This document shows positions 1 through 64,000 of a stretch of DNA of 64,000 nt, piece after piece. Within the stretch, counting starts at the first letter, position 1. Every line of letters begins with the position of its first letter. The notes beneath the pieces are model-generated. The model had not been told where the DNA came from. It saw only the letters and a list, made by a program, of their open reading frames with translations, and did no database searches. Where the stretch lies: positions 526,342 to 590,341 of the forward strand of contig JADFNM010000001.1 in assembly GCA_022563395.1 (NCBI GenBank). Direction: 5' to 3'. The stretch comes from Patescibacteria group bacterium. Lineage in GTDB: Bacteria > Patescibacteriota > Minisyncoccia > Minisyncoccales > UBA10102. A program made the translations under genes and the position numbers.

Positions 1-2
1 CC

Positions 3-269
3 CTAACCGCTGATTTTCTGGAGGAGCTTGGTCAGGCGCGACTTCTTTCTGGCAGCAGTGTTCTTTTTGATGATTCCCCGCTTTGCTGCCTTGTCAATTG
101 CTTTGTAGAGTTTGGGGAGAAGTTTTACTGCCTCCTCTTTTTTTTGTGCACTGGCCAGTTTCTTTGTTTGCTTCACCAGGGCCTTCATGGCGTTCTTTCG
201 TTTTAAGTTTCTGATTTTCCCCCTTACATTCTGGCGCAGCGCCTTTTTCGCAGACTTTGTTATTGGCAT
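3..269 (-). CDS. rpsT: 30S ribosomal protein S20
   Basis: 88-aa K/R-rich ORF with N-terminus MPITKSAKKALRQ and a length typical of bS20. It starts 3 nt after the uvrB stop. Confidence 0.9.
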   Translation of the reverse strand: MPITKSAKKALRQNVRGKIRNLKRKNAMKALVKQTKKLASAQKKEEAVKLLPKLYKAIDKAAKRGIIKKNTAARKKSRLTKLLQKISG

Positions 270-272
270 ATT

Positions 273-2234
273 TTACAAGGTAGCATCTTTCCTCTCCTTT
301 ATCAAGTCCCGAATCTCGGCTGCACGTTCAAAGTCCAGATTCCCTGCAGCAATCTTCATTTCTTTTTTAAGGAGCTGAGGGTCATCAAGACCCGCAAATT
401 CTGCTGCAACTTCTTTTTCTTTTTGCCCAATCTTCCAGTCTCGAATTTCTTTTACGATAGGCAAAGGGGTTATGGCATGTTCTTTGTTGTATTTCTCTTG
501 GATGGCCCGCCTTCGTTTTACTTCCTGTATGGCATTTTTCATAGACAGAGTTGTTTTGTCTGCGTACAAGATGACCCTTCCTTCCTGGTGTCTTGCTGCT
601 CTTCCCATGGTTTGAATTAAGGTGGTCTCGTTTCTCAAAAACCCTTCTTTGTCTGCATCCAAAATGGCAACCAGGGCAACCTCTGGGAGATCAAGGCCTT
701 CTCTTAAAAGGTTAATGCCGACAATGGCGTCGAGCTCTCCCTTTCTCAAACTCTGAAGAAAGGCAGGACGCTCCAAGGTTTTTACTTCTGAGTGGAGCCA
801 TTGGATTTTGAGGCCCTGCTCTGCAAGGAAACTTGCGATTTCCTCTGCCAACCTCTTGGTTAAGGTGATAACCAGGGCGCGCTGTCCCTTTGCTTTTAAC
901 TCTTTTAATTCTTTGGTCAGGTCTTTAAGCTGGTTCTTGGTTTTTTTGATTTCAATCTCTGGTTCCAAGAGGCCGGTGGGGCGGATGAGCTGCTCCACAA
1001 TATATTCCTGGCCACCCTCCTTAATGGCGAGATCCTGTTCAAACTCTCCCGGGGTGGCAGAAACATGGATTCTCTGTTTTGTTTTGCCAAAGAATTCCTT
1101 GAAGTTTAAAGGCCGATTATCCACCGCAGAAGGAAGGCGAAACCCAAAGTTAATCAACGATTCTTTTCTTGCCCTGTCTCCCACCGACATGGCGCGCAGT
1201 TGGGACAGAGTAAGATGGCTTTCGTCTAAAAATACAAGGAAGTCATCTGCGAAGTAATCGAGCAAGGTGAAAGGAGGCTCTCCCGGGGCGCGAAACTCCA
1301 TGTGCCGAGAGTAGTTCTCAATGCCGTGGCAGTACCCGGTTTCCTCAATCATTTCCAGGTCATAGTTTGTCCGTTGCTCCAAACGTTGTGCTTCTAGGAG
1401 CTTGTTTTGTTTTTTTAGTTCGGCCAACCTGTCTTGCAGCTCTTTTCTAATATTCTGCATTGCAATCTTGAGCTTGTCTTCTGAAGTAATCCAGAACTTT
1501 GCAGGATAGAGCTGGTAGGTTCCCTCCCACGCTTGGTATACTGGATTGAGATGGTCTTCGGCGGTTACAATACTCTCTATGGTGTCGCCGCCAAACTCCA
1601 CCTTGAGGACTTCTTTTCCTGTAACCAAGAAAACTTCAACAACTGGGCCACGGACCCGGAACTTGCCTGGGGTAAAGTCAATATCGTTTCTCTCATACTG
1701 TAGGGTTGTTAAAGCAAAGAGAAACTCTTTTCTTTTGAACCTTTGCCCCTGCGCAATGCCCAAGGAAACTTTTTGGTATTCTTCTGGGTTTCCAATGTTG
1801 TAGATGCAAGAGACCGAGGCCACTACGATAGAGTCGCGGCGACCCAAGAGATCCTGTACTGTCTCGTGTCGCATGCGATCTAGGGTTTCGTTAATCTGTG
1901 CGTCTTTTTCAATGTAGGTGTCGGTCTGGGGGATATATGCCTCGGGCTGGTAATAGTCATAGTAGGAAACAAAGTAATGGACTGCATTGTTGGGGAAGAA
2001 CTCTTTGAATTCTTGGTAGAGCTGGGCAGCCAAGGTCTTGTTGGGGGAGATGATAAGGGCGGGTCTTTTTGTTTTTGCAATAACATTTGACATGGTAAAG
2101 GTTTTGCCACTTCCTGTTACGCCCAAAAGCACCTGGTTTTTAGCGCCAGACTTAAGGTTCTTTGCCAGCTTTGCTATGGCTTGCGGCTGGTCGCCGGTCG
2201 GACGGAATGTTGATTGTAGGTTAAACTGTTGCAT
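273..2234 (-). CDS. uvrB: Excinuclease ABC subunit B
   Basis: 653 aa. Walker A GVTGSGKTF, helicase motifs (LDESH, QTMGRAAR) and C-terminal UVR motif DFERAAEIRDLI. Confidence 0.95.
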   Translation of the reverse strand: MQQFNLQSTFRPTGDQPQAIAKLAKNLKSGAKNQVLLGVTGSGKTFTMSNVIAKTKRPALIISPNKTLAAQLYQEFKEFFPNNAVHYFVSYYDYYQPEAYIPQTDTYIEKDAQINETLDRMRHETVQDLLGRRDSIVVASVSCIYNIGNPEEYQKVSLGIAQGQRFKRKEFLFALTTLQYERNDIDFTPGKFRVRGPVVEVFLVTGKEVLKVEFGGDTIESIVTAEDHLNPVYQAWEGTYQLYPAKFWITSEDKLKIAMQNIRKELQDRLAELKKQNKLLEAQRLEQRTNYDLEMIEETGYCHGIENYSRHMEFRAPGEPPFTLLDYFADDFLVFLDESHLTLSQLRAMSVGDRARKESLINFGFRLPSAVDNRPLNFKEFFGKTKQRIHVSATPGEFEQDLAIKEGGQEYIVEQLIRPTGLLEPEIEIKKTKNQLKDLTKELKELKAKGQRALVITLTKRLAEEIASFLAEQGLKIQWLHSEVKTLERPAFLQSLRKGELDAIVGINLLREGLDLPEVALVAILDADKEGFLRNETTLIQTMGRAARHQEGRVILYADKTTLSMKNAIQEVKRRRAIQEKYNKEHAITPLPIVKEIRDWKIGQKEKEVAAEFAGLDDPQLLKKEMKIAAGNLDFERAAEIRDLIKERKDATL

Positions 2235-2244
2235 GAAAGAAGCT

Positions 2245-2290
2245 ATGGACGGTTTGCCTGCCCGCCGAAGCCCGAGGGCGAAGGCGGGAA
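2245..2290. repeat. F2 GC-rich repeat copy (uvrB/ruvA divergent spacer)
   Basis: Contains CCCGCC...GGCGGG hairpin arms. The 11-mer GCGAAGGCGGG at 2278-2288 is identical to 41886-41896 and 59039-59049. Confidence 0.6.
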
Positions 2291-2313
2291 ATTGGAAACT
2301 AACTGAAAATCCA

Positions 2314-2322
2314 TGCTAGAAT
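2314..2322 (+). promoter_or_regulatory. Extended -10 box TGcTAGAAT, 6 nt upstream of the ruvA ATG
   Basis: TGCTAGAAT, then agaacc, then ATG at 2329. No SD is present. Confidence 0.5.
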
Positions 2323-2328
2323 AGAACC

Positions 2329-2904
2329 ATGATTTCTTACCTTAAAGGAAAAGTCATAGCCCAAGGCCCAGATTATATCATAACAGAGACCGGGGGGGTA
2401 GGGTACAAGGTTTATATAGCAGAGAGCCGCCTTTCTTCTTACCCCGTGGGCAAGGAGACGGAGCTGTACTGTCATTTGCATATGAAACGAGAAGAAACCT
2501 TAGAGCTTTACGGCGTGGAGTCGCCTCAGGCGTTGGAAGTGTTTGAAACTCTAAACAATATTTCTGGTATTGGGCCAAAAGCTGCTTTGAACATTGCTTC
2601 CTTGGGTACCATGGAGCAGTTAAGGGGGGCAGTTGAAAAAGGGGATGCAAGCTATTTTGCCAAGGTTCATGGGATAGGGCAAAAAAGGATACAAAAGATT
2701 ATCCTGGAGCTTACCGGAAAGCTAAAAAGCCTGGACCAACAAAAGAATGGCAGACCAGAAGAAAAAGAGGCAGTAGATGCCTTGGTTGCTTTGGGATTTT
2801 CTCGGAAAAAGGCAAAGGAAGCGCTCTCTGAGATTTCTTCTGAAATCTCCCCTGTGGAAGAACGGGTGAAACAGGCCTTACGCCACATTCGCATATCTCC
2901 TTAA
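2329..2904 (+). CDS. ruvA: Holliday junction DNA helicase RuvA
   Basis: 191 aa with N-terminus MISYLKGKV and HhH motifs ISGIGPKAA and VHGIGQKRIQKI. The last codons and stop (ATA TCT CCT TAA) lie inside an R1 repeat flank. Confidence 0.9.
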   Translation: MISYLKGKVIAQGPDYIITETGGVGYKVYIAESRLSSYPVGKETELYCHLHMKREETLELYGVESPQALEVFETLNNISGIGPKAALNIASLGTMEQLRGAVEKGDASYFAKVHGIGQKRIQKIILELTGKLKSLDQQKNGRPEEKEAVDALVALGFSRKKAKEALSEISSEISPVEERVKQALRHIRISP

Positions 2905-2936
2905 TGAGATTAAGGATGCCTTAACGAGAGTAAGGA
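2893..2936. repeat. R1 repeat copy (two direct half-sites)
   Basis: ATATCTCC-TTAATGAGATTAAGGA-tgcc-TTAACGAGAGTAAGGA. It overlaps the ruvA stop codon. Confidence 0.7.
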
Positions 2937-2945
2937 TAGCTTTGC

Positions 2946-4229
2946 ATGCTGAATATTCTTAGAAAAGTTACCCCAAAGTTTCTCTTGAGCTGGTACCATT
3001 TTGTGTGGGCGTTAGCCGGGGCTTTGGTGTTCCGCTTTCCTGCCCGTGGCATGGTTGTTATTGGTGTGACAGGAACCAATGGGAAGTCTACCACTGTGGA
3101 CATGATTTCCCGTATTTTTAAGGAAGCTGGTTTAAACAGCGCCTCCATGTCTTCGGTTCGTTTTCAACTGAAAGATACAGAGTGGCGAAATACCATGAAA
3201 ATGACCATGCCAGGGCGTTTTGTCATCCAACAGTTCTTGCGCCAGGCAAAGACTAAGGGATGCACTCACGTGGTTTTAGAAGTGACGTCAGAAGGAATGC
3301 TCCAACATCGCCACCGCTTCATACCCTTTCACACCGCCGTCTTTACCAATCTTTCGCCAGAACACATTGAACGTCATGGTTCTTTTGAAAACTACAAGAA
3401 AACAAAAGGCAAGCTCTTTTCTCTTGCACAGGGAGTGCATGTTATCAATATAGATGATAAGCATACCCCATTCTTTCTTAAGTTCCCCGCACAAGAGATA
3501 TATACCTATGGCATATATCCTAAACGAGATTTAGGAATTCCTAAATCTCGTTTGAGCACCACACATATTCAAGGAGAAGATGTGAGAGAAAATGGGGGGC
3601 TGGATTTTAAAGCGCTGGGAACTAAATTTCATTTAGGACTTCTTGGTAGGTTTAATGTGTACAATGCTTTAGCTGCAATTGCAGTGGCACGATCTCAGGG
3701 AATCTCTCTTAAAGTTTGCAAAAATGCCCTAGAGAAAATGCAGGTGGTTCCAGGAAGAATGGAAGAAGTGATTTCTTCCCCCTTTCGGGTGGTGGTAGAT
3801 TACGCCTTTACCCCGGCTGCCTTAGAAAAAGTATACGAAACGCTTAAGCCCGCTTCTGGAAAGTTGCTCTGTGTTTTGGGAGCAGCCGGCGGAGGACGGG
3901 ATGCTTGGAAACGCCCTATCTTGGGTAAGATTGCATTGCAACATTGCAACACAGTCATCGTAACAGATGAGGATCCGTATGAAGAAAACCCAGAGAAAAT
4001 CATGGATGAGGTGATTGCGGGGGCCAAGGGAGAAGCAGAGAAGGTGCAAGATAGAAGGCAAGCTGTTGCAAAGGCATTGAGCATGGCACAAGCGGGAGAC
4101 ACCGTTGTTATTACCGGAAAAGGGTCTGAGGATTCCATGGCAGTTAAGGGAGGAAAGAAAATTCCTTGGGATGATAGAGAAGTGGTTAAAGAGGAGTGGA
4201 CGAAACTCAAAGAACGTGGTACGCTTTGA
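2946..4229 (+). CDS. Mur ligase family protein (MurE-like, short, TM-anchored)
   Basis: 427 aa. N-terminal hydrophobic helix, then P-loop GVTGTNGKSTT and a C-terminal Mur ligase domain (VITGKGSE). It lacks the N-terminal UDP-binding domain of canonical MurE. Confidence 0.75.
   Translation: MLNILRKVTPKFLLSWYHFVWALAGALVFRFPARGMVVIGVTGTNGKSTTVDMISRIFKEAGLNSASMSSVRFQLKDTEWRNTMKMTMPGRFVIQQFLRQAKTKGCTHVVLEVTSEGMLQHRHRFIPFHTAVFTNLSPEHIERHGSFENYKKTKGKLFSLAQGVHVINIDDKHTPFFLKFPAQEIYTYGIYPKRDLGIPKSRLSTTHIQGEDVRENGGLDFKALGTKFHLGLLGRFNVYNALAAIAVARSQGISLKVCKNALEKMQVVPGRMEEVISSPFRVVVDYAFTPAALEKVYETLKPASGKLLCVLGAAGGGRDAWKRPILGKIALQHCNTVIVTDEDPYEENPEKIMDEVIAGAKGEAEKVQDRRQAVAKALSMAQAGDTVVITGKGSEDSMAVKGGKKIPWDDREVVKEEWTKLKERGTL
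3519..3556. repeat. R1 repeat copy, in frame within the Mur ligase gene
   Basis: CCTAAACGAGATTTAGGAATTCCTAAATCTCGTTTGAG is translated as PKRDLGIPKSRLS. The left flank GCATATATCC resembles the common GCATATCTCC flank. Confidence 0.85.
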
Positions 4230-4273
4230 AGGTATTATTATGCGAGAAATGATAATATTTGCCGCATTTTTCT

Positions 4274-4504
4274 ATGACAAAACCTCTCTTTTCAAAGAGC
4301 ATACGAAAGCATATTCGTTTTCAGAAGGCCCATATTCGGAGGGAGATTTTGGATTTTAAAAAGCAGCAAGAGCTTATACAAGAACTCTATCAGAGATTTG
4401 TTAGGAAACCCGAGAAGAAGGAAGAAAAGGTAAAAGAAGAACCCGCCTCATCGGCGGGGGTGCAAAAGAGGCGCAAAAAAGAAGCAGAAGCTGTTGTAAA
4501 ATGA
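4274..4504 (+). CDS. Hypothetical small basic protein
   Basis: 76-aa K/E/R-rich ORF whose stop overlaps the next gene start (ATGA). No recognisable domain. It contains the mini hairpin CCCGCC-N5-GGCGGG at 4441-4457. Confidence 0.3.
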   Translation: MTKPLFSKSIRKHIRFQKAHIRREILDFKKQQELIQELYQRFVRKPEKKEEKVKEEPASSAGVQKRRKKEAEAVVK

Positions 4505-5436
4505 AAATACAAGACATCTACAATAAAGCTATTCAAATGGGCATAGACGCTGACTTTCGCAGCAATGAGTACGTTGCTAAGCTTTTAGAAAGAAAAAAGC
4601 AGAAGTTTGAAAAGCTTTCTGACAAAGAAAAAGAAGAGTTTGACCGAGAGTCCTTAGCCAACCCCTATTCTGACACCAGAGTTTTACATATTGCAGACGA
4701 TAAGGAGATAAAGAAAGTTCTTGTCGGCATTGATATTGATGTAGCTGAACTTCTTTTAGCAAAAAAGTTGGGAGATATTGACCTTGTTATTTCGCACCAT
4801 CCAATGGGTAGGGCTCTATCTGATATGCATGAAGTAATGGAGCTTCAGGCAGATGTGTTTAACCAGTATGGAGTGCCTATTAATGTTGGTGAAGCTTTAA
4901 CGCGAGAAAGGATTGGAGAAGTTGAAAGAGGATTTAATCCGAGGAATAATTGGCGCGTTATTGACGCAGCAAAACTTCTAGGAATTAACCTTATATGCCT
5001 CCATACTGTTGCAGATAATATTTCTGCAAAGGTTGTGAGAGACAAGCTAGCTAAAAGCAATCCAGAACGTATAGAGGACTTGATGGGGGCCCTTGGAGAA
5101 ATTGGAGAATATAAAGAAGCAATATCGCGAGGAGTAGGTCCGAGGATTTTTGTCGGTAGCTCAGAAAACCGTTGTGGTAAGATTTTAGTTGAAATGACAG
5201 GTGGCACGGAACCTTCCCCAAAGGTGTTTGAAAAGATAGCGAGCGCTGGCATTGGCACCATTGTAGGCATGCATATCGCAGAAGAAGGGAAAAAAGAAGC
5301 TGAAGCAGTTTACCTCAATGTAGTTATTGCGGGGCACATGTCTTCTGATTCTATTGGAATGAATCTAATTTTAGATGAAATGCAAAAGCAGGGAGTTGAG
5401 ATTGTGTCTTGCGGAGGACTTTTTAGTGTTTCTTGA
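4501..5436 (+). CDS. NIF3 (NGG1p-interacting factor 3)/YbgI family dinuclear metal centre protein
   Basis: 311 aa. Motif DLVISHHP near the N-terminal third and AGHMSSDS near the C-terminus, as in the NIF3 family. Confidence 0.65.
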   Translation: MKIQDIYNKAIQMGIDADFRSNEYVAKLLERKKQKFEKLSDKEKEEFDRESLANPYSDTRVLHIADDKEIKKVLVGIDIDVAELLLAKKLGDIDLVISHHPMGRALSDMHEVMELQADVFNQYGVPINVGEALTRERIGEVERGFNPRNNWRVIDAAKLLGINLICLHTVADNISAKVVRDKLAKSNPERIEDLMGALGEIGEYKEAISRGVGPRIFVGSSENRCGKILVEMTGGTEPSPKVFEKIASAGIGTIVGMHIAEEGKKEAEAVYLNVVIAGHMSSDSIGMNLILDEMQKQGVEIVSCGGLFSVS

Positions 5437-5445
5437 GCGAAGTAA

Positions 5446-5520
5446 GCTCTCGTAGTTTAACGGATAGAACGCGGGCCTCCGGAGTTCGCGATACAGGTTC
5501 AATTCCTGTCGAGAGCACCA
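5446..5520 (+). tRNA. tRNA-Arg (anticodon CCG), encoded CCA
   Basis: Cloverleaf by hand: acceptor GCTCTCG/CGAGAGC, D stem GTTT/GAAC, anticodon stem CGGGC/GTTCG with loop CT-CCG-GA, T arm ACAGG-TTCAATT-CCTGT, discriminator A plus CCA. Confidence 0.9.
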
Positions 5521-5551
5521 TTGATGTTTCGTTTTTCCTTCTTTCCTGGTG

Positions 5552-5560
5552 TGGTATAAT
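5552..5560 (+). promoter_or_regulatory. Extended -10 box TGgTATAAT, 8 nt upstream of ATG 5569
   Basis: TGGTATAAT, then tggagtat, then ATG. No SD is present. Confidence 0.5.
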
Positions 5561-5568
5561 TGGAGTAT

Positions 5569-5985
5569 ATGAAAAAGAAAACAACAAGGGCAAAAAAGTC
5601 TACCAAAGTTGCCTCAACGGTGACCCGCCGAAGAGGCGGGAAGGTGGCGCCAAAGAAAAAGAAAAATCTAGGCCCGGGGCGCTCTTCGACCTCTCGCCGC
5701 GGAGGGCTCAAGGCACGCGCCCGCGAGAGACAAGCAGTTGTCTCTCGCCCCATCGGCAGGGTTTCTCATTATTTTGACAACATCAAGGTGGCAGCCATAA
5801 AACTCAAGGCCCCCCTAAAGAAAGGAGACACCATTCGTATTGAAGGGGGGACTACCCTGGTAAAAGTAAAGATTTCTTCAATGCAAAAGAACCACAAGCC
5901 CGTGGCCTCTGCCAAGGCCAGAGACGAGATTGGCATTAAGGTTTCAAAGAAAGTCCGTGAGGGGTACCGCGTCTTTAAGGTGTAA
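5569..5985 (+). CDS. Hypothetical protein, basic N-terminus plus C-terminal small beta-barrel (EF-Tu domain 2-like)
   Basis: 138 aa from the ATG. The C-terminal segment IGRVSHYFDNIKVAAIKLKAPLKKGDTIRIEG...GIKV..VREGYRVFKV resembles translation-factor-like barrel proteins. A GC-rich stretch with an 11-bp perfect hairpin (GCGAGAGACAA/TTGTCTCTCGC) lies in the N-terminal part. Confidence 0.55.
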   Translation: MKKKTTRAKKSTKVASTVTRRRGGKVAPKKKKNLGPGRSSTSRRGGLKARARERQAVVSRPIGRVSHYFDNIKVAAIKLKAPLKKGDTIRIEGGTTLVKVKISSMQKNHKPVASAKARDEIGIKVSKKVREGYRVFKV

Positions 5986-5986
5986 C

Positions 5987-6024
5987 TAAATCTCATTTAG
6001 TTGTTAACAACTAAATGAGATTTA
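5987..6024. repeat. R1 repeat copy (perfect 38-bp palindrome)
   Basis: CTAAATCTCATTTAGTTGT|TAACAACTAAATGAGATTTA(A)G has 19-bp perfect arms around GTTAAC. It lies between the stop at 5985 and the GTG start at 6031. Confidence 0.9.
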
Positions 6025-6030
6025 AGCAAC

Positions 6031-7176
6031 GTGAATCATTCTTTTGTTCTGGCGCTCTCTGTCCTGATGGGCACGATTATTGGAGCTGGTATTTTTGCTA
6101 TCCCTTTTGTGGTGGCAAAGAGCGGGTTTTTGCCCGCTATTTTTTATTTCCTTGTTTTGGGGGGAGCTGTTATGTTGTTGCACCTGTTCTTTGGGGAGGT
6201 TGTTTTAAGAACAGAGAAGAAAGCACGGCTTATTGGGTATTGCGCGACCTATCTTGGAAAACCAGGAAAGATTGCAGCTGTTTTTTCTACCCTTTTTGGC
6301 ATTGTTGGAGCTTTGCTTGCTTATACCATTATAGGGGGAAGCTTTTTGCACATTTTGTTCGGTGAGTTTTCTGGCATTTCTACAACTTGGTTTTCTATTC
6401 TGCTTTGGGCATTCCTATCGTTGTTTATCCTGCGTGGCATTCAGCTCATTGCCCGGGCTGAATTTTTCATGAACATTGCATTGTTTGCTGCGGTCTTTCT
6501 CATCTTTTTCTTTGCTGCTCCTCATGTAAAGTTAGAGAACTTTTCTCTCATTAACACAAGCAACCTCTTTTTGCCCTACGGCGTCATTTTGTTTGCTTTG
6601 GCTGGATGGACTGCCATTCCTGAGATTGCAGATTTCTTCAAGAGCAGCCGCGACAAGAGAACCTTAGACAACCTCATTGTCTGGGCTGGCATTATTACCA
6701 CCCTGCTCTTTCTTCTGTTTGCCTTCTTTGTGGTGGGAGTTTCAGGAGCGGCGACTTCTCCCGATGCCTTGCAAGGATTAATTCCTTTCTTGGGCAAGGG
6801 GGTGGTTGCCTTGGGAGCTGTGTTTGGGCTGGTTGCCATCGCAGCTTCCTTCTTGGTTTTGGGTAACTACCTAAAAAACTCTTTGCGATACGATTTTCGT
6901 CTTCCGTACCGTGTTGCAGCTGGCATTGCAATCTTTTTCCCCATAGTTTTGTTCTTGCTTGGGTTCCGAGAGTTCATTGTGGTGTTGGGTTTGGTGGGGA
7001 TTGTCATTGGGATAATTGAAGGGACTCTTATTGTATTGGTATACCACAAGGCAAAGCGCATGGGAGACAGGGCTCCCGAGTATAGTTTGCGCCTTCCCCG
7101 AGTTCTTCCCTACCTTGTTTTGTTTATCATTGTAGGGGGAGCCATGGCCGAACTCTTTTTCTCCTATGTTAGATAA
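6031..7176 (+). CDS. Amino acid permease (Trp/Tyr/Ser-type transporter family)
   Basis: 381 aa with about 11 hydrophobic segments. N-terminus LSVLMGTIIGAGIFAIPF is typical of amino acid/H+ symporters. GTG start. Confidence 0.65.
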   Translation: MNHSFVLALSVLMGTIIGAGIFAIPFVVAKSGFLPAIFYFLVLGGAVMLLHLFFGEVVLRTEKKARLIGYCATYLGKPGKIAAVFSTLFGIVGALLAYTIIGGSFLHILFGEFSGISTTWFSILLWAFLSLFILRGIQLIARAEFFMNIALFAAVFLIFFFAAPHVKLENFSLINTSNLFLPYGVILFALAGWTAIPEIADFFKSSRDKRTLDNLIVWAGIITTLLFLLFAFFVVGVSGAATSPDALQGLIPFLGKGVVALGAVFGLVAIAASFLVLGNYLKNSLRYDFRLPYRVAAGIAIFFPIVLFLLGFREFIVVLGLVGIVIGIIEGTLIVLVYHKAKRMGDRAPEYSLRLPRVLPYLVLFIIVGGAMAELFFSYVR

Positions 7177-7456
7177 CAAAAGAGTTCACCTCTTGATTTC
7201 AGGAAGGGTGCAGGGAGTATTATTTCGCCAGCATGCCAGAACAAAGGCGTTAGAGCTTGGTTTAGCGGGCTTTGCAAAGAATCTTATTGACGGCAAAGTG
7301 GAGATTATTGTTGAAGGCCCAAAAGGAAAAGTGGAGGAGTTTGTAGAGTGGGCAAAGAGCGGACCTTTACTCGCCAGGGTGGACAATGTGGAAATGGCAG
7401 AAGAGGAATATACCGGGGAGTTTGAGGATTTTGTTGTGCGTGAGTTTGGCTTTTAA
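7166..7456 (+). CDS. acyP: Acylphosphatase
   Basis: 96 aa with the signature ISGRVQGVLFR and the GFAKNL..G.VEI..EG pattern. Confidence 0.85.
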   Translation: MLDNKRVHLLISGRVQGVLFRQHARTKALELGLAGFAKNLIDGKVEIIVEGPKGKVEEFVEWAKSGPLLARVDNVEMAEEEYTGEFEDFVVREFGF

Positions 7457-7472
7457 CCAGAGAAACGCAGTT

Positions 7473-7513
7473 CTCCTAAATGAAATTAAAGAATCCTTAA
7501 TTTCATTTAGGAG
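7473..7513. repeat. R1 repeat copy
   Basis: CTCCTAAATGAAATTAAAGAATCCTTAATTTCATTTAGGAG has 17 perfect outer base pairs. It lies between the convergent acyP and pyrD genes. Confidence 0.9.
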
Positions 7514-7526
7514 GTATTGGCATAAA

Positions 7527-7568
7527 AAAAGAAGAGGGACGTGTTCTTATGGGAACATCCCTCTTTTC
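7527..7568. terminator. Bidirectional intrinsic terminator (acyP / pyrD)
   Basis: Stem GAAGAGGGACGTGTTC / GAACATCCCTCTT, preceded by an A-run and followed by TTTTCGTT. It is U-tailed on both strands. Confidence 0.7.
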
Positions 7569-7576
7569 GTTGCGCC

Positions 7577-8644
7577 CTAAAGACTCGGCGACGCGATTCT
7601 AGAAGGAGCAAACTTTACTCCCCGTGCTATCTTTCGCGGAAGGGAGGGCCCTTCGTAGATCAGCCCTGTGTAGAGTTGCACGAGGTCAGCTCCCGCAACT
7701 TCTATCATGCGTCGGGCATCGTCAATAGTGAAGATGCCCCCAACGCCAATGATGAGAAGATTGGGAGCTTGTCTCCGTACATGGCGCACTACCGAGAGTG
7801 CCTTGTCTGTGAGAGGTCTCCCGCTCAAGCCACCAGAAACGTCGGTTGGAGAACTGAGCCCTTCCCTGCTCAGGGTGGTATTGGTTGCGATTATTCCTGG
7901 AACGCTCTCATCCGCACACACCTGGAGCACATCGTCTATGGCATCTGGCGTGAGGTCAGGGGCAATCTTGACGAGCAAGGGCTTTGGCTGTTGTCCTTGC
8001 GCCAAGGCAATCAACTTCGCTTGGAGGGCTTTAAGGAGTGTTGAGAGCTGTTCTTTGCCCTGGAGTCCTCTTAAGCCCGGGGTGTTCGGAGAGCTGACGT
8101 TTAAAGCGAAGTAATCCCCGAACTGGTGGAGCAGCAGAAGCGAGTAGAGGTGGTCTTCGATAACTGCCCCCAGGTCTTCTGGGTCCACCACCTTTGACTT
8201 GCCCAAGCTGATGCCTATGGGAATGAGTGGTTTTCCCGAGCGAGACAAGGTTTGCATCATCTTTGCTGCTCCATGGTTGTTGAATCCCATGGCATTGATG
8301 AGTGCCTCGTCTTTCGGGAATCTAAAGATGCGTGGCCTCGGGTTCCCCGCCTGCTCCTTTGCAGTTACGGTGCCAACTTCCAAAAACCCAAACCCAAGAG
8401 CTGAGAGCGCCCATATGGCACGGGCGTCTTTGTCAAGACCCGCTGCCAGGCCCACGCGGTTCGGGAAGCGAATCCCGAGCAGCTCAACAGGGTCATCTAC
8501 CCTGAGGAAGTTTCCTACGGCCTGGGAGAGCACATGTGGCGTCCCAAGGTAGTGAAGCAGGGTGATGACCAGCTTGTGTGCCCTCTCTGCATCTCCTGTT
8601 GAGAGCGCAAATAGGAGCGGCCGGATCAGTAATTTGTACAGCAT
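7577..8644 (-). CDS. pyrD: Dihydroorotate dehydrogenase (quinone), class 2
   Basis: 355 aa with N-terminal membrane-association helix MLYKLLIRPLLF. Motifs GLAAGLDK, GF.EVGT, NVSSPNTPGLR and IIGVGGI. GC-rich, and preceded by the SD GAGAGGAGAG. Confidence 0.9.
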   Translation of the reverse strand: MLYKLLIRPLLFALSTGDAERAHKLVITLLHYLGTPHVLSQAVGNFLRVDDPVELLGIRFPNRVGLAAGLDKDARAIWALSALGFGFLEVGTVTAKEQAGNPRPRIFRFPKDEALINAMGFNNHGAAKMMQTLSRSGKPLIPIGISLGKSKVVDPEDLGAVIEDHLYSLLLLHQFGDYFALNVSSPNTPGLRGLQGKEQLSTLLKALQAKLIALAQGQQPKPLLVKIAPDLTPDAIDDVLQVCADESVPGIIATNTTLSREGLSSPTDVSGGLSGRPLTDKALSVVRHVRRQAPNLLIIGVGGIFTIDDARRMIEVAGADLVQLYTGLIYEGPSLPRKIARGVKFAPSRIASPSL

Positions 8645-8707
8645 GACTCTCCTCTCTATAGTTTTCAGGGTGCTTACTCTGTGATGGAGTTCTAGCAGGC
8701 GGCAAGG

Positions 8708-8736
8708 TTGCTGTCAACTTGACTATCTGGTACAAT
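8708..8736 (+). promoter_or_regulatory. Sigma70-like promoter TTGCTG-N17-TACAAT
   Basis: Read directly from the sequence. It lies upstream of ORF 8753. Confidence 0.45.
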
Positions 8737-8752
8737 AGGGGGTGCAGGAAAC

Positions 8753-9133
8753 ATGAGGAGGATTGTTGCGAAAATATCGCGAGGGCAGATTATGCAAACC
8801 GTTCCCAAGGCATCTTTGGGAGTTTTGCCCATGCTTATTTCCTTTGAGCTGGGGTTTGCGTTGTTTGCAGGATACTTTGCAGCGTACTTTTTTGCAGGGC
8901 AAAAGACCTCAGAGCAAGGACGCATTCCTTCACTGGTTTTTGACATGGGGGACTGGAGGGTGCACCTTCATCACTGGCTGGTGTTTTTAGGTATTTTTGT
9001 TGGAGCAGCCATAGCAAGCTTTTTCATTGTTTCTCCTTTTTTGTTCTACGGATTCTTGGGTGGAGTCATTGTGCAGGGGCTTTTGCACTACGATGACTGG
9101 CCTCGCATTGTGAGTAAGCAAGAAAAGACATAA
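8753..9133 (+). CDS. Hypothetical membrane protein
   Basis: 126 aa with 3-4 hydrophobic segments. No recognisable motif, and the start is uncertain. Confidence 0.45.
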   Translation: MRRIVAKISRGQIMQTVPKASLGVLPMLISFELGFALFAGYFAAYFFAGQKTSEQGRIPSLVFDMGDWRVHLHHWLVFLGIFVGAAIASFFIVSPFLFYGFLGGVIVQGLLHYDDWPRIVSKQEKT

Positions 9134-9135
9134 TC

Positions 9136-9927
9136 ATGGCGGGGGACAAAGACCAGCTTCGCTCCGAAGAAAAGAAAAAGAAGCAGTACTTTAAGTTAGT
9201 AGAGAACAAACAGTACCAGGAAGCAGAGAAGGTATGGCACAGATTGCACCAGGGTACCTATATTGGTGATCTGGTGTTTGGGGCCAATGACGGCATCATT
9301 ACCACCTTTGCTGTGGTTGCGGGAGCTGCGGGAGCCCTGCTTTCCCCGGGGATTATTATCATTCTTGGGTTGGCAAACCTCATTGCAGACGGGTTTTCCA
9401 TGGGAGCTTCAAATTTTCTTTCCCTGCGTTCACAGCGGGATTTTGTGAAGCTCCAGCGCAAAAAGGAAGAGTGGGAAGTGAAGCATTTCCCTGAGATTGA
9501 GCGGGAAGAAATTAGGAGCATCCTGCTCCACTGGGGGATTCCGAGAGAGCATGTGGAACCTGCCACGAACGCCATCACAAGAGACGAGAAACGCTGGGTT
9601 GATTTAATGATGCGAGAAGAGCTGGACCTCAAAGAAGAAGAGCCCGGTTCTCCTGCACAGCATGGGTTTGCAACTTTTCTTGCCTTTATCATTGCAGGAT
9701 TCTTTCCCCTAATCCCCTACCTTTTGCCGCAGGTTCCCAACCAGTTTTTGCTATCAAGTGTGGTAGCGGGAGTCGCCTTTTTTGGAGTGGGAGCTGCCAG
9801 GAGTTTGGTGACTGCAGCCCCACCCTTGAAAGCAGGATTGGAAATGCTTTTGATTGGAGGACTTGCCGCTGCCGTGGCATTCGGCATCGGGTTTGCGATA
9901 AAGACACTATTTGGCATTGTGGTATAA
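9136..9927 (+). CDS. VIT1/CCC1 family iron/manganese transporter
   Basis: 263 aa. Motif GDLVFGANDGIITTFAVVAGAAGA and C-terminal TM helices typical of the VIT family. Confidence 0.8.
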   Translation: MAGDKDQLRSEEKKKKQYFKLVENKQYQEAEKVWHRLHQGTYIGDLVFGANDGIITTFAVVAGAAGALLSPGIIIILGLANLIADGFSMGASNFLSLRSQRDFVKLQRKKEEWEVKHFPEIEREEIRSILLHWGIPREHVEPATNAITRDEKRWVDLMMREELDLKEEEPGSPAQHGFATFLAFIIAGFFPLIPYLLPQVPNQFLLSSVVAGVAFFGVGAARSLVTAAPPLKAGLEMLLIGGLAAAVAFGIGFAIKTLFGIVV

Positions 9928-9929
9928 CT

Positions 9930-10241
9930 ATGGAAGCTGTACTGCTTGCAGGATTTGGCGGAGGAGTGATAAGAGGATTGGTGGGATTCTTAAAACACAA
10001 GTATTCCTACAAAGAGACTTCTTTCTCTTTGCCAAGCTTTCTTTCCACCGTGTTGATTGCAGGAGGTATTGGTGTGGTAACAGCTATTACGGTTAGAGAA
10101 CTGGGATTAACCTTTCTTGGTTCTCCCCTGACTCCTGCCATGGCTCTTATCGTGGGCTATGCCGGAGGTGACTTTTTGCAAAACGTTTGGAAAATCATTA
10201 CCAAAAACCCAGAACTCTATTCCTTTTCAAAGAAGCAATAA
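9930..10241 (+). CDS. Hypothetical small membrane protein
   Basis: 103 aa with 3 hydrophobic segments. It starts 2 nt after the VIT1 stop. Confidence 0.45.
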   Translation: MEAVLLAGFGGGVIRGLVGFLKHKYSYKETSFSLPSFLSTVLIAGGIGVVTAITVRELGLTFLGSPLTPAMALIVGYAGGDFLQNVWKIITKNPELYSFSKKQ

Positions 10242-10260
10242 AATTTACTACATAAATTTT

Positions 10261-10404
10261 CAGTTTCCCCCGTGTAGGAAATTATTCAAAACCGAGGGGT
10301 CAGAGTGAACTACTTCACTCTGACGGGCGATTTCACGAGGCGTCCCTGCCGAGTGTTAAAAATCGCACCGGGTCTGGATAGTAAAGGGGGGTCGGGGGAA
10401 ACTG
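10261..10404 (+). ncRNA. Structured RNA element of unknown class (three-way junction) upstream of the nuclease gene
   Basis: P1 is 12 bp perfect (10261-10272 / 10393-10404). Hairpin A has an 11-bp stem (10299-10309 / 10314-10324). Hairpin B is closed by GCGATTT/AAATCGC with tandem G.A mismatches inside. The P1 3' strand covers the G-rich SD-like tract before ATG 10412. Confidence 0.4.
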
Positions 10405-10411
10405 TGTGACC

Positions 10412-11152
10412 ATGACTCTTGATTATTTCAAGCACAAGTATGGATACGAGGTGGAGGGCGTATGGATGCCAAGGGTGACCGCCATTACCTCGCTTACGTC
10501 CAGGCCTTTTTTTGTTGGAAGTTATCGTTCAGCCGACTGGGGGAACATGGTGCACTCTGCCATTGAGAAAATCTTAAAAGGAGAACCTCATGATGGTGAA
10601 AAGAAGATTGGGCCTTCCCTTCACGCTTTTGAGAAGTGGAGAAGGGCACACGCAGTACATATTACAAACCCCGCAGCAGACATTGAATGCAGGGTATATG
10701 ACTTTGAGAACGGGTATGCAGGAACCATAGACATGATAGCTGAGGTTAAGGGGAAAAGAGGTATTGTAGATTTGAAAACGGGAAATGGCATAAGAGACGA
10801 GTATTCTTTGCAGACCGCGGCTTATCTTAACGCGTATAACAAAGGGGCCTTAAAAAAGCTGCAGGCTACTACAAGATGGATTCTCAGAATTGATCAGTAC
10901 GAAGAATGCAAAGGATGTTTTGCAAAAAAGAAAGAAAAGGATGGGAAAGAGCGAATTTCCGGAGGAAATGAATGGTGTAATCATCAATGGTCTCTTCCAA
11001 CCGGAGAAGCCGAGTTTCTGGAACTGGAGGGGCAGGAAGAAGACCTTAAAGCATTTCTGGCAGCAAAGGAGGTATGGGAATGGTACCACCGCTCCTTCTT
11101 GAGAAAAGTTGCAAACTATCCAAAAAACAGCGTGCAAAAGGTACTAATATGA
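10412..11152 (+). CDS. PD-(D/E)XK nuclease superfamily protein (RecB/Cas4-like fold)
   Basis: Motifs GYAGTIDM...IVDLKTG (D..D-x-K) and SLQTAAYLNAY (QxxxY), plus a C-terminal Cys trio C-x2-C...C. A GTG at 10406 is an alternative start. Confidence 0.6.
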   Translation: MTLDYFKHKYGYEVEGVWMPRVTAITSLTSRPFFVGSYRSADWGNMVHSAIEKILKGEPHDGEKKIGPSLHAFEKWRRAHAVHITNPAADIECRVYDFENGYAGTIDMIAEVKGKRGIVDLKTGNGIRDEYSLQTAAYLNAYNKGALKKLQATTRWILRIDQYEECKGCFAKKKEKDGKERISGGNEWCNHQWSLPTGEAEFLELEGQEEDLKAFLAAKEVWEWYHRSFLRKVANYPKNSVQKVLI

Positions 11153-11496
11153 TAACGCAACGGATTCTTGGTTTTTTACTCCTTGCAGCAGGCCTTGCTA
11201 TTATCTTTGGCACCCTCTTTTTGTCCTACCAGATTTTCACGGGAGTGAGCCCCGCGCCAGAACTCTTTTCTCCTACTCAGACAGAACGCGAGGGTTCTTT
11301 GCCCCTTTTGCCCGGATCTCTTCAAGATTTGCAAAGACAACTGCCAGATCTTTTGGGAGAACAGTTGCAGGGGTTGCTGCCAGCTGACGTCATTCCACAA
11401 ATGCTCAACTTCGCTATCTGGTCTATGCTAGCAGGCCTCTTTTTGTTCGGCGGTTCTTTGGTTGCCGGCATTGGAGTAAGGTTGTTGAAGGGATGA
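11149..11496 (+). CDS. Hypothetical membrane protein
   Basis: 115 aa from the ATG that overlaps the upstream stop (ATGA). Two hydrophobic helices flank a soluble loop. Confidence 0.5.
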   Translation: MITQRILGFLLLAAGLAIIFGTLFLSYQIFTGVSPAPELFSPTQTEREGSLPLLPGSLQDLQRQLPDLLGEQLQGLLPADVIPQMLNFAIWSMLAGLFLFGGSLVAGIGVRLLKG

Positions 11497-11519
11497 GATT
11501 AAGAAACAATCCAATAGTT

Positions 11520-11563
11520 CTTAAATGAAATTAAGGAATCCTTAATTTCATTTAGGAGATATG
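11520..11563. repeat. R1 repeat copy with GGAGATATG flank
   Basis: CTTAAATGAAATTAAGGAATCCTTAATTTCATTTAGGAGATATG. A partial half-site GATGAGATTAAGA lies at 11492-11504. Confidence 0.9.
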
Positions 11564-11570
11564 TTGTAGT

Positions 11571-12830
11571 ATGCGAATTGTTGCTGATTTCCACATTCAC
11601 TCTCGTTTTGCGAGAGCCACCTCAAAGAGCATAAACCTGGAGAATCTTGACCTGTGGGCTAAAAAGAAGGGCATTTTAGTCATGGGGACTGGGGACTTTA
11701 CCCACCCCATGTGGATTAAAGAGTTAAAGGCAGAGCTGGAGCCAGCAGAGCAGGGTCTGCAGAAAAGAAAAGGAGGAGGAGAAACAAGGTTTGTCTTTTC
11801 TGCTGAAATCAGCTGCATCTACTCAAAGGGAGGACAGGTAAGAAAGATTCATCTTCTTTTGCTTGTTCCCTCGCTTTCTGCGGTAGAGAAAATCAACACG
11901 CAGCTTTCATGGATAGGGAATCTAAGGAGTGACGGCAGACCCATCTTGGGCATTGATGCAAAGGAAGTGGTAAAGATTGTCTTGGATGCTGACCCCTCTT
12001 CTTTGGTAGTTCCGGCTCACGCTTGGACCCCCTGGTTTTCGATATTTGGGTCAAAATCGGGATTTAACTCGCTTAGAGAATGTTTTGATGAATATACCAA
12101 GTATATCTATGCCATTGAGACCGGGCTTTCCTCAGATCCCGCAATGAATTGGAGGTTGTCTGCGTTGGATACTATCACCCTGCTTAGCAATTCAGATTCA
12201 CATTCCTTAGAAAAGATTGGAAGGGAGGTGAATGTTTTTGATACCGAACTAAGCTATCCTGCAATAAGGGAAGCTATTGTAAAGAAAGACCCAAAGAAAT
12301 TTTTGTTTACTGTTGAGTTTTTTCCCGAGGAAGGAAAATACCATTATGACGGACACCGTCTATGCAATGTTTCCCTGAGTCCAGAAGAGTCAAAAAAACA
12401 AGGAAACCAATGCCATGTATGCAAGAGGCCTTTAACCATTGGGGTATTGAACCGAGTGGCGGAGCTTGCTGATAGGCCCGCCTTCAATAAATCTTCGGCG
12501 GATAAACCAGAAGGTGCAATACCGTACAAATCCCTCATTCCTCTACAAGAAATTATTGCAGATGCACTGCACCAAGGGGTTGGCACCAAGCAAGGAAAGA
12601 CAGAGTATGAAAAGCTTATCTTGAGATTTCAAACCGAGTTTGCAGTGCTTTTAGATGCAAAGGCAGGGGAATTAAAAGAAGCAACGCTTCCTGAAATTGC
12701 AGAGGGCATTGTATGGGCGAGGGAAGGAAAGGTGCAAATTGAACCTGGGTATGACGGGGAGTTTGGCAAGATTAAGATTTTTAAAGATGACGAGCAAAAG
12801 GACAGTGCCATCCAAAAAAGTTTGTTTTGA
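11571..12830 (+). CDS. PHP-domain protein, endonuclease Q-like
   Basis: 419 aa. N-terminal PHP motif DFHIHSRFARATS...GTGDFTHP and an internal zinc-finger-like CNVS...CHVCKRPLTIGVLNRV. The architecture matches EndoQ/TIGR00375-type proteins, judged from memory. Confidence 0.6.
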   Translation: MRIVADFHIHSRFARATSKSINLENLDLWAKKKGILVMGTGDFTHPMWIKELKAELEPAEQGLQKRKGGGETRFVFSAEISCIYSKGGQVRKIHLLLLVPSLSAVEKINTQLSWIGNLRSDGRPILGIDAKEVVKIVLDADPSSLVVPAHAWTPWFSIFGSKSGFNSLRECFDEYTKYIYAIETGLSSDPAMNWRLSALDTITLLSNSDSHSLEKIGREVNVFDTELSYPAIREAIVKKDPKKFLFTVEFFPEEGKYHYDGHRLCNVSLSPEESKKQGNQCHVCKRPLTIGVLNRVAELADRPAFNKSSADKPEGAIPYKSLIPLQEIIADALHQGVGTKQGKTEYEKLILRFQTEFAVLLDAKAGELKEATLPEIAEGIVWAREGKVQIEPGYDGEFGKIKIFKDDEQKDSAIQKSLF

Positions 12831-12837
12831 GATTCTG

Positions 12838-12866
12838 TTGACAACGTTTTGCTTGCATAATATGAT
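12838..12866 (+). promoter_or_regulatory. Sigma70-like promoter TTGACA-N17-TATGAT (argG)
   Basis: Read directly from the sequence. Confidence 0.5.
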
Positions 12867-12902
12867 AAATGCGCCTTTTTAGTTTAAAAAAATAAACTCA
12901 TT

Positions 12903-14171
12903 ATGATAACGGTAGCGGATTTAAAGGGTAAAACAGTAGCAGCTGCGGTCTCCGGAGGGCTAGACTCCTGTACTTTAACCCGTTGGCTGACAGATAACAG
13001 TGTTACGGTTATCTGTTTTGTAGTTGATCTCGCGCAACCAGATGAGGTGAACTTTGATAACGCGAAAAAGAGACTGTTAATAGCGGGTGCCAAAGAAGTT
13101 GTAGTTGTAGATGGGAAAAATGATTTAGCGCACATTGGGATTTTGGGAGTACAAATGCAAGCAAAATATGAGGGGGGGTATTGGAATACCACAGGTTTAG
13201 CTCGCTATGTAATCACAGAACTGGTACTTCGGGAAATGAAAAAAAGAAGAATAACTATTCTTACCCATGGTGCAACTGGAAGAGGAAATGATCAAGTGAG
13301 ATTTCAACTTATCGCCAATATGCTTGACCCGAACATCGATGTTTATGCGCCCTGGAGAGACGATGCTTTTCTCGATGCCTTTGGGGGAAGAAAAGAAATG
13401 ATTGCCTTTTGTAAAAAGCGAAATATCCCAATTACAGCAACCATACACAAGTCCTATAGTACAGACGCCAATATGCTTGGCCTGACTCATGAGGCAGGAA
13501 AGTTAGAATCACTAGCTACCCCCGCTGACTTTGTTGTTCCCGAAATGGGAGTTCTTCCCCAAAATGCTCCAGACAGAGAGGAGAAGTTTTACGTGACATT
13601 TAAGAAAGGATTTCCGGTCAAAGTGAATGGCAAAAAAACAACGCTCCTTGAAGCATTTCTCCTGGCGAATAAAGTTGGGGGAAGAAATGGAGTAGGTATA
13701 GGAATTCATGTTGTAGAAAATAGGTTTGTGGGTATAAAATCGCGAGGGGTTTATGAAATGCCAGGCATGGAGCTCTTGGGGAATTGTTATGAATTTCTTC
13801 TGCAGCTTGTTTTAGAACGCCGTTCTCGAAAACTCTTTCAATCTCTTTCGGGATTCCTTTCTGAACAAATTTACCAAGGTTACTTTTACGACCCCGCATC
13901 TCAAGCTGCAATGTCTGCGGTCAAGTACATTTCCTCTCTTATCAGCGGCACTGTATACGTAAAGCTTTATAAGGGGAATGTTTTCTACCAAAAAATCGAA
14001 GATGCAAGGCACTCTCTTTACTCAGAAGAAACAGCCTCTATGGAAAAGATTGGGACCTTTAACCATGCTGATTCTGAAGGACTTTTGAATATACTCGGTA
14101 TTACTGCAAAGGCTCAGAGCGTGGCAAAACAGATTAATCTTACGCCCACAAAGGCAAAGCCCGGAGCTTAG
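12903..14171 (+). CDS. argG: Argininosuccinate synthase
   Basis: 422 aa. N-terminal PP-loop AAVSGGLDS plus the motifs GATGRGNDQVRF and STDANMLG. Confidence 0.9.
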   Translation: MITVADLKGKTVAAAVSGGLDSCTLTRWLTDNSVTVICFVVDLAQPDEVNFDNAKKRLLIAGAKEVVVVDGKNDLAHIGILGVQMQAKYEGGYWNTTGLARYVITELVLREMKKRRITILTHGATGRGNDQVRFQLIANMLDPNIDVYAPWRDDAFLDAFGGRKEMIAFCKKRNIPITATIHKSYSTDANMLGLTHEAGKLESLATPADFVVPEMGVLPQNAPDREEKFYVTFKKGFPVKVNGKKTTLLEAFLLANKVGGRNGVGIGIHVVENRFVGIKSRGVYEMPGMELLGNCYEFLLQLVLERRSRKLFQSLSGFLSEQIYQGYFYDPASQAAMSAVKYISSLISGTVYVKLYKGNVFYQKIEDARHSLYSEETASMEKIGTFNHADSEGLLNILGITAKAQSVAKQINLTPTKAKPGA

Positions 14172-14172
14172 A

Positions 14173-15672
14173 TTAGATTTGGTTTAGATAGTTAGTAACT
14201 ACTTGTTCGTCACTCCATTTAAATTGTTTATCTCTAATCTCAAGAAACTTTTCGTCACCCTTTCCCGTAATAACCACAAAATCTCCTTCTCTCGCATACT
14301 CTAAACCCTTTTGTATTGCTTTTTTTCTATCAATTTCTACCATGAAATTGTTCTTTTTTATTCCCCTCACTATCTCTTGAACGATCCTTCTTGGATTTTC
14401 ATTGCGGGGATCTTCAGATGTAATGATTGAAAAATCTGCTAATCTGGTAGCGACCCCTCCCATCTCTGCTCTTTTTTTAGGATCTCTATCGCCGGCACAA
14501 CCAAAAATTACTATCAAGCGCTTGGGAGAGTTCTTTTTCAGTGTTTTGAGACAAACCTCAAGGGATTCGGGCGTGTGGGCATAGTCTATTAGTACTCTGA
14601 ACCCCCTATTATTTTTGACTTCTTGTGCCCTACCTGGTACCCCAGAAAATCTCGCCAAGGAATTCTTGATTTTTTTGTAGGAGATTCCAAAATGAGAAGC
14701 AACGGCGATAGCAGCACATACGTTATAAACGTTATGCAGCCCAATCAAAGACGATTCGAATGTTTGGTTGCCTACTTTGAACACTGTTCTGTTGTTTTCT
14801 ATCTTAATCGATCTGGCGTTAATATCTGCGTGATTACGAACTCCGTAAGTTATTATTTTTGAGGTCACTCTCTTTTTTAGAAACTGGCAACTTTGCATGT
14901 CATTATTTATCACGGCACACTTTTCAAGGTTTTTGTTTTGGGACGTAGATAACAAATCAAAAAGTTTTGCCTTCGCGAGATAATAGTCCCTTTTGCTTTT
15001 ATGGAAGTCAAGATGTTCGCTTTGCAAGTTGGTTATGACGGCAACGTCATACTGGCACTCTTCAGCTGCTCTGCATAGTTTTAAGGCGTGCGAAGTAGCC
15101 TCGATTATGGCAACCTTTGTACCCAGCTCCACCATTCGTTTGAGGCTTTTTTGGAGCTCTGGTGCTTCGGGGCAGGTTAGGTGCGTTTCATTGACTTTGT
15201 CTGTGTAGTTTGAGATTGAATGTGCCCCTATTTTAAAATCAGCAGTTGAAAAAAACCCTGTCTTTATTCCTGCGTCTTCTAGCAGGTGACTTATTAAATA
15301 CACTGTTGTAGTTTTGCCTTTTGTTCCGGTTACACCTATCGTAAAGAGCTTTTTTGCTGGGTAAGAATAAAAGAAAGCAGAGAGTCTTTCTAAAACTTTT
15401 CTAGGGTTTGAGTTAATAATCTGACAAACATCTTCATTGATGTTCTGTCTCTTTTTGAGAATTAAAGCTTTTGCCCCATTTCTTATAGCTTTCCTAATGA
15501 ATACATGACCATCTCTTTCTTTCCCCTGATGGTTAAAAACGTCGATTGCGGCGTAAATATTATTGGGTCTTACTTTACGGTAATCATAACTCACCCCACT
15601 AACCCTGAAGTCTTTGTAGTTTAAAATTAAAGAGTCTTCTCTTAGAACAGATGACATGACGCTAAATCTCAT
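14173..15672 (-). CDS. murE: UDP-MurNAc-L-Ala-D-Glu:diamino acid ligase (full-length MurE-like)
   Basis: 499 aa. N-terminal domain (YDYRKV.PNNIY...DGH.FI..A..NGA), P-loop GVTGTKGKTTT, and C-terminal TSEDPRNENP (compare the DNPR motif). Very AT-rich, and convergent with argG with a 1-nt gap. Confidence 0.75.
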   Translation of the reverse strand: MRFSVMSSVLREDSLILNYKDFRVSGVSYDYRKVRPNNIYAAIDVFNHQGKERDGHVFIRKAIRNGAKALILKKRQNINEDVCQIINSNPRKVLERLSAFFYSYPAKKLFTIGVTGTKGKTTTVYLISHLLEDAGIKTGFFSTADFKIGAHSISNYTDKVNETHLTCPEAPELQKSLKRMVELGTKVAIIEATSHALKLCRAAEECQYDVAVITNLQSEHLDFHKSKRDYYLAKAKLFDLLSTSQNKNLEKCAVINNDMQSCQFLKKRVTSKIITYGVRNHADINARSIKIENNRTVFKVGNQTFESSLIGLHNVYNVCAAIAVASHFGISYKKIKNSLARFSGVPGRAQEVKNNRGFRVLIDYAHTPESLEVCLKTLKKNSPKRLIVIFGCAGDRDPKKRAEMGGVATRLADFSIITSEDPRNENPRRIVQEIVRGIKKNNFMVEIDRKKAIQKGLEYAREGDFVVITGKGDEKFLEIRDKQFKWSDEQVVTNYLNQI

Positions 15673-15673
15673 T

Positions 15674-16636
15674 CTAGAACGCAGGAATAAAAGCTCTTTT
15701 AAGGGACGATGACCTCCGAATTGCTTTTGAGAGCCCGAGATTAGCTATAAGACGCACAAAGGGAAGGACTTGTTTGCTATACCTTTTTGAGCATTTTAAT
15801 GGCGCAAGTCCTGGAAGGCTATATATGCACATGTGGTAAATTTCTCTTCCGTTAATACCCACAGAGTAATAAGGCTTATCGAGGGTGGTTGGCCTGCAGG
15901 TTTCAATACAGCTTATAGGGTCCGCAGAGAGGTCTAAGACCAAAGATTCTTTGTTTAAAAGCACGAGTTGCTCTTTTGTTATCAAGTATTTCCCAACTTC
16001 CTCTGCTTTTCTAAGAGTAGCGTTGACGACCACCTCTGCGTTTTTTAGGTGCTTGCCCATATTTTTCTTAGACGTTTGTTTTTCTCCAAGAACCGTTACT
16101 GAGGCCCCAAACTTACAAGCCGTTTGTATCGCTGGAATTGCCAAGTTGCCATACCCCATGATTACAATATTTTCAGGAGTTTTTTTATAGATTTTTTCAA
16201 AGAGTTTAAAGCCTGTTTTTATGCCTTCTGAACCAGAAATTTCAAAGGCTTCTACGAGCCTTTTCCCATCACTATTCTTAATCTCGTTTAATTCAATGAC
16301 GTTTATCCTTCTTTTTTTGAATTCTGCAACCATTTCTGGATGAGTGTCTCTATGAACCATGCAGATAAGGACACTATTTTTTTTCATGAGGTCTAATTCA
16401 TCAAGGGTAGGGATTCTTATTCTTAAAACAATATCTGAGGAATACACCTCTTTTTTTGAAGATATTATGGCCCCGGCCCTTTTATATTCTTCGTTTGTAA
16501 ACTTAAGTTTCCTGCCAGCATCTTTCTCTACTCTCACGGTATGGCCGTCTTTTACAAGACGTTGAACAAATTGGGGGAGTAAGAGTACTCTTTTTTCTGT
16601 TTTTTCTCTATTTTCTTTTGAAACACCAATAAGCAT
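15674..16636 (-). CDS. AlaDH/PNT-family NAD(P)-dependent dehydrogenase (CEOS-like in size)
   Basis: 320 aa. N-terminus IGVSKENREKTEKRVLLLP and Rossmann motif IVIMGYGNLAIPAIQ. Its stop is 1 nt from the murE start. Very AT-rich. Confidence 0.6.
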   Translation of the reverse strand: MLIGVSKENREKTEKRVLLLPQFVQRLVKDGHTVRVEKDAGRKLKFTNEEYKRAGAIISSKKEVYSSDIVLRIRIPTLDELDLMKKNSVLICMVHRDTHPEMVAEFKKRRINVIELNEIKNSDGKRLVEAFEISGSEGIKTGFKLFEKIYKKTPENIVIMGYGNLAIPAIQTACKFGASVTVLGEKQTSKKNMGKHLKNAEVVVNATLRKAEEVGKYLITKEQLVLLNKESLVLDLSADPISCIETCRPTTLDKPYYSVGINGREIYHMCIYSLPGLAPLKCSKRYSKQVLPFVRLIANLGLSKAIRRSSSLKRAFIPAF

Positions 16637-16764
16637 ATTAGTAACTCTAGTAAGGCCCCTATATCTCGTACTGTAAAGGCATGAATACTTTTGTCAATGC
16701 TGTACTTTAAGGCAAATTGACATTGCCCCCCTTTGCACATTAGAATGAAACGGTAGGAAGAATC

Positions 16765-17919
16765 ATGGCAAAGAAAAACAAGCTAAACTTTGGCTTTCCA
16801 TTTGGTGCGCTCCAAGATGAGATAATAGAGCTTTTTGAGGCCGCAGGGTACAAGGTAAAAGTTGATCAGACGCTCCAGAAGATTGAAATCAGCGACCCCG
16901 ACATCACATGCCTTTCTGCCCGTCCCATTGCCATATCCTCCATGGTTGAGAGGGGAATTTTGGATGTGGGCATTTCTACGGAAGCATCGGTCATAGAGGC
17001 AAAGACAAAAAGGGTGAAAGAAGTATGTGATCTTGAGTATGAAAAATCCCTTTGGGGAAAGACCAATGTGGTGTTGGCGGTCCCCAAGGATTCCAAGATT
17101 GCAAGCGTGAAAGGCCTTCGGGGCAAGAAAATCATCACCAGGATTCCCGAAATCACCAAAGAGTTTTTGCGAAAAAACAAGATTCAGGCTGAAATTCTGT
17201 ATTCTGACTCCCTGGTGAACGAATCTAAGGTTGGGGTGACTGCAGATGCCATTGTGGAGTTTTCCAGAAGGGGGGATGTGCTGGCAGCCTACAGCTTAAA
17301 AGTCCTCAAAACCCTGTTTGAGAGCTCGGTGATTTTGATTGCAAACCCAAAGGCGCTGCAGGATGCCACAAAGAAAAAGAAGATTCAAGAACTCGCAACC
17401 CGTCTCAGGAGAGCCCGTTCTCAGCAGGAGCAGATGGTGAGTCCCTACACTCCATCTGGGAGTACAACTCATCTTGATGATATTGACCTCAAGATTCTCC
17501 AGGAGCTTTTTGAAGATGGGAGAAAGTCCTTTGTGGAAATCGCCAAAGATACAAAACTGAGTTCGGTTGGTGTTAAAAAAAGAATAGAGAAACTGCTGCG
17601 AGAAGATATTGTACAGGTTCGGGGGTTCATGAACATTGAGAAGATGTATGCCATGAGTGCTGTAATCGGGGTGGAGGCAGACAGCAAGACTTTAGCAGAG
17701 CTTGTAGAGCGGTTCCAACGCTCTCACTTTGTATATATGCTTGTGAAAACTTCGGGGAGATACAACCTTGCTGTGGGAGTGCTTGCCTCAGACCTCGGGA
17801 GTCTTGAGAGTTTCATCACGAAAGAGATCCGGGAGAAGAAAGGAGTAAAACAAGTAGAGGTGAGTGTTGGAGAACTGCCCCTTATCCCCAAGTGGGTTTC
17901 CCCACCTTTTTATAAATAG
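16765..17919 (+). CDS. HisG-like domain fused to an Lrp/AsnC-type regulator (HTH plus RAM domain)
   Basis: 384 aa. Residues 1 to about 215 follow the ATP-phosphoribosyltransferase (short HisG) pattern (ARPIAISSMVERGILDVGIS..., ...VGVTADAIVEF..RGDVLAA). Residues from about 235 carry the AsnC HTH (DDIDLKILQELFEDGRKSFVEIAK) and a C-terminal RAM-like domain. Confidence 0.55.
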   Translation: MAKKNKLNFGFPFGALQDEIIELFEAAGYKVKVDQTLQKIEISDPDITCLSARPIAISSMVERGILDVGISTEASVIEAKTKRVKEVCDLEYEKSLWGKTNVVLAVPKDSKIASVKGLRGKKIITRIPEITKEFLRKNKIQAEILYSDSLVNESKVGVTADAIVEFSRRGDVLAAYSLKVLKTLFESSVILIANPKALQDATKKKKIQELATRLRRARSQQEQMVSPYTPSGSTTHLDDIDLKILQELFEDGRKSFVEIAKDTKLSSVGVKKRIEKLLREDIVQVRGFMNIEKMYAMSAVIGVEADSKTLAELVERFQRSHFVYMLVKTSGRYNLAVGVLASDLGSLESFITKEIREKKGVKQVEVSVGELPLIPKWVSPPFYK

Positions 17920-17930
17920 TAAGGCAGGGC

Positions 17931-17959
17931 TTGACAAGGATCCTTGCCACGAATATAAT
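17931..17959 (+). promoter_or_regulatory. Perfect consensus sigma70 promoter TTGACA-N17-TATAAT
   Basis: TTGACA at 17931-17936, a 17-nt spacer, and TATAAT at 17954-17959. Confidence 0.6.
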
Positions 17960-18060
17960 ATACTCTGGTAGCAAAGTCAGATATTGAACAGTATTTACAG
18001 GATTGGTTAATATTTTAAACTCTTTTAGAAGATTTGGTTCAGAAAGTAAACCGCTAGCCA

Positions 18061-18089
18061 TTGACAAGGTTGTTTGATAAACATACAAT
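18061..18089 (+). promoter_or_regulatory. Sigma70-like promoter TTGACA-N17-TACAAT
   Basis: TTGACA at 18061-18066 and TACAAT at 18084-18089. It lies about 195 nt upstream of greA. Confidence 0.55.
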
Positions 18090-18283
18090 AAACTCCCCAG
18101 GACTGGGAGAACTATAGAGAAAAAATATGAAATTTAAATATCAATTATTCGGAACCTTTGTAGGATTGATTTACGCCAAGAAGATTATTGGCCGGATTTA
18201 TTGACCCATTCAGCAGTTCAGTGGAGGAATGTCAATAAATCTGGTCCCCGCAAAGGACTAGTTTTCATCACAACAACATTACC

Positions 18284-18757
18284 ATGACAGAAACCAAATA
18301 CTACGTTACAAAGCAAGGGCTCCAGAAGATTGAGAAGGACTATCAGAATCTTTTGGAATTCAAGAAGAAAAAGACCACGGGAGAGGGGGTGCCGAGCATT
18401 TGGCATTCAGAGGAAGTAAATCCAGATTATCTTGCCTTCCAAGAAGACATGAGTCTTTTGGAGACAAAGCTGACAGAGCTTGAGGTTATCTTAAAGAATA
18501 TTGAAATCATTACAGTCCCCAAAGGGGAAGAACGTAACCTTGTTGGCCTGGGAGCTACCATTACCGTTGACCTAGGAGGAGAAATTGATGAGTTCACCAT
18601 TGTGGGGACTCTTGAAGCTGACCCTCTGCAAAAGAAAATCTCCAACGAGTCTCCTCTTGGAGGTGGGTTATTGGGAGCAGAAGTAGGAGACGTAGTGAAG
18701 GTGAAAACTACTCTGGTAAACCACGACTGCAAGATACTGAAGATTGTCTACCGTTGA
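18284..18757 (+). CDS. greA: Transcription elongation factor GreA
   Basis: 157 aa. N-terminal coiled-coil (YYVTKQGLQKIEKDYQNLLEFKK) and a C-terminal FKBP-like domain (SNESPLGGGLLGAEVGDVV). Confidence 0.85.
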   Translation: MTETKYYVTKQGLQKIEKDYQNLLEFKKKKTTGEGVPSIWHSEEVNPDYLAFQEDMSLLETKLTELEVILKNIEIITVPKGEERNLVGLGATITVDLGGEIDEFTIVGTLEADPLQKKISNESPLGGGLLGAEVGDVVKVKTTLVNHDCKILKIVYR

Positions 18758-18765
18758 TAGATAGA

Positions 18766-20163
18766 ATGAAGGCGTTTTTGCGGTTTTCAAAGGGGCACCC
18801 GAAACTCTCCCCGCAGGAGAGGAAAGTTGTTCAAAAACTTACCGAAGCGGCAAAGATCATATCTTCTCTCTATCTTATGCAAAAGAACCCCAGATACCTG
18901 GGGGCGAATTTTTATCCGCATGATGCAACAAAAAAGGAAATTCAAGAGGCAGCAAAGAACAATCCTGATATCCTCAGCCCCTACACCTTTGTGGAGCGGA
19001 AGAAAGGAAAACTTATTGCTGTTTTCTATCACGTAAAGTTCAAAAAGGAGGTTGGGCAGATTGCAAAGCTGCTTCGTGAAGCGGCCGCCTTGAGTTCTGA
19101 CAAAAAGCTTAAGGCGTACCTGAAAGCAAGAGCAGAGGATTTTCTGAAGGATAACTATGACAAGAGCAACATTTTGTGGTTGCAGACCGAGTACTCAAAA
19201 ATTGGTGTGGTGATTGGCCCTTTTGACCGATACCTTGACCAGCTCTTTTTTAAGAAGCGAGCCTATATGGCATGGGTTGGAGTGTTAGATGAGAAAACGA
19301 CCAATGATATGACAGCGTTCAAAGAACTCATTCTCACGAGTGAACGTATCTATCTCCCAGGTTCCAAACGTGTGAAGATTTCTCAGGTGAAGGTCCGAAT
19401 TGAGGATACTCTGCTGTTTTCCGGGCTTGTAGCAGACTTTGTTTTTGTTGGAAACAACCTCCCCTCTTCTGCCGACACCTCTCTTATTAAGAAATACGGC
19501 ACTATCTTTACAGTCTTTGAGCCGACGCTTGCGTGGCGTTTTGAGCAGTCGGTTCTCCCTATTTTTCGGCGGGTATTCGCTCCTGCAGTCCAGCAAAAAT
19601 ACTCGTCTGAAGAGATAAAGAAAGCATTCCTTCAGATTTCCGTGCTCCACGAGGCCTGCCATTCTTTGATGAGATACGAGGATGCCCCAGCGAGGCTCGA
19701 GGAACTCTTCCCGTACTTTGACGAGCTTTTTACGAATCTCCTGGGAATTAAGGGATGCGGTGCTCTTATTTTAAAAAATGCGCTCACCGAACGAGAGCTG
19801 GAACTCATTACGCTTGTTGCCATCTGTCAGAGTCTGTATTTTTATGCCTCTCTTCAAGAGCGACCCCATATTAAGGCTTATGCAACGGGTGGAGCCCTCA
19901 TGTTGGAATTTTTGCAAAAAGGGAAAGCGCTTTCGAAACGCCCCGACGGTTTTCACTTTGATCCCTACCGTGCCCTCATTGCGCTCAATCAGCTCACCTC
20001 AATCATTGAGTACTACATTGCCCTTGGGAATCACAACGAGGCGGAAGAATTCTTAAAGAAATTTCCTCTTGGCAGAATCTTTTCTCCCTTTAAACCATAC
20101 TTGAAAGGCATTCCAAGAAAGAAGATACTCTTGTTGACAAAAAAGAAAAGTGATATAAAGTAG
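18766..20163 (+). CDS. Putative zinc metallopeptidase (DPP III / M49-like)
   Basis: 465 aa from the ATG (a TTG at 18754 is possible). HExxH motif LHEACHSL. The N-terminal pattern FYP.D.TK.E...SPYT...R and ...WL....KIGVVIGP...Y.D resembles M49-like hydrolases, judged from memory. Confidence 0.5.
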   Translation: MKAFLRFSKGHPKLSPQERKVVQKLTEAAKIISSLYLMQKNPRYLGANFYPHDATKKEIQEAAKNNPDILSPYTFVERKKGKLIAVFYHVKFKKEVGQIAKLLREAAALSSDKKLKAYLKARAEDFLKDNYDKSNILWLQTEYSKIGVVIGPFDRYLDQLFFKKRAYMAWVGVLDEKTTNDMTAFKELILTSERIYLPGSKRVKISQVKVRIEDTLLFSGLVADFVFVGNNLPSSADTSLIKKYGTIFTVFEPTLAWRFEQSVLPIFRRVFAPAVQQKYSSEEIKKAFLQISVLHEACHSLMRYEDAPARLEELFPYFDELFTNLLGIKGCGALILKNALTERELELITLVAICQSLYFYASLQERPHIKAYATGGALMLEFLQKGKALSKRPDGFHFDPYRALIALNQLTSIIEYYIALGNHNEAEEFLKKFPLGRIFSPFKPYLKGIPRKKILLLTKKKSDIK

Positions 20164-20229
20164 CAACACCTTCAAGAAGAGAAGGAAACTAGCTCTTACA
20201 AAAGAGCAACAATAGAGGGGAGGGGAACT

Positions 20230-21147
20230 ATGAGATACGGCATCGTCGTTCATGGCGGTGCTGGCGGCATCTCTCCTCCAACAAGGAAGGGATGTCGTCA
20301 GGCTGCCGAGGTTGGTATGGAGACTCTCCGGCAAGGAGGTTCTTCCCTGGATGTTGCGGTGGCAGCGGTACGCTGGATGGAAGACAGCGGTCGTTTCAAT
20401 GCAGGCACGGGTTCTGTTCTCCGGATTGATGGAACCATTGAGATGGATGCAGTGGTCGCAACCTCCCAAGGACTTCAGGGAACGGTGAGCGCTGTGCCCG
20501 AAGTCAAGAACCCAGTACTGCTTGCCCTTGAGGTGGCTCGCAGCAACATGCGGCACATCAGTGGACCCGGAGGCAGTCGCTTCGCACAGGAACAGGGCTT
20601 GGAATCTCATCCAGGAGCAACCCGTAGGGCGCGACAGCGCTTGGGGGTGCTCAAGGCAGAAATCAGACAGGCCTTGGCCAAGGGCGAGGTTCCTCAGGGG
20701 TGGACAGAAGAGGAACTCCGAAGATTCGTTGGATCCGATGGGGCACATCCTTCCCGCTGTCTCCAGGCTGTAGAGATGCAGCACGATACCGTAGGCGCAA
20801 TTGCGCTTGACAGGAATGGTGTAGTTGCACTGGCAGCATCCACCGGCGGAAACGGTCTCATGCGGAGCGGAAGAACAGGAGACGTATCGCACCGAGGCGA
20901 TGGATGGGACATTAAACCAGAAGAAGGTGTCCTTGCCACCGGTGTTGGGGAGGCGATCATTGACGAAAGAGGTGCCGACGTCGTGCTAGGGCTCTTGGGT
21001 CTTGGCTTTACGCCACAGCAGGCGTGTGAACAGGCACTGGAGCGCTTTTCGCCCCAAACCAACGTTGGGTTCATCGCCCTCGCAAGGGATGCCATTGGGA
21101 TAGCAGCAAACTGCCCCATGGCGTCTCACAGCATAACAGAGGGATAA
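20230..21147 (+). CDS. iaaA: Isoaspartyl peptidase / L-asparaginase (Ntn hydrolase, plant type)
   Basis: 305 aa. Motifs HGGAG, FNAGTGS, and the autoprocessing site HDTVGAIALD. GC-rich with a strong SD GAGGGGAGGGG. Confidence 0.85.
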   Translation: MRYGIVVHGGAGGISPPTRKGCRQAAEVGMETLRQGGSSLDVAVAAVRWMEDSGRFNAGTGSVLRIDGTIEMDAVVATSQGLQGTVSAVPEVKNPVLLALEVARSNMRHISGPGGSRFAQEQGLESHPGATRRARQRLGVLKAEIRQALAKGEVPQGWTEEELRRFVGSDGAHPSRCLQAVEMQHDTVGAIALDRNGVVALAASTGGNGLMRSGRTGDVSHRGDGWDIKPEEGVLATGVGEAIIDERGADVVLGLLGLGFTPQQACEQALERFSPQTNVGFIALARDAIGIAANCPMASHSITEG

Positions 21148-21162
21148 CAACTCTGTGTGCTT

Positions 21163-21205
21163 AGGTCCTTACCTGCCAGGTAAGGACCTTTCTCTTTGTT
21201 TTTCT
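21163..21205 (+). terminator. Intrinsic terminator after iaaA
   Basis: Stem AGGTCCTTACC / GGTAAGGACCT followed by TTTCTCTTTGTTTTT. Confidence 0.75.
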
Positions 21206-21209
21206 TGCG

Positions 21210-21218
21210 TGATATAAT
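21210..21218 (+). promoter_or_regulatory. Extended -10 box TGaTATAAT, 8 nt upstream of ATG 21227
   Basis: TGATATAAT, then ggcagatt, then ATG. Confidence 0.5.
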
Positions 21219-21226
21219 GGCAGATT

Positions 21227-22216
21227 ATGAAACGGCTCCTGGCATTCGTTGTATTCCTTGTCTTGGGGATTATCCTTTTTTCAAGCGTGGTGCGGGCTGT
21301 AGGATGGAGTGAGGTGTGGAGTGCCGTTCAGGAGTTCTGGGGAGGAAAGGGGGTGCTGCTTTTAATTCTTACGTTTTTGATTCTCGCCTTGGGGAATTGG
21401 CGCTGGAAAGAAATCTTGAAGTCCCAAGGATATCACATTCCTTTCTTTTCTCTTTTTAAGGTATATCTTGGAGGGTTCTCCGTGGCTTTTTTTATCCCTA
21501 CGTTGCCTTTTGGATCAGATCTGCTCCGGGCGTATACCATACAAAAAACATATAACATCCCCTTTTCAAGGATTTTTGTTTCTGCTCTCATAGAACGAAT
21601 TTTAGAAATCACGGCATATCTTGTTGTGATTCTGGGAGGGGTTACCATTTTTCTCTTTTCCACGCAGATTTTCCATACCATGGTTTTGATTTTATTTGGG
21701 GCGGCTTTACTGTTTATAACAATTCTCTCTCTTTTTTATTTCAAAAGTTTCAAAAGAGAAAGCATTGTCAGAATGATTCTGCCAAGTATTAAAAAGACAA
21801 ACAACATTCTTGAGATAGAAAGGGGGGTATTTAATTTTTTTAAGTTGCGCAATTCTGCGCTATGGAAAGGATTCCTATTCTCTTTTCTTAAGAGCTTGAG
21901 TGCCTTGTTGCGTGCCTGGGTTCTGGTATTCTTTCTTTGGAAAACCATAGGATTTCTTCCCACCCTTTCTGTTTTAGGGTTTTCATACTTAGCTTTGTTG
22001 GTGCCCATTCCAGCTGCGCTCGGTTCTCATGATGCGCTTCAGGCCCTACTCTTTCAATCGTTGGGAGCGGGCGCTCATATGGGAGCTGCATTTGCTCTCC
22101 TCATTCGTGCAGCAGAATTCGCCTTTGCGCTGGTTGGCATACTCTTCCTTATATGGCTGGGTATAGTATTATTCAAAAACACAGTGGTAAAAAAAAGAGA
22201 GAGATTCCTCTCTTGA
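21227..22216 (+). CDS. Flippase-like / lysyl-PG synthase TM-domain family membrane protein (UPF0104)
   Basis: 329 aa with about 8 TM segments. N-terminal region ...WSEVWSAVQEFWGGKGVLLLIL...NWRWKEIL is typical of UPF0104. Confidence 0.6.
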   Translation: MKRLLAFVVFLVLGIILFSSVVRAVGWSEVWSAVQEFWGGKGVLLLILTFLILALGNWRWKEILKSQGYHIPFFSLFKVYLGGFSVAFFIPTLPFGSDLLRAYTIQKTYNIPFSRIFVSALIERILEITAYLVVILGGVTIFLFSTQIFHTMVLILFGAALLFITILSLFYFKSFKRESIVRMILPSIKKTNNILEIERGVFNFFKLRNSALWKGFLFSFLKSLSALLRAWVLVFFLWKTIGFLPTLSVLGFSYLALLVPIPAALGSHDALQALLFQSLGAGAHMGAAFALLIRAAEFAFALVGILFLIWLGIVLFKNTVVKKRERFLS

Positions 22217-22221
22217 GCTAT

Positions 22222-23949
22222 ATGAAAAACCAAGAACTCAGTCATCTTTTTTCTCAACTCGCAACGTACCTCAGAATGGATGAGGTTTCTTTCAAACCCC
22301 AGGCCTTTTTGAAAGTTGCAGAAACCCTAAAAGTTCTTGGAGAGGATGTGGGGGAGATATATGAAAAAGCAGGACTCAAGGGATTGGAAGATATCCCCGG
22401 TGTGGGGAAAGGCATTGCAGGGAAGATGGAAGAATATTTGAAGACCGGGAAAATCAGGGAACTTACGGCGTACAAAAGAAAGATGCCAGTGAATATTGAG
22501 GAGTTGACTCTCGTAGAGGGCATTGGCCCCAAAATGGTAAAGGAACTGTGGAAATACCTTAAGATAAAAAACCTCAAAGATTTAGAGAGAAAAGCGAAAG
22601 CAGGGAAGGTGGCAAAACTTTCCGGGTTTGGCGCAGTAAAGGAGCAAAATATTCTTGAGGCCATTACCTTTCTCAAGCGCTCTTCCGGAAGGGGGCTGCT
22701 CGGGGAAATCTATCCCATTGCGCAAAAGTACGCGGAAGAGCTGAAAGGTTCAGGGTTGGTGCAGCAGGCAATTCCTGCCGGCTCCCTTCGGCGTATGAAA
22801 GAAACTATTGGGGACATAGATATTCTGGTTACTACAAAGCAGCCAGAAAAGGTCATGGACTTTTTTGTGCACATGATCCCCCATGAGAAGGTGTGGGGCA
22901 AAGGAAAAACCAAGACGTCCTTGCGTAGCAAAGAAGGGTTTGACGTGGATGTGAGGGTGGTTGAAGAGAAAGTGTTTGGGGCCTCACTTCAATATTTTAC
23001 CGGCTCAAAGGAGCACAATGTGAAAATAAGAACCCTGGCTGCAAAGAAAGGGTTCAAGCTGTCTGAGTATGGATTATTCAAAGGCAAAAAGCTTATTGCC
23101 TGCAAAACTGAAGAGGCAATCTACAAGGCCCTGGGTATGGAATACATAGAGCCAGAACTCAGGGAAGACCGGGGAGAAGTGGAAGCTGCTCTCAAAGGAA
23201 ATCTTCCAAACCTCATTTTGTATGATTCCTTGAAAGGGGATCTTCAGGTGCAGACCAACTGGACCGACGGGAAACATTCCATTGAGGAAATGGCAAAAGA
23301 AGCAAAAAAGCAAGGGTTAGAATACATTGCCATTACCGACCACACCAGAGATCTTGCCATGGTAGGAGGGGCAGACGAGAAAAAGCTCATGGCGCAAATG
23401 GCAGAGATAGACAAGGTGCAAAAGAAGGTATCTGGCATCAAGATTTTGAAAGGGGCTGAGGTGAACATTCGAAAGGACGGCACCTTAGATATTGAAGACA
23501 AAGCACTAGCAAAGCTGGACGTGGTGGGAGTTGCTGTGCACTCATACTTTAAGATGGCAAGAAAAGATATGACCAAGAGGATCATTCAGGCAATGGAAAA
23601 CCCCAACGTGGATATTCTTTTTCACCCAACAGGAAGACGTCTACTCTTGCGCCAAGAATATGATATAGATATGGACAAGATTATTGCAGCGGCAAAAAAG
23701 ACTGGGACAATTCTTGAGGCGAACGCTTCCTCGCGCATGGACCTGAGTGATATCAACATTAAAAAGGCAACGTACGCCGGAGTAAAGCTCGCTATCAACA
23801 GTGACGCCCATGACAAAAGCCATTTTGCATTCCTTAAGTTTGGCATTGCACAGGCAAGGAGAGGCTGGGCAAGGCGGGAGGATATCATCAACACATGGTC
23901 TCTGGAGAAGATGCTGTCGTTTTTGAAAGACCGAAAAAATAAAAAGTAG
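22222..23949 (+). CDS. polX: DNA polymerase X family protein with C-terminal PHP domain
   Basis: 575 aa from ATG 22222. N-terminal HhH 8-kDa/fingers region (NQELSHLFSQLATYLRM), catalytic GSLRRMKETIGDIDILV, and PHP motifs ITDHT...HSYF...NSDAH. Confidence 0.85.
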   Translation: MKNQELSHLFSQLATYLRMDEVSFKPQAFLKVAETLKVLGEDVGEIYEKAGLKGLEDIPGVGKGIAGKMEEYLKTGKIRELTAYKRKMPVNIEELTLVEGIGPKMVKELWKYLKIKNLKDLERKAKAGKVAKLSGFGAVKEQNILEAITFLKRSSGRGLLGEIYPIAQKYAEELKGSGLVQQAIPAGSLRRMKETIGDIDILVTTKQPEKVMDFFVHMIPHEKVWGKGKTKTSLRSKEGFDVDVRVVEEKVFGASLQYFTGSKEHNVKIRTLAAKKGFKLSEYGLFKGKKLIACKTEEAIYKALGMEYIEPELREDRGEVEAALKGNLPNLILYDSLKGDLQVQTNWTDGKHSIEEMAKEAKKQGLEYIAITDHTRDLAMVGGADEKKLMAQMAEIDKVQKKVSGIKILKGAEVNIRKDGTLDIEDKALAKLDVVGVAVHSYFKMARKDMTKRIIQAMENPNVDILFHPTGRRLLLRQEYDIDMDKIIAAAKKTGTILEANASSRMDLSDINIKKATYAGVKLAINSDAHDKSHFAFLKFGIAQARRGWARREDIINTWSLEKMLSFLKDRKNKK

Positions 23950-23953
23950 GATT

Positions 23954-24400
23954 ATGCCAAAAGAACAATCAGCCGGAGCTGTCATATTCCGCATCGAAAA
24001 CAAAGAACCTCGTTATTTATTACTTCATTATCCTACGGGGGCACGCACCAAAAAAGAGTATTGGGATTTTCCCAAAGGACACCTAGAAAAAGGAGAAACC
24101 GAAAAACAGGCTGCGCTAAGAGAGGTTGCAGAAGAGACTGGGTTGCGCGACGTCTTCTTTGTACCTGGGTTCAAACAGCGCATTCAATACTACTTTCGTA
24201 TAGAGGGGAAAACCATATTTAAAACGGTGGTGTTCTTTCTTGCCTTTACCAAGAAAAAGAAGGTGAAGATTTCTTTTGAACACAAGGGATTTATATGGTT
24301 GCCTTTTGAGGAGGCAATGAAGAAACTCAAGTTTACCAATGCAAGAAGAATTCTTACCAGGGTGCACCACTTCTTGAAGAAGCAAAAACAGGACTTGTAA
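23954..24400 (+). CDS. NUDIX hydrolase
   Basis: 148 aa with the Nudix box GHLEKGETEKQAALREVAEETGL. Confidence 0.85.
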   Translation: MPKEQSAGAVIFRIENKEPRYLLLHYPTGARTKKEYWDFPKGHLEKGETEKQAALREVAEETGLRDVFFVPGFKQRIQYYFRIEGKTIFKTVVFFLAFTKKKKVKISFEHKGFIWLPFEEAMKKLKFTNARRILTRVHHFLKKQKQDL

Positions 24401-24412
24401 GTCCCGCTTTTG

Positions 24413-24763
24413 TTACTTCTCCTTTACCTGCTCCACAATCTTTTGGAAGACTTGAGGATGTTTTTCTCTGAGTTCTGCAAGTATCTTTCGGTCCAGGGCA
24501 ATACCCTGTTTTTTTAACAGAGGGAGGAATTTGCTATAGGTCAAGCCCTGCTCACGTACCCCTCCTGAAATCTTGGTTTCCCAGAGCTTTCGGTATGATC
24601 TCTTTTTGGTTTTTCGGTCGCGGAACGAATACACCCAGGCGTGACGGAGGGCGTCTTTTGCCAGACGGTACTTTTTGCTTCGGCCCCAGCGAAAACCCTT
24701 GGCCTTTTTTAAGATATTCTTTCTCCTCTTTTTTGCGGTGGTTCCTCGTTTTACCCGTGCCAT
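24413..24763 (-). CDS. rplT: 50S ribosomal protein L20
   Basis: 116 aa beginning MARVKRGTTAKKRRKNILKKAKGF. Confidence 0.95.
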   Translation of the reverse strand: MARVKRGTTAKKRRKNILKKAKGFRWGRSKKYRLAKDALRHAWVYSFRDRKTKKRSYRKLWETKISGGVREQGLTYSKFLPLLKKQGIALDRKILAELREKHPQVFQKIVEQVKEK

Positions 24764-24764
24764 G

Positions 24765-24965
24765 TTATGAAGTCAACAAGCTCTTGATTTTTTTTGCGTC
24801 AGGTTTACTTAAGGCTGTCCACTTTTTCATGTGACGCCGCTGCTTTCCGGTGCGTTTCATTCGGTAGTGGTCTTGTCCCGCAGAGCGCTTCAAAATCTTT
24901 CCACCTTTAGTGAACTTAAAACGTTTTATAATGGATTTCCTCGTTTTTGTCTTTTTCCTTGCCAT
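24765..24965 (-). CDS. rpmI: 50S ribosomal protein L35
   Basis: 66 aa, basic, and located between infC and rplT in the canonical operon order. Confidence 0.9.
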   Translation of the reverse strand: MARKKTKTRKSIIKRFKFTKGGKILKRSAGQDHYRMKRTGKQRRHMKKWTALSKPDAKKIKSLLTS

Positions 24966-24966
24966 A

Positions 24967-25476
24967 CTACTTTTTTGTGATAACCATGGTAAGTCCCCTT
25001 GGTTCCAACTTCATGTCGCGTTCCGTTCGAATGGGAATTAAGGCGTTGAGTTGTTCTGTGAACTTCAGGATCTTTTCTTTTGCGTGTTCCAGTAATGCTT
25101 TCTGTCGTCCCCTCAGCCTTAGGTTGATTCTGACGTTGTCCCCTCGCTTTAAAAACTTTGCTGCCTGTCTTACCCTTGTCTCAAGGTCGTGGTCTGAGAT
25201 GTTGAAAGTGAGACGGATTTCTTTTAAATCTCCCCCCGTGTGCTTTTTTGCCTCCCGTTCCTTCTTACCCTGCTGGTAGAGATACTTTCCGTAGTCTGCA
25301 ATTCTTACTACGGGAGGGGTTACCTTCTCGGTTACCTGAATGAGGTCGAGCCCAGCTGCCTCGGCCCGTTGTATGGCCTCCGCCAAGGGAACCATGCCTA
25401 CCTGAGTTCCTGCCTCGTCAATTAAGCGAACTTCGGTTGCCCGTATTTGGTTGTTTATGTATGTTTGTTTCGGCAA
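24967..25476 (-). CDS. infC: Translation initiation factor IF-3
   Basis: 169 aa: INNQIRATEVRLIDEAG...LDLIQV...PPVVRIADYGKY. There is no ATG at the 5' end. The frame opens with TTG, preceded by ATT ATA, so the start is non-canonical. Confidence 0.9.
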   Translation of the reverse strand: MPKQTYINNQIRATEVRLIDEAGTQVGMVPLAEAIQRAEAAGLDLIQVTEKVTPPVVRIADYGKYLYQQGKKEREAKKHTGGDLKEIRLTFNISDHDLETRVRQAAKFLKRGDNVRINLRLRGRQKALLEHAKEKILKFTEQLNALIPIRTERDMKLEPRGLTMVITKK

Positions 25477-25598
25477 TATAATTTGTCGCGAGTGTCAAAC
25501 TTGTTTTGCACGAGCGACACCTTGGTGTTCTTTTACGGTTGGAACTCCCCTCCAAATTTGCAAAAGCAAATTTGGAGAATAAAAAGGGTCCAAATTAG

Positions 25599-25951
25599 TG
25601 GAGGTGGGGGCGGTGAAGCCCCGTCTAGAAGATATTCTACCAGTACTTCTACAGGCATAGTCCCATTGAAAGAGAAAGAAGGCGGGAATGGGACGAAGTT
25701 CTTCTTTCTTATGATTCTGTTTGTGTCGCAGCGTTCCCGAATCGCGAAACGATGCCTTTCTCGATGGTTGACACCTGTTTTGCCTATCGAGAGTCAGCAA
25801 ACAGATGGCTTACGGTATTATGCGTAGGCAAACGCCGGTTGTGCCGGCTTGAAAACGTTGGCATTTGTGGTGCCCCAGGTTTTTTTATGAGGAGCCTGGA
25901 ACCTCAGCCTGCATACTGGTGTCCTTTCCTCTATCGAAACAATTCACCCCC
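25599..25951 (-). ncRNA. ssrA: tmRNA (SsrA), one-piece
   Basis: 5' end GGGGGTGAATTGTTTCGATAG. The 3' T arm is GGGGC-TTCACC-GCCCC, followed by acceptor strand CACCTCC and discriminator A. The 7-bp acceptor has a G3:U70 pair. The tag ORF GCC AAC GTT TTC AAG CCG GCA CAA CCG GCG TTT GCC TAC GCA TAA encodes ANVFKPAQPAFAYA*. It lies directly downstream of smpB on the same strand. Confidence 0.85.
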
Positions 25952-26042
25952 GTCCTTCGCTTTCCTTCGTCAAGCTTCGGACGGCAAGCCGTTCAATGCA
26001 TAAGGGCGAAGGACGCCCTTTCAAAGCTTTAGCGAAGGAGGG
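25952..26042. repeat. F2 GC-rich repeat copy (smpB-ssrA spacer)
   Basis: A 10-bp hairpin pairs CGTCCTTCGC (25951-25960) with GCGAAGGACG (26013-26022). The 14-mer AGCTTTAGCGAAGG at 26025-26038 is identical to 41879-41892. Confidence 0.65.
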
Positions 26043-26489
26043 CTATCTTCTTTTCAGTGCCCGTTCCATCTCTCTTTGGGCTTCTCTTTTTTTCAAGAGT
26101 TCTCGCTTGTCTCCTTTTCTCTTTCCTCTGGCAATACCAAAGGCAAGCTTAAGCTTTGCCTTGCTAGTATACACCCTTAAGGGCACAAAAGTCAATCCCT
26201 CCTGCTTTGATCTTCCGTACAAAGAGCGCAGCTCTTCTTTCTTCATTAAGAGCTTTCTTGCCCGGTCAGGATCGTAGTCAGACCCTGCGTTCTTTGGCTG
26301 GTACGGAGGTAGGGTAGAGCCCAAAAGATAGAGTTCTCCGCCCCGAAAGGAAACAAAAGAGCCCGCCAGCTGCAGCTTCCCTTGACGTATTGCCTTTACC
26401 TCTTGGCCTTTCAGCACCAACCCTGCCTCCAGGGTTTCAAGGATTTGGTAGTCGTGATGCGCCTTTCTGTTTTCAGCTAAAGTTGGCAT
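26043..26489 (-). CDS. smpB: SsrA-binding protein SmpB
   Basis: 148 aa: NRKAHHDYQILETLEAGLVLKGQEVK...KLLMKKEEL. Confidence 0.95.
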   Translation of the reverse strand: MPTLAENRKAHHDYQILETLEAGLVLKGQEVKAIRQGKLQLAGSFVSFRGGELYLLGSTLPPYQPKNAGSDYDPDRARKLLMKKEELRSLYGRSKQEGLTFVPLRVYTSKAKLKLAFGIARGKRKGDKRELLKKREAQREMERALKRR

Positions 26490-26530
26490 AGCTTCATTCT
26501 AAAGGAAAATGTGCTACATTAAAAACAGGT

Positions 26531-28288
26531 ATGATAGTTAAGCATCTAGAAAAACTTGTCCAGAGTGCGCTCAAATCCCTTAAAACCGAAGGTCTCCTTA
26601 ATGAGATTAAGGATTCCTTAATTTCGTTTGAGCATCCGGAGAACCCAGAACACGGGGATTATTCCACCAACGTTGCCCTGGTGCTAGGGAAGCAACTGAA
26701 CCAAAACCCAAGGAAAATTGCAGATTTAATACACTCAAGACTAAACATCAGAGACACAGGGTTTGTAAGCGAAATTAAGGCAGAAGGCCTCGGCTTCATC
26801 AACTTTTTCTTAAAGCAAGAGTACCTTATAGGAGAGTTGCAGGAAGTGATTAAGAAGAAAGAAAAGTATGGTCAAGGCGATGCTCAAAAGAAAAAGGTAA
26901 TGGTTGAGTTTACCGACCCCAACCCCTTCAAGGAGTTTCACATTGGGCATTTGTACAGCAATACCGTTGGGGAGAGTTTGTCTCGACTCCTTGAGGCGCA
27001 GGGAGCTCAGGTAAAGCGGGTGAACTATCAAGGAGATGTGGGGTTGCATGTTGCAAAGGCAGTCTGGGGCATGCAAAGGAATCTTGAAGAACAGCATCTC
27101 TCCCTAAAGGAGTTGGCGAAAAAAGATCTGTCAGTAAGGATGAAGTTTCTCGGGCAGTCATATGCAAAGGGGAACCAAGCGTATGAAACAGGAAACGCAA
27201 AAGAGGATATTGAAAGCTTGAATGCAAAAATCTTCGCCCTAGACAAAGAAATTAAGGAGCTTTATCAGCAAGGCAGAAAATGGAGTCTTGAATATTTTGA
27301 ACAAATCTACAAGCGCTTGGGAACCAAGTTTGACTATTACTACTTTGAAAGCGAAGTAGGAAAGGTAGGGGAAAAGCTTGTAGAAGAAGGAATGAAAAAA
27401 GGAATCTTTGAGAAAAGCCAGGGAGCAGTTATTTTTCCTGGAGAGAAATACGGCCTCCATAGCAGGGTATTCATTACTTCTCAGGGATTGCCAACCTATG
27501 AGGCAAAAGAGCTTGGGTTGGCTCCCACAAAATACAAAGACTTTAAGTATGATCTTTCCCTCATTATTACTGGGAATGAAATCATTGATTATTTTAAAGT
27601 ACTACTGGCCGCATTAAAGGAAATAAATCCAGAGCTTGGGAGAAAAACCAAGCATCTTTCCCACGGCATGGTACGTCTGCCAGAAGGCAAGATGTCGAGC
27701 CGTACCGGAAACGTTGTTACAGGGGAAGAGCTGATTGAAGAGGTAAAAGGCAGAGTACAAAAGATTATGAAGTCCTCGGGAAGCGAGATTCCCGAAAAGG
27801 AGCAGGAAGCTGCAACAGAAAGCATTGCAGTTGGGGCAGTAAAATATTCTTTGTTGAGGATCGGTCTTGGTAGAGATATCACTTTTGATTTTGATAAATC
27901 TCTGAGTTTAGAGGGGGAAAGTGGTCCATATCTTCAATACACGTATGCCAGATGCCGCAGCATCCTCCGCAAGGCAAACTTAAAGAGACTAAGTTATTCA
28001 CACCTTAAAGAAACTAAGTTGCTCCCAGAGGAGATGGCTTTGTTGAGGTTGCTGTATAGATTTCCAGAAATTGTTAGAGATGCAGCAGACAACTTTTCTC
28101 CTAATCTTGTTTGCAGCTTTGTGTTTGATATTGCCCAGGCCTACAACAACTTCTACAACACCCACCGGGTTTTGCAGGCAGAAATTGAGGAGCAAAAGAA
28201 CTTTCGCCTTGTGCTTACTGCAGCCACAGCCCAGATTATTCAGAATTCTCTCAAACTCTTGGGCATTAAAACCCCAGAGCGCATGTAA
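26531..28288 (+). CDS. argS: Arginine--tRNA ligase
   Basis: 585 aa. Motifs HGDYSTNVA, class I motif FHIGHLYS, and GKMSSRTGN, followed by a C-terminal DALR anticodon-binding domain. Confidence 0.95.
   Translation: MIVKHLEKLVQSALKSLKTEGLLNEIKDSLISFEHPENPEHGDYSTNVALVLGKQLNQNPRKIADLIHSRLNIRDTGFVSEIKAEGLGFINFFLKQEYLIGELQEVIKKKEKYGQGDAQKKKVMVEFTDPNPFKEFHIGHLYSNTVGESLSRLLEAQGAQVKRVNYQGDVGLHVAKAVWGMQRNLEEQHLSLKELAKKDLSVRMKFLGQSYAKGNQAYETGNAKEDIESLNAKIFALDKEIKELYQQGRKWSLEYFEQIYKRLGTKFDYYYFESEVGKVGEKLVEEGMKKGIFEKSQGAVIFPGEKYGLHSRVFITSQGLPTYEAKELGLAPTKYKDFKYDLSLIITGNEIIDYFKVLLAALKEINPELGRKTKHLSHGMVRLPEGKMSSRTGNVVTGEELIEEVKGRVQKIMKSSGSEIPEKEQEAATESIAVGAVKYSLLRIGLGRDITFDFDKSLSLEGESGPYLQYTYARCRSILRKANLKRLSYSHLKETKLLPEEMALLRLLYRFPEIVRDAADNFSPNLVCSFVFDIAQAYNNFYNTHRVLQAEIEEQKNFRLVLTAATAQIIQNSLKLLGIKTPERM
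26594..26632. repeat. R1 repeat copy, in frame within argS
   Basis: CTCCTTAATGAGATTAAGGATTCCTTAATTTCGTTTGAG is translated as LLNEIKDSLISFE (ArgS residues 22-34). Confidence 0.85.
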
Positions 28289-28346
28289 ACTTAGTTTAAC
28301 TAAGGACGCATTGAAAAGCGCCTCAAAAGGTGATACTTTACTATAT

Positions 28347-31226
28347 ATGGAAGTGAATTTTCCCAAGCTGGAAGAGCAAATCCTCAAGCGCTGGAGACGA
28401 GAAAAAACCTTTGTAAAATCCGTGGCAAGGAGAAAAAACTCTCCTCGCTTTGTGTTTTACGAAGGTCCTCCCACCGCCAACGGGAAACCAGGTTTGCACC
28501 ATGTGGAGTCCCGGTCTTTTAAAGACGTTGTGCTCCGCTACAAAACCATGCGGGGATTTTTTGTTCCGAGGCGTGCTGGGTGGGATACCCATGGTCTTCC
28601 TGTGGAGCTGGAGGTGGAAAAACAACTGGGGCTAAAGTCCAAAAAAGACATTGAAAAGTACGGCATAGCAAAGTTTAACGAGGAGTGCAGAAAGTCGGTG
28701 TGGAAATACAAGAAAGAGTGGGAAGAGCTCACAAACAGGGCGGGAGTATGGCTGGATACGGATAATGCGTATATTACCTATGAAACCCCGTACATTGAAA
28801 CCCTGTGGCAGATAATCAAAACCTGGTGGCAAAAAGGTCTCTTGTACAAAGACTACAAGGTAGTGCCTTTTTGCACGAGGTGCGGCACTCCCTTGTCTTC
28901 CCATGAGCTGGCCCAGGGGTACAAAACCGTAAAAGACCTTTCTGTCTATGTGAAGTTCAGGGCAAAAGGAAAGAAGCTTCCGCAAAAGACCTTCTTTCTT
29001 GCTTGGACCACCACGCCCTGGACCTTGCCTGGTAACGTTGCCTTGGCAGTAGGCAGGAATATTTCCTATGTCTTGGTAAAAAAAGACAATGAGCATTATC
29101 TCATGGCTAAAGGTTTGGCAGAGAAAGTGCTTCTAAAGTATGACGTTGTCAAAACGTTTTCTGGCAAAGACCTTGTGGGAATGAAATATGAGCCCCTGTT
29201 TTCTTTTAAAAAGCCAGAACAAGGAAAAAAGGCATGGGAAGTTGTTGCAGCAGACTTTGTTTCTACTAAGGAGGGAACCGGCATTGTGCATACCGCAGTT
29301 GCCTACGGAGTAGAGGACTTTGAGCTGGGGAAAAAAGAAAATCTTGCCATGCTCCACCTTGTGGACGAGCAAGGGAAGTTTGTAAAGGAAGCCACTCCTT
29401 TTAAAGGAAAGTTTGTAAAGGATGCTGACCCCTTGATTATAGCCGACCTGAAAAAGCGAAACCTCTTGTTCAAAGAGGAGTGGTATGAGCACGAGTATCC
29501 TTTTTGTTGGAGATGCTCCACACCATTGCTGTATTATGCAAAGGAAACATGGTTTATAAACATGCAGAAGGTGAAAAAACAACTCTTGGCAAACAACAGG
29601 AAGATAAACTGGATTCCAGGACACTTAAAGGAAGGCAGGATGGGAGAATGGCTAAAGGAGGTGAAGGACTGGGCGTTTTCCCGAGAACGGTACTGGGGAA
29701 CTCCATTGCCCATTTGGGAGTGCACCATGTGCGAAGAAAAAGAGGTTATCGGCTCTGTAAAAGAACTGCTTTCAAAGAAGCTTTTGCAAAACCCCTACAA
29801 AGGAAAGAAAGATATTGACTTGCACCGGCCGTATGTAGATGAAGTGGAGTTTCCTTGCACAAACTGCAAGGGAATCATGAAGAGGGTAAAGGATGTGGTG
29901 GATGTTTGGTATGATTCTGGTGCCATGCCCTTTGCCCAAAACCACTGGATGGGAGAAAAGAAACCAAAAGAGTTTCCTGCAGACTATATTGTAGAAGCCA
30001 TAGACCAGACCAGGGGTTGGTTCTATACCCTGCTTGCAGTATCCACGCTTCTTGGTTTTGGTCCCCCGTTCAAGAATGTTATCTCTTTGGGTCATCTGTT
30101 GGACGCAAAGGGAGAAAAGATGTCTAAGTCCAAGGGTAACGTGGTGAATCCTTGGGATGTGGCAGACAAATACGGCATGGATGCGGTGCGCTGGTACTTC
30201 TTTTCTGTAAATCATCCCTGGGACCCGAAGCTTTTTTCCGAGCGAGACCTTCAACAGACCTTAAGAAAGTTTATCTTAACCCTGTGGAATTCCCTGGCGT
30301 TCTATGAAACGTATAATCCTAAACGAGATTTAGGAGTTCCTAAATCTCGTTTAAGCGAGAATGTGCTGGATCAATGGATCGTGTCTCGCTTAAACACAAC
30401 CACAGCAGACATGACAAGGAAGATGGACGAATACGATATTACAGGAGCTGCCCGCGCCTTGGAATCTTTTGTTATTGAAAATCTTTCTCTGTGGTACATT
30501 CGAAGATCGAGAAGCAGGTTTCAGAACCCCAAAAGCAAGAAGGAATTGCAGGATGCGGTTTCAACCCTTGGATATGTACTTTTTCAGACAAGCTTGCTTT
30601 CTGCCCCGTTTATTCCTTTTTTGAGCGAGGTTGTGTTTGAGAAAAGCAATGGAAAAGGGAGCGTACACTTGCAGGATTGGCCCTTCGACCCAGCTCAGGA
30701 TAAACCAAAAGCCCCAAAACAAGATAAAAAATTAGAACAGGAGATGGAGAAAGTACGGCACATTGCAAGCAAAGGGCTGGCCTTGAGGGCAAAGGCGGGT
30801 CTTCGGGTGCGCCAACCCTTGGCAAAACTCACCATAAAAGAAAAACTTCAAAAAGAATTGCTGCTTTTGCTTCAAGATGAGTTAAACGTAAAAGAAGTGG
30901 TGGTGAGCTCAAAGCTTAAAGGGGATGTGCAGTTGGACACCAAACTTACGCCTCAATTAAGAGAAGAGGGGCTGGTGCGGGAGTTGTTGCGCCATATTCA
31001 GGGCATGAGAAAAGATGCAGGGTATAAGCCGCGCCATCGCGTTCGGTTGCGCTATGCCGGGACAGCCGACGTCAAAAATCTGTTTTCTCGCCACAAAGAA
31101 ACCCTTGTAAAGATTGGAGGCATCACAGAACTTTTGGAAGGAGACCGCCCCAAACAGGTGTTTGATATTGAGAAAACAATAAAGATTGGAGGAAAGAAGC
31201 TGTGGCTCGGCATCCGCAAGATTTGA
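28347..31226 (+). CDS. ileS: Isoleucine--tRNA ligase
   Basis: 959 aa from ATG 28347. The 1051-aa track ORF is an upstream extension that overlaps argS. Motifs PPTANGKPGLHH, an editing domain, and KMSKSKGN. Confidence 0.95.
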   Translation: MEVNFPKLEEQILKRWRREKTFVKSVARRKNSPRFVFYEGPPTANGKPGLHHVESRSFKDVVLRYKTMRGFFVPRRAGWDTHGLPVELEVEKQLGLKSKKDIEKYGIAKFNEECRKSVWKYKKEWEELTNRAGVWLDTDNAYITYETPYIETLWQIIKTWWQKGLLYKDYKVVPFCTRCGTPLSSHELAQGYKTVKDLSVYVKFRAKGKKLPQKTFFLAWTTTPWTLPGNVALAVGRNISYVLVKKDNEHYLMAKGLAEKVLLKYDVVKTFSGKDLVGMKYEPLFSFKKPEQGKKAWEVVAADFVSTKEGTGIVHTAVAYGVEDFELGKKENLAMLHLVDEQGKFVKEATPFKGKFVKDADPLIIADLKKRNLLFKEEWYEHEYPFCWRCSTPLLYYAKETWFINMQKVKKQLLANNRKINWIPGHLKEGRMGEWLKEVKDWAFSRERYWGTPLPIWECTMCEEKEVIGSVKELLSKKLLQNPYKGKKDIDLHRPYVDEVEFPCTNCKGIMKRVKDVVDVWYDSGAMPFAQNHWMGEKKPKEFPADYIVEAIDQTRGWFYTLLAVSTLLGFGPPFKNVISLGHLLDAKGEKMSKSKGNVVNPWDVADKYGMDAVRWYFFSVNHPWDPKLFSERDLQQTLRKFILTLWNSLAFYETYNPKRDLGVPKSRLSENVLDQWIVSRLNTTTADMTRKMDEYDITGAARALESFVIENLSLWYIRRSRSRFQNPKSKKELQDAVSTLGYVLFQTSLLSAPFIPFLSEVVFEKSNGKGSVHLQDWPFDPAQDKPKAPKQDKKLEQEMEKVRHIASKGLALRAKAGLRVRQPLAKLTIKEKLQKELLLLLQDELNVKEVVVSSKLKGDVQLDTKLTPQLREEGLVRELLRHIQGMRKDAGYKPRHRVRLRYAGTADVKNLFSRHKETLVKIGGITELLEGDRPKQVFDIEKTIKIGGKKLWLGIRKI
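30318..30355. repeat. R1 repeat copy, in frame within ileS
   Basis: CCTAAACGAGATTTAGGAGTTCCTAAATCTCGTTTAAG is translated as PKRDLGVPKSRLS. Confidence 0.85.
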
Positions 31227-31346
31227 CTTTTTAGGCAACTTGTGCTGTATATATTCTTGGATGCAGCAAATCTATAACATAGCTGCGCGAGCACCTAGCA
31301 AGGGCCCGCTGAAAGGCGACGCCCCAAAAGAAAGGGAGGACTTGCA

Positions 31347-31985
31347 ATGGAAATAGCAACCCTCGATCAGGCAACGAAGATACTAGCCCACTTTAAGGAT
31401 GAGCCAAGGGACCAAGTTCAGGCACTTATTGAGTCTGGACTTCTAGCTGACCTTCGGGATGCCAATTTCAACGAGGAGATTGACCGAGACGCAGTTCGGA
31501 AGCTTCTTGGCCTTAAGCCACTCAACCAGCCGTTTCTGGAGGAGGGCGGCACGGCCATGATTCCGGCGACTACTGAGCAGTTTGTGGTCCGAGAGAAGTT
31601 TGTGAGGGGCAATACCTTGTTTCTTGGCATGAATTTCGAGGGGTGGTTTGAAGGCAAGACCGAGGAAGCAGTCATGGAGACAGAGCTTCGCTACGCGACG
31701 CTTACAGGATCTTTGGTGGGCAGGCCAATTCTCGCCGAACTCGGCGACAAGGCCGAAACCACACTTGCCCAGATTTGGGCTCTCATGGAGCGCCAGCCCA
31801 ACGGCGAGGAAGGCGTTTTGCTCACCGGCGGGTGGGAGAATGTCTTCTATGTCCGTGATGTCAACGGCGAGCTCCGTGTGGTGTACGTCAGCCGGGGCGG
31901 TAGCAGCTGGCTCGTGGATGCTGACTTGGCCACGCGCATGCGTAGTTTGAGCGTTGGCTATCGGGTGTTCTCCCGCAATTCCTAG
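31347..31985 (+). CDS. Hypothetical protein (orphan, GC-rich islet)
   Basis: 212 aa with the strong SD AAGGGAGGA. No motif I can recognise. Composition is clearly GC-richer than the flanking ileS and recO. Confidence 0.6.
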   Translation: MEIATLDQATKILAHFKDEPRDQVQALIESGLLADLRDANFNEEIDRDAVRKLLGLKPLNQPFLEEGGTAMIPATTEQFVVREKFVRGNTLFLGMNFEGWFEGKTEEAVMETELRYATLTGSLVGRPILAELGDKAETTLAQIWALMERQPNGEEGVLLTGGWENVFYVRDVNGELRVVYVSRGGSSWLVDADLATRMRSLSVGYRVFSRNS

Positions 31986-32007
31986 AGCTTTGTCTCTTGG
32001 AACCTTT

Positions 32008-32050
32008 GCCCTCGGCTTGCGATTGTGCGAGCTGAGGGCATTTCTTTATC
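32008..32050 (+). terminator. Intrinsic terminator after the orphan gene
   Basis: 13-bp stem GCCCTCGGCTTGC / GCGAGCTGAGGGC (two G.U pairs) followed by ATTTCTTTAT. Confidence 0.65.
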
Positions 32051-32109
32051 TCATGGAAATACGAACAAATTAAGGCAAGAAATCGCAAAAATACTGCTGC
32101 TCTGCCAAG

Positions 32110-32138
32110 ATGACAAAGAGGGGACTGTAAGATATAAT
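32110..32138 (+). promoter_or_regulatory. Sigma70-like promoter ATGACA-N17-TATAAT (recO)
   Basis: Read directly from the sequence. Confidence 0.5.
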
Positions 32139-32164
32139 GGGGAACGTTAAGCGAATTTGAGCCA

Positions 32165-32626
32165 ATGGCATTTCATTACAAAACCCAAGGCATTATACTA
32201 AAGAAGCAAGATCAAGGTGAGGCAAACCGAATCTTTAAGGTGTTTTGCAAAGAGTACGGCAAACTTACGATGTTTGCGGTATCAGAGCGAAAGATCACCT
32301 CAAAGCTAAGAGGCGGATTGGAGCTCTTTTCTCTTTCGTACTTAGAGTTTGTGCAAGGGAAACAAAAAAAGGTACTGGTGGAAGCAATTTCACTCAGACA
32401 GTATCTCGCTTCCCCTCAGGATCTTTCTTACTTGCGCTCGGCCTTGCAAATTGCAAAACTTGTTGATCAACATATGGCAGAACAAGAAAGAGACGAGAAG
32501 GTGTGGGATTTGCTTCTCCAATCTTTTTCTGAACTTAAAGAGGGCACTGCTCCAGAAAAGGCATACCAGTCATTTGTGCCCCGGTTCATGACCTTGGCAG
32601 GATATGGAAAAGAAGTTGTTGTATGA
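32165..32626 (+). CDS. recO: DNA repair protein RecO (short form, OB-fold N-domain)
   Basis: 153 aa. The segment TQGIILKKQDQGEANRIFKVFCKEYGKLTMFAVSERK..SKLRGGLELFS matches the RecO N-terminal pattern. The zinc-finger/C-terminal domain is absent. Confidence 0.65.
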   Translation: MAFHYKTQGIILKKQDQGEANRIFKVFCKEYGKLTMFAVSERKITSKLRGGLELFSLSYLEFVQGKQKKVLVEAISLRQYLASPQDLSYLRSALQIAKLVDQHMAEQERDEKVWDLLLQSFSELKEGTAPEKAYQSFVPRFMTLAGYGKEVVV

Positions 32627-34287
32627 GAATCTCTCGATTTCAATTAATTATTATCTTTATCGCAGTTCTCGTGGGAATAGCCGGGTTTTGGCTGTGGCAG
32701 AAAAATAGCTACTCAAAGGAAATCTTAAAACTGGAGATTATAGCTCCTTCTGAAGCAACAATGGGAGAGGAGATTACCTATGTTGTGAAATACAAAAACA
32801 ACGGAAATGTGCGTTTGCAAAACCCCGTCTTAATCTTTGAGTATCCAGCGGGAGCTGTGCCGACAACAGACCAAAACACCAGAATCACTCAGTCCTTAGA
32901 TGATATCTATCCGGGGCAGGAGAGAAACTCCTCTTTTTCCTCTAGGCTTTTTGGCAAGGAGGGAGAGATAAAAGAGGCAAAGGTACTGCTGCAATACACC
33001 CCAAGAAATCTCAATGCCCAGTTTGAGTCCGAAACCACTGCAACCACGCTCATTTCCCACGTTCCCTTGACCTTTGAGCTGGACCTGCCTTCTCGCATGG
33101 AAGCCGGCCAGGAGTTTTCTTTTGCCTTAAACTACTTTTCCAACTCAGAATATCCCTTATCTGACCTTAGAATTACCATAGAGTATCCAGAAGGGTTTTT
33201 CTTTACTAAAGCTACTCCTTCTCCCATTGGTGAGTCGGAATGGAACGTTGGTCTTTTAAACAAGGCAGAAGGGGGCCGCATTTCTATTACAGGCTCTTTG
33301 GAAGGAGAGGTTCAGGAAGCCAAGATTTTCAAGGCGACCCTGGGAACCTGGAAGGAAGGTAAGTTTACCCTGCTCCGTGAAGCAATCAAAGGAATTGAGA
33401 TTACAAGGACCCGTATCTTAATCTCCCAAGAGGTCAATGGCGTTGCAGATTATGTTGCCTCACCCAAAGATACCCTTCACTACGTTATCTCTTTTAAAAA
33501 TGTTTCAGAAAAGACCTTGGAAAACCTGTTTTTGGTGGTTTCTCTGGAAGGGCGCCCCTTTGATTTAACAAGTATAAAATCAGATTTTGGGACCTTCCAG
33601 CTAGGAGACAATTCCATCATCTTTGAATCAAAGAAGGTTTCAAGACTGCGGTTTCTTGGGAAGGGTGAGGAAGGAAAGGTAGAGTTTTGGGTGAATGTAA
33701 AAGAAGAATGGGAAACCTTTAGTTCCCAAGACAAGAGTTTTGTTGCACGAAACCGCATTATTCTTTCTGACGTTACCGAAGAGTTTGAGCTCAAGGTGAA
33801 CTCAAAGCTAGAAATTGGCCAGGCAGCCTATTTTCAAGACGAGGTGTTTGGCAATCAAGGCCCCTTGCCCCCGCAGGTTGGAGTACCCACAACGTACACC
33901 GTAGTATGGCAGGTAAAGAACCTGTACAATGACGTTCAAAACGCAAAGGTGAGAGCGGTTCTTCCTCTGGGAATAAGTTTAACTGGAAGTGTGTTCAAAG
34001 AAGGAGAATCCCTAACCTTTGACCAGGTATCCCGGGAGGTGGTATGGGAAGTGGGAGATCTTTCAGCTGGTACAGGACCCTTTGAAACTGCCCCTTCAGT
34101 GGCTTTTCAGATACGCTTGACCCCTTCAGAATCCCAACAAGGAAATGTTGTCCAGTTAATTGGTGAAGCAAACATACAGGCAGACGACCTGTTTACCGAG
34201 CAATCTTTGTCTGCCGCCGACTCTCCTATTAATACCACGCTCCCAGACGACGATTCCGTTACAGCTCAAATGGGAGTGATACAATAA
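32623..34287 (+). CDS. Membrane-anchored surface protein with DUF11/CARDB-like beta-sandwich repeats
   Basis: 554 aa with an N-terminal TM helix. It has repeated segments of the type EITYVVKYKNNGNVRLQNPVL... Its start overlaps the recO stop (ATGA). Confidence 0.45.
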   Translation: MRISRFQLIIIFIAVLVGIAGFWLWQKNSYSKEILKLEIIAPSEATMGEEITYVVKYKNNGNVRLQNPVLIFEYPAGAVPTTDQNTRITQSLDDIYPGQERNSSFSSRLFGKEGEIKEAKVLLQYTPRNLNAQFESETTATTLISHVPLTFELDLPSRMEAGQEFSFALNYFSNSEYPLSDLRITIEYPEGFFFTKATPSPIGESEWNVGLLNKAEGGRISITGSLEGEVQEAKIFKATLGTWKEGKFTLLREAIKGIEITRTRILISQEVNGVADYVASPKDTLHYVISFKNVSEKTLENLFLVVSLEGRPFDLTSIKSDFGTFQLGDNSIIFESKKVSRLRFLGKGEEGKVEFWVNVKEEWETFSSQDKSFVARNRIILSDVTEEFELKVNSKLEIGQAAYFQDEVFGNQGPLPPQVGVPTTYTVVWQVKNLYNDVQNAKVRAVLPLGISLTGSVFKEGESLTFDQVSREVVWEVGDLSAGTGPFETAPSVAFQIRLTPSESQQGNVVQLIGEANIQADDLFTEQSLSAADSPINTTLPDDDSVTAQMGVIQ

Positions 34288-34290
34288 TCT

Positions 34291-35628
34291 ATGGATGATC
34301 TTATGCAAAAAGTCATATCTTTGGCAAAGCGCAGGGGCTTTGTGTTTCCTTCTTCTGAAATCTATGGAGGCGTGGAAGCTTTGTATGACTACGGCCCCCT
34401 GGGTTCTTTGTTTAAAAACAACATCAAGCGAGAGTGGCTCAAGAGATTCGTGCAGCAAAGAGAAGAAGTAGCCCTGATTGATGCCTCCATTTTAATGAGC
34501 CCCAAGGTGTGGGAAGCCTCAGGACACTTGGAAAACTTTACCGACCCTTTAGTTGAATGCAAAAAGTGCAATACCAGACTCAGAGAAGATTACATACAAG
34601 ATGGCAAGTGTCCCAGTTGCGGAGGCAAAGATTTTACACAGCCCAAAAACTTCAACCTCATGTTCAAGACCTTTTTGGGTCCGGTTGAGGATGAAAAGAA
34701 CGCAACTTATCTTCGTCCTGAAACCGCCCAAGCCATGTTTACCAACTTTCGTCTGGTACAAGAATCCCAGCGTCTGCAGGTTCCCTTTGGGATAGCTCAA
34801 GTTGGCAAAGCATTTCGAAATGAGATTACCACGGGAAATTATCTGTTTCGCTTAAGGGAGCTGGAACAAATGGAGATTGAGTACTTTGTAAAGCCCGGTG
34901 AAGACGAGAAGTGGTTTGACTATTGGGCAAAACAGTGGTGGCAGTTCTTTTTGGACATGGGGCTCAAAGAAAGGAATATGCGGTTGTACGAGCACCCAAA
35001 AGAATCTTTGTCCCACTACTCAAAGCGAACCGTGGACATTGAGTACAAGTTTCCTTTTGGATGGGGAGAGCTGGCAGGTATTGCCAATAGAACCGACTTT
35101 GATTTAAAACAGCACGCTGAACATTCCGGCCAAGACTTAAGGTATACAGATCCTGAAACCAAAGAAAAATATTATCCTTTTGTAATAGAACCCACCATGG
35201 GTGTGGATAGGCTGTTTTTGGCTTTGTTGCTTGAAGGTTATGAAGAGGTAAAAGGGGCAAGGACCAAAACTACAGAGGCTACAAAGGAGGTGGAGACGGT
35301 TTTGAAACTAAAACCCTCCTTAGCTCCTGTGCAGGTTGCAGTATTCCCCTTGGTGAAAAACAAAGAAGAGCTGATAAAGAAAGCGCGAGAGGTCTTTGAC
35401 TCGCTCAAGATGCACTTTTCCTGCCAGTACGATGAAGCTGGAGCTATTGGAAGAAGATACCGGCGCCAAGATGAGATTGGTACGCCCTTTTGTGTGACTG
35501 TTGATTTTGATACCGCCAAAGAAAACTCAGTTACTTTGCGCGACCGAGATACCATGGAGCAAGAGCGAGTTTCTTTGGATTCTCTTGCAATAACTATTAG
35601 GAAGCAGTTGGATGATAAAGACAACTAA
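34291..35628 (+). CDS. glyQS: Glycine--tRNA ligase (dimeric class II type)
   Basis: 445 aa. Motifs GFVFPSSEIYGG..ALYDYGPLG, FRNEITTGNYLFRLRE, and the zinc-binding CKKCNTR...CPSCG. Confidence 0.93.
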   Translation: MDDLMQKVISLAKRRGFVFPSSEIYGGVEALYDYGPLGSLFKNNIKREWLKRFVQQREEVALIDASILMSPKVWEASGHLENFTDPLVECKKCNTRLREDYIQDGKCPSCGGKDFTQPKNFNLMFKTFLGPVEDEKNATYLRPETAQAMFTNFRLVQESQRLQVPFGIAQVGKAFRNEITTGNYLFRLRELEQMEIEYFVKPGEDEKWFDYWAKQWWQFFLDMGLKERNMRLYEHPKESLSHYSKRTVDIEYKFPFGWGELAGIANRTDFDLKQHAEHSGQDLRYTDPETKEKYYPFVIEPTMGVDRLFLALLLEGYEEVKGARTKTTEATKEVETVLKLKPSLAPVQVAVFPLVKNKEELIKKAREVFDSLKMHFSCQYDEAGAIGRRYRRQDEIGTPFCVTVDFDTAKENSVTLRDRDTMEQERVSLDSLAITIRKQLDDKDN

Positions 35629-36874
35629 ACTCAAAAGTGGACTTAGGGTCCTTACCATTCCCCAGCAGAATACCAGGACCGTGACGGTGTTGGTATTGGT
35701 GGGAACCGGTTCCAAATACGAGGAAAAGAGGGTGAACGGCGTGTCTCACTTTTTGGAGCATATGTTTTTCAAGGGGACAAAGAAGCGCCCCACCCCCTTG
35801 AAAATTGCAGGCCCCATTGAGAATGTTGGAGGAGCCCTTAACGCTTTCACATCCCAAGACCTTACCGGGTACTATATTAAAGTTGATGCCTCGCACCTTA
35901 AGTTGGCATTGGATATGGTGGCAGACATATTCTTAAACTCTTTGCTTGCCCAAAAAGAAATTACAAAAGAGAAAGGGGTGGTGATAGAAGAAATCAACAT
36001 GAGGAAAGACATCCCCATGATTCATGTGGCAGACCTGCTGGAGCAGTTCTTGTACGGAGACCAGCCAGCTGGCTGGGATACGGCCGGAACAAAAGAAACG
36101 GTTCAAGGTCTTTCTCAAGCTGACCTCCTCTCCTACATGCAAAGCCAGTATGTTGCATCAAACACGGTGGTGTGCGTGGCAGGAAACATAAAAGAAGAGA
36201 AGGTAAAGGAAAGAGTGGGAAAGCTCTTTTCTTCTATCTCCTTAAAGAACTTCAAAGATAAGGTTGCGGTACATGAGTCACAAGAGAAGCCCAAAGTGCT
36301 CTTGGAACATCGAGCAACCGACCAGACTCACCTTGCGTTTGCAGCACGCGGTTTTAACCTTTCCCATAAAGACAGGTTCGTGCAGGAGATTATTGCCGCA
36401 ATCTTAGGGGGAGGAATGAGTTCCCGCTTGTTCACTGAGGTCAGGGAGAAGCTTGGCCTTGCCTACTACATTTCAACTTCTAGCGAGTCAAACCCGGACA
36501 CCGGCTTTCTTGCAACCTTTGCTGGGGTTAAAAACGAGAACGCACAAAAGGTTGTGGGGATCATTGCCAAAGAATACAAGAAGCTGGCAGTCACCAAGAT
36601 TACCTCCACACAACTGCGCAACGCAAAAGACCGCATCAAGGGAAGAATGGCGTTGTCTTTGGAATCTTCAGATGCCAAGGCCGAGTTTTACGGCATGCAG
36701 GAGATTTTAGAGCACCGATTTTTCACCCCAGAGCAACTTTATGATAAAATAGAGAAGGTGAAGGTTTCAGACATTCAGAGGGTGGCAAAAAATATGTTCA
36801 CGCCCAAAAATCTCAACCTTGTAATACTGGGACCTTTTACACATAAGCAGAGATTTCAAAAGTTTCTCTCATGA
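35612..36874 (+). CDS. M16 family zinc peptidase (insulinase-like)
   Basis: 420 aa with the inverted zinc motif HFLEHMFFKGT. Confidence 0.85.
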   Translation: MIKTTKLKSGLRVLTIPQQNTRTVTVLVLVGTGSKYEEKRVNGVSHFLEHMFFKGTKKRPTPLKIAGPIENVGGALNAFTSQDLTGYYIKVDASHLKLALDMVADIFLNSLLAQKEITKEKGVVIEEINMRKDIPMIHVADLLEQFLYGDQPAGWDTAGTKETVQGLSQADLLSYMQSQYVASNTVVCVAGNIKEEKVKERVGKLFSSISLKNFKDKVAVHESQEKPKVLLEHRATDQTHLAFAARGFNLSHKDRFVQEIIAAILGGGMSSRLFTEVREKLGLAYYISTSSESNPDTGFLATFAGVKNENAQKVVGIIAKEYKKLAVTKITSTQLRNAKDRIKGRMALSLESSDAKAEFYGMQEILEHRFFTPEQLYDKIEKVKVSDIQRVAKNMFTPKNLNLVILGPFTHKQRFQKFLS

Positions 36875-36914
36875 TCCTTTGACAGACTCAGGGTCATGGT
36901 GAACAAGTTGAACC

Positions 36915-37946
36915 ATGAACAATCAAGGAAAAATGTTGGATATTTCCTGGGGCACCATTTTAAAGCTTGCGGTGGCAGGTCTTGTGGTCTATGTTTTGTT
37001 CTTGGTTAAGGATATTTTGGTATGGGTCCTGTTTGGCTTGATTATCTCTATTCTCTTTGACCCTGCCATTGATTTTCTGCAGCGAAGACGAGTCCCCAGA
37101 GTGCTGGGAACTATTGGAGTGTACTCGGTTATTTTTGGCATTTTGGCCTTTATCATCTGGAGCATAGCACCCTTCTTTGTAAGCGAGATTCAGAGATTCT
37201 CCCAGCTTTTCCCTCAGTACTTTGAGACGTTTTCTCCTGTTCTGCGAGGCCTTGGCATTGCGGCTTTTAGCGACGTTCAGACCTTCTTTGATGCCTTGAG
37301 CTTGGGGGTGGAAAAGCTTGCAGGCAACATCTTTTCCGCCTTATTTGTGGTGTTTGGTGGAATCTTCTCTACCATATTCGTTCTTTCTATTGCCATTTTC
37401 CTTTCCATTGAAGAAAAATCCATTGAAAAGACCATAGGGCTTTTGTTCCCTAAAAAGTACGAGGCGTTCGCTTTAGATTTGTGGGCACGCTCTCAACGCA
37501 AGGTTTCAGGCTGGTTCGCCGCAAGGCTCATTACCTCCATTTTTGTTGGTGTTGCAACCTACCTTACCTTGTTTTTGTTCAATGTGCAGTACCCCTTCTC
37601 TTTGGGACTTTTGGCAACCATCTTAAACTTTGTTCCCATTATTGGCCCCTTGGTGACAGGCCTCCTGCTGTTTATCATTGTTGCCCTGGATTCTACCTTA
37701 AAGGCAGTCTTTATCCTCCTTGCCTTTACCTTAATCCAGCAGATTGAGGGGAACATCTTAACTCCCTTGCTCACCAAGAGATTTTTGGGCATTCCCCCCG
37801 CCCTGGTGTTAATAGCTCTGGCCGTGGGGCTGCAACTTTGGGGGATTATGGGAGCCATTTTGGCAATCCCCTTGGCCGGAATCCTCTTTGAGTTCCTGCG
37901 GGATTTCTTAAAGAAGCGTAAGGAAGAAAACAATACCATTGTTTAA
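36915..37946 (+). CDS. AI-2E family transporter (PerM/UPF0118)
   Basis: 343 aa with about 8 TM segments. C-terminal pattern NFVPIIGP...QQIEGNILTP is typical of the family. Confidence 0.75.
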   Translation: MNNQGKMLDISWGTILKLAVAGLVVYVLFLVKDILVWVLFGLIISILFDPAIDFLQRRRVPRVLGTIGVYSVIFGILAFIIWSIAPFFVSEIQRFSQLFPQYFETFSPVLRGLGIAAFSDVQTFFDALSLGVEKLAGNIFSALFVVFGGIFSTIFVLSIAIFLSIEEKSIEKTIGLLFPKKYEAFALDLWARSQRKVSGWFAARLITSIFVGVATYLTLFLFNVQYPFSLGLLATILNFVPIIGPLVTGLLLFIIVALDSTLKAVFILLAFTLIQQIEGNILTPLLTKRFLGIPPALVLIALAVGLQLWGIMGAILAIPLAGILFEFLRDFLKKRKEENNTIV

Positions 37947-37949
37947 TTG

Positions 37950-38019
37950 TTGATATTGCCTAAACGTGTTGATATTGCCTAAACGAGATTTAAGCATGAG
38001 TGCTTAAATCTCGTTTAGG
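37950..38019. repeat. R1 repeat copy with a tandemly duplicated left edge
   Basis: TTGATATTGCCTAAACG occurs twice, 19 bp apart (37950-37966 and 37969-37985). It is followed by the palindrome CCTAAACGAGATTTAAGCA-tgag-TGCTTAAATCTCGTTTAGG (37978-38019). Confidence 0.85.
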
Positions 38020-38036
38020 AGAACTTCGGTAGAACT

Positions 38037-38717
38037 ATGGGGACTCTGTATATTGTTGCGACCCCGATTGGGAATTTGGGGGATATAACTTTGAGAGCGC
38101 TTGAAACCTTAAAAGAGGTTGATTTTGTCTTGGCAGAAGACACCAGGGTGACAAAGAAACTCTTATCCCATTACACTATCCAGACACCGTTAATGAGTTA
38201 TCACCAGCACAGCAAAGAAAGTGTGACGGAGAAAGTGTTTCAACTTCTTTTGGAAGGAAAGAATCTTGCCCTGGTCACGGATGCTGGCACTCCAGGAATT
38301 TCTGACCCAGGAAATGAGCTTGTTTCTTTTCTCGTAAAAAAGAATCCTGAGATATCTGTTGTGCCCATTCCAGGCCCCTCGGCCCTCACTACTTTAGCGA
38401 GCATTGCAGGTATTCCAATGGATAAGTTCTTGTTCTTGGGATACCCGCCCCACAAGAAGGGAAGAAAGAAGTTTTTTCAAGAAGTTGTTTCCAGTAAACA
38501 TCCCGTATTATTCTATGAATCCCCCCACCGTATTATCAAAAGCTTACAGGAATTGGAAACACTGGATAGTAACCTTTCTCTTGTTGTGGGACGAGAGCTT
38601 ACCAAGAAATTTGAGACCATATATCGGGGGGCTCTTGACGAAGTTCTGAAAATGTTAGAGAAAGGGAATACAAAAGGTGAGTTTGTAGTACTCGTGAATC
38701 CAAGCAAAGTTCCTTGA
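38037..38717 (+). CDS. rsmI: 16S rRNA (cytidine1402-2'-O)-methyltransferase
   Basis: 226 aa: GTLYIVATPIGNLGDITLRALETLKEVDFVLAEDTR. Confidence 0.9.
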   Translation: MGTLYIVATPIGNLGDITLRALETLKEVDFVLAEDTRVTKKLLSHYTIQTPLMSYHQHSKESVTEKVFQLLLEGKNLALVTDAGTPGISDPGNELVSFLVKKNPEISVVPIPGPSALTTLASIAGIPMDKFLFLGYPPHKKGRKKFFQEVVSSKHPVLFYESPHRIIKSLQELETLDSNLSLVVGRELTKKFETIYRGALDEVLKMLEKGNTKGEFVVLVNPSKVP

Positions 38718-39008
38718 GGAGATGTGACGTGTATATACCCAAAGTAGAAGAGGCTCGGAATTCTCTCGTGACCGGCAGTGCGGTCTATTGGCGAGAGGCT
38801 GGAAGGGGTGAGTTGTACAGGGGCGTACTGAAGAAGGAGAGGCAGGGAGGGAGAGATCCGGAGTTCTACTTTGAGAGCACCGAAGACAGAAGGGGAGCTC
38901 ATGTGTGGGCCCAACTCTCACATCTCCTCATCGAGGTTGAGGTAAGGAGTCCTACAGCATGAACTGCTTAGGGACTTCCAGGACTTCGTTTTGTGCGGAG
39001 TCTTTTTT
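38715..39008 (+). ncRNA. Structured purine-rich RNA candidate of unknown class, ending in an intrinsic terminator
   Basis: P1 is 13 bp perfect (38715-38727 / 38918-38930). P2 is 9 bp perfect (38741-38749 / 38864-38872). Inner hairpins include CTCTCG/CGAGAG. No convincing ORF. A terminator lies at 38982-39008. Confidence 0.4.
38982..39008 (+). terminator. Intrinsic terminator
   Basis: Stem GACTTCG / CGAGTC-type (CGGAGTC) of 7 bp including a G.U pair, followed by TTTTTTATT. Confidence 0.65.
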
Positions 39009-39009
39009 A

Positions 39010-39038
39010 TTGGAAAAGCAAGGATTTTGTGCTACAAG
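39010..39038 (+). promoter_or_regulatory. Promoter TTGGAA-N17-(TGc)TACAAG, 6 nt upstream of the metG ATG
   Basis: Read directly from the sequence. No SD lies before ATG 39045. Confidence 0.5.
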
Positions 39039-39044
39039 AACAGC

Positions 39045-40487
39045 ATGGCAAAGTTTTATATTACAACCGCAATCCCTTATGTGAATGCAAAGCCGCACAT
39101 TGGCCATATTTTGGATTTTGTGCAGGCAGACGTGGTTGCACGTTCTCATCGCCAGAAAGGCGAGGAGGTTTTGTTGTTGTCTGGAAGCGATGAGAATGCC
39201 TTAAAAAACGTGCAGGCAGCAGAACAGGCTGGCGTGCCAATACAACAGTTTATTGATGAGAATGCCGAGCTGTTCCGCAAACTGGCTGAAGCCCTAGGCG
39301 TGCAGTTTGATGTGTTTCAAAAAGGCAGCAATCCAAAGCACCATGAGTCCAGCCAGAAGTTATGGGAGTTGTGCAATAAGGCAGGAGATATTTACAAGAA
39401 GTCCTATGAAGGCCTCTATTGTGTTGGGTGCGAAACCTTTTATAGCCCAAACGAACTCACAGAAAATCTGGAGTGCAAAGAACATCCGGGCAAAAAGCTT
39501 GAGACTGTTTCTGAAGAAAACTACTTTTTTAAGCTCTCAAAGTATCAAGATGTATTGGTGCAACTTATTGAAAAAGATGAGCTTAAGGTTATCCCTGTTT
39601 CAAAAAAGAATGAGGTACTAGCTTTCTTAAAGCAGCCTTTACAGGATATTAGTATTTCCCGTTCCAACGAACGAGCCAAAAACTGGGGAGTTCCTGCTCC
39701 CGGAGACGATTCTCAGAGAATGTATGTTTGGTTTGATGCACTCAATATCTACCAGTCAGGCATAGGTTTCGGGTTTGATGAACAAACATACAAAAAGTGG
39801 TGGCCAGCAGATGTTCATGTGATAGGCAAGGGCATTACTCGTTTTCATGCCATTTATTGGCCGGCCTTTCTATTGTCTGCAGGCCTATCTCTTCCTAAAA
39901 CCATTTTTGTGCATGGATATATCACGGTAGATGGGCAGAAGATGTCCAAATCCTTGGGTAATGTTATCGACCCTTTTGAGTTGGTAGAAAAGTATGGCAC
40001 CGATGCCGTACGCTACTTTTTCTTGCGAGAAATTCCTTCTACGGAGGATGGCGACTTTAGCTATGAGAAGTTTGAGACTAGGTATAATGCAGACTTGGCA
40101 GGAGGATTGGGTAACCTGGTAGCAAGAGTTCTTACTATGGCAGAAAAGGCTGAGCTTAAGACTCCAGATGAGTTTTACGGCAAGGATTTCAAAGAACTTT
40201 TGTCAAAGAAAGAACAGGAAGTTTCAGAGCTTCTTGGTGATTTTCAGTTCAGCCAGGCTTTGGAGCGGATCTGGGAGGTGATTCAGTTTTGTGACAGATA
40301 CATTGAAAAGAAACGCCCCTGGGAAGAGTCTGAGAGACAGAAGGAAGTAATAGGGGATTTACTTCTTGCAGTTTCCCACATAGTTGAGCTTTTGCAGCCC
40401 TTTCTTCCCGAAACCTCAAAGAAAATCATCCAGCAACTTGAGCAAGGCAAAGGAGAGTCTCTCTTTCCCCGTCTTCGCGGGACATAG
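39045..40487 (+). CDS. metG: Methionine--tRNA ligase
   Basis: 480 aa from ATG 39045. Motifs AIPYVNAKPHIGH, the zinc knuckle CVGCETF...C, and KMSKSLGN. Confidence 0.95.
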   Translation: MAKFYITTAIPYVNAKPHIGHILDFVQADVVARSHRQKGEEVLLLSGSDENALKNVQAAEQAGVPIQQFIDENAELFRKLAEALGVQFDVFQKGSNPKHHESSQKLWELCNKAGDIYKKSYEGLYCVGCETFYSPNELTENLECKEHPGKKLETVSEENYFFKLSKYQDVLVQLIEKDELKVIPVSKKNEVLAFLKQPLQDISISRSNERAKNWGVPAPGDDSQRMYVWFDALNIYQSGIGFGFDEQTYKKWWPADVHVIGKGITRFHAIYWPAFLLSAGLSLPKTIFVHGYITVDGQKMSKSLGNVIDPFELVEKYGTDAVRYFFLREIPSTEDGDFSYEKFETRYNADLAGGLGNLVARVLTMAEKAELKTPDEFYGKDFKELLSKKEQEVSELLGDFQFSQALERIWEVIQFCDRYIEKKRPWEESERQKEVIGDLLLAVSHIVELLQPFLPETSKKIIQQLEQGKGESLFPRLRGT

Positions 40488-40510
40488 CCCGCTTCAGCGG
40501 GCGACGGCCC

Positions 40511-40554
40511 GCATATCTCCTAAATGAAATTAAAGAATCCTTAATTTCATTAAG
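40511..40554. repeat. R1 repeat copy with GCATATCTCC flank
   Basis: GCATATCTCCTAAATGAAATTAAAGAATCCTTAATTTCATTAAG. It is preceded by the small GC hairpin GCCCGC-TTCA-GCGGGC (40487-40502). Confidence 0.9.
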
Positions 40555-40566
40555 TTTTTATAGGGC

Positions 40567-40595
40567 TTGACGTATTTCTTTGTATGGTGTATATA
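40567..40595 (+). promoter_or_regulatory. Sigma70-like promoter TTGACG-N17-TATATA
   Basis: Read directly from the sequence. The ATG of a 26-codon ORF follows 8 nt after the -10 box. Confidence 0.5.
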
Positions 40596-40603
40596 GTTTT
40601 ATT

Positions 40604-40684
40604 ATGAACAATTTTCCAGCCAGGAAGTTTATTAGCATCTTGGTCTTGGACCTCCGTAAACGGTTGGGAGATTTTGTTGCATAG
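40604..40684 (+). CDS. Candidate leader peptide (26 aa, MNNFPARKFISILVLDLRKRLGDFVA)
   Basis: Short ORF between a promoter and a terminator. It covers the 5' strand of a putative antiterminator. Confidence 0.3.
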   Translation: MNNFPARKFISILVLDLRKRLGDFVA

Positions 40685-40706
40685 ATTCACCTCTTTGAAA
40701 ACAAAC

Positions 40707-40739
40707 GAAACCTCCCAACCACGGGAGGTTTCTTCTTTT
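40707..40739 (+). terminator. Intrinsic terminator with a competing upstream antiterminator
   Basis: 10-bp stem GAAACCTCCC / GGGAGGTTTC followed by TTCTTTT. GGTTGGGAG (40662-40670) is perfectly complementary to CTCCCAACC (40712-40720). Confidence 0.7.
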
Positions 40740-40828
40740 GCCCTGAAAATTGTTTATTGCGACGTAGATAATTTTCAGGCCAAAACAGTGGTCTGAGAAA
40801 AACTGTACCTTCAAGGAGAGGGAAAGCG

Positions 40829-41017
40829 ATGGAGTCTAGGGATCCCGTTCTTATACAGAGGTTTGGTAATCAAGTCTCAGAGGTTGAAAGTCTTCGGCGT
40901 AAATCACAACGCCCAGGACTCTCTCTTCATCAACGGAAAGGCCTTGGGTTTCACTTACAACGCGCAGAAAGAAACATGCAACACACCAGAGACCTGCTGG
41001 GGTCTAGTCTTCCTTAG
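40829..41017 (+). CDS. Orphan 62-aa basic ORF (doubtful)
   Basis: The SD AAGGAG lies 11 nt upstream, and a terminator lies at 41045-41075. No recognisable motif. The region could instead be non-coding RNA. Confidence 0.25.
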   Translation: MESRDPVLIQRFGNQVSEVESLRRKSQRPGLSLHQRKGLGFHLQRAERNMQHTRDLLGSSLP

Positions 41018-41044
41018 GGGCATGTTTTTTCTCCTTACGAGGAA

Positions 41045-41075
41045 GGGCTCGCCTAAAAAGCGAGCCCACTTTTTT
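41045..41075 (+). terminator. Intrinsic terminator
   Basis: Stem GGGCTCGC / GCGAGCCC with loop CTAAAAA, followed by ACTTTTTT. Confidence 0.75.
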
Positions 41076-41081
41076 AGCTCA

Positions 41082-41090
41082 TGGTACAAT
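41082..41090 (+). promoter_or_regulatory. Extended -10 box TGgTACAAT, 6 nt upstream of the tatD ATG
   Basis: TGGTACAAT, then gtggat, then ATG at 41097. Confidence 0.5.
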
Positions 41091-41096
41091 GTGGAT

Positions 41097-42035
41097 ATGC
41101 TAATAGATACCCACGGACACGTCAACTTTGCCGCTTTCAAGAATGACGCAAAAGAGGTTCTGCACCGTACCTTGAAAGGAGATACCTGGGTTATAATGCC
41201 AGGCACCCAGTATGCTACCTCAAAGAAAGCAGTAGAAATGGCAGAGCAGTATAGAGAAGGAGTGTATGCCGCAATTGGTCTGCACCCTATTCATCTTTCA
41301 GAAAAGCGCAAGGTTGATGTATTGGAAGTGCAGTCAGAAAACACCAAGGAGGAAGAATGGATGACCTTTGAAACACAAGAGGAGGAGTTTTTGTATGAAA
41401 AGTACAAAGAATTGGGACAAAGCAAAAAGGTGGCGGCAGTCGGTGAGTGCGGCCTGGATTATTACTATGAACCAAAGAGCAAAGAAAGAAGAGAAGCTCA
41501 ACGGCGTAAACAAAAGGCAGCGCTTGCCTTGCAACTGAAGTTGGCAGACGAGCTAAACTTGCCGATTATTTTCCATTGCCGCAAGGCACATGATGATTTG
41601 ATTGAATTTCTAACAAACTACAAACTACAAACTAAAAATTTGAGAGGTGTCGTGCACTGCTACACTGGAGACTTAAAACAGGCAGAGCAGTTCTACAATA
41701 TTGGCCTCTCTTTTGGGTTTAACGGCCTTATTTTCAAAGATGTTCCTGCGCTTCCCAATCCAAAGGAGATTATTGGAGCTTTACCCTTGGAGCGAATTGT
41801 TCTGGAAACTGATTCTCCCTACTTACTGCCGCCCTTGCCCGCCGACCCGGCCTCCGTAGCCACTTCGGCGAAGGGGGCAGCTTTAGCGAAGGCGGGACAG
41901 GCAGGACGCAACGAACCCCTGTTTGTAAAATATGTAGCAGAGGAGATAGCTCGTATTAAAGGTATCTTAGTAGACGAAGTTTCCTCTGCGACAACCAAAA
42001 ACGCCAAAGCCTTATTTCGCTTAAATGAGATTTAG
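41097..42035 (+). CDS. tatD: TatD family metal-dependent deoxyribonuclease/hydrolase
   Basis: 312 aa from ATG 41097 (the track ORF from 40863 is an upstream extension). Motifs IDTHGH, GECGLDYY, HCR, VHCYTG and ETDSPYL. It contains an F2 insertion, and its stop codon lies in an R1 copy. Confidence 0.9.
   Translation: MLIDTHGHVNFAAFKNDAKEVLHRTLKGDTWVIMPGTQYATSKKAVEMAEQYREGVYAAIGLHPIHLSEKRKVDVLEVQSENTKEEEWMTFETQEEEFLYEKYKELGQSKKVAAVGECGLDYYYEPKSKERREAQRRKQKAALALQLKLADELNLPIIFHCRKAHDDLIEFLTNYKLQTKNLRGVVHCYTGDLKQAEQFYNIGLSFGFNGLIFKDVPALPNPKEIIGALPLERIVLETDSPYLLPPLPADPASVATSAKGAALAKAGQAGRNEPLFVKYVAEEIARIKGILVDEVSSATTKNAKALFRLNEI
41832..41906. repeat. F2 GC-rich repeat copy, in frame within tatD (75 nt)
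   Basis: Encodes PLPADPASVATSAKGAALAKAGQAG between the conserved SPYLLP and RNEP. It contains GCGAAGGCGGG (41886-41896) and AGCTTTAGCGAAGG (41879-41892). Confidence 0.7.
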
Positions 42036-42061
42036 GTGTGGATAACTAAATCTCGTTTAAG
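42020..42061. repeat. R1 repeat copy (tatD / mutY-like convergent junction)
   Basis: CTTAAATGAGATTTAGG-tgtggataa-CTAAATCTCGTTTAAG. The tatD stop TAG (42033-42035) lies inside the left arm. Confidence 0.85.
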
Positions 42062-42066
42062 CGAGA

Positions 42067-42876
42067 TTAGAGGGAATAGAAGTTTCTTTTCTTTTTTATG
42101 AGGCCATCTTTTTCTAAAGAGGCAAGAATCTTTTCTGGCACATAGGGGCTCTTCGCTTTTTTGAGCAGTCGCTGGATTTTGCTTGCAGTGGCAGTTTGAT
42201 TTGGCTGGTCTAAGAGAAAGCGCATTACTTTGGTGCGAAACGAGCGGAGAGAACCTTCAAATCTGCTTTGCTTTGCATAGTGCTTGCTTTGCTTGTTTAT
42301 CTTTTTGTCTTTGAGAACCGTTGCCCCGTAGTCAAAGAGGGCATAGTGCCATTGTCGAGGATTCTTTTTCCACACTGCCTTTTCTGCAATATGCAGAATC
42401 TCTTTGTCTGACACGTCTTTCTTTTTTGGAAAGAAAAAGTGCAGGTATACTCTTCTGATGTTTGTATCTAAGAATGCGTCTTTGTTTTGAAAAGCAAAGC
42501 AGGCGATAGCCCCAGCAGTGTAAGGACCAATGCCAGGGAGTTTTTGTAAGTCCTTAGGGTTTTCAGGAAACTTTTCTTCATGACTCTTTATTATCTCCTT
42601 TGCAGCTTTCTTTAAAGAAAGGGCACGTTTCCAGTATCCAAGGCCTCGCCAAACTTTAAGGAGTTTTCCATCTGGAGTTTTTGCAAGAGATTGCAAGGTT
42701 GGGAACTCTTTGAGAAACTCTTTGTATTTGGGAAGGACTCTTGCAACCTGGGTCTGTTGAAGCATGACCTCAGACACCAATATCTTGTAGGGGTTGTCGG
42801 TTTCTCTCCAGGGCATATCCCTTTGGTTCTTTTTGCGGGAATCTAAGATGAGTTTTTGGAACTTGGGAATGGTCAT
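42067..42876 (-). CDS. HhH-GPD DNA glycosylase, MutY/Nth-like, without a recognisable Fe-S cysteine cluster
   Basis: 269 aa. Motifs PWRET.NPYKILVSEVMLQQTQV, HhH-GPD LPGIGPYTAGAI, and catalytic-region DTNIRRV. No C-x6-C-x2-C-x5-C motif is seen. Confidence 0.65.
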   Translation of the reverse strand: MTIPKFQKLILDSRKKNQRDMPWRETDNPYKILVSEVMLQQTQVARVLPKYKEFLKEFPTLQSLAKTPDGKLLKVWRGLGYWKRALSLKKAAKEIIKSHEEKFPENPKDLQKLPGIGPYTAGAIACFAFQNKDAFLDTNIRRVYLHFFFPKKKDVSDKEILHIAEKAVWKKNPRQWHYALFDYGATVLKDKKINKQSKHYAKQSRFEGSLRSFRTKVMRFLLDQPNQTATASKIQRLLKKAKSPYVPEKILASLEKDGLIKKKRNFYSL

Positions 42877-42932
42877 GAACCCATTTTAGCACAATGGACA
42901 AATAAGGGGGGATTGGCTACAATCTGTGTATT

Positions 42933-45344
42933 ATGACGCGCTACGAGCATGAGAAAATAGAGGCAAAGTGGCAGAAACGCTGGGAGAAAAAGAAGGCCTG
43001 GGAGGTGGATTTGGACAAGGCAAAAAAGCCCTACTATAACTTAATGATGTTCCCCTATCCTTCAGCAGAGGGGCTGCATGTAGGGAATGTCTATGCCTTT
43101 ACCATCTCTGACATTCATGGAAGGTTCCGCAGAATGCAGGGATATGATGTGTTTGAGCCCATGGGGTTTGATGCCTTTGGCATTCATTCAGAAAACTTTG
43201 CCATTAAACAGGGGACGCACCCAAAAGAGCAGACTGCAAAGAACATTACGCACTTCACAAAACAGCTCAAGCAATTGGGAGCTCTTTTTGATTGGCAAAG
43301 AGCAGTTATTACCAGTGACCCCGAATACTACAAATGGACCCAGTGGCTGTTTGTGCAACTCTACAAAGCAGGTCTGGCATATAAGGGGAAAGCCCCTGTT
43401 GACTGGTGTCCTTCTTGCAAGACCGTGCTGGCAGATGAGCAGGTTATAGAAGGGCAATGCGAACGATGTGACACTCAGGTTGTGCAAAAGGAATTGGAGC
43501 AGTGGTTTTTTCGCATTACCAAGTATGCGGACCGCCTATTAAAAAACTTGGAGTGGATTGACTGGACCGAAAAGACCAAACTCGCGCAAAGAAACTGGAT
43601 TGGAAAGGCAGAAGGCACAACCATAAAATTCAAAGTTCCCAATTCCAAGCATGAGGTTGAAGTCTTTACGACGCGTGCCGATACGCTTTACGGCGCAACG
43701 TTTATTGTTTTAGCACCAGAACACCCCATGGTAGCTTCCCTCCAAAACTCAAAAGAGGTTCAAAAGTATGTAGAGAAATCAAAGCAGAGAACCGAACTGG
43801 AAAGAAAAGCCGAGGAAAAAGAAAAAACAGGCGTTTTCTCGGGCCTGTACGCGATAAACCCGCTCAACAAGGAAAAAATTCCTGTTTGGATTGCTGATTA
43901 TGTGTTAATGGGTTATGGAACAGGTGCCTTGTTTGGAGATGCTCACGACGAGCGTGATGTCGAATTTGCTAGAAAGTATAACATTCCACTCAAACCCACC
44001 GTAATCACAGGAGATAAAGAGAAAGACCGGAAGATCTTAAGCCTTGAAGAATGTTTTACAGGTTATGGCACCTTAGTGGACTCTGGTCCATTTACAGGCT
44101 TGACCTCAAAGGAAGCAATAGCAAAAGTGATGGAGTGGCTTATCAGGAAAGGACAGGGCGGGCGGAAAGTAACGTACCACCTCAGAGATTGGCTTATCTC
44201 TCGTCAGCGCTACTGGGGGTCTCCCATCCCTATTATCTATTGCGCAAAATGCGGCACGGTTCCGGTTCCAGAAAAAGACCTTCCGGTAAAGTTACCCGAG
44301 GTAAAGGATTTTCGACCTTCTGGCACGGGTAAGTCGCCCTTGGCTTCCGTTGCGAGCTTTGTGAAAACCAAGTGCCCTCAATGTAAAGGGCCAGCTGAGA
44401 GGGAAACAGATGTTTCAGACACGTTTTTAGATTCAGCCTGGTATTTTTTCCGCTATCCCTCAACCGAGTTTAAAACAAAACCTTTTGATAAGGTAAGGGT
44501 AAAGAAGTGGCTTCCTGTGAATATGTACATTGGAGGGCACGAGCACGCTGTCTTGCACCTCTTGTACACCAGATTCATTACTATGGCCCTAAAAGACATG
44601 GGACACATTTCTTTTGAGGAACCCTTTGAGAAATTCCGCGCCCACGGTTTAATCACCAAAGGCGGGGTAAAGATGTCCAAATCCAGAGGGAACGTGGTGA
44701 ACCCAGACGAGTACTTTGTAAAGTACGGCGCAGACACGGTGCGTACCTATTTAATGTTTCTGGGTCCTCTGGCAGATGGGGGAGGTTGGTCAGACAGGGG
44801 AATCGTTGGCATCTCCCGGTTTTTCAACCGTCTCTGGGTATTTGTGCCTAAATCTCGTTTAGGAGATCCTAAACGAGATTTAGGAAATGAGGCCTTGCGG
44901 CATAGAACAATCAAGAAAGTTACTGAAGACCTAGAGAATCTGCGATATAACACCGCAATTGCAGCTTGCATGGAATATTTTAATGCCCTTCAAAAATCCA
45001 GCAATCCAACAAAAGAAGAGACAGATACTTTACTCATTCTTCTTTCGCCTTTTGCCCCTCATTTAACGCAAGAACTCTGGGAAAAACTTGGCAACAAGGG
45101 AAGTGTGCATGACCAACCTTGGCCAAAGCATGACCCAAAGGCATTGCAGGAAAAAGTTGTTCGGCTTGTGGTACAGGTGAATGGAAGAGTCAGAGAAGTT
45201 CTTTTAGTTTCTCCCGGCATTTCAGAAAAGGAGGCTGTTGCTCGGGCGCTGCAGCAAGAAAAGGTAAAGAAATGGTTCCCCACGGGAAAGCCAAAGAACG
45301 TGGTGTTTGTGAAAGGAAGATTACTAAATCTTGTATCGTATTAA
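42933..45344 (+). CDS. leuS: Leucine--tRNA ligase
   Basis: 803 aa. Motifs MFPYPSAEGLHVGN, a CP1 editing domain, and VKMSKSRGN. Confidence 0.95.
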   Translation: MTRYEHEKIEAKWQKRWEKKKAWEVDLDKAKKPYYNLMMFPYPSAEGLHVGNVYAFTISDIHGRFRRMQGYDVFEPMGFDAFGIHSENFAIKQGTHPKEQTAKNITHFTKQLKQLGALFDWQRAVITSDPEYYKWTQWLFVQLYKAGLAYKGKAPVDWCPSCKTVLADEQVIEGQCERCDTQVVQKELEQWFFRITKYADRLLKNLEWIDWTEKTKLAQRNWIGKAEGTTIKFKVPNSKHEVEVFTTRADTLYGATFIVLAPEHPMVASLQNSKEVQKYVEKSKQRTELERKAEEKEKTGVFSGLYAINPLNKEKIPVWIADYVLMGYGTGALFGDAHDERDVEFARKYNIPLKPTVITGDKEKDRKILSLEECFTGYGTLVDSGPFTGLTSKEAIAKVMEWLIRKGQGGRKVTYHLRDWLISRQRYWGSPIPIIYCAKCGTVPVPEKDLPVKLPEVKDFRPSGTGKSPLASVASFVKTKCPQCKGPAERETDVSDTFLDSAWYFFRYPSTEFKTKPFDKVRVKKWLPVNMYIGGHEHAVLHLLYTRFITMALKDMGHISFEEPFEKFRAHGLITKGGVKMSKSRGNVVNPDEYFVKYGADTVRTYLMFLGPLADGGGWSDRGIVGISRFFNRLWVFVPKSRLGDPKRDLGNEALRHRTIKKVTEDLENLRYNTAIAACMEYFNALQKSSNPTKEETDTLLILLSPFAPHLTQELWEKLGNKGSVHDQPWPKHDPKALQEKVVRLVVQVNGRVREVLLVSPGISEKEAVARALQQEKVKKWFPTGKPKNVVFVKGRLLNLVSY
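44847..44885. repeat. R1 repeat copy, in frame within leuS (perfect 17-bp arms)
   Basis: CCTAAATCTCGTTTAGG-agat-CCTAAACGAGATTTAGG is translated as PKSRLGDPKRDLG. Confidence 0.9.
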
Positions 45345-45345
45345 A

Positions 45346-45380
45346 CTTAATGAAATTAAGGAATCCTTAATTTCATTAAG
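45346..45380. repeat. R1 repeat copy (perfect 35-bp palindrome), flank supplies the glmS SD
   Basis: CTTAATGAAATTAAGGAATCCTTAATTTCATTAAG is followed by GAGATATTCAT-ATG. The sequence AAGGAG ends 8 nt before ATG 45392. Confidence 0.9.
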
Positions 45381-45391
45381 GAGATATTCAT

Positions 45392-47224
45392 ATGTGTGGA
45401 ATTGTTGGTTACATTGGTCACAGCACAGATATTCGCATTGGCATGGAGGCTTTAAAGCGCCTGGAGTACCGGGGGTATGATTCAGCTGGCATGGCGGTGT
45501 ACAACAAAGACAGAAAAGAGGTGGATTCGGTAAAAGCGGTAGGAAAGGTGGCGAACCTTGAAGAAAAGCTCCAGGGAATGAATCTGAAAGGCAGCCCTTT
45601 TCTCTTCTATACCAGGTGGGCCACCCACGGGGGAGTGACAGAAGAAAACTGTCATCCTCACACTGACTGTAAGCAAAATATATGGGTGGCGCACAACGGA
45701 ATTATTGAGAACTACCGCCAGCTCAAAGAAGAGCTTTCAAAAGAAGGCCATGTTTTTGTTTCTGAAACAGACACCGAAGTAATTCCTCACTTAATAGAAA
45801 AGTTCTTTGAAGGAAATCTGGAAGAAGCAACAAGAAAAGCCTTGTCTTCGGTTCGGGGAGCGTACGCCTTGGCAATCATTGCAAAAGACGATCCAGAAAA
45901 ACTGGTCTTAGCAAAATACTCCGCCCCCCTGCTCATTGGCCTGGGAAAAGACGAGTATCTGGCAGCCTCCGACCCTTCTGCGGTCATTACCCATACCAAC
46001 AAGGTGGTGTATTTGGAAGATGGTGAGCTTGCGGTATTGACCCCAGAAAGCTTCTCTATTCAGGACTACCGACAAAACCATGTATCAAGGCAAGCAGAAA
46101 AGATTGATTGGAGCTTGGAGGATGCCAAAAAGGGCGGATATGCGCATTTCATGCTCAAAGAAATTATGGAGCAGCCAGAGAGCATTCAAAATGCCTTACG
46201 AGGGAGAATGGTTGCACAAGAGGGTACTGCAAAGCTTGGTGGGCTTGAGGATATGGAAGAAAAGCTCAGAGAAATTGAGCGCGTACAGATTTTAGCTTGT
46301 GGCACTGCTTCTTTTATGGGGAGAGTTGGGGAGTACATGATTGAAGAGTATGTAGGCTTATCCTGTGAGGTGGACATTGGTTCTGAGTTTCGGTATCGAA
46401 AACCAGTTATCGACAAGAGAACACTTACCATTGCTATCTCTCAGTCTGGGGAAACAGCAGACACGCTAGCTGCCCTTAAAGAAGCAAAGCGGAAAGGGAG
46501 CCCTACGGTGGGAATCGTAAACGTGGTGGGCTCTTCTGTTGCAAGAGAGGTGGATGTAGGCGTGTACACTCATGCTGGACCAGAAGTTGCAGTTGCCTCT
46601 ACCAAGGCCTCTACTGCCCAGCTTGCGGTTCTTTCCCTTCTTACTTTGTTTTTGGGAAGACAGCGCCAGCTTTCTCTTGTGATGGGACAACGCATTGCAA
46701 AGGAACTTTCTCGCATACCCGAACTTGTCAAAAGTATTCTGGAGCGAGACGAGGAAGTAAAAAGAATCGCAGAAAAATACAAAGAGGTAACGAACCTTTG
46801 GGTTATAGGACGCAAGTACAATTATCCTATTGCCTTGGAAGGCGCTTTGAAAATCAAGGAAACCTCTTATGTACACGCAGAAGGCATAGCTGGAGGAGAG
46901 CTGAAACATGGCGCCTTGGCTTTGGTTGATGAAGATTTTCTCACCATAGCCATTGTTCCCTCAGATTCTGTGTATGAAAAGATGATTTCTAATATTCAAG
47001 AAATAAAAGCAAGAAAGGGGCCGGTGGTTACAATTGCCACTGAAGGCAACAAAGATATTGCATCCATTGCAGATGACGTAATCTATATCCCAAAAACCCT
47101 AGAAATGCTTACCCCTATTCTTTCTGTTATTCCCTTACAGCTCTTTGCCTATTATATGGGAGTATTGAAAGGATACGATGTAGACAGGCCAAGGAACCTT
47201 GCAAAGTCAGTGACGGTAGAGTAA
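45392..47224 (+). CDS. glmS: Glutamine--fructose-6-phosphate aminotransferase
   Basis: 610 aa. N-terminal nucleophile MCGIVGY, two SIS domains, and C-terminal KSVTVE. Confidence 0.95.
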   Translation: MCGIVGYIGHSTDIRIGMEALKRLEYRGYDSAGMAVYNKDRKEVDSVKAVGKVANLEEKLQGMNLKGSPFLFYTRWATHGGVTEENCHPHTDCKQNIWVAHNGIIENYRQLKEELSKEGHVFVSETDTEVIPHLIEKFFEGNLEEATRKALSSVRGAYALAIIAKDDPEKLVLAKYSAPLLIGLGKDEYLAASDPSAVITHTNKVVYLEDGELAVLTPESFSIQDYRQNHVSRQAEKIDWSLEDAKKGGYAHFMLKEIMEQPESIQNALRGRMVAQEGTAKLGGLEDMEEKLREIERVQILACGTASFMGRVGEYMIEEYVGLSCEVDIGSEFRYRKPVIDKRTLTIAISQSGETADTLAALKEAKRKGSPTVGIVNVVGSSVAREVDVGVYTHAGPEVAVASTKASTAQLAVLSLLTLFLGRQRQLSLVMGQRIAKELSRIPELVKSILERDEEVKRIAEKYKEVTNLWVIGRKYNYPIALEGALKIKETSYVHAEGIAGGELKHGALALVDEDFLTIAIVPSDSVYEKMISNIQEIKARKGPVVTIATEGNKDIASIADDVIYIPKTLEMLTPILSVIPLQLFAYYMGVLKGYDVDRPRNLAKSVTVE

Positions 47225-47257
47225 GCTGATATATCCAAAAGAAAGGGGGGACACTTA

Positions 47258-47743
47258 ATGTTTACCGTGAGGTCAATGCGGAAAGAAGACCTTGGCATCG
47301 TCGCCCAGCTGAACAAAGAGTGCTTCCCCGAGGATAACAGCACCTTGACGGATGCACGAGAGTGGATTGAGGCCAATTGGAAAGCTGCGCCCCGGACCTC
47401 CTACTTTGTTCTTATAGACGAAGAGGGGCAGGTTGAAGGATACATCCTCTGGTTGGAAAAGGGAGGATTCCGCAAGGAGGCAGTGCTCGAGCTTGAGCAG
47501 ATAGCGGTTATACCCTCTCAGAGAGGAAGGGGTGGAGGTAGGACACTTATCCAGCAAACCCTTCCCCAGCTCAAGGAGAGGCTTGCGCTCCAAGGGCGCA
47601 CCATCAAGCTCATTGAGGTGACTACAGCCGCAGACAACGAGGCGCAACGCCTCTATCGTGATACTCTTGGGGCTGAGGTAGAGGCTACGATTCACGACCT
47701 ATTTAGGGGAAACGAAGTCATCATGGTCGCGAGAAATCTGTAG
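47258..47743 (+). CDS. GNAT family N-acetyltransferase
   Basis: 161 aa with the acetyl-CoA motif IAVIPSQRGRGGGRTLI. GC-richer than its neighbours, with the SD AAAGGGGGG. Confidence 0.8.
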   Translation: MFTVRSMRKEDLGIVAQLNKECFPEDNSTLTDAREWIEANWKAAPRTSYFVLIDEEGQVEGYILWLEKGGFRKEAVLELEQIAVIPSQRGRGGGRTLIQQTLPQLKERLALQGRTIKLIEVTTAADNEAQRLYRDTLGAEVEATIHDLFRGNEVIMVARNL

Positions 47744-47804
47744 TTGTTTCGCATAAAGAACTGGGGCCCCCCACCCCAGTTCTCATTCTATCTGGGTATT
47801 TTTC

Positions 47805-48920
47805 ATGATTACTCCAAATCTCAGGAAAGTTATCGCAAAGCTTGGCTTCCAGGACGCATACATTCAAAGAAAAGCTGAAGAGGTTTTATCTATTGCACGT
47901 ACAAAGGGGTTGCACATAGAGCACGATGCTCTCATACTTGTTTGTTATGATATGAATGGTCCCCTGACAAGTACGCGAGATACGGCGCTCCATCCAATTA
48001 CGGGAATCCAGGAAGCAATCGGCGTACTTGAAAAAGACAACATACAAAAAGCTTTGGTGTCTGGTTGGGACATGACGACTCTTGCGCGTTTTCGCGACCA
48101 ACGCCTCCAGGCTCCTTATTTGCATATTGTTGGGGAGCTTGGCATGGTATGGGACTGGAAGGGAGAAGTACAAGAAGTAAGCCCCATTGCAATGCAGGAG
48201 GTGTATCGCATGAAGGAAATCCTTTATCGGGAAGTGGCACGAGAAAATTTAAAGATTGGGGTACAGGGAAATAAATCCTCAAGAATTACCGGTGTTTTTT
48301 TTGAAGCGGAAGGTTTTCGGCGTGCGAATCTCGTAAACCATCTTTTGCTCAAGGGCAAGAAAATTACGACTAAGGATATCTTCCAATCTTTGCAAAACGA
48401 GCAGGATTTTGTCTGGGATGACGACAGGATCATATTTCCCTGCAAGCAACCATATATTCAAGAAATTGATAGAGTCCTTCGCACTGTGTTCACACTGCAT
48501 TCGGTGAGGCTGGCGCTTGAAAAAGACAGGATCGCACTTTGGGTTGATCACATTGATAAAGAAGATTACTCACCTAAAGACATGAAGAGTTTTTTCAGTA
48601 AGATTCTGCCAGCTCCATGGGAAGTTTTTGTTCACGATGACTTTGGGGCAGAAATTATGTTCCGCGACGAAGAAGGGAAGAAAATTAGTAAGGAATCAAC
48701 CGCGCATCTTTTAGGGGAGAGATTATTCAATGACAAACCCTTCATACTGACCCATGTTGGGGATAGGTCCTCTGACGTATTCATCGGAGATGACAGCATC
48801 TTTTTTGCACAAAAAGGCACCTCAGCTGAAATGTATTGTATAGAAAACAACATTCCTTATATATCAGTCATGCACGGTGGAGATTATAGCTTAATCCTTG
48901 CGGCGTTGCTAAAAATATGA
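47805..48920 (+). CDS. HAD superfamily-like hydrolase (atypical motif I)
   Basis: 371 aa. A motif I-like YDMNGPLT (DxN instead of DxD) and C-terminal THVGDRSSDVFIGDD (motif III/IV-like). The assignment is tentative. Confidence 0.45.
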   Translation: MITPNLRKVIAKLGFQDAYIQRKAEEVLSIARTKGLHIEHDALILVCYDMNGPLTSTRDTALHPITGIQEAIGVLEKDNIQKALVSGWDMTTLARFRDQRLQAPYLHIVGELGMVWDWKGEVQEVSPIAMQEVYRMKEILYREVARENLKIGVQGNKSSRITGVFFEAEGFRRANLVNHLLLKGKKITTKDIFQSLQNEQDFVWDDDRIIFPCKQPYIQEIDRVLRTVFTLHSVRLALEKDRIALWVDHIDKEDYSPKDMKSFFSKILPAPWEVFVHDDFGAEIMFRDEEGKKISKESTAHLLGERLFNDKPFILTHVGDRSSDVFIGDDSIFFAQKGTSAEMYCIENNIPYISVMHGGDYSLILAALLKI

Positions 48921-49891
48921 AAGAAGAGGTTGCAGTGCAATTTGGGTTGACACCGCCCCTTGGAGTGATTTCTGCTCCCCCTGGCTTACTTCATCAAACG
49001 TTTTTTGTACAGGCAAAAGAGGGAGATTTTGTCTTTCAGCGATTGCATCAGATCATAAAGCCAGAAACTTGCCAAGATGCAAAAGTAATCACTGATTACG
49101 TGAGGGTGCGGGGAATGGCGGTGCCAGAGTTTTTTGTAACAAAGGAAGGGAATCCATGGTATAGGACCTCTGATGGTTCCTTGTGGCGCGCAATGTCACG
49201 TTTGCCAGGTTCCAGTCACTCTAAAGTTCAGTCTGCAGAGGAGGCCTATGCGGCAGCGCAGTTCTTGGGAGGGTTTCATACATCCCTTGCGGAATTCTCT
49301 TACGAATGCAGTGGAGCAATTCCTCGTTTTCATGACACCCCCTACCTTTTTGAGCAATTCAATGAAGTTGTTTTGAAATACAAAGAGACTCCGCTCTTTG
49401 TACCTGTTGCCAAAGACACAGCATACATTACAGAGCATATGCCCAAAGAGTTCCTGCCGTCCAATCTTCCTCGCCAGATTGTGCATGGAGACCCCAAGAT
49501 CTCCAACTTTCTCTTTGATAAAGATAGTGTGTGTGGTCTTATTGATTTTGACACTTGCATGAATCACACCAAATTGGTAGATATAGGGGATGCGCTGCGG
49601 AGCTGGTGTAACCGAGAAGACGAAGATACCAAGCCTGTCTTTGACCGCACTTTCTACAATGCTGCCGTGGAAGGATATAGGAGTTCTGCAATACTTACCG
49701 AGATGGAACGCCAGCTTATCCCTCAGGCATTGAGGTTGATTACAACTGAGCTTGCAATGCGTTTTTTGCAAGATTATTTTGAGGATTCCTATTTTGGCTG
49801 GGATGCAGCGCACTTTGCAACAAGACGAGAACACAATCTTACGCGCGCCCGAAACCAAATAGAACTACACCACCAGATTATGCAGTCATGA
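48917..49891 (+). CDS. APH-fold sugar anomeric kinase (NahK/AmgK-like N-acetylhexosamine 1-kinase family)
   Basis: 324 aa. Catalytic loop IVHGDPKISNFLFD, DFD metal motif GLIDFDT, and a C-terminal ELAMRFLQDYF..SYF......HNLTRARNQ pattern recalled from the NahK family. Its start overlaps the HAD stop (ATGA). Confidence 0.6.
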   Translation: MKEEVAVQFGLTPPLGVISAPPGLLHQTFFVQAKEGDFVFQRLHQIIKPETCQDAKVITDYVRVRGMAVPEFFVTKEGNPWYRTSDGSLWRAMSRLPGSSHSKVQSAEEAYAAAQFLGGFHTSLAEFSYECSGAIPRFHDTPYLFEQFNEVVLKYKETPLFVPVAKDTAYITEHMPKEFLPSNLPRQIVHGDPKISNFLFDKDSVCGLIDFDTCMNHTKLVDIGDALRSWCNREDEDTKPVFDRTFYNAAVEGYRSSAILTEMERQLIPQALRLITTELAMRFLQDYFEDSYFGWDAAHFATRREHNLTRARNQIELHHQIMQS

Positions 49892-49922
49892 GTTACTAGA
49901 TCCAAAAAGCTAATTACAAACT

Positions 49923-50615
49923 ATGCAAGCAGTAATTCTGGCAGCAGGAAAGGGTACGCGCATGCGGCCCTTAACCTCAAAGCTTCCAAAACCTCTTCTG
50001 CAAATTGGGGGGCAAAGAATTTTAGAGCACACCATTGACCAGCTGCAAGGCATTGTGGACGAAGTGATTCTTGTGGTGGGATACAGGGGTAAGCTCATCC
50101 AGAAATCTTTTCGGGACAATTACAAGGGGATAAAGATTACCTATGCGTGGCAAAAAGAGCAACTGGGCACGGGGGACGCTGCGCAAAAAGCCCTTCCGTA
50201 TCTCAAAGGCCCTTTTCTCTTATTATATGGAGATGATATGTATTATAGGCGCGATATTCTTGAGGTTATAAAATACTGTCCTTCCCTATTGTTGGGGAAG
50301 ATGAAAAATGCTTCTCAATTTGGAGTGGTTCAAACAAAGGGCAAATGGGTTACGGGTATTGTAGAGAAGCCAAAAAATCCCAAGAGTAGTTTTGTGAACG
50401 CAGGCATGTATTTTTTAAATCCTTCTGTTTTTCGCACAAAGTTAAGGAAATCAAAAAGAGGAGAATATGAGTTTACCGACTACATCAAACACCTTTTAAA
50501 AAAGGGCAAGCGCCTTGCGTTTCATGTAACCGACCGTTGGCAGCCCATTTCCAACCCAGAGAATCTGCGTGAAGCCCGTCTTACGCTCAACCCGAGCAAA
50601 CAAAGATTGATATAG
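49923..50615 (+). CDS. Sugar-1-phosphate nucleotidyltransferase
   Basis: 230 aa with N-terminal signature MQAVILAAGKGTRMRPLT, plus GTGDA and YGDD. Confidence 0.8.
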   Translation: MQAVILAAGKGTRMRPLTSKLPKPLLQIGGQRILEHTIDQLQGIVDEVILVVGYRGKLIQKSFRDNYKGIKITYAWQKEQLGTGDAAQKALPYLKGPFLLLYGDDMYYRRDILEVIKYCPSLLLGKMKNASQFGVVQTKGKWVTGIVEKPKNPKSSFVNAGMYFLNPSVFRTKLRKSKRGEYEFTDYIKHLLKKGKRLAFHVTDRWQPISNPENLREARLTLNPSKQRLI

Positions 50616-50684
50616 TTTGTCAGGGGGTATCTTTGATCTTAAGCCCTATGAAGGGCCCTTATTTTGCCTAAAAGTTTTCCACCA

Positions 50685-50712
50685 TTGACAGGGTTATTTA
50701 CTACGGTAAAGT
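50685..50712 (+). promoter_or_regulatory. Sigma70-like promoter TTGACA-N16-TAAAGT
   Basis: Read directly from the sequence. It precedes a GC-rich, ORF-poor region. Confidence 0.5.
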
Positions 50713-50719
50713 GATATAA

Positions 50720-50962
50720 CGCTTGTTCACTTGATTAGTTTCTGAGATGGCCCCTGGCCGCGAGTCCTTTCCACCTTCCAGACAGGCCAGGTCGGATGTT
50801 TGAGTTCCCGTTCGTTTGGCGGGGGCCATCTCTCGTCCCTTTGAAGGCGCGCACAGGTGTGCGCCGTATAGAGCCCCGCTGCAAAGCGTCCGCGCGGGGC
50901 CCCCGATCCCGGGCGTCGTTTCTCTCGCTCCCCCGAGCGCAGACGACGCCCCTTTTTCTTTT
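50720..50962 (+). ncRNA. GC-rich structured RNA candidate of unknown class (promoter to terminator)
   Basis: 11-bp helix 50744-50754 / 50822-50832. Hairpins at 50846-50865 and at GCCCCGC/GCGGGGC (50873-50879 / 50894-50900). Terminator GGGCGTCGT / ACGACGCCC (50911-50951) followed by CTTTTTCTTTT. No credible ORF. Confidence 0.45.
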
Positions 50963-50994
50963 CCAAAGAAAACTGATATACTAAAAAAGAAATC

Positions 50995-51043
50995 ATCGCA
51001 TATCTCCTAAACAAAATTAAGGAAAACCTTAATTTTGTTCAGG
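50995..51043. repeat. R1 repeat copy (variant) with GCATATCTCC flank
   Basis: ATCGCATATCTCCTAAACAAAATTAAGGAAAACCTTAATTTTGTTCAGG. Confidence 0.85.
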
Positions 51044-51052
51044 AACTACTGT

Positions 51053-51643
51053 ATGCAATCCTCCTTACTTTCTCAACAGGATTTTCCAAGAGTAGTCAAG
51101 AAAGCAACAGCGGCGCTTTTGAAAGGAAAGGTGCTTGTTTGCCCCACGGATACGGTCTATGGTTTGTTGGCAGACGCCACGAGCAGGAAAGCTGTACAAA
51201 AGGTGTTTTTAGTGAAGGGAAGAGAGAAGGGAAAACCTCTGCCCATCTTTGTAAAGGACATTGCCATGGCAAAGACCCTTGCAAAGGTCTCTTTCTTGCA
51301 AGAAAAGTATATGAGAAGAGTGTGGCCGGGAAAGGTGACTCTTGTGCTGAAAAGCAGGGGAAAGCTGCCCAGAGAAACTGGGACTGCAGAGCGTATTGGT
51401 CTTCGCATTCCAAAGTATGCCTTTGTTCAGCAGCTTTTAGCGAACCTTAGTAGACCTCTTACCGGGACTTCAGCCAACCTTGCAGGGAAACCTTCTTTGT
51501 TTGAGAGCAAGAAGGTGATAGTGCAGTTTCAAAAAAGAAGGCAGCAGCCAGATATAATGTTTGATGCCGGTAAACTCTCTCGTTCTCACCCCTCAAAAGT
51601 GCTCGATATTACAGGAATAAAGCCAAAAGTCTTACGTAAATAG
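51053..51643 (+). CDS. tsaC: L-threonylcarbamoyladenylate synthase (YrdC/TsaC domain)
   Basis: 196 aa from the ATG: LKGKVLVCPTDTVYGLLADA, ...RVWPGKVTLVL, GLRIP, TSANLAGKP. Confidence 0.85.
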   Translation: MQSSLLSQQDFPRVVKKATAALLKGKVLVCPTDTVYGLLADATSRKAVQKVFLVKGREKGKPLPIFVKDIAMAKTLAKVSFLQEKYMRRVWPGKVTLVLKSRGKLPRETGTAERIGLRIPKYAFVQQLLANLSRPLTGTSANLAGKPSLFESKKVIVQFQKRRQQPDIMFDAGKLSRSHPSKVLDITGIKPKVLRK

Positions 51644-51649
51644 TTTCTT

Positions 51650-52852
51650 ATGGTTCTTCCTTTAGATTTCCATCATTACTTTGAGTACCTCTTAAAGCGC
51701 GACGTTACGAAGCTCTACATTGCTATTGCTATTCGCAACCTGGCTTTGGGCATGGTGCTTTTGTTTGAGCCAATTTATATCTATCTGTTTTTTGGAGAAT
51801 CCTTGCCCCTTACCATTTTGTTTTTTGCCGTTATCTATGGCATGTATGGAGTATTAGCTCCGTTTAGTGGAATGATTATGGGAAAAATAGGGCCCACCAA
51901 GACTATTCTTATCAGTCTCTTTTTATACTTTAGCTATTACCTTGCTTTGTTTTTCTTGCCGCAGTCCTTATGGCTTCTGCCCCTTGCCATCATTTTGGCG
52001 GTTTTCGCCATGCTTTTGTTTTGGACTGCCTTTGATACGGACTTTGCCAGGTTTTCCTCAAGGCAGAGCAGAGGAGGGGATGTGGGAAAGCTCAACGTCA
52101 TGAAACTGTTTCCCATGATTGTAGCTCCTGTTATTGGAGGATGGATACTTGTTGTGTTCGGGTACCCCGTGCTTTTTATGATGGTTCTTGTAGTACTTTT
52201 GGCTTCTACTATTCCCCTGTTTTACTCTAAGGAAACCCATGAGGTATACACCGATTCTTACAAAGAAGCCTGGAAAAGGATGTGGAAAAAAGAGAATGTA
52301 CTTCCCAGTATTGGATTTGCGGCAAACTCAGTGGAGACTGTCATTGCCTTTTTATTCTGGCCCTTGTTTATGTTTCTTTTGGCAACCTCTTTTGATGCAA
52401 TGGGAGCTATTTCCTCCTTTGCCTTGGTTATCTCGGCCCTGTTTATGTTATATGTTGGCAAGGTGTCAGACACACAAGAGCGCCCCTGGCTCTTGAACGT
52501 TGGAGCTTTGTGGACTGGGATTTCTTGGGTTATTAAGTTCTTTGTGGGTACCACTTTCGATGCCCTCCTTGCGCACACCCTCTATCGCATTTCCAGGTCC
52601 GCTGCCGCTGTGCCCTTTGGAACCTTCTTTTACGAACGAGCTGCAGCAAAGGGACCGGAGACAGATGAGTTTGTGGTGAATAGACAAATCATACAGGGCG
52701 TCTCCAGGGGAGTATTTTTGCTTCTTGCCGCCGCCGCGTTTTGGATTGTTCCGAACCTCCCTCTTCAGGCTGTGTTCTTTGTAGCAGCAGTTTTGTCTCT
52801 TGGGTTCATGTTTTCTGGAAAGCTCCCATTTTCTTTTAATCGCCATGGATAA
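51650..52852 (+). CDS. MFS-type transporter
   Basis: 400 aa with about 12 TM segments. No specific substrate motif is recognised. Confidence 0.55.
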   Translation: MVLPLDFHHYFEYLLKRDVTKLYIAIAIRNLALGMVLLFEPIYIYLFFGESLPLTILFFAVIYGMYGVLAPFSGMIMGKIGPTKTILISLFLYFSYYLALFFLPQSLWLLPLAIILAVFAMLLFWTAFDTDFARFSSRQSRGGDVGKLNVMKLFPMIVAPVIGGWILVVFGYPVLFMMVLVVLLASTIPLFYSKETHEVYTDSYKEAWKRMWKKENVLPSIGFAANSVETVIAFLFWPLFMFLLATSFDAMGAISSFALVISALFMLYVGKVSDTQERPWLLNVGALWTGISWVIKFFVGTTFDALLAHTLYRISRSAAAVPFGTFFYERAAAKGPETDEFVVNRQIIQGVSRGVFLLLAAAAFWIVPNLPLQAVFFVAAVLSLGFMFSGKLPFSFNRHG

Positions 52853-54179
52853 AAAAAACTTACAACAACAAGACCCAAAAATTGCAGGATTCATTAAAGA
52901 AGAGCTGCAGCGGAGAAGAGACGGCTTGGAAATGATTCCTTCAGAAAACCATACCTCGCTTGCGGTGCTGGAGGCTTTAGGTTCCATACTTACCGACAAG
53001 TATTCAGAAGGATACCCTGGTAAGAGATACTACGCGGGAAACGAGATTATAGACAAGGTGGAGAGCTTGGCCCAAGAGAGAGCAAAAAAGGCCTTTGGTG
53101 TGCCCCATGCTAATGTGCAGCCTTTGTCTGGGGCTCCTGCAAACAGCGCCGTATATCTTGCGGTATGTGAGCCAGGAGACGTTATTATGGGCCAGAACTT
53201 GGCTGACGGAGGTCACCTTACGCATGGAGCAAAAGGCACCTTTTCCGCACGATTCTACAAAAGTGTCCCATACTATGTTGAGCAGGATGGCTCTATTGAT
53301 TTTGAGAGAGTTCGCAGCGCAGCTTTAAAGAATAAGCCAAAGTTAATATGGGTGGGAGCTTCTGCCTACCCCAAGCTCTTTCCTTTTAAAGAAATGGCAG
53401 AGATTGCAGATGAAGTGGGAGCGTATTTGGTAGCCGACATTGCTCACGTTGCAGGGTTGGTTCTCGCTGGGGCTCATCCAAGTCCCGTTCCTTTTGTGCA
53501 TATCATTACCACCACCACGCACAAGACCCTGCGTGGTCCTAGGGGTGCCATTATTATGGTGACCCAGAAGGGGTTGGATAAGGATGCAGATTTGGCAAAG
53601 AAGGTGGATAAAGCAGTGTTTCCGGCTGGTATTCAGGCCGGTCCCCACAACCACCAGACAGCAGCCATTGCCGTTGCCTTGAAAGAAGCAATGACCCCGG
53701 AGTTTAAAGAGTACGGCCAGCAGATTGTGAGAAATGCAAAGGCGTTAGCTGAATCCTTAAAAGAAGAAGGGCTGCACCTGGTTTCCGGAGGGACAGACAA
53801 CCACATGATACTCGTTGACCTTACCCCATTTGGAAAGGGGACTGGGGTGTTTGCGCAAGATGCCTTAGATAAGGCCGGAATCACAGTAAACAAGAACACC
53901 ATTCCCAAAGATCCTTCCTCTCCCTTTTATCCAAGCGGTGTTCGTTTGGGCACTCCTGCCATTACGACAAGAGGCATGAAAGAAAAAGAGATGGCACAGA
54001 TTGGAAAATGGATTGCAGAGGTTATCCATGAAGTAAAAGGTTATCAGCTTCCAGAAACAAAAGAAGAACGCATTGCGTATCTCAAGCAGTTCAAGAAAGA
54101 CATTGCAGAGAACCAAAAGCTTAAGGATGTAAAAAAGCAGGTAAAGAAACTTTGCAGCAAGTTTCCCCTTCCATATTAA
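52845..54179 (+). CDS. glyA: Serine hydroxymethyltransferase
   Basis: 444 aa from ATG 52845 (8-nt overlap with the MFS gene). Motifs LEMIPSENHTS, YPGKRYYAGNE, and the PLP site TTTTHKTLRGPRG. Confidence 0.95.
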   Translation: MDKKNLQQQDPKIAGFIKEELQRRRDGLEMIPSENHTSLAVLEALGSILTDKYSEGYPGKRYYAGNEIIDKVESLAQERAKKAFGVPHANVQPLSGAPANSAVYLAVCEPGDVIMGQNLADGGHLTHGAKGTFSARFYKSVPYYVEQDGSIDFERVRSAALKNKPKLIWVGASAYPKLFPFKEMAEIADEVGAYLVADIAHVAGLVLAGAHPSPVPFVHIITTTTHKTLRGPRGAIIMVTQKGLDKDADLAKKVDKAVFPAGIQAGPHNHQTAAIAVALKEAMTPEFKEYGQQIVRNAKALAESLKEEGLHLVSGGTDNHMILVDLTPFGKGTGVFAQDALDKAGITVNKNTIPKDPSSPFYPSGVRLGTPAITTRGMKEKEMAQIGKWIAEVIHEVKGYQLPETKEERIAYLKQFKKDIAENQKLKDVKKQVKKLCSKFPLPY

Positions 54180-54183
54180 TTCT

Positions 54184-54262
54184 TTAATCTCGTTTAGTTA
54201 TCCACGCCCCTTCGGGTCTGAAGCCCTTCAGGGTCTGAACGACTTAATGAGATTAAGTTTAG
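54184..54262. repeat. Composite: R1 arms separated by a GC-rich F2-like insert
   Basis: The left arm TTAATCTCGTTTAG (54184-54197) and right arm CTTAATGAGATTAAG (54243-54257) are split. The insert is GCCCCTTCGGGTCTGAAGCCCTTCAGGGTCTGAACGA, itself an imperfect direct duplication. Confidence 0.7.
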
Positions 54263-54273
54263 GATACTGCATT

Positions 54274-55110
54274 ATGGTCCACATTCTTTCTGGTGAAACA
54301 ATAGCTCGGCGGATTCTCAGTAATCTGAAAAAGAAGAAAACGAGGGAAAGACTCTCTCTTGTTGTAGTTCAGGTTGGGGGGAATCCAGTGTCTTTAAAGT
54401 ATGTGGAAGAGAAGCGAAAGGTTGCCAAAGAGCTTGGTGTTACATTCCATTTCGTTGTTCTCCCCTCAAATGTCTCTCAAACGAAATTTGAGCAACAGAT
54501 AAAAAAGATGGGCAAAGACAAAAAGGTTTCTGGCATGATAGTGCAGCTTCCTCTGCCAAGGCGGTTGAATACCCAGCGTGTTTTAGACTGTATCCCCATA
54601 GAAAAAGATGTGGATGTGCTGTCTTCAGCTTCCTTCTCGGATTTTGTCCTGGGAACTCTGCCCATTTTGCCTCCCACAGTTGCTGCAATTGGTTTATTGC
54701 TTAAAAAAGCCAAGAAAAACCTGGAGAGTACAAAGGTTGCCGTGGTGGGAGTTGGCAGGTTGGTGGGCTTGCCTACTGCTCTGTGGCTGGTTCAACAGGG
54801 AGCCACCATTTCTTTGGTTCAGAAAGGGACAAGGAACGCTTCCCAGTTGATTTCAAAAGCGGACATCGTCATTTCCGGAGTAGGAAAGCCAGGTTTGATA
54901 ACAGGCAAGATGATAAAAAAGGGAGCTGTGGTGATTGATGCTGGAACCTCGGTGGAATATGTTAGACCTCCGAGGTCTAACATGATAAAGGGGGATATAG
55001 ATTTTGAGAGTGTTTCAAAAAAGGCAAGCTTCCTGAGCCCTGTCCCGGGAGGCGTTGGCCCTTTGACCGTTGCTTGTTTATTTAAAAATCTTTTCTTACT
55101 CAATGACTGA
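54274..55110 (+). CDS. folD: Bifunctional methylene-THF dehydrogenase / methenyl-THF cyclohydrolase
   Basis: 278 aa from ATG 54274. Motifs VQVGGNPVS..YV, IVQLPLP, VVGVGRLVG.P, and PVPGGVGPLTVA. Confidence 0.9.
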   Translation: MVHILSGETIARRILSNLKKKKTRERLSLVVVQVGGNPVSLKYVEEKRKVAKELGVTFHFVVLPSNVSQTKFEQQIKKMGKDKKVSGMIVQLPLPRRLNTQRVLDCIPIEKDVDVLSSASFSDFVLGTLPILPPTVAAIGLLLKKAKKNLESTKVAVVGVGRLVGLPTALWLVQQGATISLVQKGTRNASQLISKADIVISGVGKPGLITGKMIKKGAVVIDAGTSVEYVRPPRSNMIKGDIDFESVSKKASFLSPVPGGVGPLTVACLFKNLFLLND

Positions 55111-55558
55111 TATCATCGTTTTTCTTGGAGAATATCTTTCACATATCCTCATTGCCGGGATTTTGGTGTTTTGGTGGGAGAATAAAAAGAGATACCCCAA
55201 ATTTTTGTGGGAGTCTTTTCTTGCAGCCTTACTTTCCAGAGGCATTATCACCGAGCTCATACGGTTCTTTTGGGAAAGACCAAGGCCGTTTGTTGAACAA
55301 AACATTACTCCCTTAATTGAACACGCAGCTTCTGCTTCTTTTCCCTCTGGCCACGCAACCTTCTTTTTTGCGCTTGGAACCATTCTCTTTTTCTATAACA
55401 AAACAGCAGGAGCTTTGTTCCTACTGGGAGCCGCAGTTCTTACTTCAGCTCGGGTATTTGCCTTTCTCCACTGGCCCTCTGATATTATTGGAGGAGCTGT
55501 AATCGGGATTGCCTCAGCATTTCTCGTTGTTCAGCTCTCTCGGAGGTTTTTTAAATAG
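55103..55558 (+). CDS. PAP2 family phosphatase (undecaprenyl-diphosphatase-like)
   Basis: 151 aa. Motifs RPRP, SFPSGHA and HWPSD, with 4 TM segments. It overlaps the folD stop by 8 nt. Confidence 0.75.
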   Translation: MTDIIVFLGEYLSHILIAGILVFWWENKKRYPKFLWESFLAALLSRGIITELIRFFWERPRPFVEQNITPLIEHAASASFPSGHATFFFALGTILFFYNKTAGALFLLGAAVLTSARVFAFLHWPSDIIGGAVIGIASAFLVVQLSRRFFK

Positions 55559-55823
55559 TGCAGTATTCATTGCTCAACCGAGTCTAGCAATCTATAACCC
55601 CTAAAAAATAAGGTCCTGATAAAAGTTACCACGACCAAGTGAGGAACGAGGAAGGGTTGAGACAAATAAGGGACCGATTGTTTCCACCGGGATCCCCATC
55701 ATAATGTCAACCATCAGGATATTCAAACCCAACCCCCTTGTTTTTATACGTTTTCCAATTTGCGGTTTTATCTTTCACTCTCTTTTCTGCCTTCGGAAAC
55801 TCTACGGGAGTTGTTACTGTTGG

Positions 55824-57863
55824 CTACTCCTGTGTTGGTGGATCAGAAGGTTTGTTTCGGAGTATTCGATATGCCAACGCCGCTCCAGCAACTAAAATTA
55901 TAATCACAATACTAATGCCGATGATTGTCGGCAGCCAGCGACGCAAAGGAGATTGGGCTGGCTGGGATTGATTGGATTGCTGGGGCTGAGTATTCAATTG
56001 TGGATCTTGGTTGATTGTGGGCGTAGGTGCAGGCGTAGGTGTGGATGTAGGTGTGGTCGTATCATATCCTGCAGAGGAGGTAGCTGCTACGGAGAATGAA
56101 ATAGAATAATCACTTGTATTTTTGTTGCCCGCTGTGTCTTTGCAGCGTACATAGAAAGTGTAAGAACTTTTGTCGGTAAGGCTGGTGATGAGAGTTGAAT
56201 AGATATTCCCCCAATGCCTGCGAAAAGTATTTGTCATTGAATCATATGCTGTGCCTGCGGCTGCTGAATATCGGCAGGTTGCTGATTCATTGGTTGTAAG
56301 GGAAATATTTGTCTGTGTAATTCCAGAAGTCAGTGTTCCCGATGGTAATGCACTTGAGCGCACCGGAGGAAGAATGTCTTGGGGAGGAGGAACTGCAGCC
56401 GTCTTAAATGTTTGTGTTGTGCTTATAATAAGGTTTCCCGCGGTATCCTTTGATTTAATCCTGTAGTAATAGGTTGTGTTTGCGGTGAGAGTGAAGAGAT
56501 TGATGACATGGGTTGTGATGAGACTTGAAACAAGGGGTGTGTTGTTTGAGCAGGGACAGGGAGAAGTGCTAAATTCAATTTGGCCATCTGCGGGCTCATT
56601 GGTACTCCAGTTAATACTTGCAGTAGATTCTGTAAGATTGGAAATACTGATGTTGGAGATTGAGTCGATGGTGAATGGGTCTACGGTCGGAGCGGGAGGA
56701 GGGGGAGGAGGAGCATTTGGATCAACTAATGGATTTGTACCGTTTTGTATTTCAGTTAAATCATCTACTCCATCGCCATCAGTATCGGCGGTTAAAAAGT
56801 TCGTTTTGTATCCTAACACACCCTGTAATTCAGCCCAGTTCAATATACCATCTCTATCGCTATCATGATTACTAGGAAGTACTCCTTCTTTCATTAGTGC
56901 ATTGTCTTTAGGAAAAACCTCGTCAATTGTGAATGATTCAAAAGAGCAGCCCGTTAAGTCGCATGTAGTTACTTTATCTATTGCACTTACTTGGCCTCTG
57001 TCTATTAGACCCATCTGGAACAGAGTCATATCATGCCAGCTGGCAGCTTCAAAGAACTGTTGGTAAGTTAGCCCAAGATTTTCATATTTTCCATTTGTAT
57101 TCTTTAAATAAAAATCTTTACCTAGATTTAAAAAGTCATTTGCGACTGTATTACGACCATAATGAGAACCCAAGCTATCCGTAAGTCCAAGAGGATTAGA
57201 ATTTGAAAAATCCCCCATAATTACACCCCATTGGTGGACAGTTTCCCGCATTAAAACGCTGGCTTTCCAATAAATATCTTGGACTAATGCACCACACAGC
57301 TTATTTATGTTCGCTAGCCAGTTCAGCCCCTTAAATCTACACGTGTTTACACCGTCACCGCAAAAGTTTTCTGAAGATATCTCGACGTCAAGACGATGAG
57401 GTATAATCTTATGGTCGCAAAACCATGTTCCTTCTGTCCAAGTGTCTGCAATAGTTATGAAATCATAAGTATCTTTTTTGTCTGGATTCTCTCTGTAAAA
57501 CTGGGGGATTGCAGCACGCCAGTATCCAGGACCTGTACCACGTTCAGGAGTCGGTTTATATTCAAACTGATAAAAGTCTGTTGCATCTATTTGACTTCCG
57601 GGAGTTATGCTGTTCCATTTACCTTCAAACAAATTTACAGCTGTTTTCAAATCTTGAATATTGCCCTCTGTTGCTGGAAAACCAGGAATACTAATCAACA
57701 AAGTAGCCATCTTGAATTTGCAAGTGCCAGTTTCGCATTGTGTTTTTGGGGCAATGGCATAAACACTTGATGGCGACAAGCTAGTAAATATAAATCCCAG
57801 AGCACCCGCCAACACGACGATCAAAATAATGAACGCTATGTTTACAAATCCTTTTTGATTCAT
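55824..57863 (-). CDS. Large surface protein: signal/TM anchor, unknown N-domain, TSP3-type Ca-binding repeats, 2x FN3-like, P/T/Q-rich stalk, C-terminal TM
   Basis: 679 aa from ATG 57863 (the track ORF start at 57914 overlaps the tRNA). Features include DSDRDGILNWAE and DTDGDGVDDLTE, a PPPPPPAP linker, two Ig-like repeats, and TTTPTSTPTPAPTPT. The C-terminus is LPTIIGISIVIIILVAGAALAYRILRNK. Confidence 0.7.
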   Translation of the reverse strand: MNQKGFVNIAFIILIVVLAGALGFIFTSLSPSSVYAIAPKTQCETGTCKFKMATLLISIPGFPATEGNIQDLKTAVNLFEGKWNSITPGSQIDATDFYQFEYKPTPERGTGPGYWRAAIPQFYRENPDKKDTYDFITIADTWTEGTWFCDHKIIPHRLDVEISSENFCGDGVNTCRFKGLNWLANINKLCGALVQDIYWKASVLMRETVHQWGVIMGDFSNSNPLGLTDSLGSHYGRNTVANDFLNLGKDFYLKNTNGKYENLGLTYQQFFEAASWHDMTLFQMGLIDRGQVSAIDKVTTCDLTGCSFESFTIDEVFPKDNALMKEGVLPSNHDSDRDGILNWAELQGVLGYKTNFLTADTDGDGVDDLTEIQNGTNPLVDPNAPPPPPPAPTVDPFTIDSISNISISNLTESTASINWSTNEPADGQIEFSTSPCPCSNNTPLVSSLITTHVINLFTLTANTTYYYRIKSKDTAGNLIISTTQTFKTAAVPPPQDILPPVRSSALPSGTLTSGITQTNISLTTNESATCRYSAAAGTAYDSMTNTFRRHWGNIYSTLITSLTDKSSYTFYVRCKDTAGNKNTSDYSISFSVAATSSAGYDTTTPTSTPTPAPTPTINQDPQLNTQPQQSNQSQPAQSPLRRWLPTIIGISIVIIILVAGAALAYRILRNKPSDPPTQE

Positions 57864-57873
57864 ATGGTAGTTG

Positions 57874-57957
57874 TGCCCGGGGTGGGAGTTGAACCCACAC
57901 GGTGTTGCCACCACGGGATTTTGAGTCCCGCATGTCTGCCAGTTCCATCACCCAGGC
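57874..57957 (-). tRNA. tRNA-Leu (anticodon CAA), class II long variable arm
   Basis: Minus-strand cloverleaf: acceptor GCCTGGG/CCCGGGC, anticodon stem CGGGA/TCCCG with loop CT-CAA-AA, variable arm TGGTGGCAACACCGT, T arm GTGGG-TTCAACT-CCCAC. CCA is not encoded. Confidence 0.9.
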
Positions 57958-57969
57958 ATTTTCTTACAA

Positions 57970-60066
57970 TTATACTGATTTTTTCTTTTTTTGCAAACCA
58001 GAACACCCTTTATTAGAGCACTTAATTGTGTCTTTTGTGCCTTGTACCAGCAAACTTCCACAGTTTTTGCATATTTCTCCCGTGGGTTTGTACCATAGGG
58101 CATAATCGCAGTCAGGATACTGATTACAGGCATAGAATATCTTGCCTCGACGAGTTCGTTTTTCCACTAATTCACCCTTCTTACACTTGGGACAAATAAT
58201 GTCTAGAGACCTTGGTTTGTTCTTTTCTAAGGGCTCCGTGTGCCGGCATTCAGGGAACTTAGAGCAGGCATAGAACTTGCCGTACCTACCAAAACGTATC
58301 ACTATAGGGGCTCCACACTCTGGGCAGTCCTTGTCTTTAACAACTTCCACCAGGTCTTTTTTTTGAACCTCCTCATACTTTTTTTGAAGGTTCACGTCAA
58401 AGGGCTTGTAGAATTCTTGTAGCATGGGAACCCAGTCTTTTTTTCCCTCTGCAATATCGTCTAAGCCCTCTTCCATATTTGCAGTAAACTTTAGGTCCAC
58501 GATGTCGGGGAAATGTTGCATTAAGAGATCGTTAACTGTAGTTCCAAGCTCGGTGGGAAACAGTCTTCTTTTCTCGTCTTTTTCCACATATCCTCTTTCT
58601 TGAATGGTAGAGAGAGTAGGAGCGTAGGTTGAGGGTCTTCCGATGCCGTGTTCTTCCAAGATTTTAATTAAAGAGGCCTCCGTGTATCTTGCAGGGGGTT
58701 GGGTGAAGTGCTGCAAGGAAAGCAGTTCTTTTAAAGAAAGGATATCTCCTTTTTGCATTGTGGGGAGGTCTGCTTCCTCAAACTTCATTTCATATACCTT
58801 AAGATATCCTTCAAATTTCAACATCTGTCCTGTTACGCGAAAGATGTAATTACCCCCTCCAGAGGCGGGTCCGCCTTTGGCAGAAGCCAGAATATCTATA
58901 CTGGTAGCATCTACCAGCGCAGAAGACATTTGAGAAGCAATGAACCTTTGCCAAACAAGTTCATACAGTTTTAACTTGGGGCCCACGAGACCCGAGGATT
59001 CAAGAGTTGCAAAGGCGGGCTTGCCCGTCGAAGCCTTGGCGAAGGCGGGGCGTATTGCTTCATGCGCTTCTTGGGCACCCCGGGATTTGGTTTTGAAGGT
59101 TCTCTGAAAGCCTGGCCAGTAATTTTTACCGTAGGTTTTCTGGATAAACGCTTTTGCAGAACTCAAAGAAAGTTGGGATAGATTCAAAGAGTCTGTTCTA
59201 TGATAGGTAATGAGTCCTTGCTCGTATAACTGCTGGGCAAGCTGCATGGTAAACTTTGCTGGGAAATGGAACTTTTGTCCCGCGGCCTGTTGCAGTGTGG
59301 AGGTGGTAAAAGGAGGCAGGGGATTTCGTTTCACTTCTTTTCGCTCAACTTCCTGGACCTTGTATTCTGCTTTTTTGAGATCCTTTAAAATTGCATCTGC
59401 TTCTTTCTTGTCTTGGATGCCGAGCTTTTCGAAGATTTTTTCTCCTCTTTTTTGCAATATGGCTCTGAACACTTTCTTTTCTTTTTGAAGGTCAGCTTCA
59501 ATGCTCCAATATTCTTGCGCCTTGAATTTTTTAATTTCCTGTTCTCGGTCAGCTAAAATTCTGACTGCAACAGACTGTACCCTTCCGGCTGATAATCCTC
59601 TTGAAACCTTTTTCCAAAGAAAAGGAGAAAGTTTGTATCCTACCAGTCTATCTAATATTCTCCTTGCCTGCTGGGCATTTACTCGGTCTTCATCAATTTT
59701 CCGCGGGTTTTTTAGTGCTTCCTGAATGGCGGGTTTGGTAATCTCATGGAACACAATACGTTCTGGCTCTTTTAACTCCAGGATTTCAGCCAAATGCCAG
59801 GCAATGGCTTCACCTTCTCGGTCTTCATCTGTTGCCAGGATTACCTTTTTTGCCTTCTTTGCAGCATTTTTTAAAGAGGTGACTGTCTTTCTTGCCTTGG
59901 TGGGGATGACATAGGTTGGCTCAAAGTCTTTTTCAACATCAATGCCAAGCTTCCCTTTTGGAAGGTCTCTTATGTGTCCAAACGAAGACTGCACGTTATA
60001 TTCTTTTCCCAAGAAGCCCTCCAAGGTTCTCGCTTTTGTTGGTGATTCTACTATGACAAGGCGCAT
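57970..60066 (-). CDS. topA: DNA topoisomerase I
   Basis: 698 aa. Toprim MRLVIVESPTKA...DEDREGE, active-site region TYHRTDS, and C-terminal Cys4 zinc ribbons (CPECG..C, CPKC..C, C.NCG..C). Confidence 0.95.
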   Translation of the reverse strand: MRLVIVESPTKARTLEGFLGKEYNVQSSFGHIRDLPKGKLGIDVEKDFEPTYVIPTKARKTVTSLKNAAKKAKKVILATDEDREGEAIAWHLAEILELKEPERIVFHEITKPAIQEALKNPRKIDEDRVNAQQARRILDRLVGYKLSPFLWKKVSRGLSAGRVQSVAVRILADREQEIKKFKAQEYWSIEADLQKEKKVFRAILQKRGEKIFEKLGIQDKKEADAILKDLKKAEYKVQEVERKEVKRNPLPPFTTSTLQQAAGQKFHFPAKFTMQLAQQLYEQGLITYHRTDSLNLSQLSLSSAKAFIQKTYGKNYWPGFQRTFKTKSRGAQEAHEAIRPAFAKASTGKPAFATLESSGLVGPKLKLYELVWQRFIASQMSSALVDATSIDILASAKGGPASGGGNYIFRVTGQMLKFEGYLKVYEMKFEEADLPTMQKGDILSLKELLSLQHFTQPPARYTEASLIKILEEHGIGRPSTYAPTLSTIQERGYVEKDEKRRLFPTELGTTVNDLLMQHFPDIVDLKFTANMEEGLDDIAEGKKDWVPMLQEFYKPFDVNLQKKYEEVQKKDLVEVVKDKDCPECGAPIVIRFGRYGKFYACSKFPECRHTEPLEKNKPRSLDIICPKCKKGELVEKRTRRGKIFYACNQYPDCDYALWYKPTGEICKNCGSLLVQGTKDTIKCSNKGCSGLQKKKKSV
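58985..59055. repeat. F2 GC-rich repeat copy, in frame within topA
   Basis: The plus-strand text contains GCGAAGGCGGG (59039-59049). On the coding strand it encodes PAFAKASTGKPAFATLESSG, just after the conserved EAHEAIRP. Confidence 0.6.
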
Positions 60067-60201
60067 AATGGTTTTAGTATAGTATCATTTTATCCTTGTT
60101 GACAAATCAGAGGGTTCTCGGTAAGCTTCAACCAGTTTTGGTTCGTTGTCAACTGAATACAGAAAGGGAAGCTTCGAAAAGAACATTCTGGAGGTGCAAC
60201 G

Positions 60202-61395
60202 ATGACCCAAAAGACTATTGAACGGCGGTCATGGCTGCCCGAAGGAAAACAAAATCTCTTTCAGGCAGTCAAGGCCAAGCGGGCCGAGGCTGAAGCGCGC
60301 GGGATTAAGGTGTTGAACCTTGCCATTGGGCAGCCCACGGGTCCTGCGTTTTTGGTTGCTAGGATGGTGGCGGCCCAGGCGGTGATGAGCAAGGAAGAGT
60401 CCATGCACGAGTACCAAGACAACGGAAGTCCTGGTGTGCCGGACTTTGCCAGGAAGTTTGTTCAGCTCCACGTCAAGCGAGATCTAGGCGGAGAGGACGT
60501 CACGTTCCTTCCAATCCCTGGTATCAAACCCATGCTTGGGCTCATTCCATTGGCATGCGGCGCTGCCGGACGCGATATCAATGTGGGCACCATGACCAGA
60601 CCTGGGTACCCAACGCCTGCTGACTGGTGTTCCTACCTTGGTGTGGAAACTACGCAGCTTCTCCTGACTCCCGAGAACGAGTTTCGGTTCGCTTCCGAGG
60701 ACATCACAGCGGAGCTCTTGATGCTCAACTATCCGCATAACCCGTCAGGGCAGGTGGCGACCCGCGAGTGGTGGCAGGAGATCTGCGCCTCTTGTCAGAA
60801 GAACGGTATACGCATCTTCAACGATGCTGCATACGCCATGCTGGCCCACACCAAGGAAGCGTGCACGCTCTCTGAGGTGGCGCCTGACTACCCGGACCTT
60901 TCGTGGGCGGAGGCGTTCTCTGCTTCCAAGGCAATCGGCAACGGCACGGGGTGGCGAGTTGGGGCCATCGCGGGGTCCCCGGATTTTGTTAAGGATATTG
61001 CCACCATCAAGGGGAATACAGATAGCGGGTTTGTGGCCCCTATGGCAGCGGGCGCGCTGGCCGCCCTTCAAGACGGCATGGCGAGCGTGGTCTCGGTTCG
61101 TGAGACCTATGCCAGACGTATCTCTCTGCTCATCTCCGCACTCAAAGCACAGGGCATGGAGCTGGCGGTGCAGCCAGGAGCCGGGTTCTTCACTCTATGG
61201 AAAGTGCCCAAGATAGCGTTCGGAGAACCGGTGCTGGATGCAGAACAGTTCAACTTCCACATGATCGAGGAGACAGGCGTCACCGGAGTGCACTTCAACC
61301 CCGACTATATCCGCTATGCGGTGTGCGGGGATGTGGAGGCGATGCTCCCCGACATCGTGAGGGGATTCCAAAAGGCCGCTGTTTCCTACGAGTAG
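60202..61395 (+). CDS. PLP-dependent aminotransferase, class I/II (DapL/AspC-like)
   Basis: 397 aa. Motifs LNYPHNPSG, the PLP-lysine context FSASKAIG, and RVG. GC-rich with the SD GGAGGT. Confidence 0.8.
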   Translation: MTQKTIERRSWLPEGKQNLFQAVKAKRAEAEARGIKVLNLAIGQPTGPAFLVARMVAAQAVMSKEESMHEYQDNGSPGVPDFARKFVQLHVKRDLGGEDVTFLPIPGIKPMLGLIPLACGAAGRDINVGTMTRPGYPTPADWCSYLGVETTQLLLTPENEFRFASEDITAELLMLNYPHNPSGQVATREWWQEICASCQKNGIRIFNDAAYAMLAHTKEACTLSEVAPDYPDLSWAEAFSASKAIGNGTGWRVGAIAGSPDFVKDIATIKGNTDSGFVAPMAAGALAALQDGMASVVSVRETYARRISLLISALKAQGMELAVQPGAGFFTLWKVPKIAFGEPVLDAEQFNFHMIEETGVTGVHFNPDYIRYAVCGDVEAMLPDIVRGFQKAAVSYE

Positions 61396-61439
61396 CACAC
61401 TCGTCGGCACGGCTATCGACACAATGGGCAACCAGCGTA

Positions 61440-63404
61440 CTACGTTGGCTGCCCTTTTCTTTTGAGTTTTTCTACCGCATCACTCAACATTTGGCAATAT
61501 AAGTTTAAACCGACGGCGTTCATGTTGCCGGATTGTTCCTTTCCCAGAATGTTTCCTGCTCCTCTAATCTCCATGTCCCGCAGGGCAATCTTGTACCCAG
61601 AACCAAGCTCTCCTGCCTCTTTTAAAGCTTGCAATCTGAGCTTTGCCTTGTCTGTGAGTTTTGCGCCGTGCAGGAAGTAAGCAAAAGATTCTGTGTGTGA
61701 CCTTCCAATGCGTCCCCTAATCTGGTAGGCCTGGGAAAGCCCCAACTTTGTTGCGTCTTCCACAATTAAGGTATTCACATTGGGAAGATCCAGCCCATTT
61801 TCAATAATGGTGGTGGCAAGCAGAATATCATATTTCCTTTGCTGGAAATCCTCCATGACGCGTACCATTTCTTTTTCTGGAAGCCTGCCGTGTATAATTC
61901 CAATCTTTGCTTTGGGCAGAAGCTTTTGCAAAGCTTTCTTTACCATGCCAATGGTCCCAACCCGGTTGTGGAGGTAATAGACCTGCCCGCCTCGCTTAAG
62001 CTCTCTTTCTATTGCTTCTTTTACGATCTTGCTGTTCCTTTTTTGCACAGACATTTGAACCGGAAACCTTCCCTCGGGGGGCGTCTGTACCATACTCATA
62101 CCTTTCAAAGAAGACAAAGACATATACAGGGTTCTTGGGATGGGGGTTGCAGAAAGGGAGAGTACGTCCAGAGAAGTTCTAAGTTCTCGCAGCTTTTCTT
62201 TTTGCTTCACCCCAAATCTTTGCTCGTCGTCAATGATAAGAAGGCCGAGGTTTTTGAACTTCACGTCCGAGGAAAGAAGCCGGTGAGTCCCAACAATAAT
62301 GTCTACCTTCCCCTCCTGTATTTCCTGCAGAATCTCTTCTTGTTCTTTTTTTGTTTGCAGGCGCGAGAGCAACTGCACTTTTAAGGGAAGATCTTTTAAA
62401 CGTTCTTTGAAGTTCTGGAAATGTTGGTGAGCCAAAATGGTGGTAGGGGAAAGCATTGCTGCTTGGTACCCTTGTTCTGTTGCATGGACCATGGTGCGCA
62501 AGGCAATCTCTGTTTTGCCAAACCCTACGTCTCCCAATACGATTCTGTCCATGGGTTCTTCTTTTGAGAGGTCTTGCTCAATATCCTTTAGTGCTTGGAG
62601 CTGGTCTGGCGTTTCTTGGTAGGGGAAAGAAGACGCCACCCTGCGCGAAAGTTCGTCTGGAGGATTGTAGGAAGGCCTTAAAGAAACCTCCCTTGCGGCA
62701 TACAGCTCTAAGAGTTCTCTTGCGAGTTTCTCTACCTCTTCTCTGATTCTTCGTTTGGTCTTTATCCAAAAAGGAGAACCCAGACGGGATACCTTGGGTT
62801 CTCTGAAGCCAACATATCTTGAGAGCTTTTTTTCCAATCCTTTGGGCAAAAAGAGCTTGTCTCCTGCTGCATATTCAAGAATATAGTAGGGCTGTTCTCG
62901 TATTTCTGTAATGCCTGTGAACTTTGCTACCCCATGGTCTAGGTGCACCACGTACTCATTTTCTTTAAGTCCGGTAATGTCTGAAAATGCCCTTTGGGAC
63001 TGGAGGCGCTTTTTGAGAACTGCGAGGGAAGATTTTTCCTCTGTGGTAACGGGAAGTTCTTCTATCTCTTCAATCTTGTTTCCTATAAACTCAATTCGCA
63101 GGGCATTCTTTCTGCTTAAAGGGAATACCTCTACGGTTCCACCCTGGTGTGAAAACTCTCCGGGATCTCTAACCCCAAACACCTTCTCATATCCCAGTTC
63201 GTCCAACCGCCTCAAAAGGGGGGTCAGACCCCCCTTTGAGCCTTGTTCTAGGAGCAGGGTGTTTTCCTGGAAAAAGGGTTGGGTCTGTCGTGCCTTGAGA
63301 ATGCGAGAAAAGTTTTCTTCAAACCAAAGCCACCCCTTTTCTACAAAGTATGGGGTGATAGCTACTATTAATACTCTATTGATTGATTTGGATGTTAGTG
63401 GCAT
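61440..63404 (-). CDS. mfd: Transcription-repair coupling factor Mfd (shortened form)
   Basis: 654 aa from ATG 63404 (a GTG at 63464 is possible). RNAP-interacting domain EYVVHLDHGVAKFTGI, SF2 helicase motifs GDVGFGKTE, DDEQRFG, SATPIPRT, and the TRG region. The protein ends soon after the translocase module, so there is no D7. Confidence 0.85.
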   Translation of the reverse strand: MPLTSKSINRVLIVAITPYFVEKGWLWFEENFSRILKARQTQPFFQENTLLLEQGSKGGLTPLLRRLDELGYEKVFGVRDPGEFSHQGGTVEVFPLSRKNALRIEFIGNKIEEIEELPVTTEEKSSLAVLKKRLQSQRAFSDITGLKENEYVVHLDHGVAKFTGITEIREQPYYILEYAAGDKLFLPKGLEKKLSRYVGFREPKVSRLGSPFWIKTKRRIREEVEKLARELLELYAAREVSLRPSYNPPDELSRRVASSFPYQETPDQLQALKDIEQDLSKEEPMDRIVLGDVGFGKTEIALRTMVHATEQGYQAAMLSPTTILAHQHFQNFKERLKDLPLKVQLLSRLQTKKEQEEILQEIQEGKVDIIVGTHRLLSSDVKFKNLGLLIIDDEQRFGVKQKEKLRELRTSLDVLSLSATPIPRTLYMSLSSLKGMSMVQTPPEGRFPVQMSVQKRNSKIVKEAIERELKRGGQVYYLHNRVGTIGMVKKALQKLLPKAKIGIIHGRLPEKEMVRVMEDFQQRKYDILLATTIIENGLDLPNVNTLIVEDATKLGLSQAYQIRGRIGRSHTESFAYFLHGAKLTDKAKLRLQALKEAGELGSGYKIALRDMEIRGAGNILGKEQSGNMNAVGLNLYCQMLSDAVEKLKRKGQPT

Positions 63405-63537
63405 CCGTACCATGTATAACAAAAACCCCCATATTTTCATAGAGGGGCTGGTTGACAATCCCACACATCTCTAGTGTAATAAAAGAGCAAGGGAAGTCAA
63501 TTGCACCTTGAAAATCACAACGGAAAGGAGGAAAGGC

Positions 63538-64000
63538 ATGAGCAACAGAATACTTGTTTTCAGTGGATCCAACTCTCCCCGCGTACGCCGAGCCTTCCTC
63601 CTTATTGCTGCAATTGCAAAAACGCAATGGGAGATAATAGGAGAAAGCTTCTACGTCTGGGTGGGAGACGATACGAGAACATCAGTGAAACAGCTTGCAG
63701 ACCAGTTCCAACTACAAAGTAGACTGCCAAGCAGAAAAACAGAACAGGGAGGCACAGCCCTTCAGCTTTTGCCGACTCCTGAGCAACGAAAGCTTTCGTT
63801 CAATCTTGACCACCCAGTTTCTCTAGCAATTCCTGTCGCAAAAGAAACAAGAAGGAGGAAAGTCCATTCTTATCTTGGCAAACCAATTCCCATTAAGTCT
63901 CTTCTGGAGGAGGAGAAAAGAGGAAGGAGCAAGAAGCTATCTGATGGCGACTTGCGTAAATCTCTGCGAAAACGTGGGCTTGAGGGAACTGCTAAACATT
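63538..64000 (+). CDS. Hypothetical protein, 5' partial view (runs off the window)
   Basis: Hand translation from ATG 63538 (MSNRILVFSGSNSPRVRRAFLLIAAIAK...) stays open to position 64000. A strong SD AAAGGAGGAAAGG lies directly upstream. It is absent from the ORF track because no stop lies in the window. Confidence 0.55.
   Translation, partial: MSNRILVFSGSNSPRVRRAFLLIAAIAKTQWEIIGESFYVWVGDDTRTSVKQLADQFQLQSRLPSRKTEQGGTALQLLPTPEQRKLSFNLDHPVSLAIPVAKETRRRKVHSYLGKPIPIKSLLEEEKRGRSKKLSDGDLRKSLRKRGLEGTAKH

What the first reader, a model, noticed from the sequence alone, without database searches (positions are those of the whole stretch)
41832..41906. Second repeat family (F2, GC-rich) inserted in frame in tatD as a 25-codon Ala/Pro/Gly-rich segment
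Between the conserved TatD blocks ETDSPYLLP and RNEP lies 75 nt of strikingly GC-rich sequence. It encodes PLPADPASVATSAKGAALAKAGQAG.
- It contains the 11-mer GCGAAGGCGGG, which is also present at 2278-2288 (intergenic) and 59039-59049 (topA).
- It contains the 14-mer AGCTTTAGCGAAGG, which is also present at 26025-26038 (smpB-ssrA spacer).
- Its ends can pair (CCCGCC 41838-41843 with GGCGGG 41891-41896).

From memory, E. coli-type TatD proteins have only about 3 residues between PYL.P and RG..N.P, so this is an insertion. The length is a multiple of three.
Basis: partly seen in the sequence, partly recalled or inferred. Interest (0 to 1): 0.65.

Follow-up and report, generated by a model that had tools for sequence, protein, structure and literature searches.

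The report
Mobile GC-rich hairpin repeat inside tatD
A short GC-rich hairpin-forming DNA repeat, present as two nested copies, sits in frame in a surface loop of the TatD nuclease gene of a tiny uncultured bacterium. The same repeat also occurs inside other genes of this genome, in unrelated bacteria and in viral contigs.

Summary
Window 41832-41906 is 71-73% GC in a 45% GC genome and is read in frame inside a genuine tatD gene (41097-42035).

Compared with sister lineages, the true insertion is 41835-41897 (63 nt). Six resident bases were lost, so the net gain is 19 codons, not 25.

It is composite. A 30-nt unit (CTTG head plus a 26-nt hairpin) occupies the same position as in a relative, L083. 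A second 33-nt unit is nested inside it.

The unit is stem / GWA / GCY-TT-RGC / GAA / stem. It recurs about 9 times in the window, including inside topA and another ORF. It also occurs in other Patescibacteria, in an Acidobacteriota helicase gene, in at least 120 metagenome contigs (GC 0.31-0.73) and in 72 viral-contig stretches. Its stems covary.

In 37 of 119 TatD orthologues this same loop carries a palindromic insert: F2 in two reading frames, or one of two other palindromes. These are scattered over the tree, with empty and filled sites in sister sequences.

The insert is predicted to be a disordered loop, and the TatD fold is otherwise intact.

Best reading: a REP/RPE-like selfish hairpin element tolerated in a permissive loop. 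The way it moves is unknown, and no RAYT transposase was found.

The parts
41097..42035 (+). tatD coding sequence (312 aa plus stop), the host gene
   Evidence: ORF list. Pfam TatD_DNase 3.4e-65. 5099 homologues with E <= 1e-10. The AF2 model (pLDDT 84) matches PDB TatD structures.
41835..41897 (+). Inserted DNA relative to the basal PP|QAG.. loop: 63 nt = 21 codons (LPADPASVATSAKGAALAKAG). Two resident codons downstream (xE before RNEP) are missing, so the net gain is 19 aa.
   Evidence: Codon-level comparison with L082, L083, L085-L087, L089, L282 and L283. PDB alignments break here. Residues 245-268 have pLDDT < 50.
41834..41845 (+). Outer F2 unit, 5' part: head CTTG, left arm CCCGCC, then GA
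   Evidence: Matches L083 (CTTGCCCGTCGA...) at the identical codon position. The head CTTG/CCTG is found 5' of 29 of 80 metagenome copies.
41846..41878 (+). Nested inner unit, 33 nt: CCCG + GCCTCC GTA GCC ACTTC GGC GAA GGGGGC
   Evidence: Model R1 hit at 41850-41878, 20 bits, E = 0.024, although this unit was not a seed. It has the same stem / GTA / GCC-loop-GGC / GAA / stem layout. It is absent from the otherwise matching L083 element.
41879..41896 (+). Outer F2 unit, 3' part: AGC TTTA GC GAA GGCGGG (apical hairpin, GAA, right arm)
Evidence: 17 of 18 nt are identical to the L086 tatD insert and to window 26025-26042.
41898..41906 (+). Resident loop codons CAG GCA GGA (QAG).
   Evidence: Basal orthologues read PP-QAGxE-RNEP.
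2257..2288 (+). Intergenic F2 copy (head CCTG plus a 28-nt hairpin) between uvrB and ruvA
   Evidence: R1 35.5 bits (seed). Sequence. Neighbouring genes.
59009..59049 (+). F2 copy (59024-59049, head CTTG at 59020-59023) plus a partial copy (59009-59019). They lie inside topA (57970-60066, minus strand) and are read on the opposite strand as RPAFAKASTGKPAFA.
   Evidence: R1 41.2 bits (seed). Translation. It is an 8-aa insertion relative to most of 120 TopA orthologues and to solved TopA structures.
12477..12502 (-). F2 copy inside ORF 11571-12830 (+), read as RPAFNKSSADKP
   Evidence: R1 28.4 bits, E = 1.8e-4, not a seed. Translation. The ORF has no Pfam match.
25950..26042 (.). Two F2-like hairpins (25950-25984 on the minus strand, 26017-26042 on the plus strand) in the smpB-ssrA spacer
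   Evidence: R1 25.7 and 31.1 bits. tmRNA at 25596-25951. SmpB at 26043-26489.
40468..40501 (-). F2-like hairpin overlapping the 3' end of metG (stop at 40487), about 600 nt upstream of tatD
   Evidence: R1 18.1 bits, E = 0.07. Palindrome GCCCGCTTCAGCGGGC.
5624..5640 (+). Minimal F2-like hairpin CCCGCC GAAGA GGCGGG inside ORF 5560-5985
   Evidence: R1 20.5 bits, E = 0.018. Context.
63215..63237 (.). A different GC palindrome (F3: AAAGGGGGGTCAGACCCCCCTTT), in frame in an Mfd/TRCF-like gene (61440-63464, minus strand; read KGGLTPLL). This is the type that fills the TatD loop in other lineages.
   Evidence: TatD P0064 reads KGGQTPLL, and L082 carries ATAGCGGGGTCAGACCCCGCTAT.

Best explanation
The segment is two nested copies of a short, non-autonomous, REP/RPE-like hairpin repeat (F2). 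The consensus is gcYTG-YCCKCC-GWA-GCY-TT-RGC-GAA-GGMGGR.

**Proposed history**
- One 30-nt unit landed between the Pro-Pro and Gln-Ala codons of the loop that follows the metal-binding ETD motif of TatD.
- A second 33-nt unit later landed inside the first.
- Six resident bases were lost.

**Why it persists**
- Both units are multiples of three and stop-free in this frame, so the gene stays open.
- The element is translated into a flexible Ala/Gly/Pro/Lys-rich loop on the surface of an otherwise intact TIM-barrel nuclease.
- It persists because it is tolerated, not because TatD needs it.

**What is shown**
- The insertion and its in-frame state.
- The family, its hairpin covariation, and its dispersal within this genome, other phyla and viral contigs.
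- Repeated, independent occupation of this loop.
- Empty and filled sites in sister lineages.
- A low-confidence predicted loop.

**What is inferred**
- That copies spread as DNA. I favour a single-strand hairpin intermediate handled by a trans-acting HUH/Y1-type enzyme or by replication copy-choice.
- That the peptide is translated.
- That the effect on the enzyme is near neutral.
For: **Family membership**
- Model R1 finds 8 sites with E < 0.1 in 64 kb, six of them non-seeds. The split outer tatD unit makes about 9 copies in all.
- In 1.3 Mb of control loci from other bacteria there are only 4 hits of 27 bits or more, all in Patescibacteria MAGs. One lies in the same TatD loop of a 47%-identical orthologue.

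**Hairpin covariation in 80 metagenome copies**
- The outermost pair, which the search pattern did not constrain, is T-A 33, C-G 33, other Watson-Crick 4, non-Watson-Crick 10 (chi-square p = 9e-27).
- Stem pair 3: G-C 46, T-A 23, G-A 11, T-C 0.
- Apical pair: C-G 52, T-A 21, mismatched 7.

**Dispersal**
- At least 120 metagenome contigs, GC 0.31-0.73.
- 16 of the 80 fetched contigs carry 2 or more copies.
- There is no shared neighbouring gene.
- 72 stretches in viral contigs, with one contig carrying 5 copies.
- In-frame copies lie in real UvrA, DnaE-like, IleRS, GatB, kinase and AddA genes. The AddA host is Vicinamibacterales-like, and only 1 of 120 homologues carries the copy.

**Recurrence in TatD**
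- 37 of 119 orthologues carry an insert in this loop: F2 frame c 13, F2 frame b 9, F3 palindrome 14, F4 2. P0034, which carries both F3 and F2 frame b, is counted in both classes.
- Insert types are scattered on the neighbour-joining tree.
- Three sister genes, 85-87% identical in DNA, are empty, F2 frame c (a clean 30 nt) and F2 frame b.
- Only the two stop-free forward frames are seen.

**A second gene shows the same behaviour**
- In topA, F2 appears in both orientations at neighbouring positions in different lineages.

**Structure**
- Residues 245-268 have pLDDT < 50, while the rest of the model matches TatD structures.
- Downstream RNEP and the C-terminal helices are invariant or conserved.

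**Precedent**
- Intragenic REPs and RPEs, many of them in DNA-repair genes and tRNA-synthetase genes (PMC3733652; PMC10969869).
Against: - No transposase was identified. tblastn with 7 RAYT/TIRYT proteins found nothing in 2.76 Mb of session DNA, which included about 1 Mb around F2 copies (positive control).
- No target-site duplication or clean universal boundary is visible.
- In 98 kb from five other Wildermuthbacteria-like genomes, the only F2 hits are the tatD inserts themselves. For those genomes a tatD-specific process cannot be excluded.
- The folding energy is not better than that of shuffled sequence.
- Near-identity of a 24-nt core across phyla is unusual for REPs, which are normally lineage-specific. 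It hints at a constraint I have not identified.
- Translation and neutrality are untested.
- One of the five model seeds is an artificial splice of the two outer halves of the tatD element, and the model's E-values are rough.
Confidence: 0.6

Rival explanations
1. There is no transposition. Hairpins are copied into the loop by replication template switching or ectopic gene conversion from other F2 copies. The process is primed by microhomology, because the resident codons ..TTG GTN CCG CC.. (L-V-P-P) resemble the 5' end of F2 (CTTG-YCCGCC). The hotspot therefore reflects target mimicry rather than an enzyme's site preference.
For: - Junctions sit next to CCGCC-like resident codons in tatD (PP) and topA (R-P: CGC CCC GCC).
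- In L086 the resident Pro-Ser codons CCC TCC themselves form the left arm, and only about 18 nt are added.
- Boundaries vary, and resident codons are often replaced rather than simply interrupted (L082, L283).
- There is no target-site duplication, no transposase and no common neighbouring gene.
- At the tatD site F2 is always in the forward orientation.
Against: - The L083 insertion is a clean 30-nt unit that brings its own head and its own left arm, rather than using the resident CCGCC.
- Many copies in unrelated contexts share a conserved unpaired 5' head, as transposase-recognised hairpins do.
- Spread into viral contigs and across phyla is easier to explain with an active mobilisation system.
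- No local rise in identity between the window and L083 that would indicate conversion between lineages.
Confidence: 0.2
2. The insert is adaptive at the protein level. Lineages repeatedly acquire a flexible Ala/Gly/Lys-rich flap next to the active site (the loop after the last barrel strand) to modify TatD substrate access or partner binding. Hairpin repeats are merely the raw material.
For: - 31% of orthologues carry an insert exactly here.
- The loop follows the metal-ligand motif ETD by 6-7 residues, so by the general TIM-barrel rule it lies on the catalytic face. This is established knowledge and was not measured here.
- Loop length also varies among solved TatD families.
- Inserts are maintained in frame, and one has grown by a second insertion.
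Against: - The inserts encode unrelated peptides (ALAKEG, ARRSxxEGG, IAGSDPAM, PPRQLAGG), determined by the frame of a DNA palindrome and not by a conserved protein motif.
- Sister lineages lack the insert.
- The same elements occur in many unrelated genes, in intergenic DNA and in both orientations.
- The segment is modelled with pLDDT < 50.
Confidence: 0.1
3. The hairpin acts in the mRNA, for example as a pause, cleavage, stability or protein-binding site. The CUUG/UUUA tetraloop plus tandem G.A internal loop is a structured RNA motif, and its presence in tatD regulates expression.
For: - C-G to U-A covariation of the apical pair fits the known CUUG-type tetraloop geometry (tetraloop knowledge is from memory).
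- Seven metagenome copies are followed by a T-run and look like intrinsic terminators, two of them directly after a tmRNA or tRNA-like 3' end.
- In the window, copies lie in the smpB-ssrA spacer and at the end of metG.
Against: - There is no T-run after the tatD copy.
- Copies inside genes occur in both orientations relative to transcription (topA, and ORF 11571-12830).
- No Rfam family matches.
- The folding energy is not exceptional.
- Presence or absence among sister lineages argues against a required regulatory role.
Confidence: 0.07
4. The segment is not translated. It is either removed from the message or bypassed by the ribosome, like the GC-rich 'byp' elements of yeast mitochondria, or it is an assembly artefact.
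For: It is a GC-rich hairpin inside a coding region, superficially like mitochondrial GC clusters. One related contig (L088) ends inside its insert, which shows that assemblers break at these repeats.
Against: - All 37 insert-bearing orthologues are multiples of three and stop-free.
- The forward frame that contains a stop (CCG CCG TAG / CTT TAG) is never the one used.
- The inserts come from independent assemblies: ENA, JGI, NCBI and Logan.
- The window's own protein is on two contigs.
Confidence: 0.03

Closest known systems
Rickettsia palindromic elements (RPEs)
   Same: Selfish palindromic repeats inserted in frame into unrelated housekeeping genes. They are translated as extra surface segments compatible with the fold, and also occur in intergenic DNA (PMC10969869).
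   Different: RPEs are about 100-150 bp, restricted to Rickettsia, and encode a conserved peptide per family. F2 units are 26-33 nt, are read in at least four frames or orientations, occur in several phyla and in viral contigs, and can nest. There is no sequence similarity.
Intragenic REPs of the GTAG/CGTC-tagged superfamilies (Di Nocera et al. 2013, PMC3733652)
   Same: Palindromes of 20-40 bp, dispersed, as singletons and dimers. Some lie wholly within ORFs and encode 20-30 aa. They are notably frequent in DNA-repair and replication genes (uvrA, uvrB, uvrD, dnaE) and in tRNA-synthetase genes. The REPs in the recB genes of two Xanthomonas species lie at about the same site. F2 hosts here include tatD, topA, uvrA, a dnaE-like gene, addA and ileS.
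   Different: - Tagged REPs carry an unpaired GTAG or CGTC at one end. F2 has a CYTG head, and its GTAG/GAAG lies in the internal loop.
- No F2-type peptide or DNA word occurs in that paper's text or supplements.
- No RAYT was found.
- About half of the window's copies are in coding sequence.
REPINs mobilised by RAYT (HUH/Y1) transposases; IS200/IS605 hairpin ends
   Same: An imperfect hairpin with a short conserved unpaired 5' tail, no target-site duplication, and head-to-head and tandem dimers. This is the architecture recognised on single-stranded DNA by Y1 transposases (established knowledge).
   Different: No cognate enzyme was identified, no cleavage site is defined, and the core sequence is shared across phyla rather than specific to one RAYT.
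Mitochondrial GC clusters, byp elements, repetitive hairpin-forming elements, and coding palindromes (e.g. PMC2800124, PMC6649704)
   Same: GC-rich hairpins that invade AT-richer compact genomes, including coding regions, with nested and repeated insertions.
   Different: Those are organellar. Byp elements are bypassed by the ribosome and need not be in frame. Here every insert keeps the frame.
Terminator-like mobile repeats (e.g. SPRITE of pneumococcus, listed in PMC10969869)
   Same: Some F2 copies are a hairpin plus a T-run placed at the 3' ends of genes or RNA genes.
   Different: The tatD copy has no T-run and lies inside a coding region.

Membership tests
TatD_DNase (host gene) | Pfam PF01026 match above the curated cut-off and a TIM-barrel metallo-hydrolase fold | tested here: met
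   220 bits against a cut-off of 27. Foldseek to 1j6o, 6l25, 1yix and 2gzx gives E = 1e-19 to 1e-20 and a target-normalised TM-score of 0.82-0.87.
TatD_DNase (host gene) | Conserved metal-ligand and motif residues kept on both sides of the insert | tested here: met
   Invariant in 27 aligned sequences: H6, H8, E117, H160, H187, D239, R271, N272, E273, P274.
REP (repetitive extragenic palindrome), tagged superfamilies | Short (20-40 bp) imperfect palindrome | tested here: met
   A 26-29 nt hairpin with 6 + 2-3 base pairs. Covariation in 80 copies.
REP (repetitive extragenic palindrome), tagged superfamilies | Many dispersed copies in one genome | tested here: met
   About 9 copies in 64 kb, and 16 of 80 metagenome contigs with 2 or more copies. 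Not met in 98 kb of five related genomes.
REP (repetitive extragenic palindrome), tagged superfamilies | Unpaired GTAG or CGTC tag at one end of the hairpin | tested here: not met
   The 5' tail is CTTG (18) or CCTG (11) of 80 copies. G(T/A)AG sits inside the internal loop.
REP (repetitive extragenic palindrome), tagged superfamilies | Predominantly extragenic location | tested here: not met
   5 of about 9 window copies lie within ORFs: tatD (2), topA, ORF 11571-12830, and ORF 5560-5985.
REP/REPIN-RAYT system | A cognate RAYT (Y1 HUH transposase) gene in the genome, usually flanked by REPs | tested here: inconclusive
   There was no tblastn hit (E <= 1e-3) with 7 RAYT/TIRYT queries in 2.76 Mb of fetched DNA. 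However, only 64-69 kb of this genome is available.
Rickettsia palindromic elements | In-frame insertion in protein-coding genes, compatible with the fold | tested here: met
   The frame is kept. The insert has pLDDT < 50 and is flanked by a confident barrel.
Rickettsia palindromic elements | About 100-150 bp elements of the ten RPE sequence families, in Rickettsia | tested here: not met
   Units are 26-33 nt and the host is a Wildermuthbacteria-like patescibacterium. RPE size is taken from PMC10969869.
MITE | Terminal inverted repeats of a parent IS plus a target-site duplication | tested here: not met
   The whole element is a single hairpin. The clean filled/empty pair L083/L282 shows no duplication.
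Translational bypass (byp) elements or intervening sequences | Inserts need not preserve the frame or be free of stops | tested here: not met
   All 37 insert-bearing orthologues are in frame and stop-free. This carries an ascertainment caveat, because only intact ORFs were retrieved.
Intrinsic terminator | GC hairpin followed by a T-run | tested here: not met
   The tatD copy is followed by ACAGGCAGGACGC. Other copies do have T-runs.
Any Rfam family | Match to a curated covariance model | tested here: not met
   No hit with E <= 1 on 41830-41900 or at the F2 positions of 10 loci.

The most novel reading that the evidence does not exclude
F2 may be a previously undescribed pan-bacterial mobile hairpin. 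It would be a 26-30 nt element whose core is nearly identical in Patescibacteria, Acidobacteriota, many unidentified soil and groundwater bacteria, and viral contigs.

On this reading it colonises protein-coding genes in frame and nests within itself. It would spread by a mechanism that is not the known RAYT/REP system: either copy-choice primed by target mimicry, or an unrecognised enzyme.

The cross-phylum conservation would then reflect recognition by a universal host factor. One possible hint is that F2 shares the 12-mer UGGCGAAGGCGG with a universally conserved 16S rRNA segment.
Probability: 0.3. Interest if true: 0.75.

Novelty: new variant of a known kind. Interest (0 to 1): 0.55.

Why it matters
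- **Repeat proliferation in a streamlined genome.** Ultra-small Patescibacteria genomes (about 89% coding in this window by crude ORF calling) still carry proliferating hairpin repeats. With little intergenic space, the repeats are absorbed into the surface loops of essential proteins. That makes them a steady source of protein length variation and low-complexity loops.
- **A practical annotation point.** Odd Ala/Gly/Pro/Arg-rich segments in CPR proteins (ALAKEG, ARRSxxEGG, SAFAKASADK, IAGSDPAM) should be read as repeat DNA, not as functional motifs. Assemblies also break at them.
- **A rare natural experiment.** The TatD loop offers many filled/empty allele pairs and several element types at one site. 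From these, the insertion mechanism and its fitness cost could be measured.
- **An unexplained conservation.** The near-identity of the 24-nt core across phyla and viral contigs is not explained by what is known about REPs.

Tried and rejected
- **Genome-contig scan with a TatD alignment.** The 80 loci were reused as negative controls.
- **MAFFT alignment of the inner unit.** MAFFT could not place the inner unit correctly, so it was left out of the model seeds. It then served as an independent test.
- **Folding-energy z-scores.** Not significant, so not used as evidence.
- **The 14-mer alone.** Not significant.
- **Rfam at gathering and E-value thresholds.** No family matched.
- **Literature search by sequence.** GCGAAGGCGG returns only 16S rRNA sequences, and the F2 13-mers return nothing relevant. 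Searches combining CPR with REP/RAYT found no paper linking them.
- **Supplements of the REP survey.** No F2-type peptides or words.
- **PLSDB plasmids.** Only partial matches at E about 0.3-0.9.
- **RAYT/TIRYT tblastn.** Nothing found.
- **All-against-all comparison of ORFs around 80 F2 copies.** No recurrent neighbour, so no candidate transposase.
- **Test for recent recombination between the window and L083.** Flanking identity was not raised.
- **Rejected without further work.** Diversity-generating retroelement targeting was rejected because the changes are indels of palindromes, not A-specific substitutions. An intein or intron was rejected because the segment is too short and always in frame.
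Full report
**1. Observation**

Window 41832-41906 reads CCCTTGCCCGCCGACCCGGCCTCCGTAGCCACTTCGGCGAAGGGGGCAGCTTTAGCGAAGGCGGGACAGGCAGGA. These bases are codons 246-270 of an ORF whose Met start is at 41097. They encode PLPADPASVATSAKGAALAKAGQAG.

- GC is 0.71-0.73 here against 0.455 for the window.
GCGAAGGCGGG with up to 1 mismatch occurs 8 times against 0.86 expected, and 0 of 100 shuffles reach 8.
- The 14-mer shared with 26025 is real but not significant alone.
- The folding energy of the insert is ordinary for such GC-rich sequence (z = -1.5 as RNA, -0.4 as DNA).

The case therefore rests on homology and covariation, not on thermodynamics.

**2. The host gene and the size of the insertion**

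The ORF is a genuine TatD-family hydrolase.
- Pfam scores 3.4e-65.
- The AlphaFold model has mean pLDDT 84 and superposes on solved TatD structures with a target-normalised TM-score of 0.82-0.87.

The closest named relatives are Candidatus Wildermuthbacteria and Paceibacterota MAGs. The window comes from a 68.6-kb metagenome scaffold.

In 119 orthologues the distance between PYL and RNE is 8 residues in 82 cases, typically xPP-QAGKE. Sequence alignments to solved structures break exactly at the insert: query 248->269 against 222->225 in 1j6o.

At codon level the window reads PP-[21 codons, 41835-41897]-QAG-RNEP. Two resident codons are missing, so the net gain is 19 aa. Residues 245-268 are modelled with pLDDT < 50, while both flanks are confident.

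**3. Anatomy: two nested hairpin units**

Relative L083 (P0081) has a clean 30-nt insertion at the identical position: CCGCC|CTTG CCCGTC GAA GC TTTA TC GAA GGAGGG|GCAAGC. Its sister L282 (85% DNA identity) is empty there: ATG CCG CCA CAA GCC.

The window has the same element (CTTG CCCGCC GA ... AGC TTTA GC GAA GGCGGG), interrupted after GA by 33 nt. Those 33 nt, CCCG GCCTCC GTA GCC ACTTC GGC GAA GGGGGC (41846-41878), have the same layout.

I built covariance model R1 from four real copies plus one artificial splice of the outer halves. It detects the inner unit, which was not a seed, at E = 0.024. An analogous nested arrangement occurs in metagenome locus L102.

**4. A dispersed family in this genome**

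R1 hits in the window:
- 59024-59049, inside topA on the opposite strand, read RPAFAKAS
- 2261-2288, intergenic
- 26017-26042 and 25950-25984, in the smpB-ssrA spacer
- 12477-12502, inside ORF 11571-12830, read RPAFNKSSADKP
- 5624-5640
- 41850-41878
- 40468-40501, at the end of metG

That is about 9 copies in 64 kb, roughly half of them in coding sequence.

In 1.3 Mb of loci from 80 other genomes only 4 hits reach 27 bits. All are in Patescibacteria MAGs. L005 carries two in its own tatD, one of them in the same loop, read LARRSPKGEGS.

In 98 kb from five other Wildermuthbacteria-like genomes the only hits are the tatD inserts themselves. F2 abundance therefore differs between genomes.

**5. 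The TatD loop is a recurrent landing site**

Of 119 orthologues, 37 have a longer loop, and every one is a translated palindrome:
- F2 in frame c (xALAKEG, EVLTKAG): 13
- F2 in frame b (ARRSxxEGG): 9
- A different palindrome, F3 (ATAGCGGGGTCAGACCCCGCTAT, read IAGSDPAM, KGVSDTP or KGGQTPLL): 14
- F4 (CCCGCCAGCTGGCGGG, read PPRQLAGG): 2
- P0034 carries both F3 and F2 frame b and is counted in both classes.

The third forward frame of F2 contains a stop and is never seen.

The types are scattered over a neighbour-joining tree, with sisters differing. One trio at 85-87% DNA identity is empty, F2 frame c and F2 frame b.

F3 also sits in frame in the window's Mfd-like gene (63215-63237). F4 also sits in metG of L087. 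Other TatD loops collect inserts too, for example after query residue 83.

**6. The same behaviour in a second gene**

Among 120 TopA orthologues the basal sequence is HEAIRPTDVQKTPESL. The window and three relatives have AFAKAS[TA][GD]KP[AT]FAT inserted after IRP. Other lineages carry F2 a few residues away, in either orientation: PSAFAKASADK..., IALAKEDK.... A second topA site (window AKGGPASGGG) is also a hotspot.

**7. The family is far wider than this phylum**

An exact-pattern scan (CCKYCGWAGCYTTRGCGAAGGMGG) hit at least 120 metagenome contigs, with contig GC from 0.31 to 0.73. It also hit 72 stretches of IMG/VR viral contigs, one contig holding 5 copies.

Covariation is strong in 80 copies:
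- The pair just outside the pattern, which is unconstrained: T-A 33, C-G 33, other Watson-Crick 4, non-Watson-Crick 10 (p = 9e-27).
- Stem pair 3: G-C 46, T-A 23, G-A 11, T-C 0.
- Apical pair: C-G 52, T-A 21, mismatched 7.

Further properties:
- A 5' head CTTG/CCTG precedes 29 of 80 copies.
- Sixteen contigs have 2 or more copies, as tandem or head-to-head dimers.
- No gene recurs near them.
- Real host proteins with in-frame copies include UvrA, a DnaE-like polymerase, IleRS (twice), GatB, a Ser/Thr kinase, a glycoside hydrolase, an FHA-CpaF ATPase and an AddA/UvrD helicase.
- The AddA/UvrD host's relatives are Vicinamibacterales (Acidobacteriota). Only 1 of 120 homologues has the copy.
- Seven copies are followed by T-runs. 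Two sit directly after a tmRNA or tRNA-like 3' end and look like terminators.

**8. Mechanism**

Shown: the insertion, its composite hairpin nature, the family, its dispersal, and repeated independent occupation of a permissive loop.

Inferred, as my preferred explanation: F2 is a non-autonomous REP/RPE-like element that spreads as DNA. It survives in tatD because the 30- and 33-nt units keep the frame and fall in a disordered surface loop.

The loop follows the metal-ligand Asp of ETD by a few residues. By the general rule for TIM barrels it is therefore on the catalytic face. I could not measure distances, because model coordinates are not exposed.

The mobilising activity is unknown. No RAYT/TIRYT homologue was found in 2.76 Mb of fetched DNA (control), and there is no target-site duplication.

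A serious rival is copy-choice or gene conversion primed by target mimicry.
- The resident TTG GTN CCG CC (L-V-P-P) resembles the F2 5' end.
- In L086 the resident CCC TCC serves as the left arm.
- The topA junction also lies on CGC CCC GCC.

**9. Comparison with known systems**

The closest precedents are Rickettsia palindromic elements (PMC10969869) and the intragenic REPs catalogued by Di Nocera et al. (PMC3733652). The latter are likewise enriched in DNA-repair genes and tRNA-synthetase genes, and in one case (recB of two Xanthomonas species) lie at about the same site.

F2 works like these but fails defining features of both:
- It lacks a terminal GTAG/CGTC tag.
- It is not mainly extragenic.
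- It is far shorter than RPEs.
- No RAYT was found.

No Rfam family matches. I found no paper giving its sequence or describing such elements in Patescibacteria.

**10. Verdict**

The phenomenon belongs to a known kind, palindromic repeats tolerated inside genes. It differs in three unusual ways: an extremely small nested unit, a multi-type hotspot with many filled/empty pairs, and a core conserved across phyla and viral contigs. Interest 0.55.

Noticed in passing
window 42014-42064, and also 2890-2934, 3510-3557, 7466-7510, 11511-11555, 26587-26631, 30316-30356, 37972-38022, 40510-40554, 45336-45380, 50997-51041: An AT-rich palindrome family (CTCCTAAATGAAATTAAGGAATCCTTAATTTCATTTAGGAG and variants) lies at many gene ends. 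One copy is immediately after the tatD stop and one is after metG.
   Followed up: partly
window 50748-50961: This is the strongest GC island of the window (GC up to 0.78), with many nested hairpins. The overlapping 95-aa ORF has no Pfam match, and no Rfam family reaches significance. It may be an unannotated structured RNA gene.
   Followed up: partly
window 5659-5765 (inside ORF 5560-5985, just after tRNA-Arg 5446-5520): A second GC island (0.77) contains the long hairpin GCGAGAGACAAGCAGTTGTCTCTCGC. The ORF has only a sub-threshold EF-Tu domain 2 hit. It is unclear whether this is coding sequence with inserted repeats or an RNA.
   Followed up: no
window 40488-41096 (metG-tatD spacer), hairpin 40707-40732; L085 9632-9652; L087 9647-9672 and 8555-8579: The 600-nt spacer upstream of tatD holds a hairpin, GAAACCTCCC...GGGAGGTTTC, that recurs upstream of tatD in other Wildermuthbacteria-like loci. 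The only Rfam match is a sub-threshold Phe_leader hit (31 bits against 55). It may be a conserved leader or small RNA.
   Followed up: partly
window 63215-63237 (Mfd/TRCF-like gene 61440-63464, minus strand): The perfect palindrome AAAGGGGGGTCAGACCCCCCTTT is translated as KGGLTPLL at the start of the UvrB-interaction domain. It is the same palindrome type that fills the TatD loop in other lineages (KGGQTPLL, IAGSDPAM).
   Followed up: partly
window about 58840-58875 (topA residues about 396-405): A second GC-rich insertion in topA (AKGGPASGGG) lies at a site where many orthologues carry unrelated inserts (NPAPYRTEGSGAG, SRDGPASGGKN, and longer ones).
   Followed up: partly
TatD orthologues, opposite window residues 83-84 and 106-111 (about 41343-41430): Further insertion hotspots exist in TatD relatives (APLETGRLG, PAPHRGSGE, ALRQTQ, LSEAANGR). 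L005 has a second F2 copy (LRSLGEGG) just before the AIGE.GLDYY motif. The window's gene is empty at these sites.
   Followed up: partly
F2 core (e.g. window 41885-41896, 59038-59049): The 12-mer TGGCGAAGGCGG of F2 is identical to a universally conserved 16S rRNA segment. A literature search for GCGAAGGCGG returns almost only 16S sequences. This could be coincidence or a clue to what constrains the element.
   Followed up: no
L154 12-35 and L165 2336-2361; window 25950-26042: In two metagenome contigs an F2 hairpin plus T-run follows directly after a tmRNA or tRNA-like 3' end (..CTCCACC). In the window, F2-like hairpins lie on the other side of ssrA, between smpB and ssrA.
   Followed up: partly
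L088 (contig of P0067), 3' end: This contig ends inside its tatD insert, and the sequence diverges there. Assemblies evidently break at these repeats, so truncated 'TatD' proteins in databases may be assembly artefacts.
   Followed up: yes
L087 6648-6663 and 10761-10776: The same PvuII-site palindrome ((T/C)CCGCCAGCTGGCGG(A/G)) lies in frame in both metG and tatD of one Wildermuthbacteria-like genome. A related CCAGCCAGCTGGCTGG is in the window's M16 peptidase gene (36061-36076).
   Followed up: no

Follow-up and report, generated by a model that had tools for sequence, protein, structure and literature searches.

Results

Leucyl-tRNA synthetase (LeuS) is encoded in the window, by which we mean the whole 64-kb stretch of Wildermuthbacteria DNA analysed, and its gene harbors a palindrome of 38 nt with perfect arms, read directly from the sequence as CCTAAATCTCGTTTAGG-AGAT-CCTAAACGAGATTTAGG (Table 1). 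An inverted-repeat search recovered it as 18-nt arms that are 100% complementary and 2 nt apart. The palindrome starts at ORF offset 1914, a multiple of 3, and yields in frame the peptide PKSRLGDPKRDLG, residues 639-651. The LeuS protein of the window matches a public protein (P0001) exactly; according to Pfam, its Anticodon_1 domain begins at residue 657, and the palindrome lies directly ahead of this anticodon-binding domain, in a linker of 21 aa; the corresponding linker has 19-20 aa in relatives that lack a palindrome, and that of E. coli LeuRS has 31 aa. The placement in this LeuRS loop rests on the E. coli LeuRS alignment and not on the AlphaFold2 model, which, built on an 18-sequence alignment, was poor (mean pLDDT 50) and weakly indicated a coil between two helices at residues 636-650. 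As RNA, the palindrome has a predicted MFE of -29.3 kcal/mol (z = -6.7). No flanking direct repeat or target-site duplication was detected at the LeuS copy (left GTATTTGTG, right AAATGAGGC). An exact-protein look-up, which returns palindrome-bearing copies only, disclosed the identical palindrome at the identical offset in five other assemblies of the same species. These fall into two versions of the LeuS gene, distinguished by 3 synonymous sites outside the palindrome; the palindrome is thus not an assembly artefact.

Table 1. Copies of the palindrome family in the window, with the LeuS gene
Feature	Position	Strand	Remarks
Direct-orientation copy	2899..2935	+	both half-sites the same way; RuvA stop codon 2902-2904 inside
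MurE in-frame copy (ORF 2946..4229)	3519..3556	+	arm order opposite to LeuS; encodes PKRDLGIPKSRLS
Intergenic copy	5985..6026	+	LeuS-like arm order, TCTCA first
Intergenic R2 copy	7475..7511	+	inverted-repeat search
Intergenic R2 copy	11520..11556	+	inverted-repeat search
ArgS N-terminal domain copy, R2 subfamily, in frame	26596..26632	+	different reading frame; encodes LLNEIKDSLISFE
IleS in-frame copy	30318..30355	+	arm order opposite to LeuS; encodes PKRDLGVPKSRLS
Intergenic R1 copy	37978..38019	+	19-nt perfect arms
Intergenic R2 copy following MetS	40519..40555	+	inverted-repeat search
Copy between convergent TatD and HhH-GPD genes	42020..42061	+	TatD stop codon 42033-42035 within left arm
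LeuS, 803 aa	42933..45344	+	Pfam tRNA-synt_1, editing domain, Anticodon_1
LeuS in-frame palindrome	44847..44884	+	arm A 44847-44863; centre 44864-44867 AGAT; arm A' 44868-44884
R2 copy filling LeuS-GlmS spacer	45346..45381	+	right end gives AAGGAG, 9 nt ahead of glmS ATG
Intergenic copy	51006..51043	+	17-mer search

The LeuS palindrome belongs to a dispersed family of at least 13 copies of like architecture in the window, comprising seven intergenic copies, two over stop codons and four in frame (MurE, ArgS, IleS and LeuS). A search with the 17-mer allowing up to 3 mismatches gave 20 matches against 0.19 expected, and none of 100 shuffles reached 20, so the family is far beyond chance. By the ORF map the window is mostly coding, and nine of the 13 copies are intergenic or overlap a gene end. 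Twelve are inverted doublets and one is a direct doublet; half-sites are nearly always paired, with two or three possible singles (3621-3637, 54182-54198), and ATATCT...AGATAT recurs as a flank. The MurE, ArgS, IleS and LeuS ORFs are intact and display full Pfam architectures despite their in-frame copies. None of the roughly 55 ORFs of the window, which covers 64 kb of a genome of about 0.67 Mb, was recognised as a transposase (Y1_Tnp included), RAYT or integrase, and the window holds no IS. A terminator scan of 36000-52000 did not call the family copies, the canonical terminators there, e.g., 40707-40732, having a different appearance, and Rfam returned over the window only a tmRNA and two tRNAs at gathering score, with no family copy matched. 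Inspection of the flanks showed GTAG/CTAC or CGTC/GACG beside the stem in none of the 13 copies.

The repeat unit is a half-site of 17 nt, itself a small hairpin (CCTAAA-N5-TTTAGG), and two half-sites 4 nt apart make up the 38-nt dyad. Half-sites occur in all three arrangements, i.e., both inverted orders and the direct one. In the MurE and IleS copies CGAGA comes first, the reverse of the LeuS order as the preliminary description had noted, and their arms are identical to the LeuS arms at 17/17 positions. We regard the half-site as the unit because of the direct copy at 2899, the one-arm forms in three proteins (P0006, P0248 and P0260) and the difference in order between genomes L082 and L001 at LeuS. 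A rule that arm order is conserved per slot fits the window against L082; it was dropped because L084 breaks it at the TatD end, and L001 and L082 differ from each other at LeuS. The half-site offers a single stop-free frame, CCT AAA ... TTA GG, giving P-K-x-x-L-G, and the remaining two frames meet TAG or TAA. The identical peptide arises in other genomes from copies on either gene strand (minus in L087, plus in L092), and TsaD and MurD hold in-frame copies there. A metagenome scan with CCTAAA-N5-TTTAGG-N4-CCTAAA-N5-TTTAGG yielded eight loci, four of them in-frame TsaD or MurD copies; the other four (L085, L088, L090 and L091) were set aside, being 21-nt tandem arrays at the ends of contigs, built on a CCCTAAA...TTTAGGG motif and unrelated to the family. 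Viral contigs scanned for two half-sites gave nothing but lone 17-mers in large phage genomes, as chance would produce, and so no phage link.

In seven species a 17+4+17 palindrome occupies the identical LeuS codon boundary, with LeuRS identities of 66-86% and a different sequence in each (carriers L081, L084, L082, L001, L102 and L103). Six of the seven are perfect, and every change in one arm is matched on the partner arm. Among five species every one of the 85 cells (17 pairs in each species) is Watson-Crick; 11 pairs change on both sides, no G-U pair occurs, and the 6-bp stems of the mini-hairpins covary too. Between the window and L081, LeuS aligns gap-free across 803 aa with 4-fold sites only 58% identical; the palindromes share 29 of 38 positions, having diverged about as much as the flanks, but symmetrically. 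The centre is the self-complementary AGCT in four genomes, continuing the dyad through it, and imperfect copies hold 13 G.U and 19 A.C mismatches, i.e., no G.U excess; these two observations favour a symmetry kept at the DNA level. IleS copies in close relatives are decaying through ordinary point mutation. A rough NJ tree of LeuS leaves recurrent colonisation and ancestral presence with loss unseparated. Since related species hold symmetric palindromes at the same codon boundary, the LeuS site is old, not freshly hit, and has probably been re-used repeatedly.

With respect to length, the orthologue alignment gave no clean 13-aa indel in LeuS, the palindrome-free orthologues being just 1-2 aa shorter, and the net change at IleS is about 0. 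The family does make real indels elsewhere, at ArgS, MurE and intergenic sites: the ArgS copy is absent from L099 and corresponds to a net +11 aa in the window ArgS, MurE gains 8 aa over relatives without the palindrome, and the LeuS-GlmS spacer carries an insertion.

In three genomes, copies at different sites are more alike than one site compared between genomes. The LeuS and TatD-end copies of the same genome agree at 30/34, 32/34 and 34/34 arm positions, those of L102 matching 38/38 with the spacer included, against only 20-28/34 for the same slot between these genomes. The two slots are unlike in L084 (18/34) and in L103 (15/34), so that not every genome is homogenised. No clear identity spike marking a recombination tract was seen around the palindrome between L081 and L103.

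Discussion

On balance, we consider that this is probably a REP/REPIN-like nested palindrome, a dispersed family typical of this Wildermuthbacteria lineage that is kept symmetric and periodically overwritten by copying at the DNA level. The dyad symmetry would be held by templated correction from arm to arm, as in hairpin or template-switch repair of quasi-palindromes, and a slot might occasionally be overwritten by the dominant copy of the genome, either by short-patch conversion or by re-insertion through a putative enzyme; any activity that mobilises or converts the copies is wholly hypothetical, since none of the window ORFs encodes a transposase, RAYT or integrase. The reversed order could arise if half-sites, free to stand either way, come and go in steps of 21 nt (7 codons), or alternatively if the 5-nt cores invert within the 6-nt inverted repeats that flank them. 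Copies would persist where they are harmless, between genes, over stop codons and inside genes, survival in the last case presumably depending on a stop-free frame and a length-tolerant surface linker, and the LeuRS loop from the last catalytic-body helix to the anticodon-binding domain may be such a linker. Against this explanation stand that lack of an enzyme gene in the window, the absence of both the GTAG/CGTC tag and a target-site duplication, the near lack of added length at LeuS and IleS, which is contrary to simple insertion, the unlike slots of L084 and L103, the point-mutation decay of the IleS copies, and the roughness of the NJ tree.

On the model of the preliminary description, LeuS had lately received a mobile palindrome, oriented oppositely to the copies in MurE and IleS, and had thereby gained 13 residues. 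Its account of the in-frame translation, of the variable linker and of membership in a dispersed family agrees with our data, and a recent insertion would suit both the perfect arms shared with MurE and IleS and the indels at ArgS and MurE; even so, that model is largely refuted and very improbable. Its inference from the reversed arms is illogical by the sequence alone: a palindrome is identical on both strands, the reverse complement of A-s-A' being A-rc(s)-A', so inversion cannot swap the arms, and A-A' and A'-A are distinct sequences. Perfect symmetry likewise does not mark a recent event when the same codon is occupied in species down to 66% LeuRS identity, when window and L081 LeuS align gap-free with a palindrome as diverged as its flanks, and when the net gain over palindrome-free orthologues is just +1 to +2 aa, essentially no indel. 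Still less credible is a selected peptide, with P-K-x-x-L-G repeated twice under selection and the DNA symmetry as a by-product; the P/G-rich hydrophilic peptide does recur in LeuS, IleS, MurE, MurD and TsaD, but most copies are non-coding, ArgS uses another frame of its copy and has an unrelated peptide there, the amino acids change freely from species to species although the DNA stays symmetric, and synonymous freedom goes unused. We therefore regard this reading as disfavoured to the point of being barely tenable.

An RNA-level hairpin, acting as an mRNA stabiliser or processing site, as a terminator-like 3' end between genes or as a translation pause at aaRS domain boundaries, would accord with the very stable predicted fold, the strong covariation, the intergenic copies right behind stop codons and between convergent genes, and the in-gene copies at domain linkers. 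It is nevertheless improbable, for the copies lack a U-tract and a GC-rich stem and are hence not intrinsic terminators, Rfam offers no match, G-U pairs are missing from all covarying cells with no G.U surplus over A.C in imperfect copies, the self-complementary centre leaves no loop, and the mini-hairpin symmetry is an extra constraint for which a long RNA hairpin has no need. The same lack of G-U pairs, together with a dyad complete through the AGCT centre, would suit a host-selected DNA site, either the binding site of a dimeric protein or a species-specific uptake signal propagated through biased uptake plus homologous recombination, whose 5-nt core would co-evolve with the protein and whose sites would change in place without indels. 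Slots do change in place with boundaries kept and with the net length unaltered at LeuS and IleS, cores are lineage-specific and common to several sites per genome, and half-sites are tolerated in either order and, in one copy, in direct arrangement. However, known uptake sequences are single motifs and nearly all copies here are inverted pairs, ArgS, MurE and intergenic sites show genuine indels, some genomes carry different cores at different slots, a candidate protein is lacking, and a specified motif of 34 nt is unlikely to arise by point mutation; such a site is thus an unlikely explanation, though a less remote one than the RNA hairpin.

Beyond the REP/REPIN-like reading, we tentatively suggest, as a possibility of some weight yet short of an expectation, that the family may represent an undescribed ultra-short (38-nt) class of nested dyads in Wildermuthbacteria and perhaps other CPR, occupying fixed slots that include the frames of essential aminoacyl-tRNA synthetases, in which a dedicated DNA-level mechanism keeps the symmetry perfect and periodically rewrites copies to a lineage-specific master sequence, slot-preserving overwriting and not ordinary transposition being the mode of spread. 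Such nested dyads might be served by a recombinase or HUH enzyme that recognises hairpins, or by a dimeric factor for DNA binding or uptake, co-evolving in specificity with the 5-nt core.

The presence of these palindromes, much shorter than those of Rickettsia, in four essential genes of so streamlined a CPR genome indicates that selfish or structural DNA can inhabit reading frames even where the genome is ultra-small. A LeuS or IleS codon that bears differently spelled symmetric palindromes in many species constitutes a natural experiment on palindrome correction and copy-to-copy conversion in uncultivated bacteria. The 13-residue 'PKxxLG' segments are non-homologous filler, and can mislead aaRS marker-gene alignments and phylogenies.

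Comparison with known systems

Intrinsic (rho-independent) terminators consist of a GC-rich stem followed by a T-run, unlike the family copies, which went uncalled in the scan of 36000-52000. MITEs are IS-derived elements of about 100-400 bp with terminal inverted repeats and a target-site duplication, whereas the Wildermuthbacteria element has 38 nt, its LeuS copy has no flanking direct repeat and the window is free of IS. The DNA uptake sequences (DUS/USS) of Neisseriaceae and Pasteurellaceae are mostly single, asymmetric motifs of 9-12 nt with a cognate competence receptor; they resemble our family in their species-specific 'dialects', their frequency in coding regions and tolerant protein segments without indels, and their inverted pairs at gene ends, and differ in that nearly every Wildermuthbacteria copy is a 17+17 dyad and that real indels occur. 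The small dispersed repeats (SDR) of cyanobacteria, reportedly of 21-27 nt, are said to be likewise extremely short palindromic repeats, seemingly mobile without an obvious transposase, sometimes nested and occasionally in genes, although of other sequences and from another phylum; to our knowledge, slot conservation with lineage-specific sequence has not been described for them.

Protein-coding palindromic repeats are textbook matter only for Rickettsia. The Rickettsia palindromic elements (RPE; Ogata et al. 2000, 2002, in the summary of PMC10969869) are about 100-150 bp long, add 30-50 residues and are clear insertions against orthologues. Both they and the Wildermuthbacteria element are palindromic repeats in frame in unrelated housekeeping genes, including aaRS-type enzymes, translated and tolerated at the surface, and the Wildermuthbacteria element departs from the RPE in its 13 residues, its near neutrality in length at LeuS and IleS, its probably continual re-symmetrisation and its unrelated phylum (Patescibacteria/CPR). 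RAYTs, for their part, are IS200/IS605-like Y1 transposases whose gene is usually flanked by its REPs. REP/REPIN elements, roughly 60-120 nt long, are mobilised by RAYT transposases (Bertels & Rainey 2011, PMC3116915; bioRxiv 10.1101/2021.07.10.451892), and one end of each REP is marked by a conserved tetranucleotide, GTAG or CGTC (PMC3733652). The family described here departs from them in its 38-nt size with a centre of 0-4 nt, the missing GTAG/CGTC tag, the lack of a RAYT in the 64-kb window, the use of half-sites in both orders, and the third of copies that touch coding sequence, four being translated in essential genes. It shares with them the short palindromic units joined as inverted doublets into a long hairpin, the many dispersed and mostly extragenic copies, the compensatory changes in the hairpin, the within-genome 'master sequence' and the long vertical persistence.

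Identity and setting of the LeuS palindrome

The palindrome in LeuS is a real, non-random feature. Its two 17-nt arms are perfectly complementary around a 4-nt centre (18 nt around a 2-nt centre as extended by the repeat finder), and it is translated as PKSRLGDPKRDLG at offset 1914 of an 803-aa ORF assigned by Pfam to leucyl-tRNA synthetase (LeuRS), so that the in-frame arrangement of the preliminary description was verified by sequence and ORF translation. The anticodon-binding domain, ahead of which the palindrome had been placed, indeed begins a few residues past it, at residue 657 (Pfam). Allowing up to three mismatches, 20 matches to the 17-mer were counted in the window where 0.19 would be expected, and the identical palindrome is present at the same LeuS offset in five additional public assemblies from this species. 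Two of these (L095 and L097) differ from the window solely by three clustered synonymous changes in LeuS (gene positions 1386, 1389 and 1392, within 7 nt), distant from the palindrome. A promoter-like TGGACA-17-TACAAT upstream of LeuS is conserved in all relatives (loci L081, L082, L084, L093 and L103); just upstream of it, L082, L084 and L103 carry a near-identical palindrome of the CCTTAGTCTCGCTAAGG type, which the window lacks.

The window contains at least 13 copies that share the architecture of the LeuS palindrome, comprising seven intergenic, two over stop codons and four in frame. The palindromes are nested, since within every 17-nt arm CCTAAA and TTTAGG form a small hairpin around a 5-nt core. 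Of the element's three frames just one is free of stops (CCT AAA ... TTA GG), the others running into TAG or TAA; since the element is palindromic this holds on either strand, and one frame is thus common to all in-gene copies of the R1 subfamily. No copy resembled an intrinsic terminator in the terminator scan, which covered 36000-52000, or matched Rfam, and no transposase was found among approximately 55 window ORFs, ordinary housekeeping genes of this Candidatus Wildermuthbacteria host (Parcubacteria/CPR group). Because the RuvA and TatD frames terminate within palindromes, both C-termini are partly repeat-encoded; the TatD tail LNEI matches the in-frame ArgS peptide LLNEIK. In several intergenic copies the right end (TTTAGG/TTAAGG, then AG) forms a Shine-Dalgarno-like AAGGAG/AGGAG motif 8-15 nt ahead of the next gene's start (glmS and others), so the repeat may supply or sequester ribosome-binding sites. 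As a left flank is common to three copies and a right flank, AGATAT, to two, the full consensus element may reach about 50 nt, the LeuS copy retaining the inner 38 only.

Coordinates of the palindrome copies and other features (window positions unless a locus is named)
Feature	Position	Remark
Copy over RuvA stop codon	stop 2902-2904	frame end 2899-2904, CCTTAA
Copy over TatD stop codon	stop 42033-42035	frame end 42020-42035, TTTAGG
In-frame copy, MurE	3519-3556	essential gene
In-frame copy, ArgS	26596-26632	essential gene
In-frame copy, IleS	30318-30355	essential gene
In-frame copy, LeuS	44847-44884	essential gene
RuvA stop-codon copy, half-sites codirectional	2899-2935	
Copy with LeuS arm order	5985	
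LeuRS ORF	42933..45344	
Promoter-like element	42895-42923	
Shine-Dalgarno-like ends	45377-45392, 11552-11573, 2931-2948, 38017-38039	
Shared left flank	2886-2898, 40506-40518, 50993-51005	(T)CGCATATCT
TatD/HhH-GPD slot, L082	7841-9073	palindromes 7841-7882 and 9029-9073
Tyrosine recombinase gene, L082	8079-9005	Phage_int_SAM_1 + Phage_integrase
HisG (ATP phosphoribosyltransferase), AsnC-type HTH and AsnC ligand-binding domain	16765-17919	one ORF, unusual architecture
tmRNA gene adjoining smpB	25596-25951 (-) and 26043-26489 (-)	
tRNA-Arg(CCG)	5446-5520	
tRNA-Leu(CAA)	57873-57957	

Arm order and repeat unit

The arm order of the LeuS copy is opposite to that of the MurE and IleS copies, as had been noticed, with the TCTCG core first instead of CGAGA. 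Insertion in either orientation, to which this swap had been attributed, is impossible as its cause: reverse-complementing A-s-A' gives A-rc(s)-A', which means that an inverted palindrome keeps its arm order; A-A' and A'-A are distinct sequences, and inversion does not turn one into the other. It is the half-site, the single arm, that the data identify as the repeat unit. One copy carries both half-sites in the same orientation, another has the LeuS order, one-arm forms occupy the same sites in proteins of relatives (P0006 for LeuS, P0248 and P0260 for MurE), and at the LeuS site L082 and L001 have their arms in different order. A period of 17+4 = 21 nt amounts to seven codons, which makes in-frame gain or loss of arms possible. 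Tandem arrays of CCCTAAA-N5-TTTAGGG that repeat about every 21-22 nt and have cores in both orientations, a similar half-site geometry in another organism, lie at the ends of unrelated metagenome contigs (L085, L088, L090 and L091).

Age, insertion and maintenance

Perfect symmetry had been read as the mark of a recent event, which the orthologues contradict: relatives with LeuRS 67-86% identical carry a 17+4+17 palindrome at precisely this codon boundary, three residues past the conserved Trp of RFFNRLW, and its arms covary. In a five-sequence alignment, 85/85 pair cells are Watson-Crick, 11 of 17 pairs have changed on both sides and G-U pairs number 0; the 6-bp mini-hairpin stems of the half-sites covary likewise. 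The LeuS alignment of window and L081 is gap-free, with 58% identity at 4-fold sites, the palindrome being 29/38 identical, similar to its flanks. On these grounds the slot (the fixed site holding the palindrome) is old, and its symmetry appears to be actively kept and is no sign of youth.

Palindrome at the LeuS site in the window and its relatives
Locus	LeuRS identity to window	Site
Window		CCTAAATCTCGTTTAGG-AGAT-CCTAAACGAGATTTAGG
L081	86%	CCTAGGTCTCGCCTAGG-AGTT-CCTAGGCGAGACCTAGG
L084	84%	CCTAAATCCGATTTAGG-AGCT-CCTAAATCGGATTTAGG
L082	76%	CCTAAACTCGGTTTAGG-AGCT-CCTAAACCGAGTTTAGG
L001	76%	GCTAAGCCGAGCTTAGC-AACT-GCTAAGCTCGGCTTAGC
L103	74%	like L081, plus one mismatch
L102	67%	CCTAAGCTAAGCTTAGG-AGCT-CCTAAGCTTAGCTTAGG

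The expected clean 39-bp indel at LeuS was not found by orthologue comparison, an outcome that speaks against the recent event by the preliminary description's own standard: the linker measures 21 aa with the palindrome (window, P0002, P0035) and 19-20 aa without it (31 aa in E. coli LeuRS), reaching up to 31 aa in other carriers that have adjacent small tandem duplications. The IleS linker is likewise of nearly constant length across relatives, whether their palindrome is perfect or decayed to a remnant, and about the same without a palindrome. Judging from the other sites, the family does insert: the ArgS palindrome (window, L100, L101) is absent in L099, with a net +11 aa, MurE measures 427 aa with and 419 aa without it, and the LeuS-GlmS spacer is repeat-filled in the window and L084 and a few nt only in L001, L002 and L006. 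Tandem duplications of 15 nt (GATTTAGGCAGAGAG x2) in one relative and 12 nt (TTAGCAAGCGAG x2) in another adjoin the LeuS palindrome immediately 3' (L084 4912-4941; L001 3995-4018), and partial 3-5 aa duplications occur in IleS orthologues (PKLLPKLSLG..., PKPGLGKLG), which suggests hairpin-associated slippage.

Within one genome, arm positions shared by the LeuS and TatD-end copies number 30/34 in the window, 32/34 in L082 and 34/34 in L102, where the whole 38 nt are identical, spacer included; the same slot compared between these genomes matches at merely 20-28/34. Homogenisation between slots is probably episodic, since the two slots are unlike in L084 (18/34) and L103 (15/34) and IleS copies of close relatives are decaying through point mutation. 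In L082 (also L083) the TatD/HhH-GPD slot holds a tyrosine recombinase gene flanked by palindromes, where other genomes have the palindrome alone; this could be a mobilising enzyme, or merely XerC/D.

The predicted RNA hairpin of the LeuS palindrome is very stable (-29.3 kcal/mol), as selection for an mRNA hairpin would have it. The absence of G-U pairs at this site, the A.C mismatches outnumbering G.U in imperfect copies (19 vs 13) and the centre, in four genomes a self-complementary AGCT that leaves no loop, nevertheless point to symmetry at the DNA level. Most likely, arm-to-arm templated correction would keep the dyad perfect, and the genome's dominant copy would occasionally overwrite a slot, or a putative enzyme re-insert the element; we infer both parts. 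The main rival is a dyad-binding or uptake factor of co-evolving specificity.

Comparison with known systems

The LeuS palindrome is a genuine member of a REP/REPIN-like nested-palindrome family, and a variable loop of LeuRS tolerates it in frame. Our literature search turned up no account of elements of this kind from CPR bacteria. The element works in the manner of REPINs, yet fails their defining features, the GTAG tag being absent and no RAYT seen in the window; it also works like the Rickettsia RPEs, yet spans 38 nt as against about 100-150 bp.
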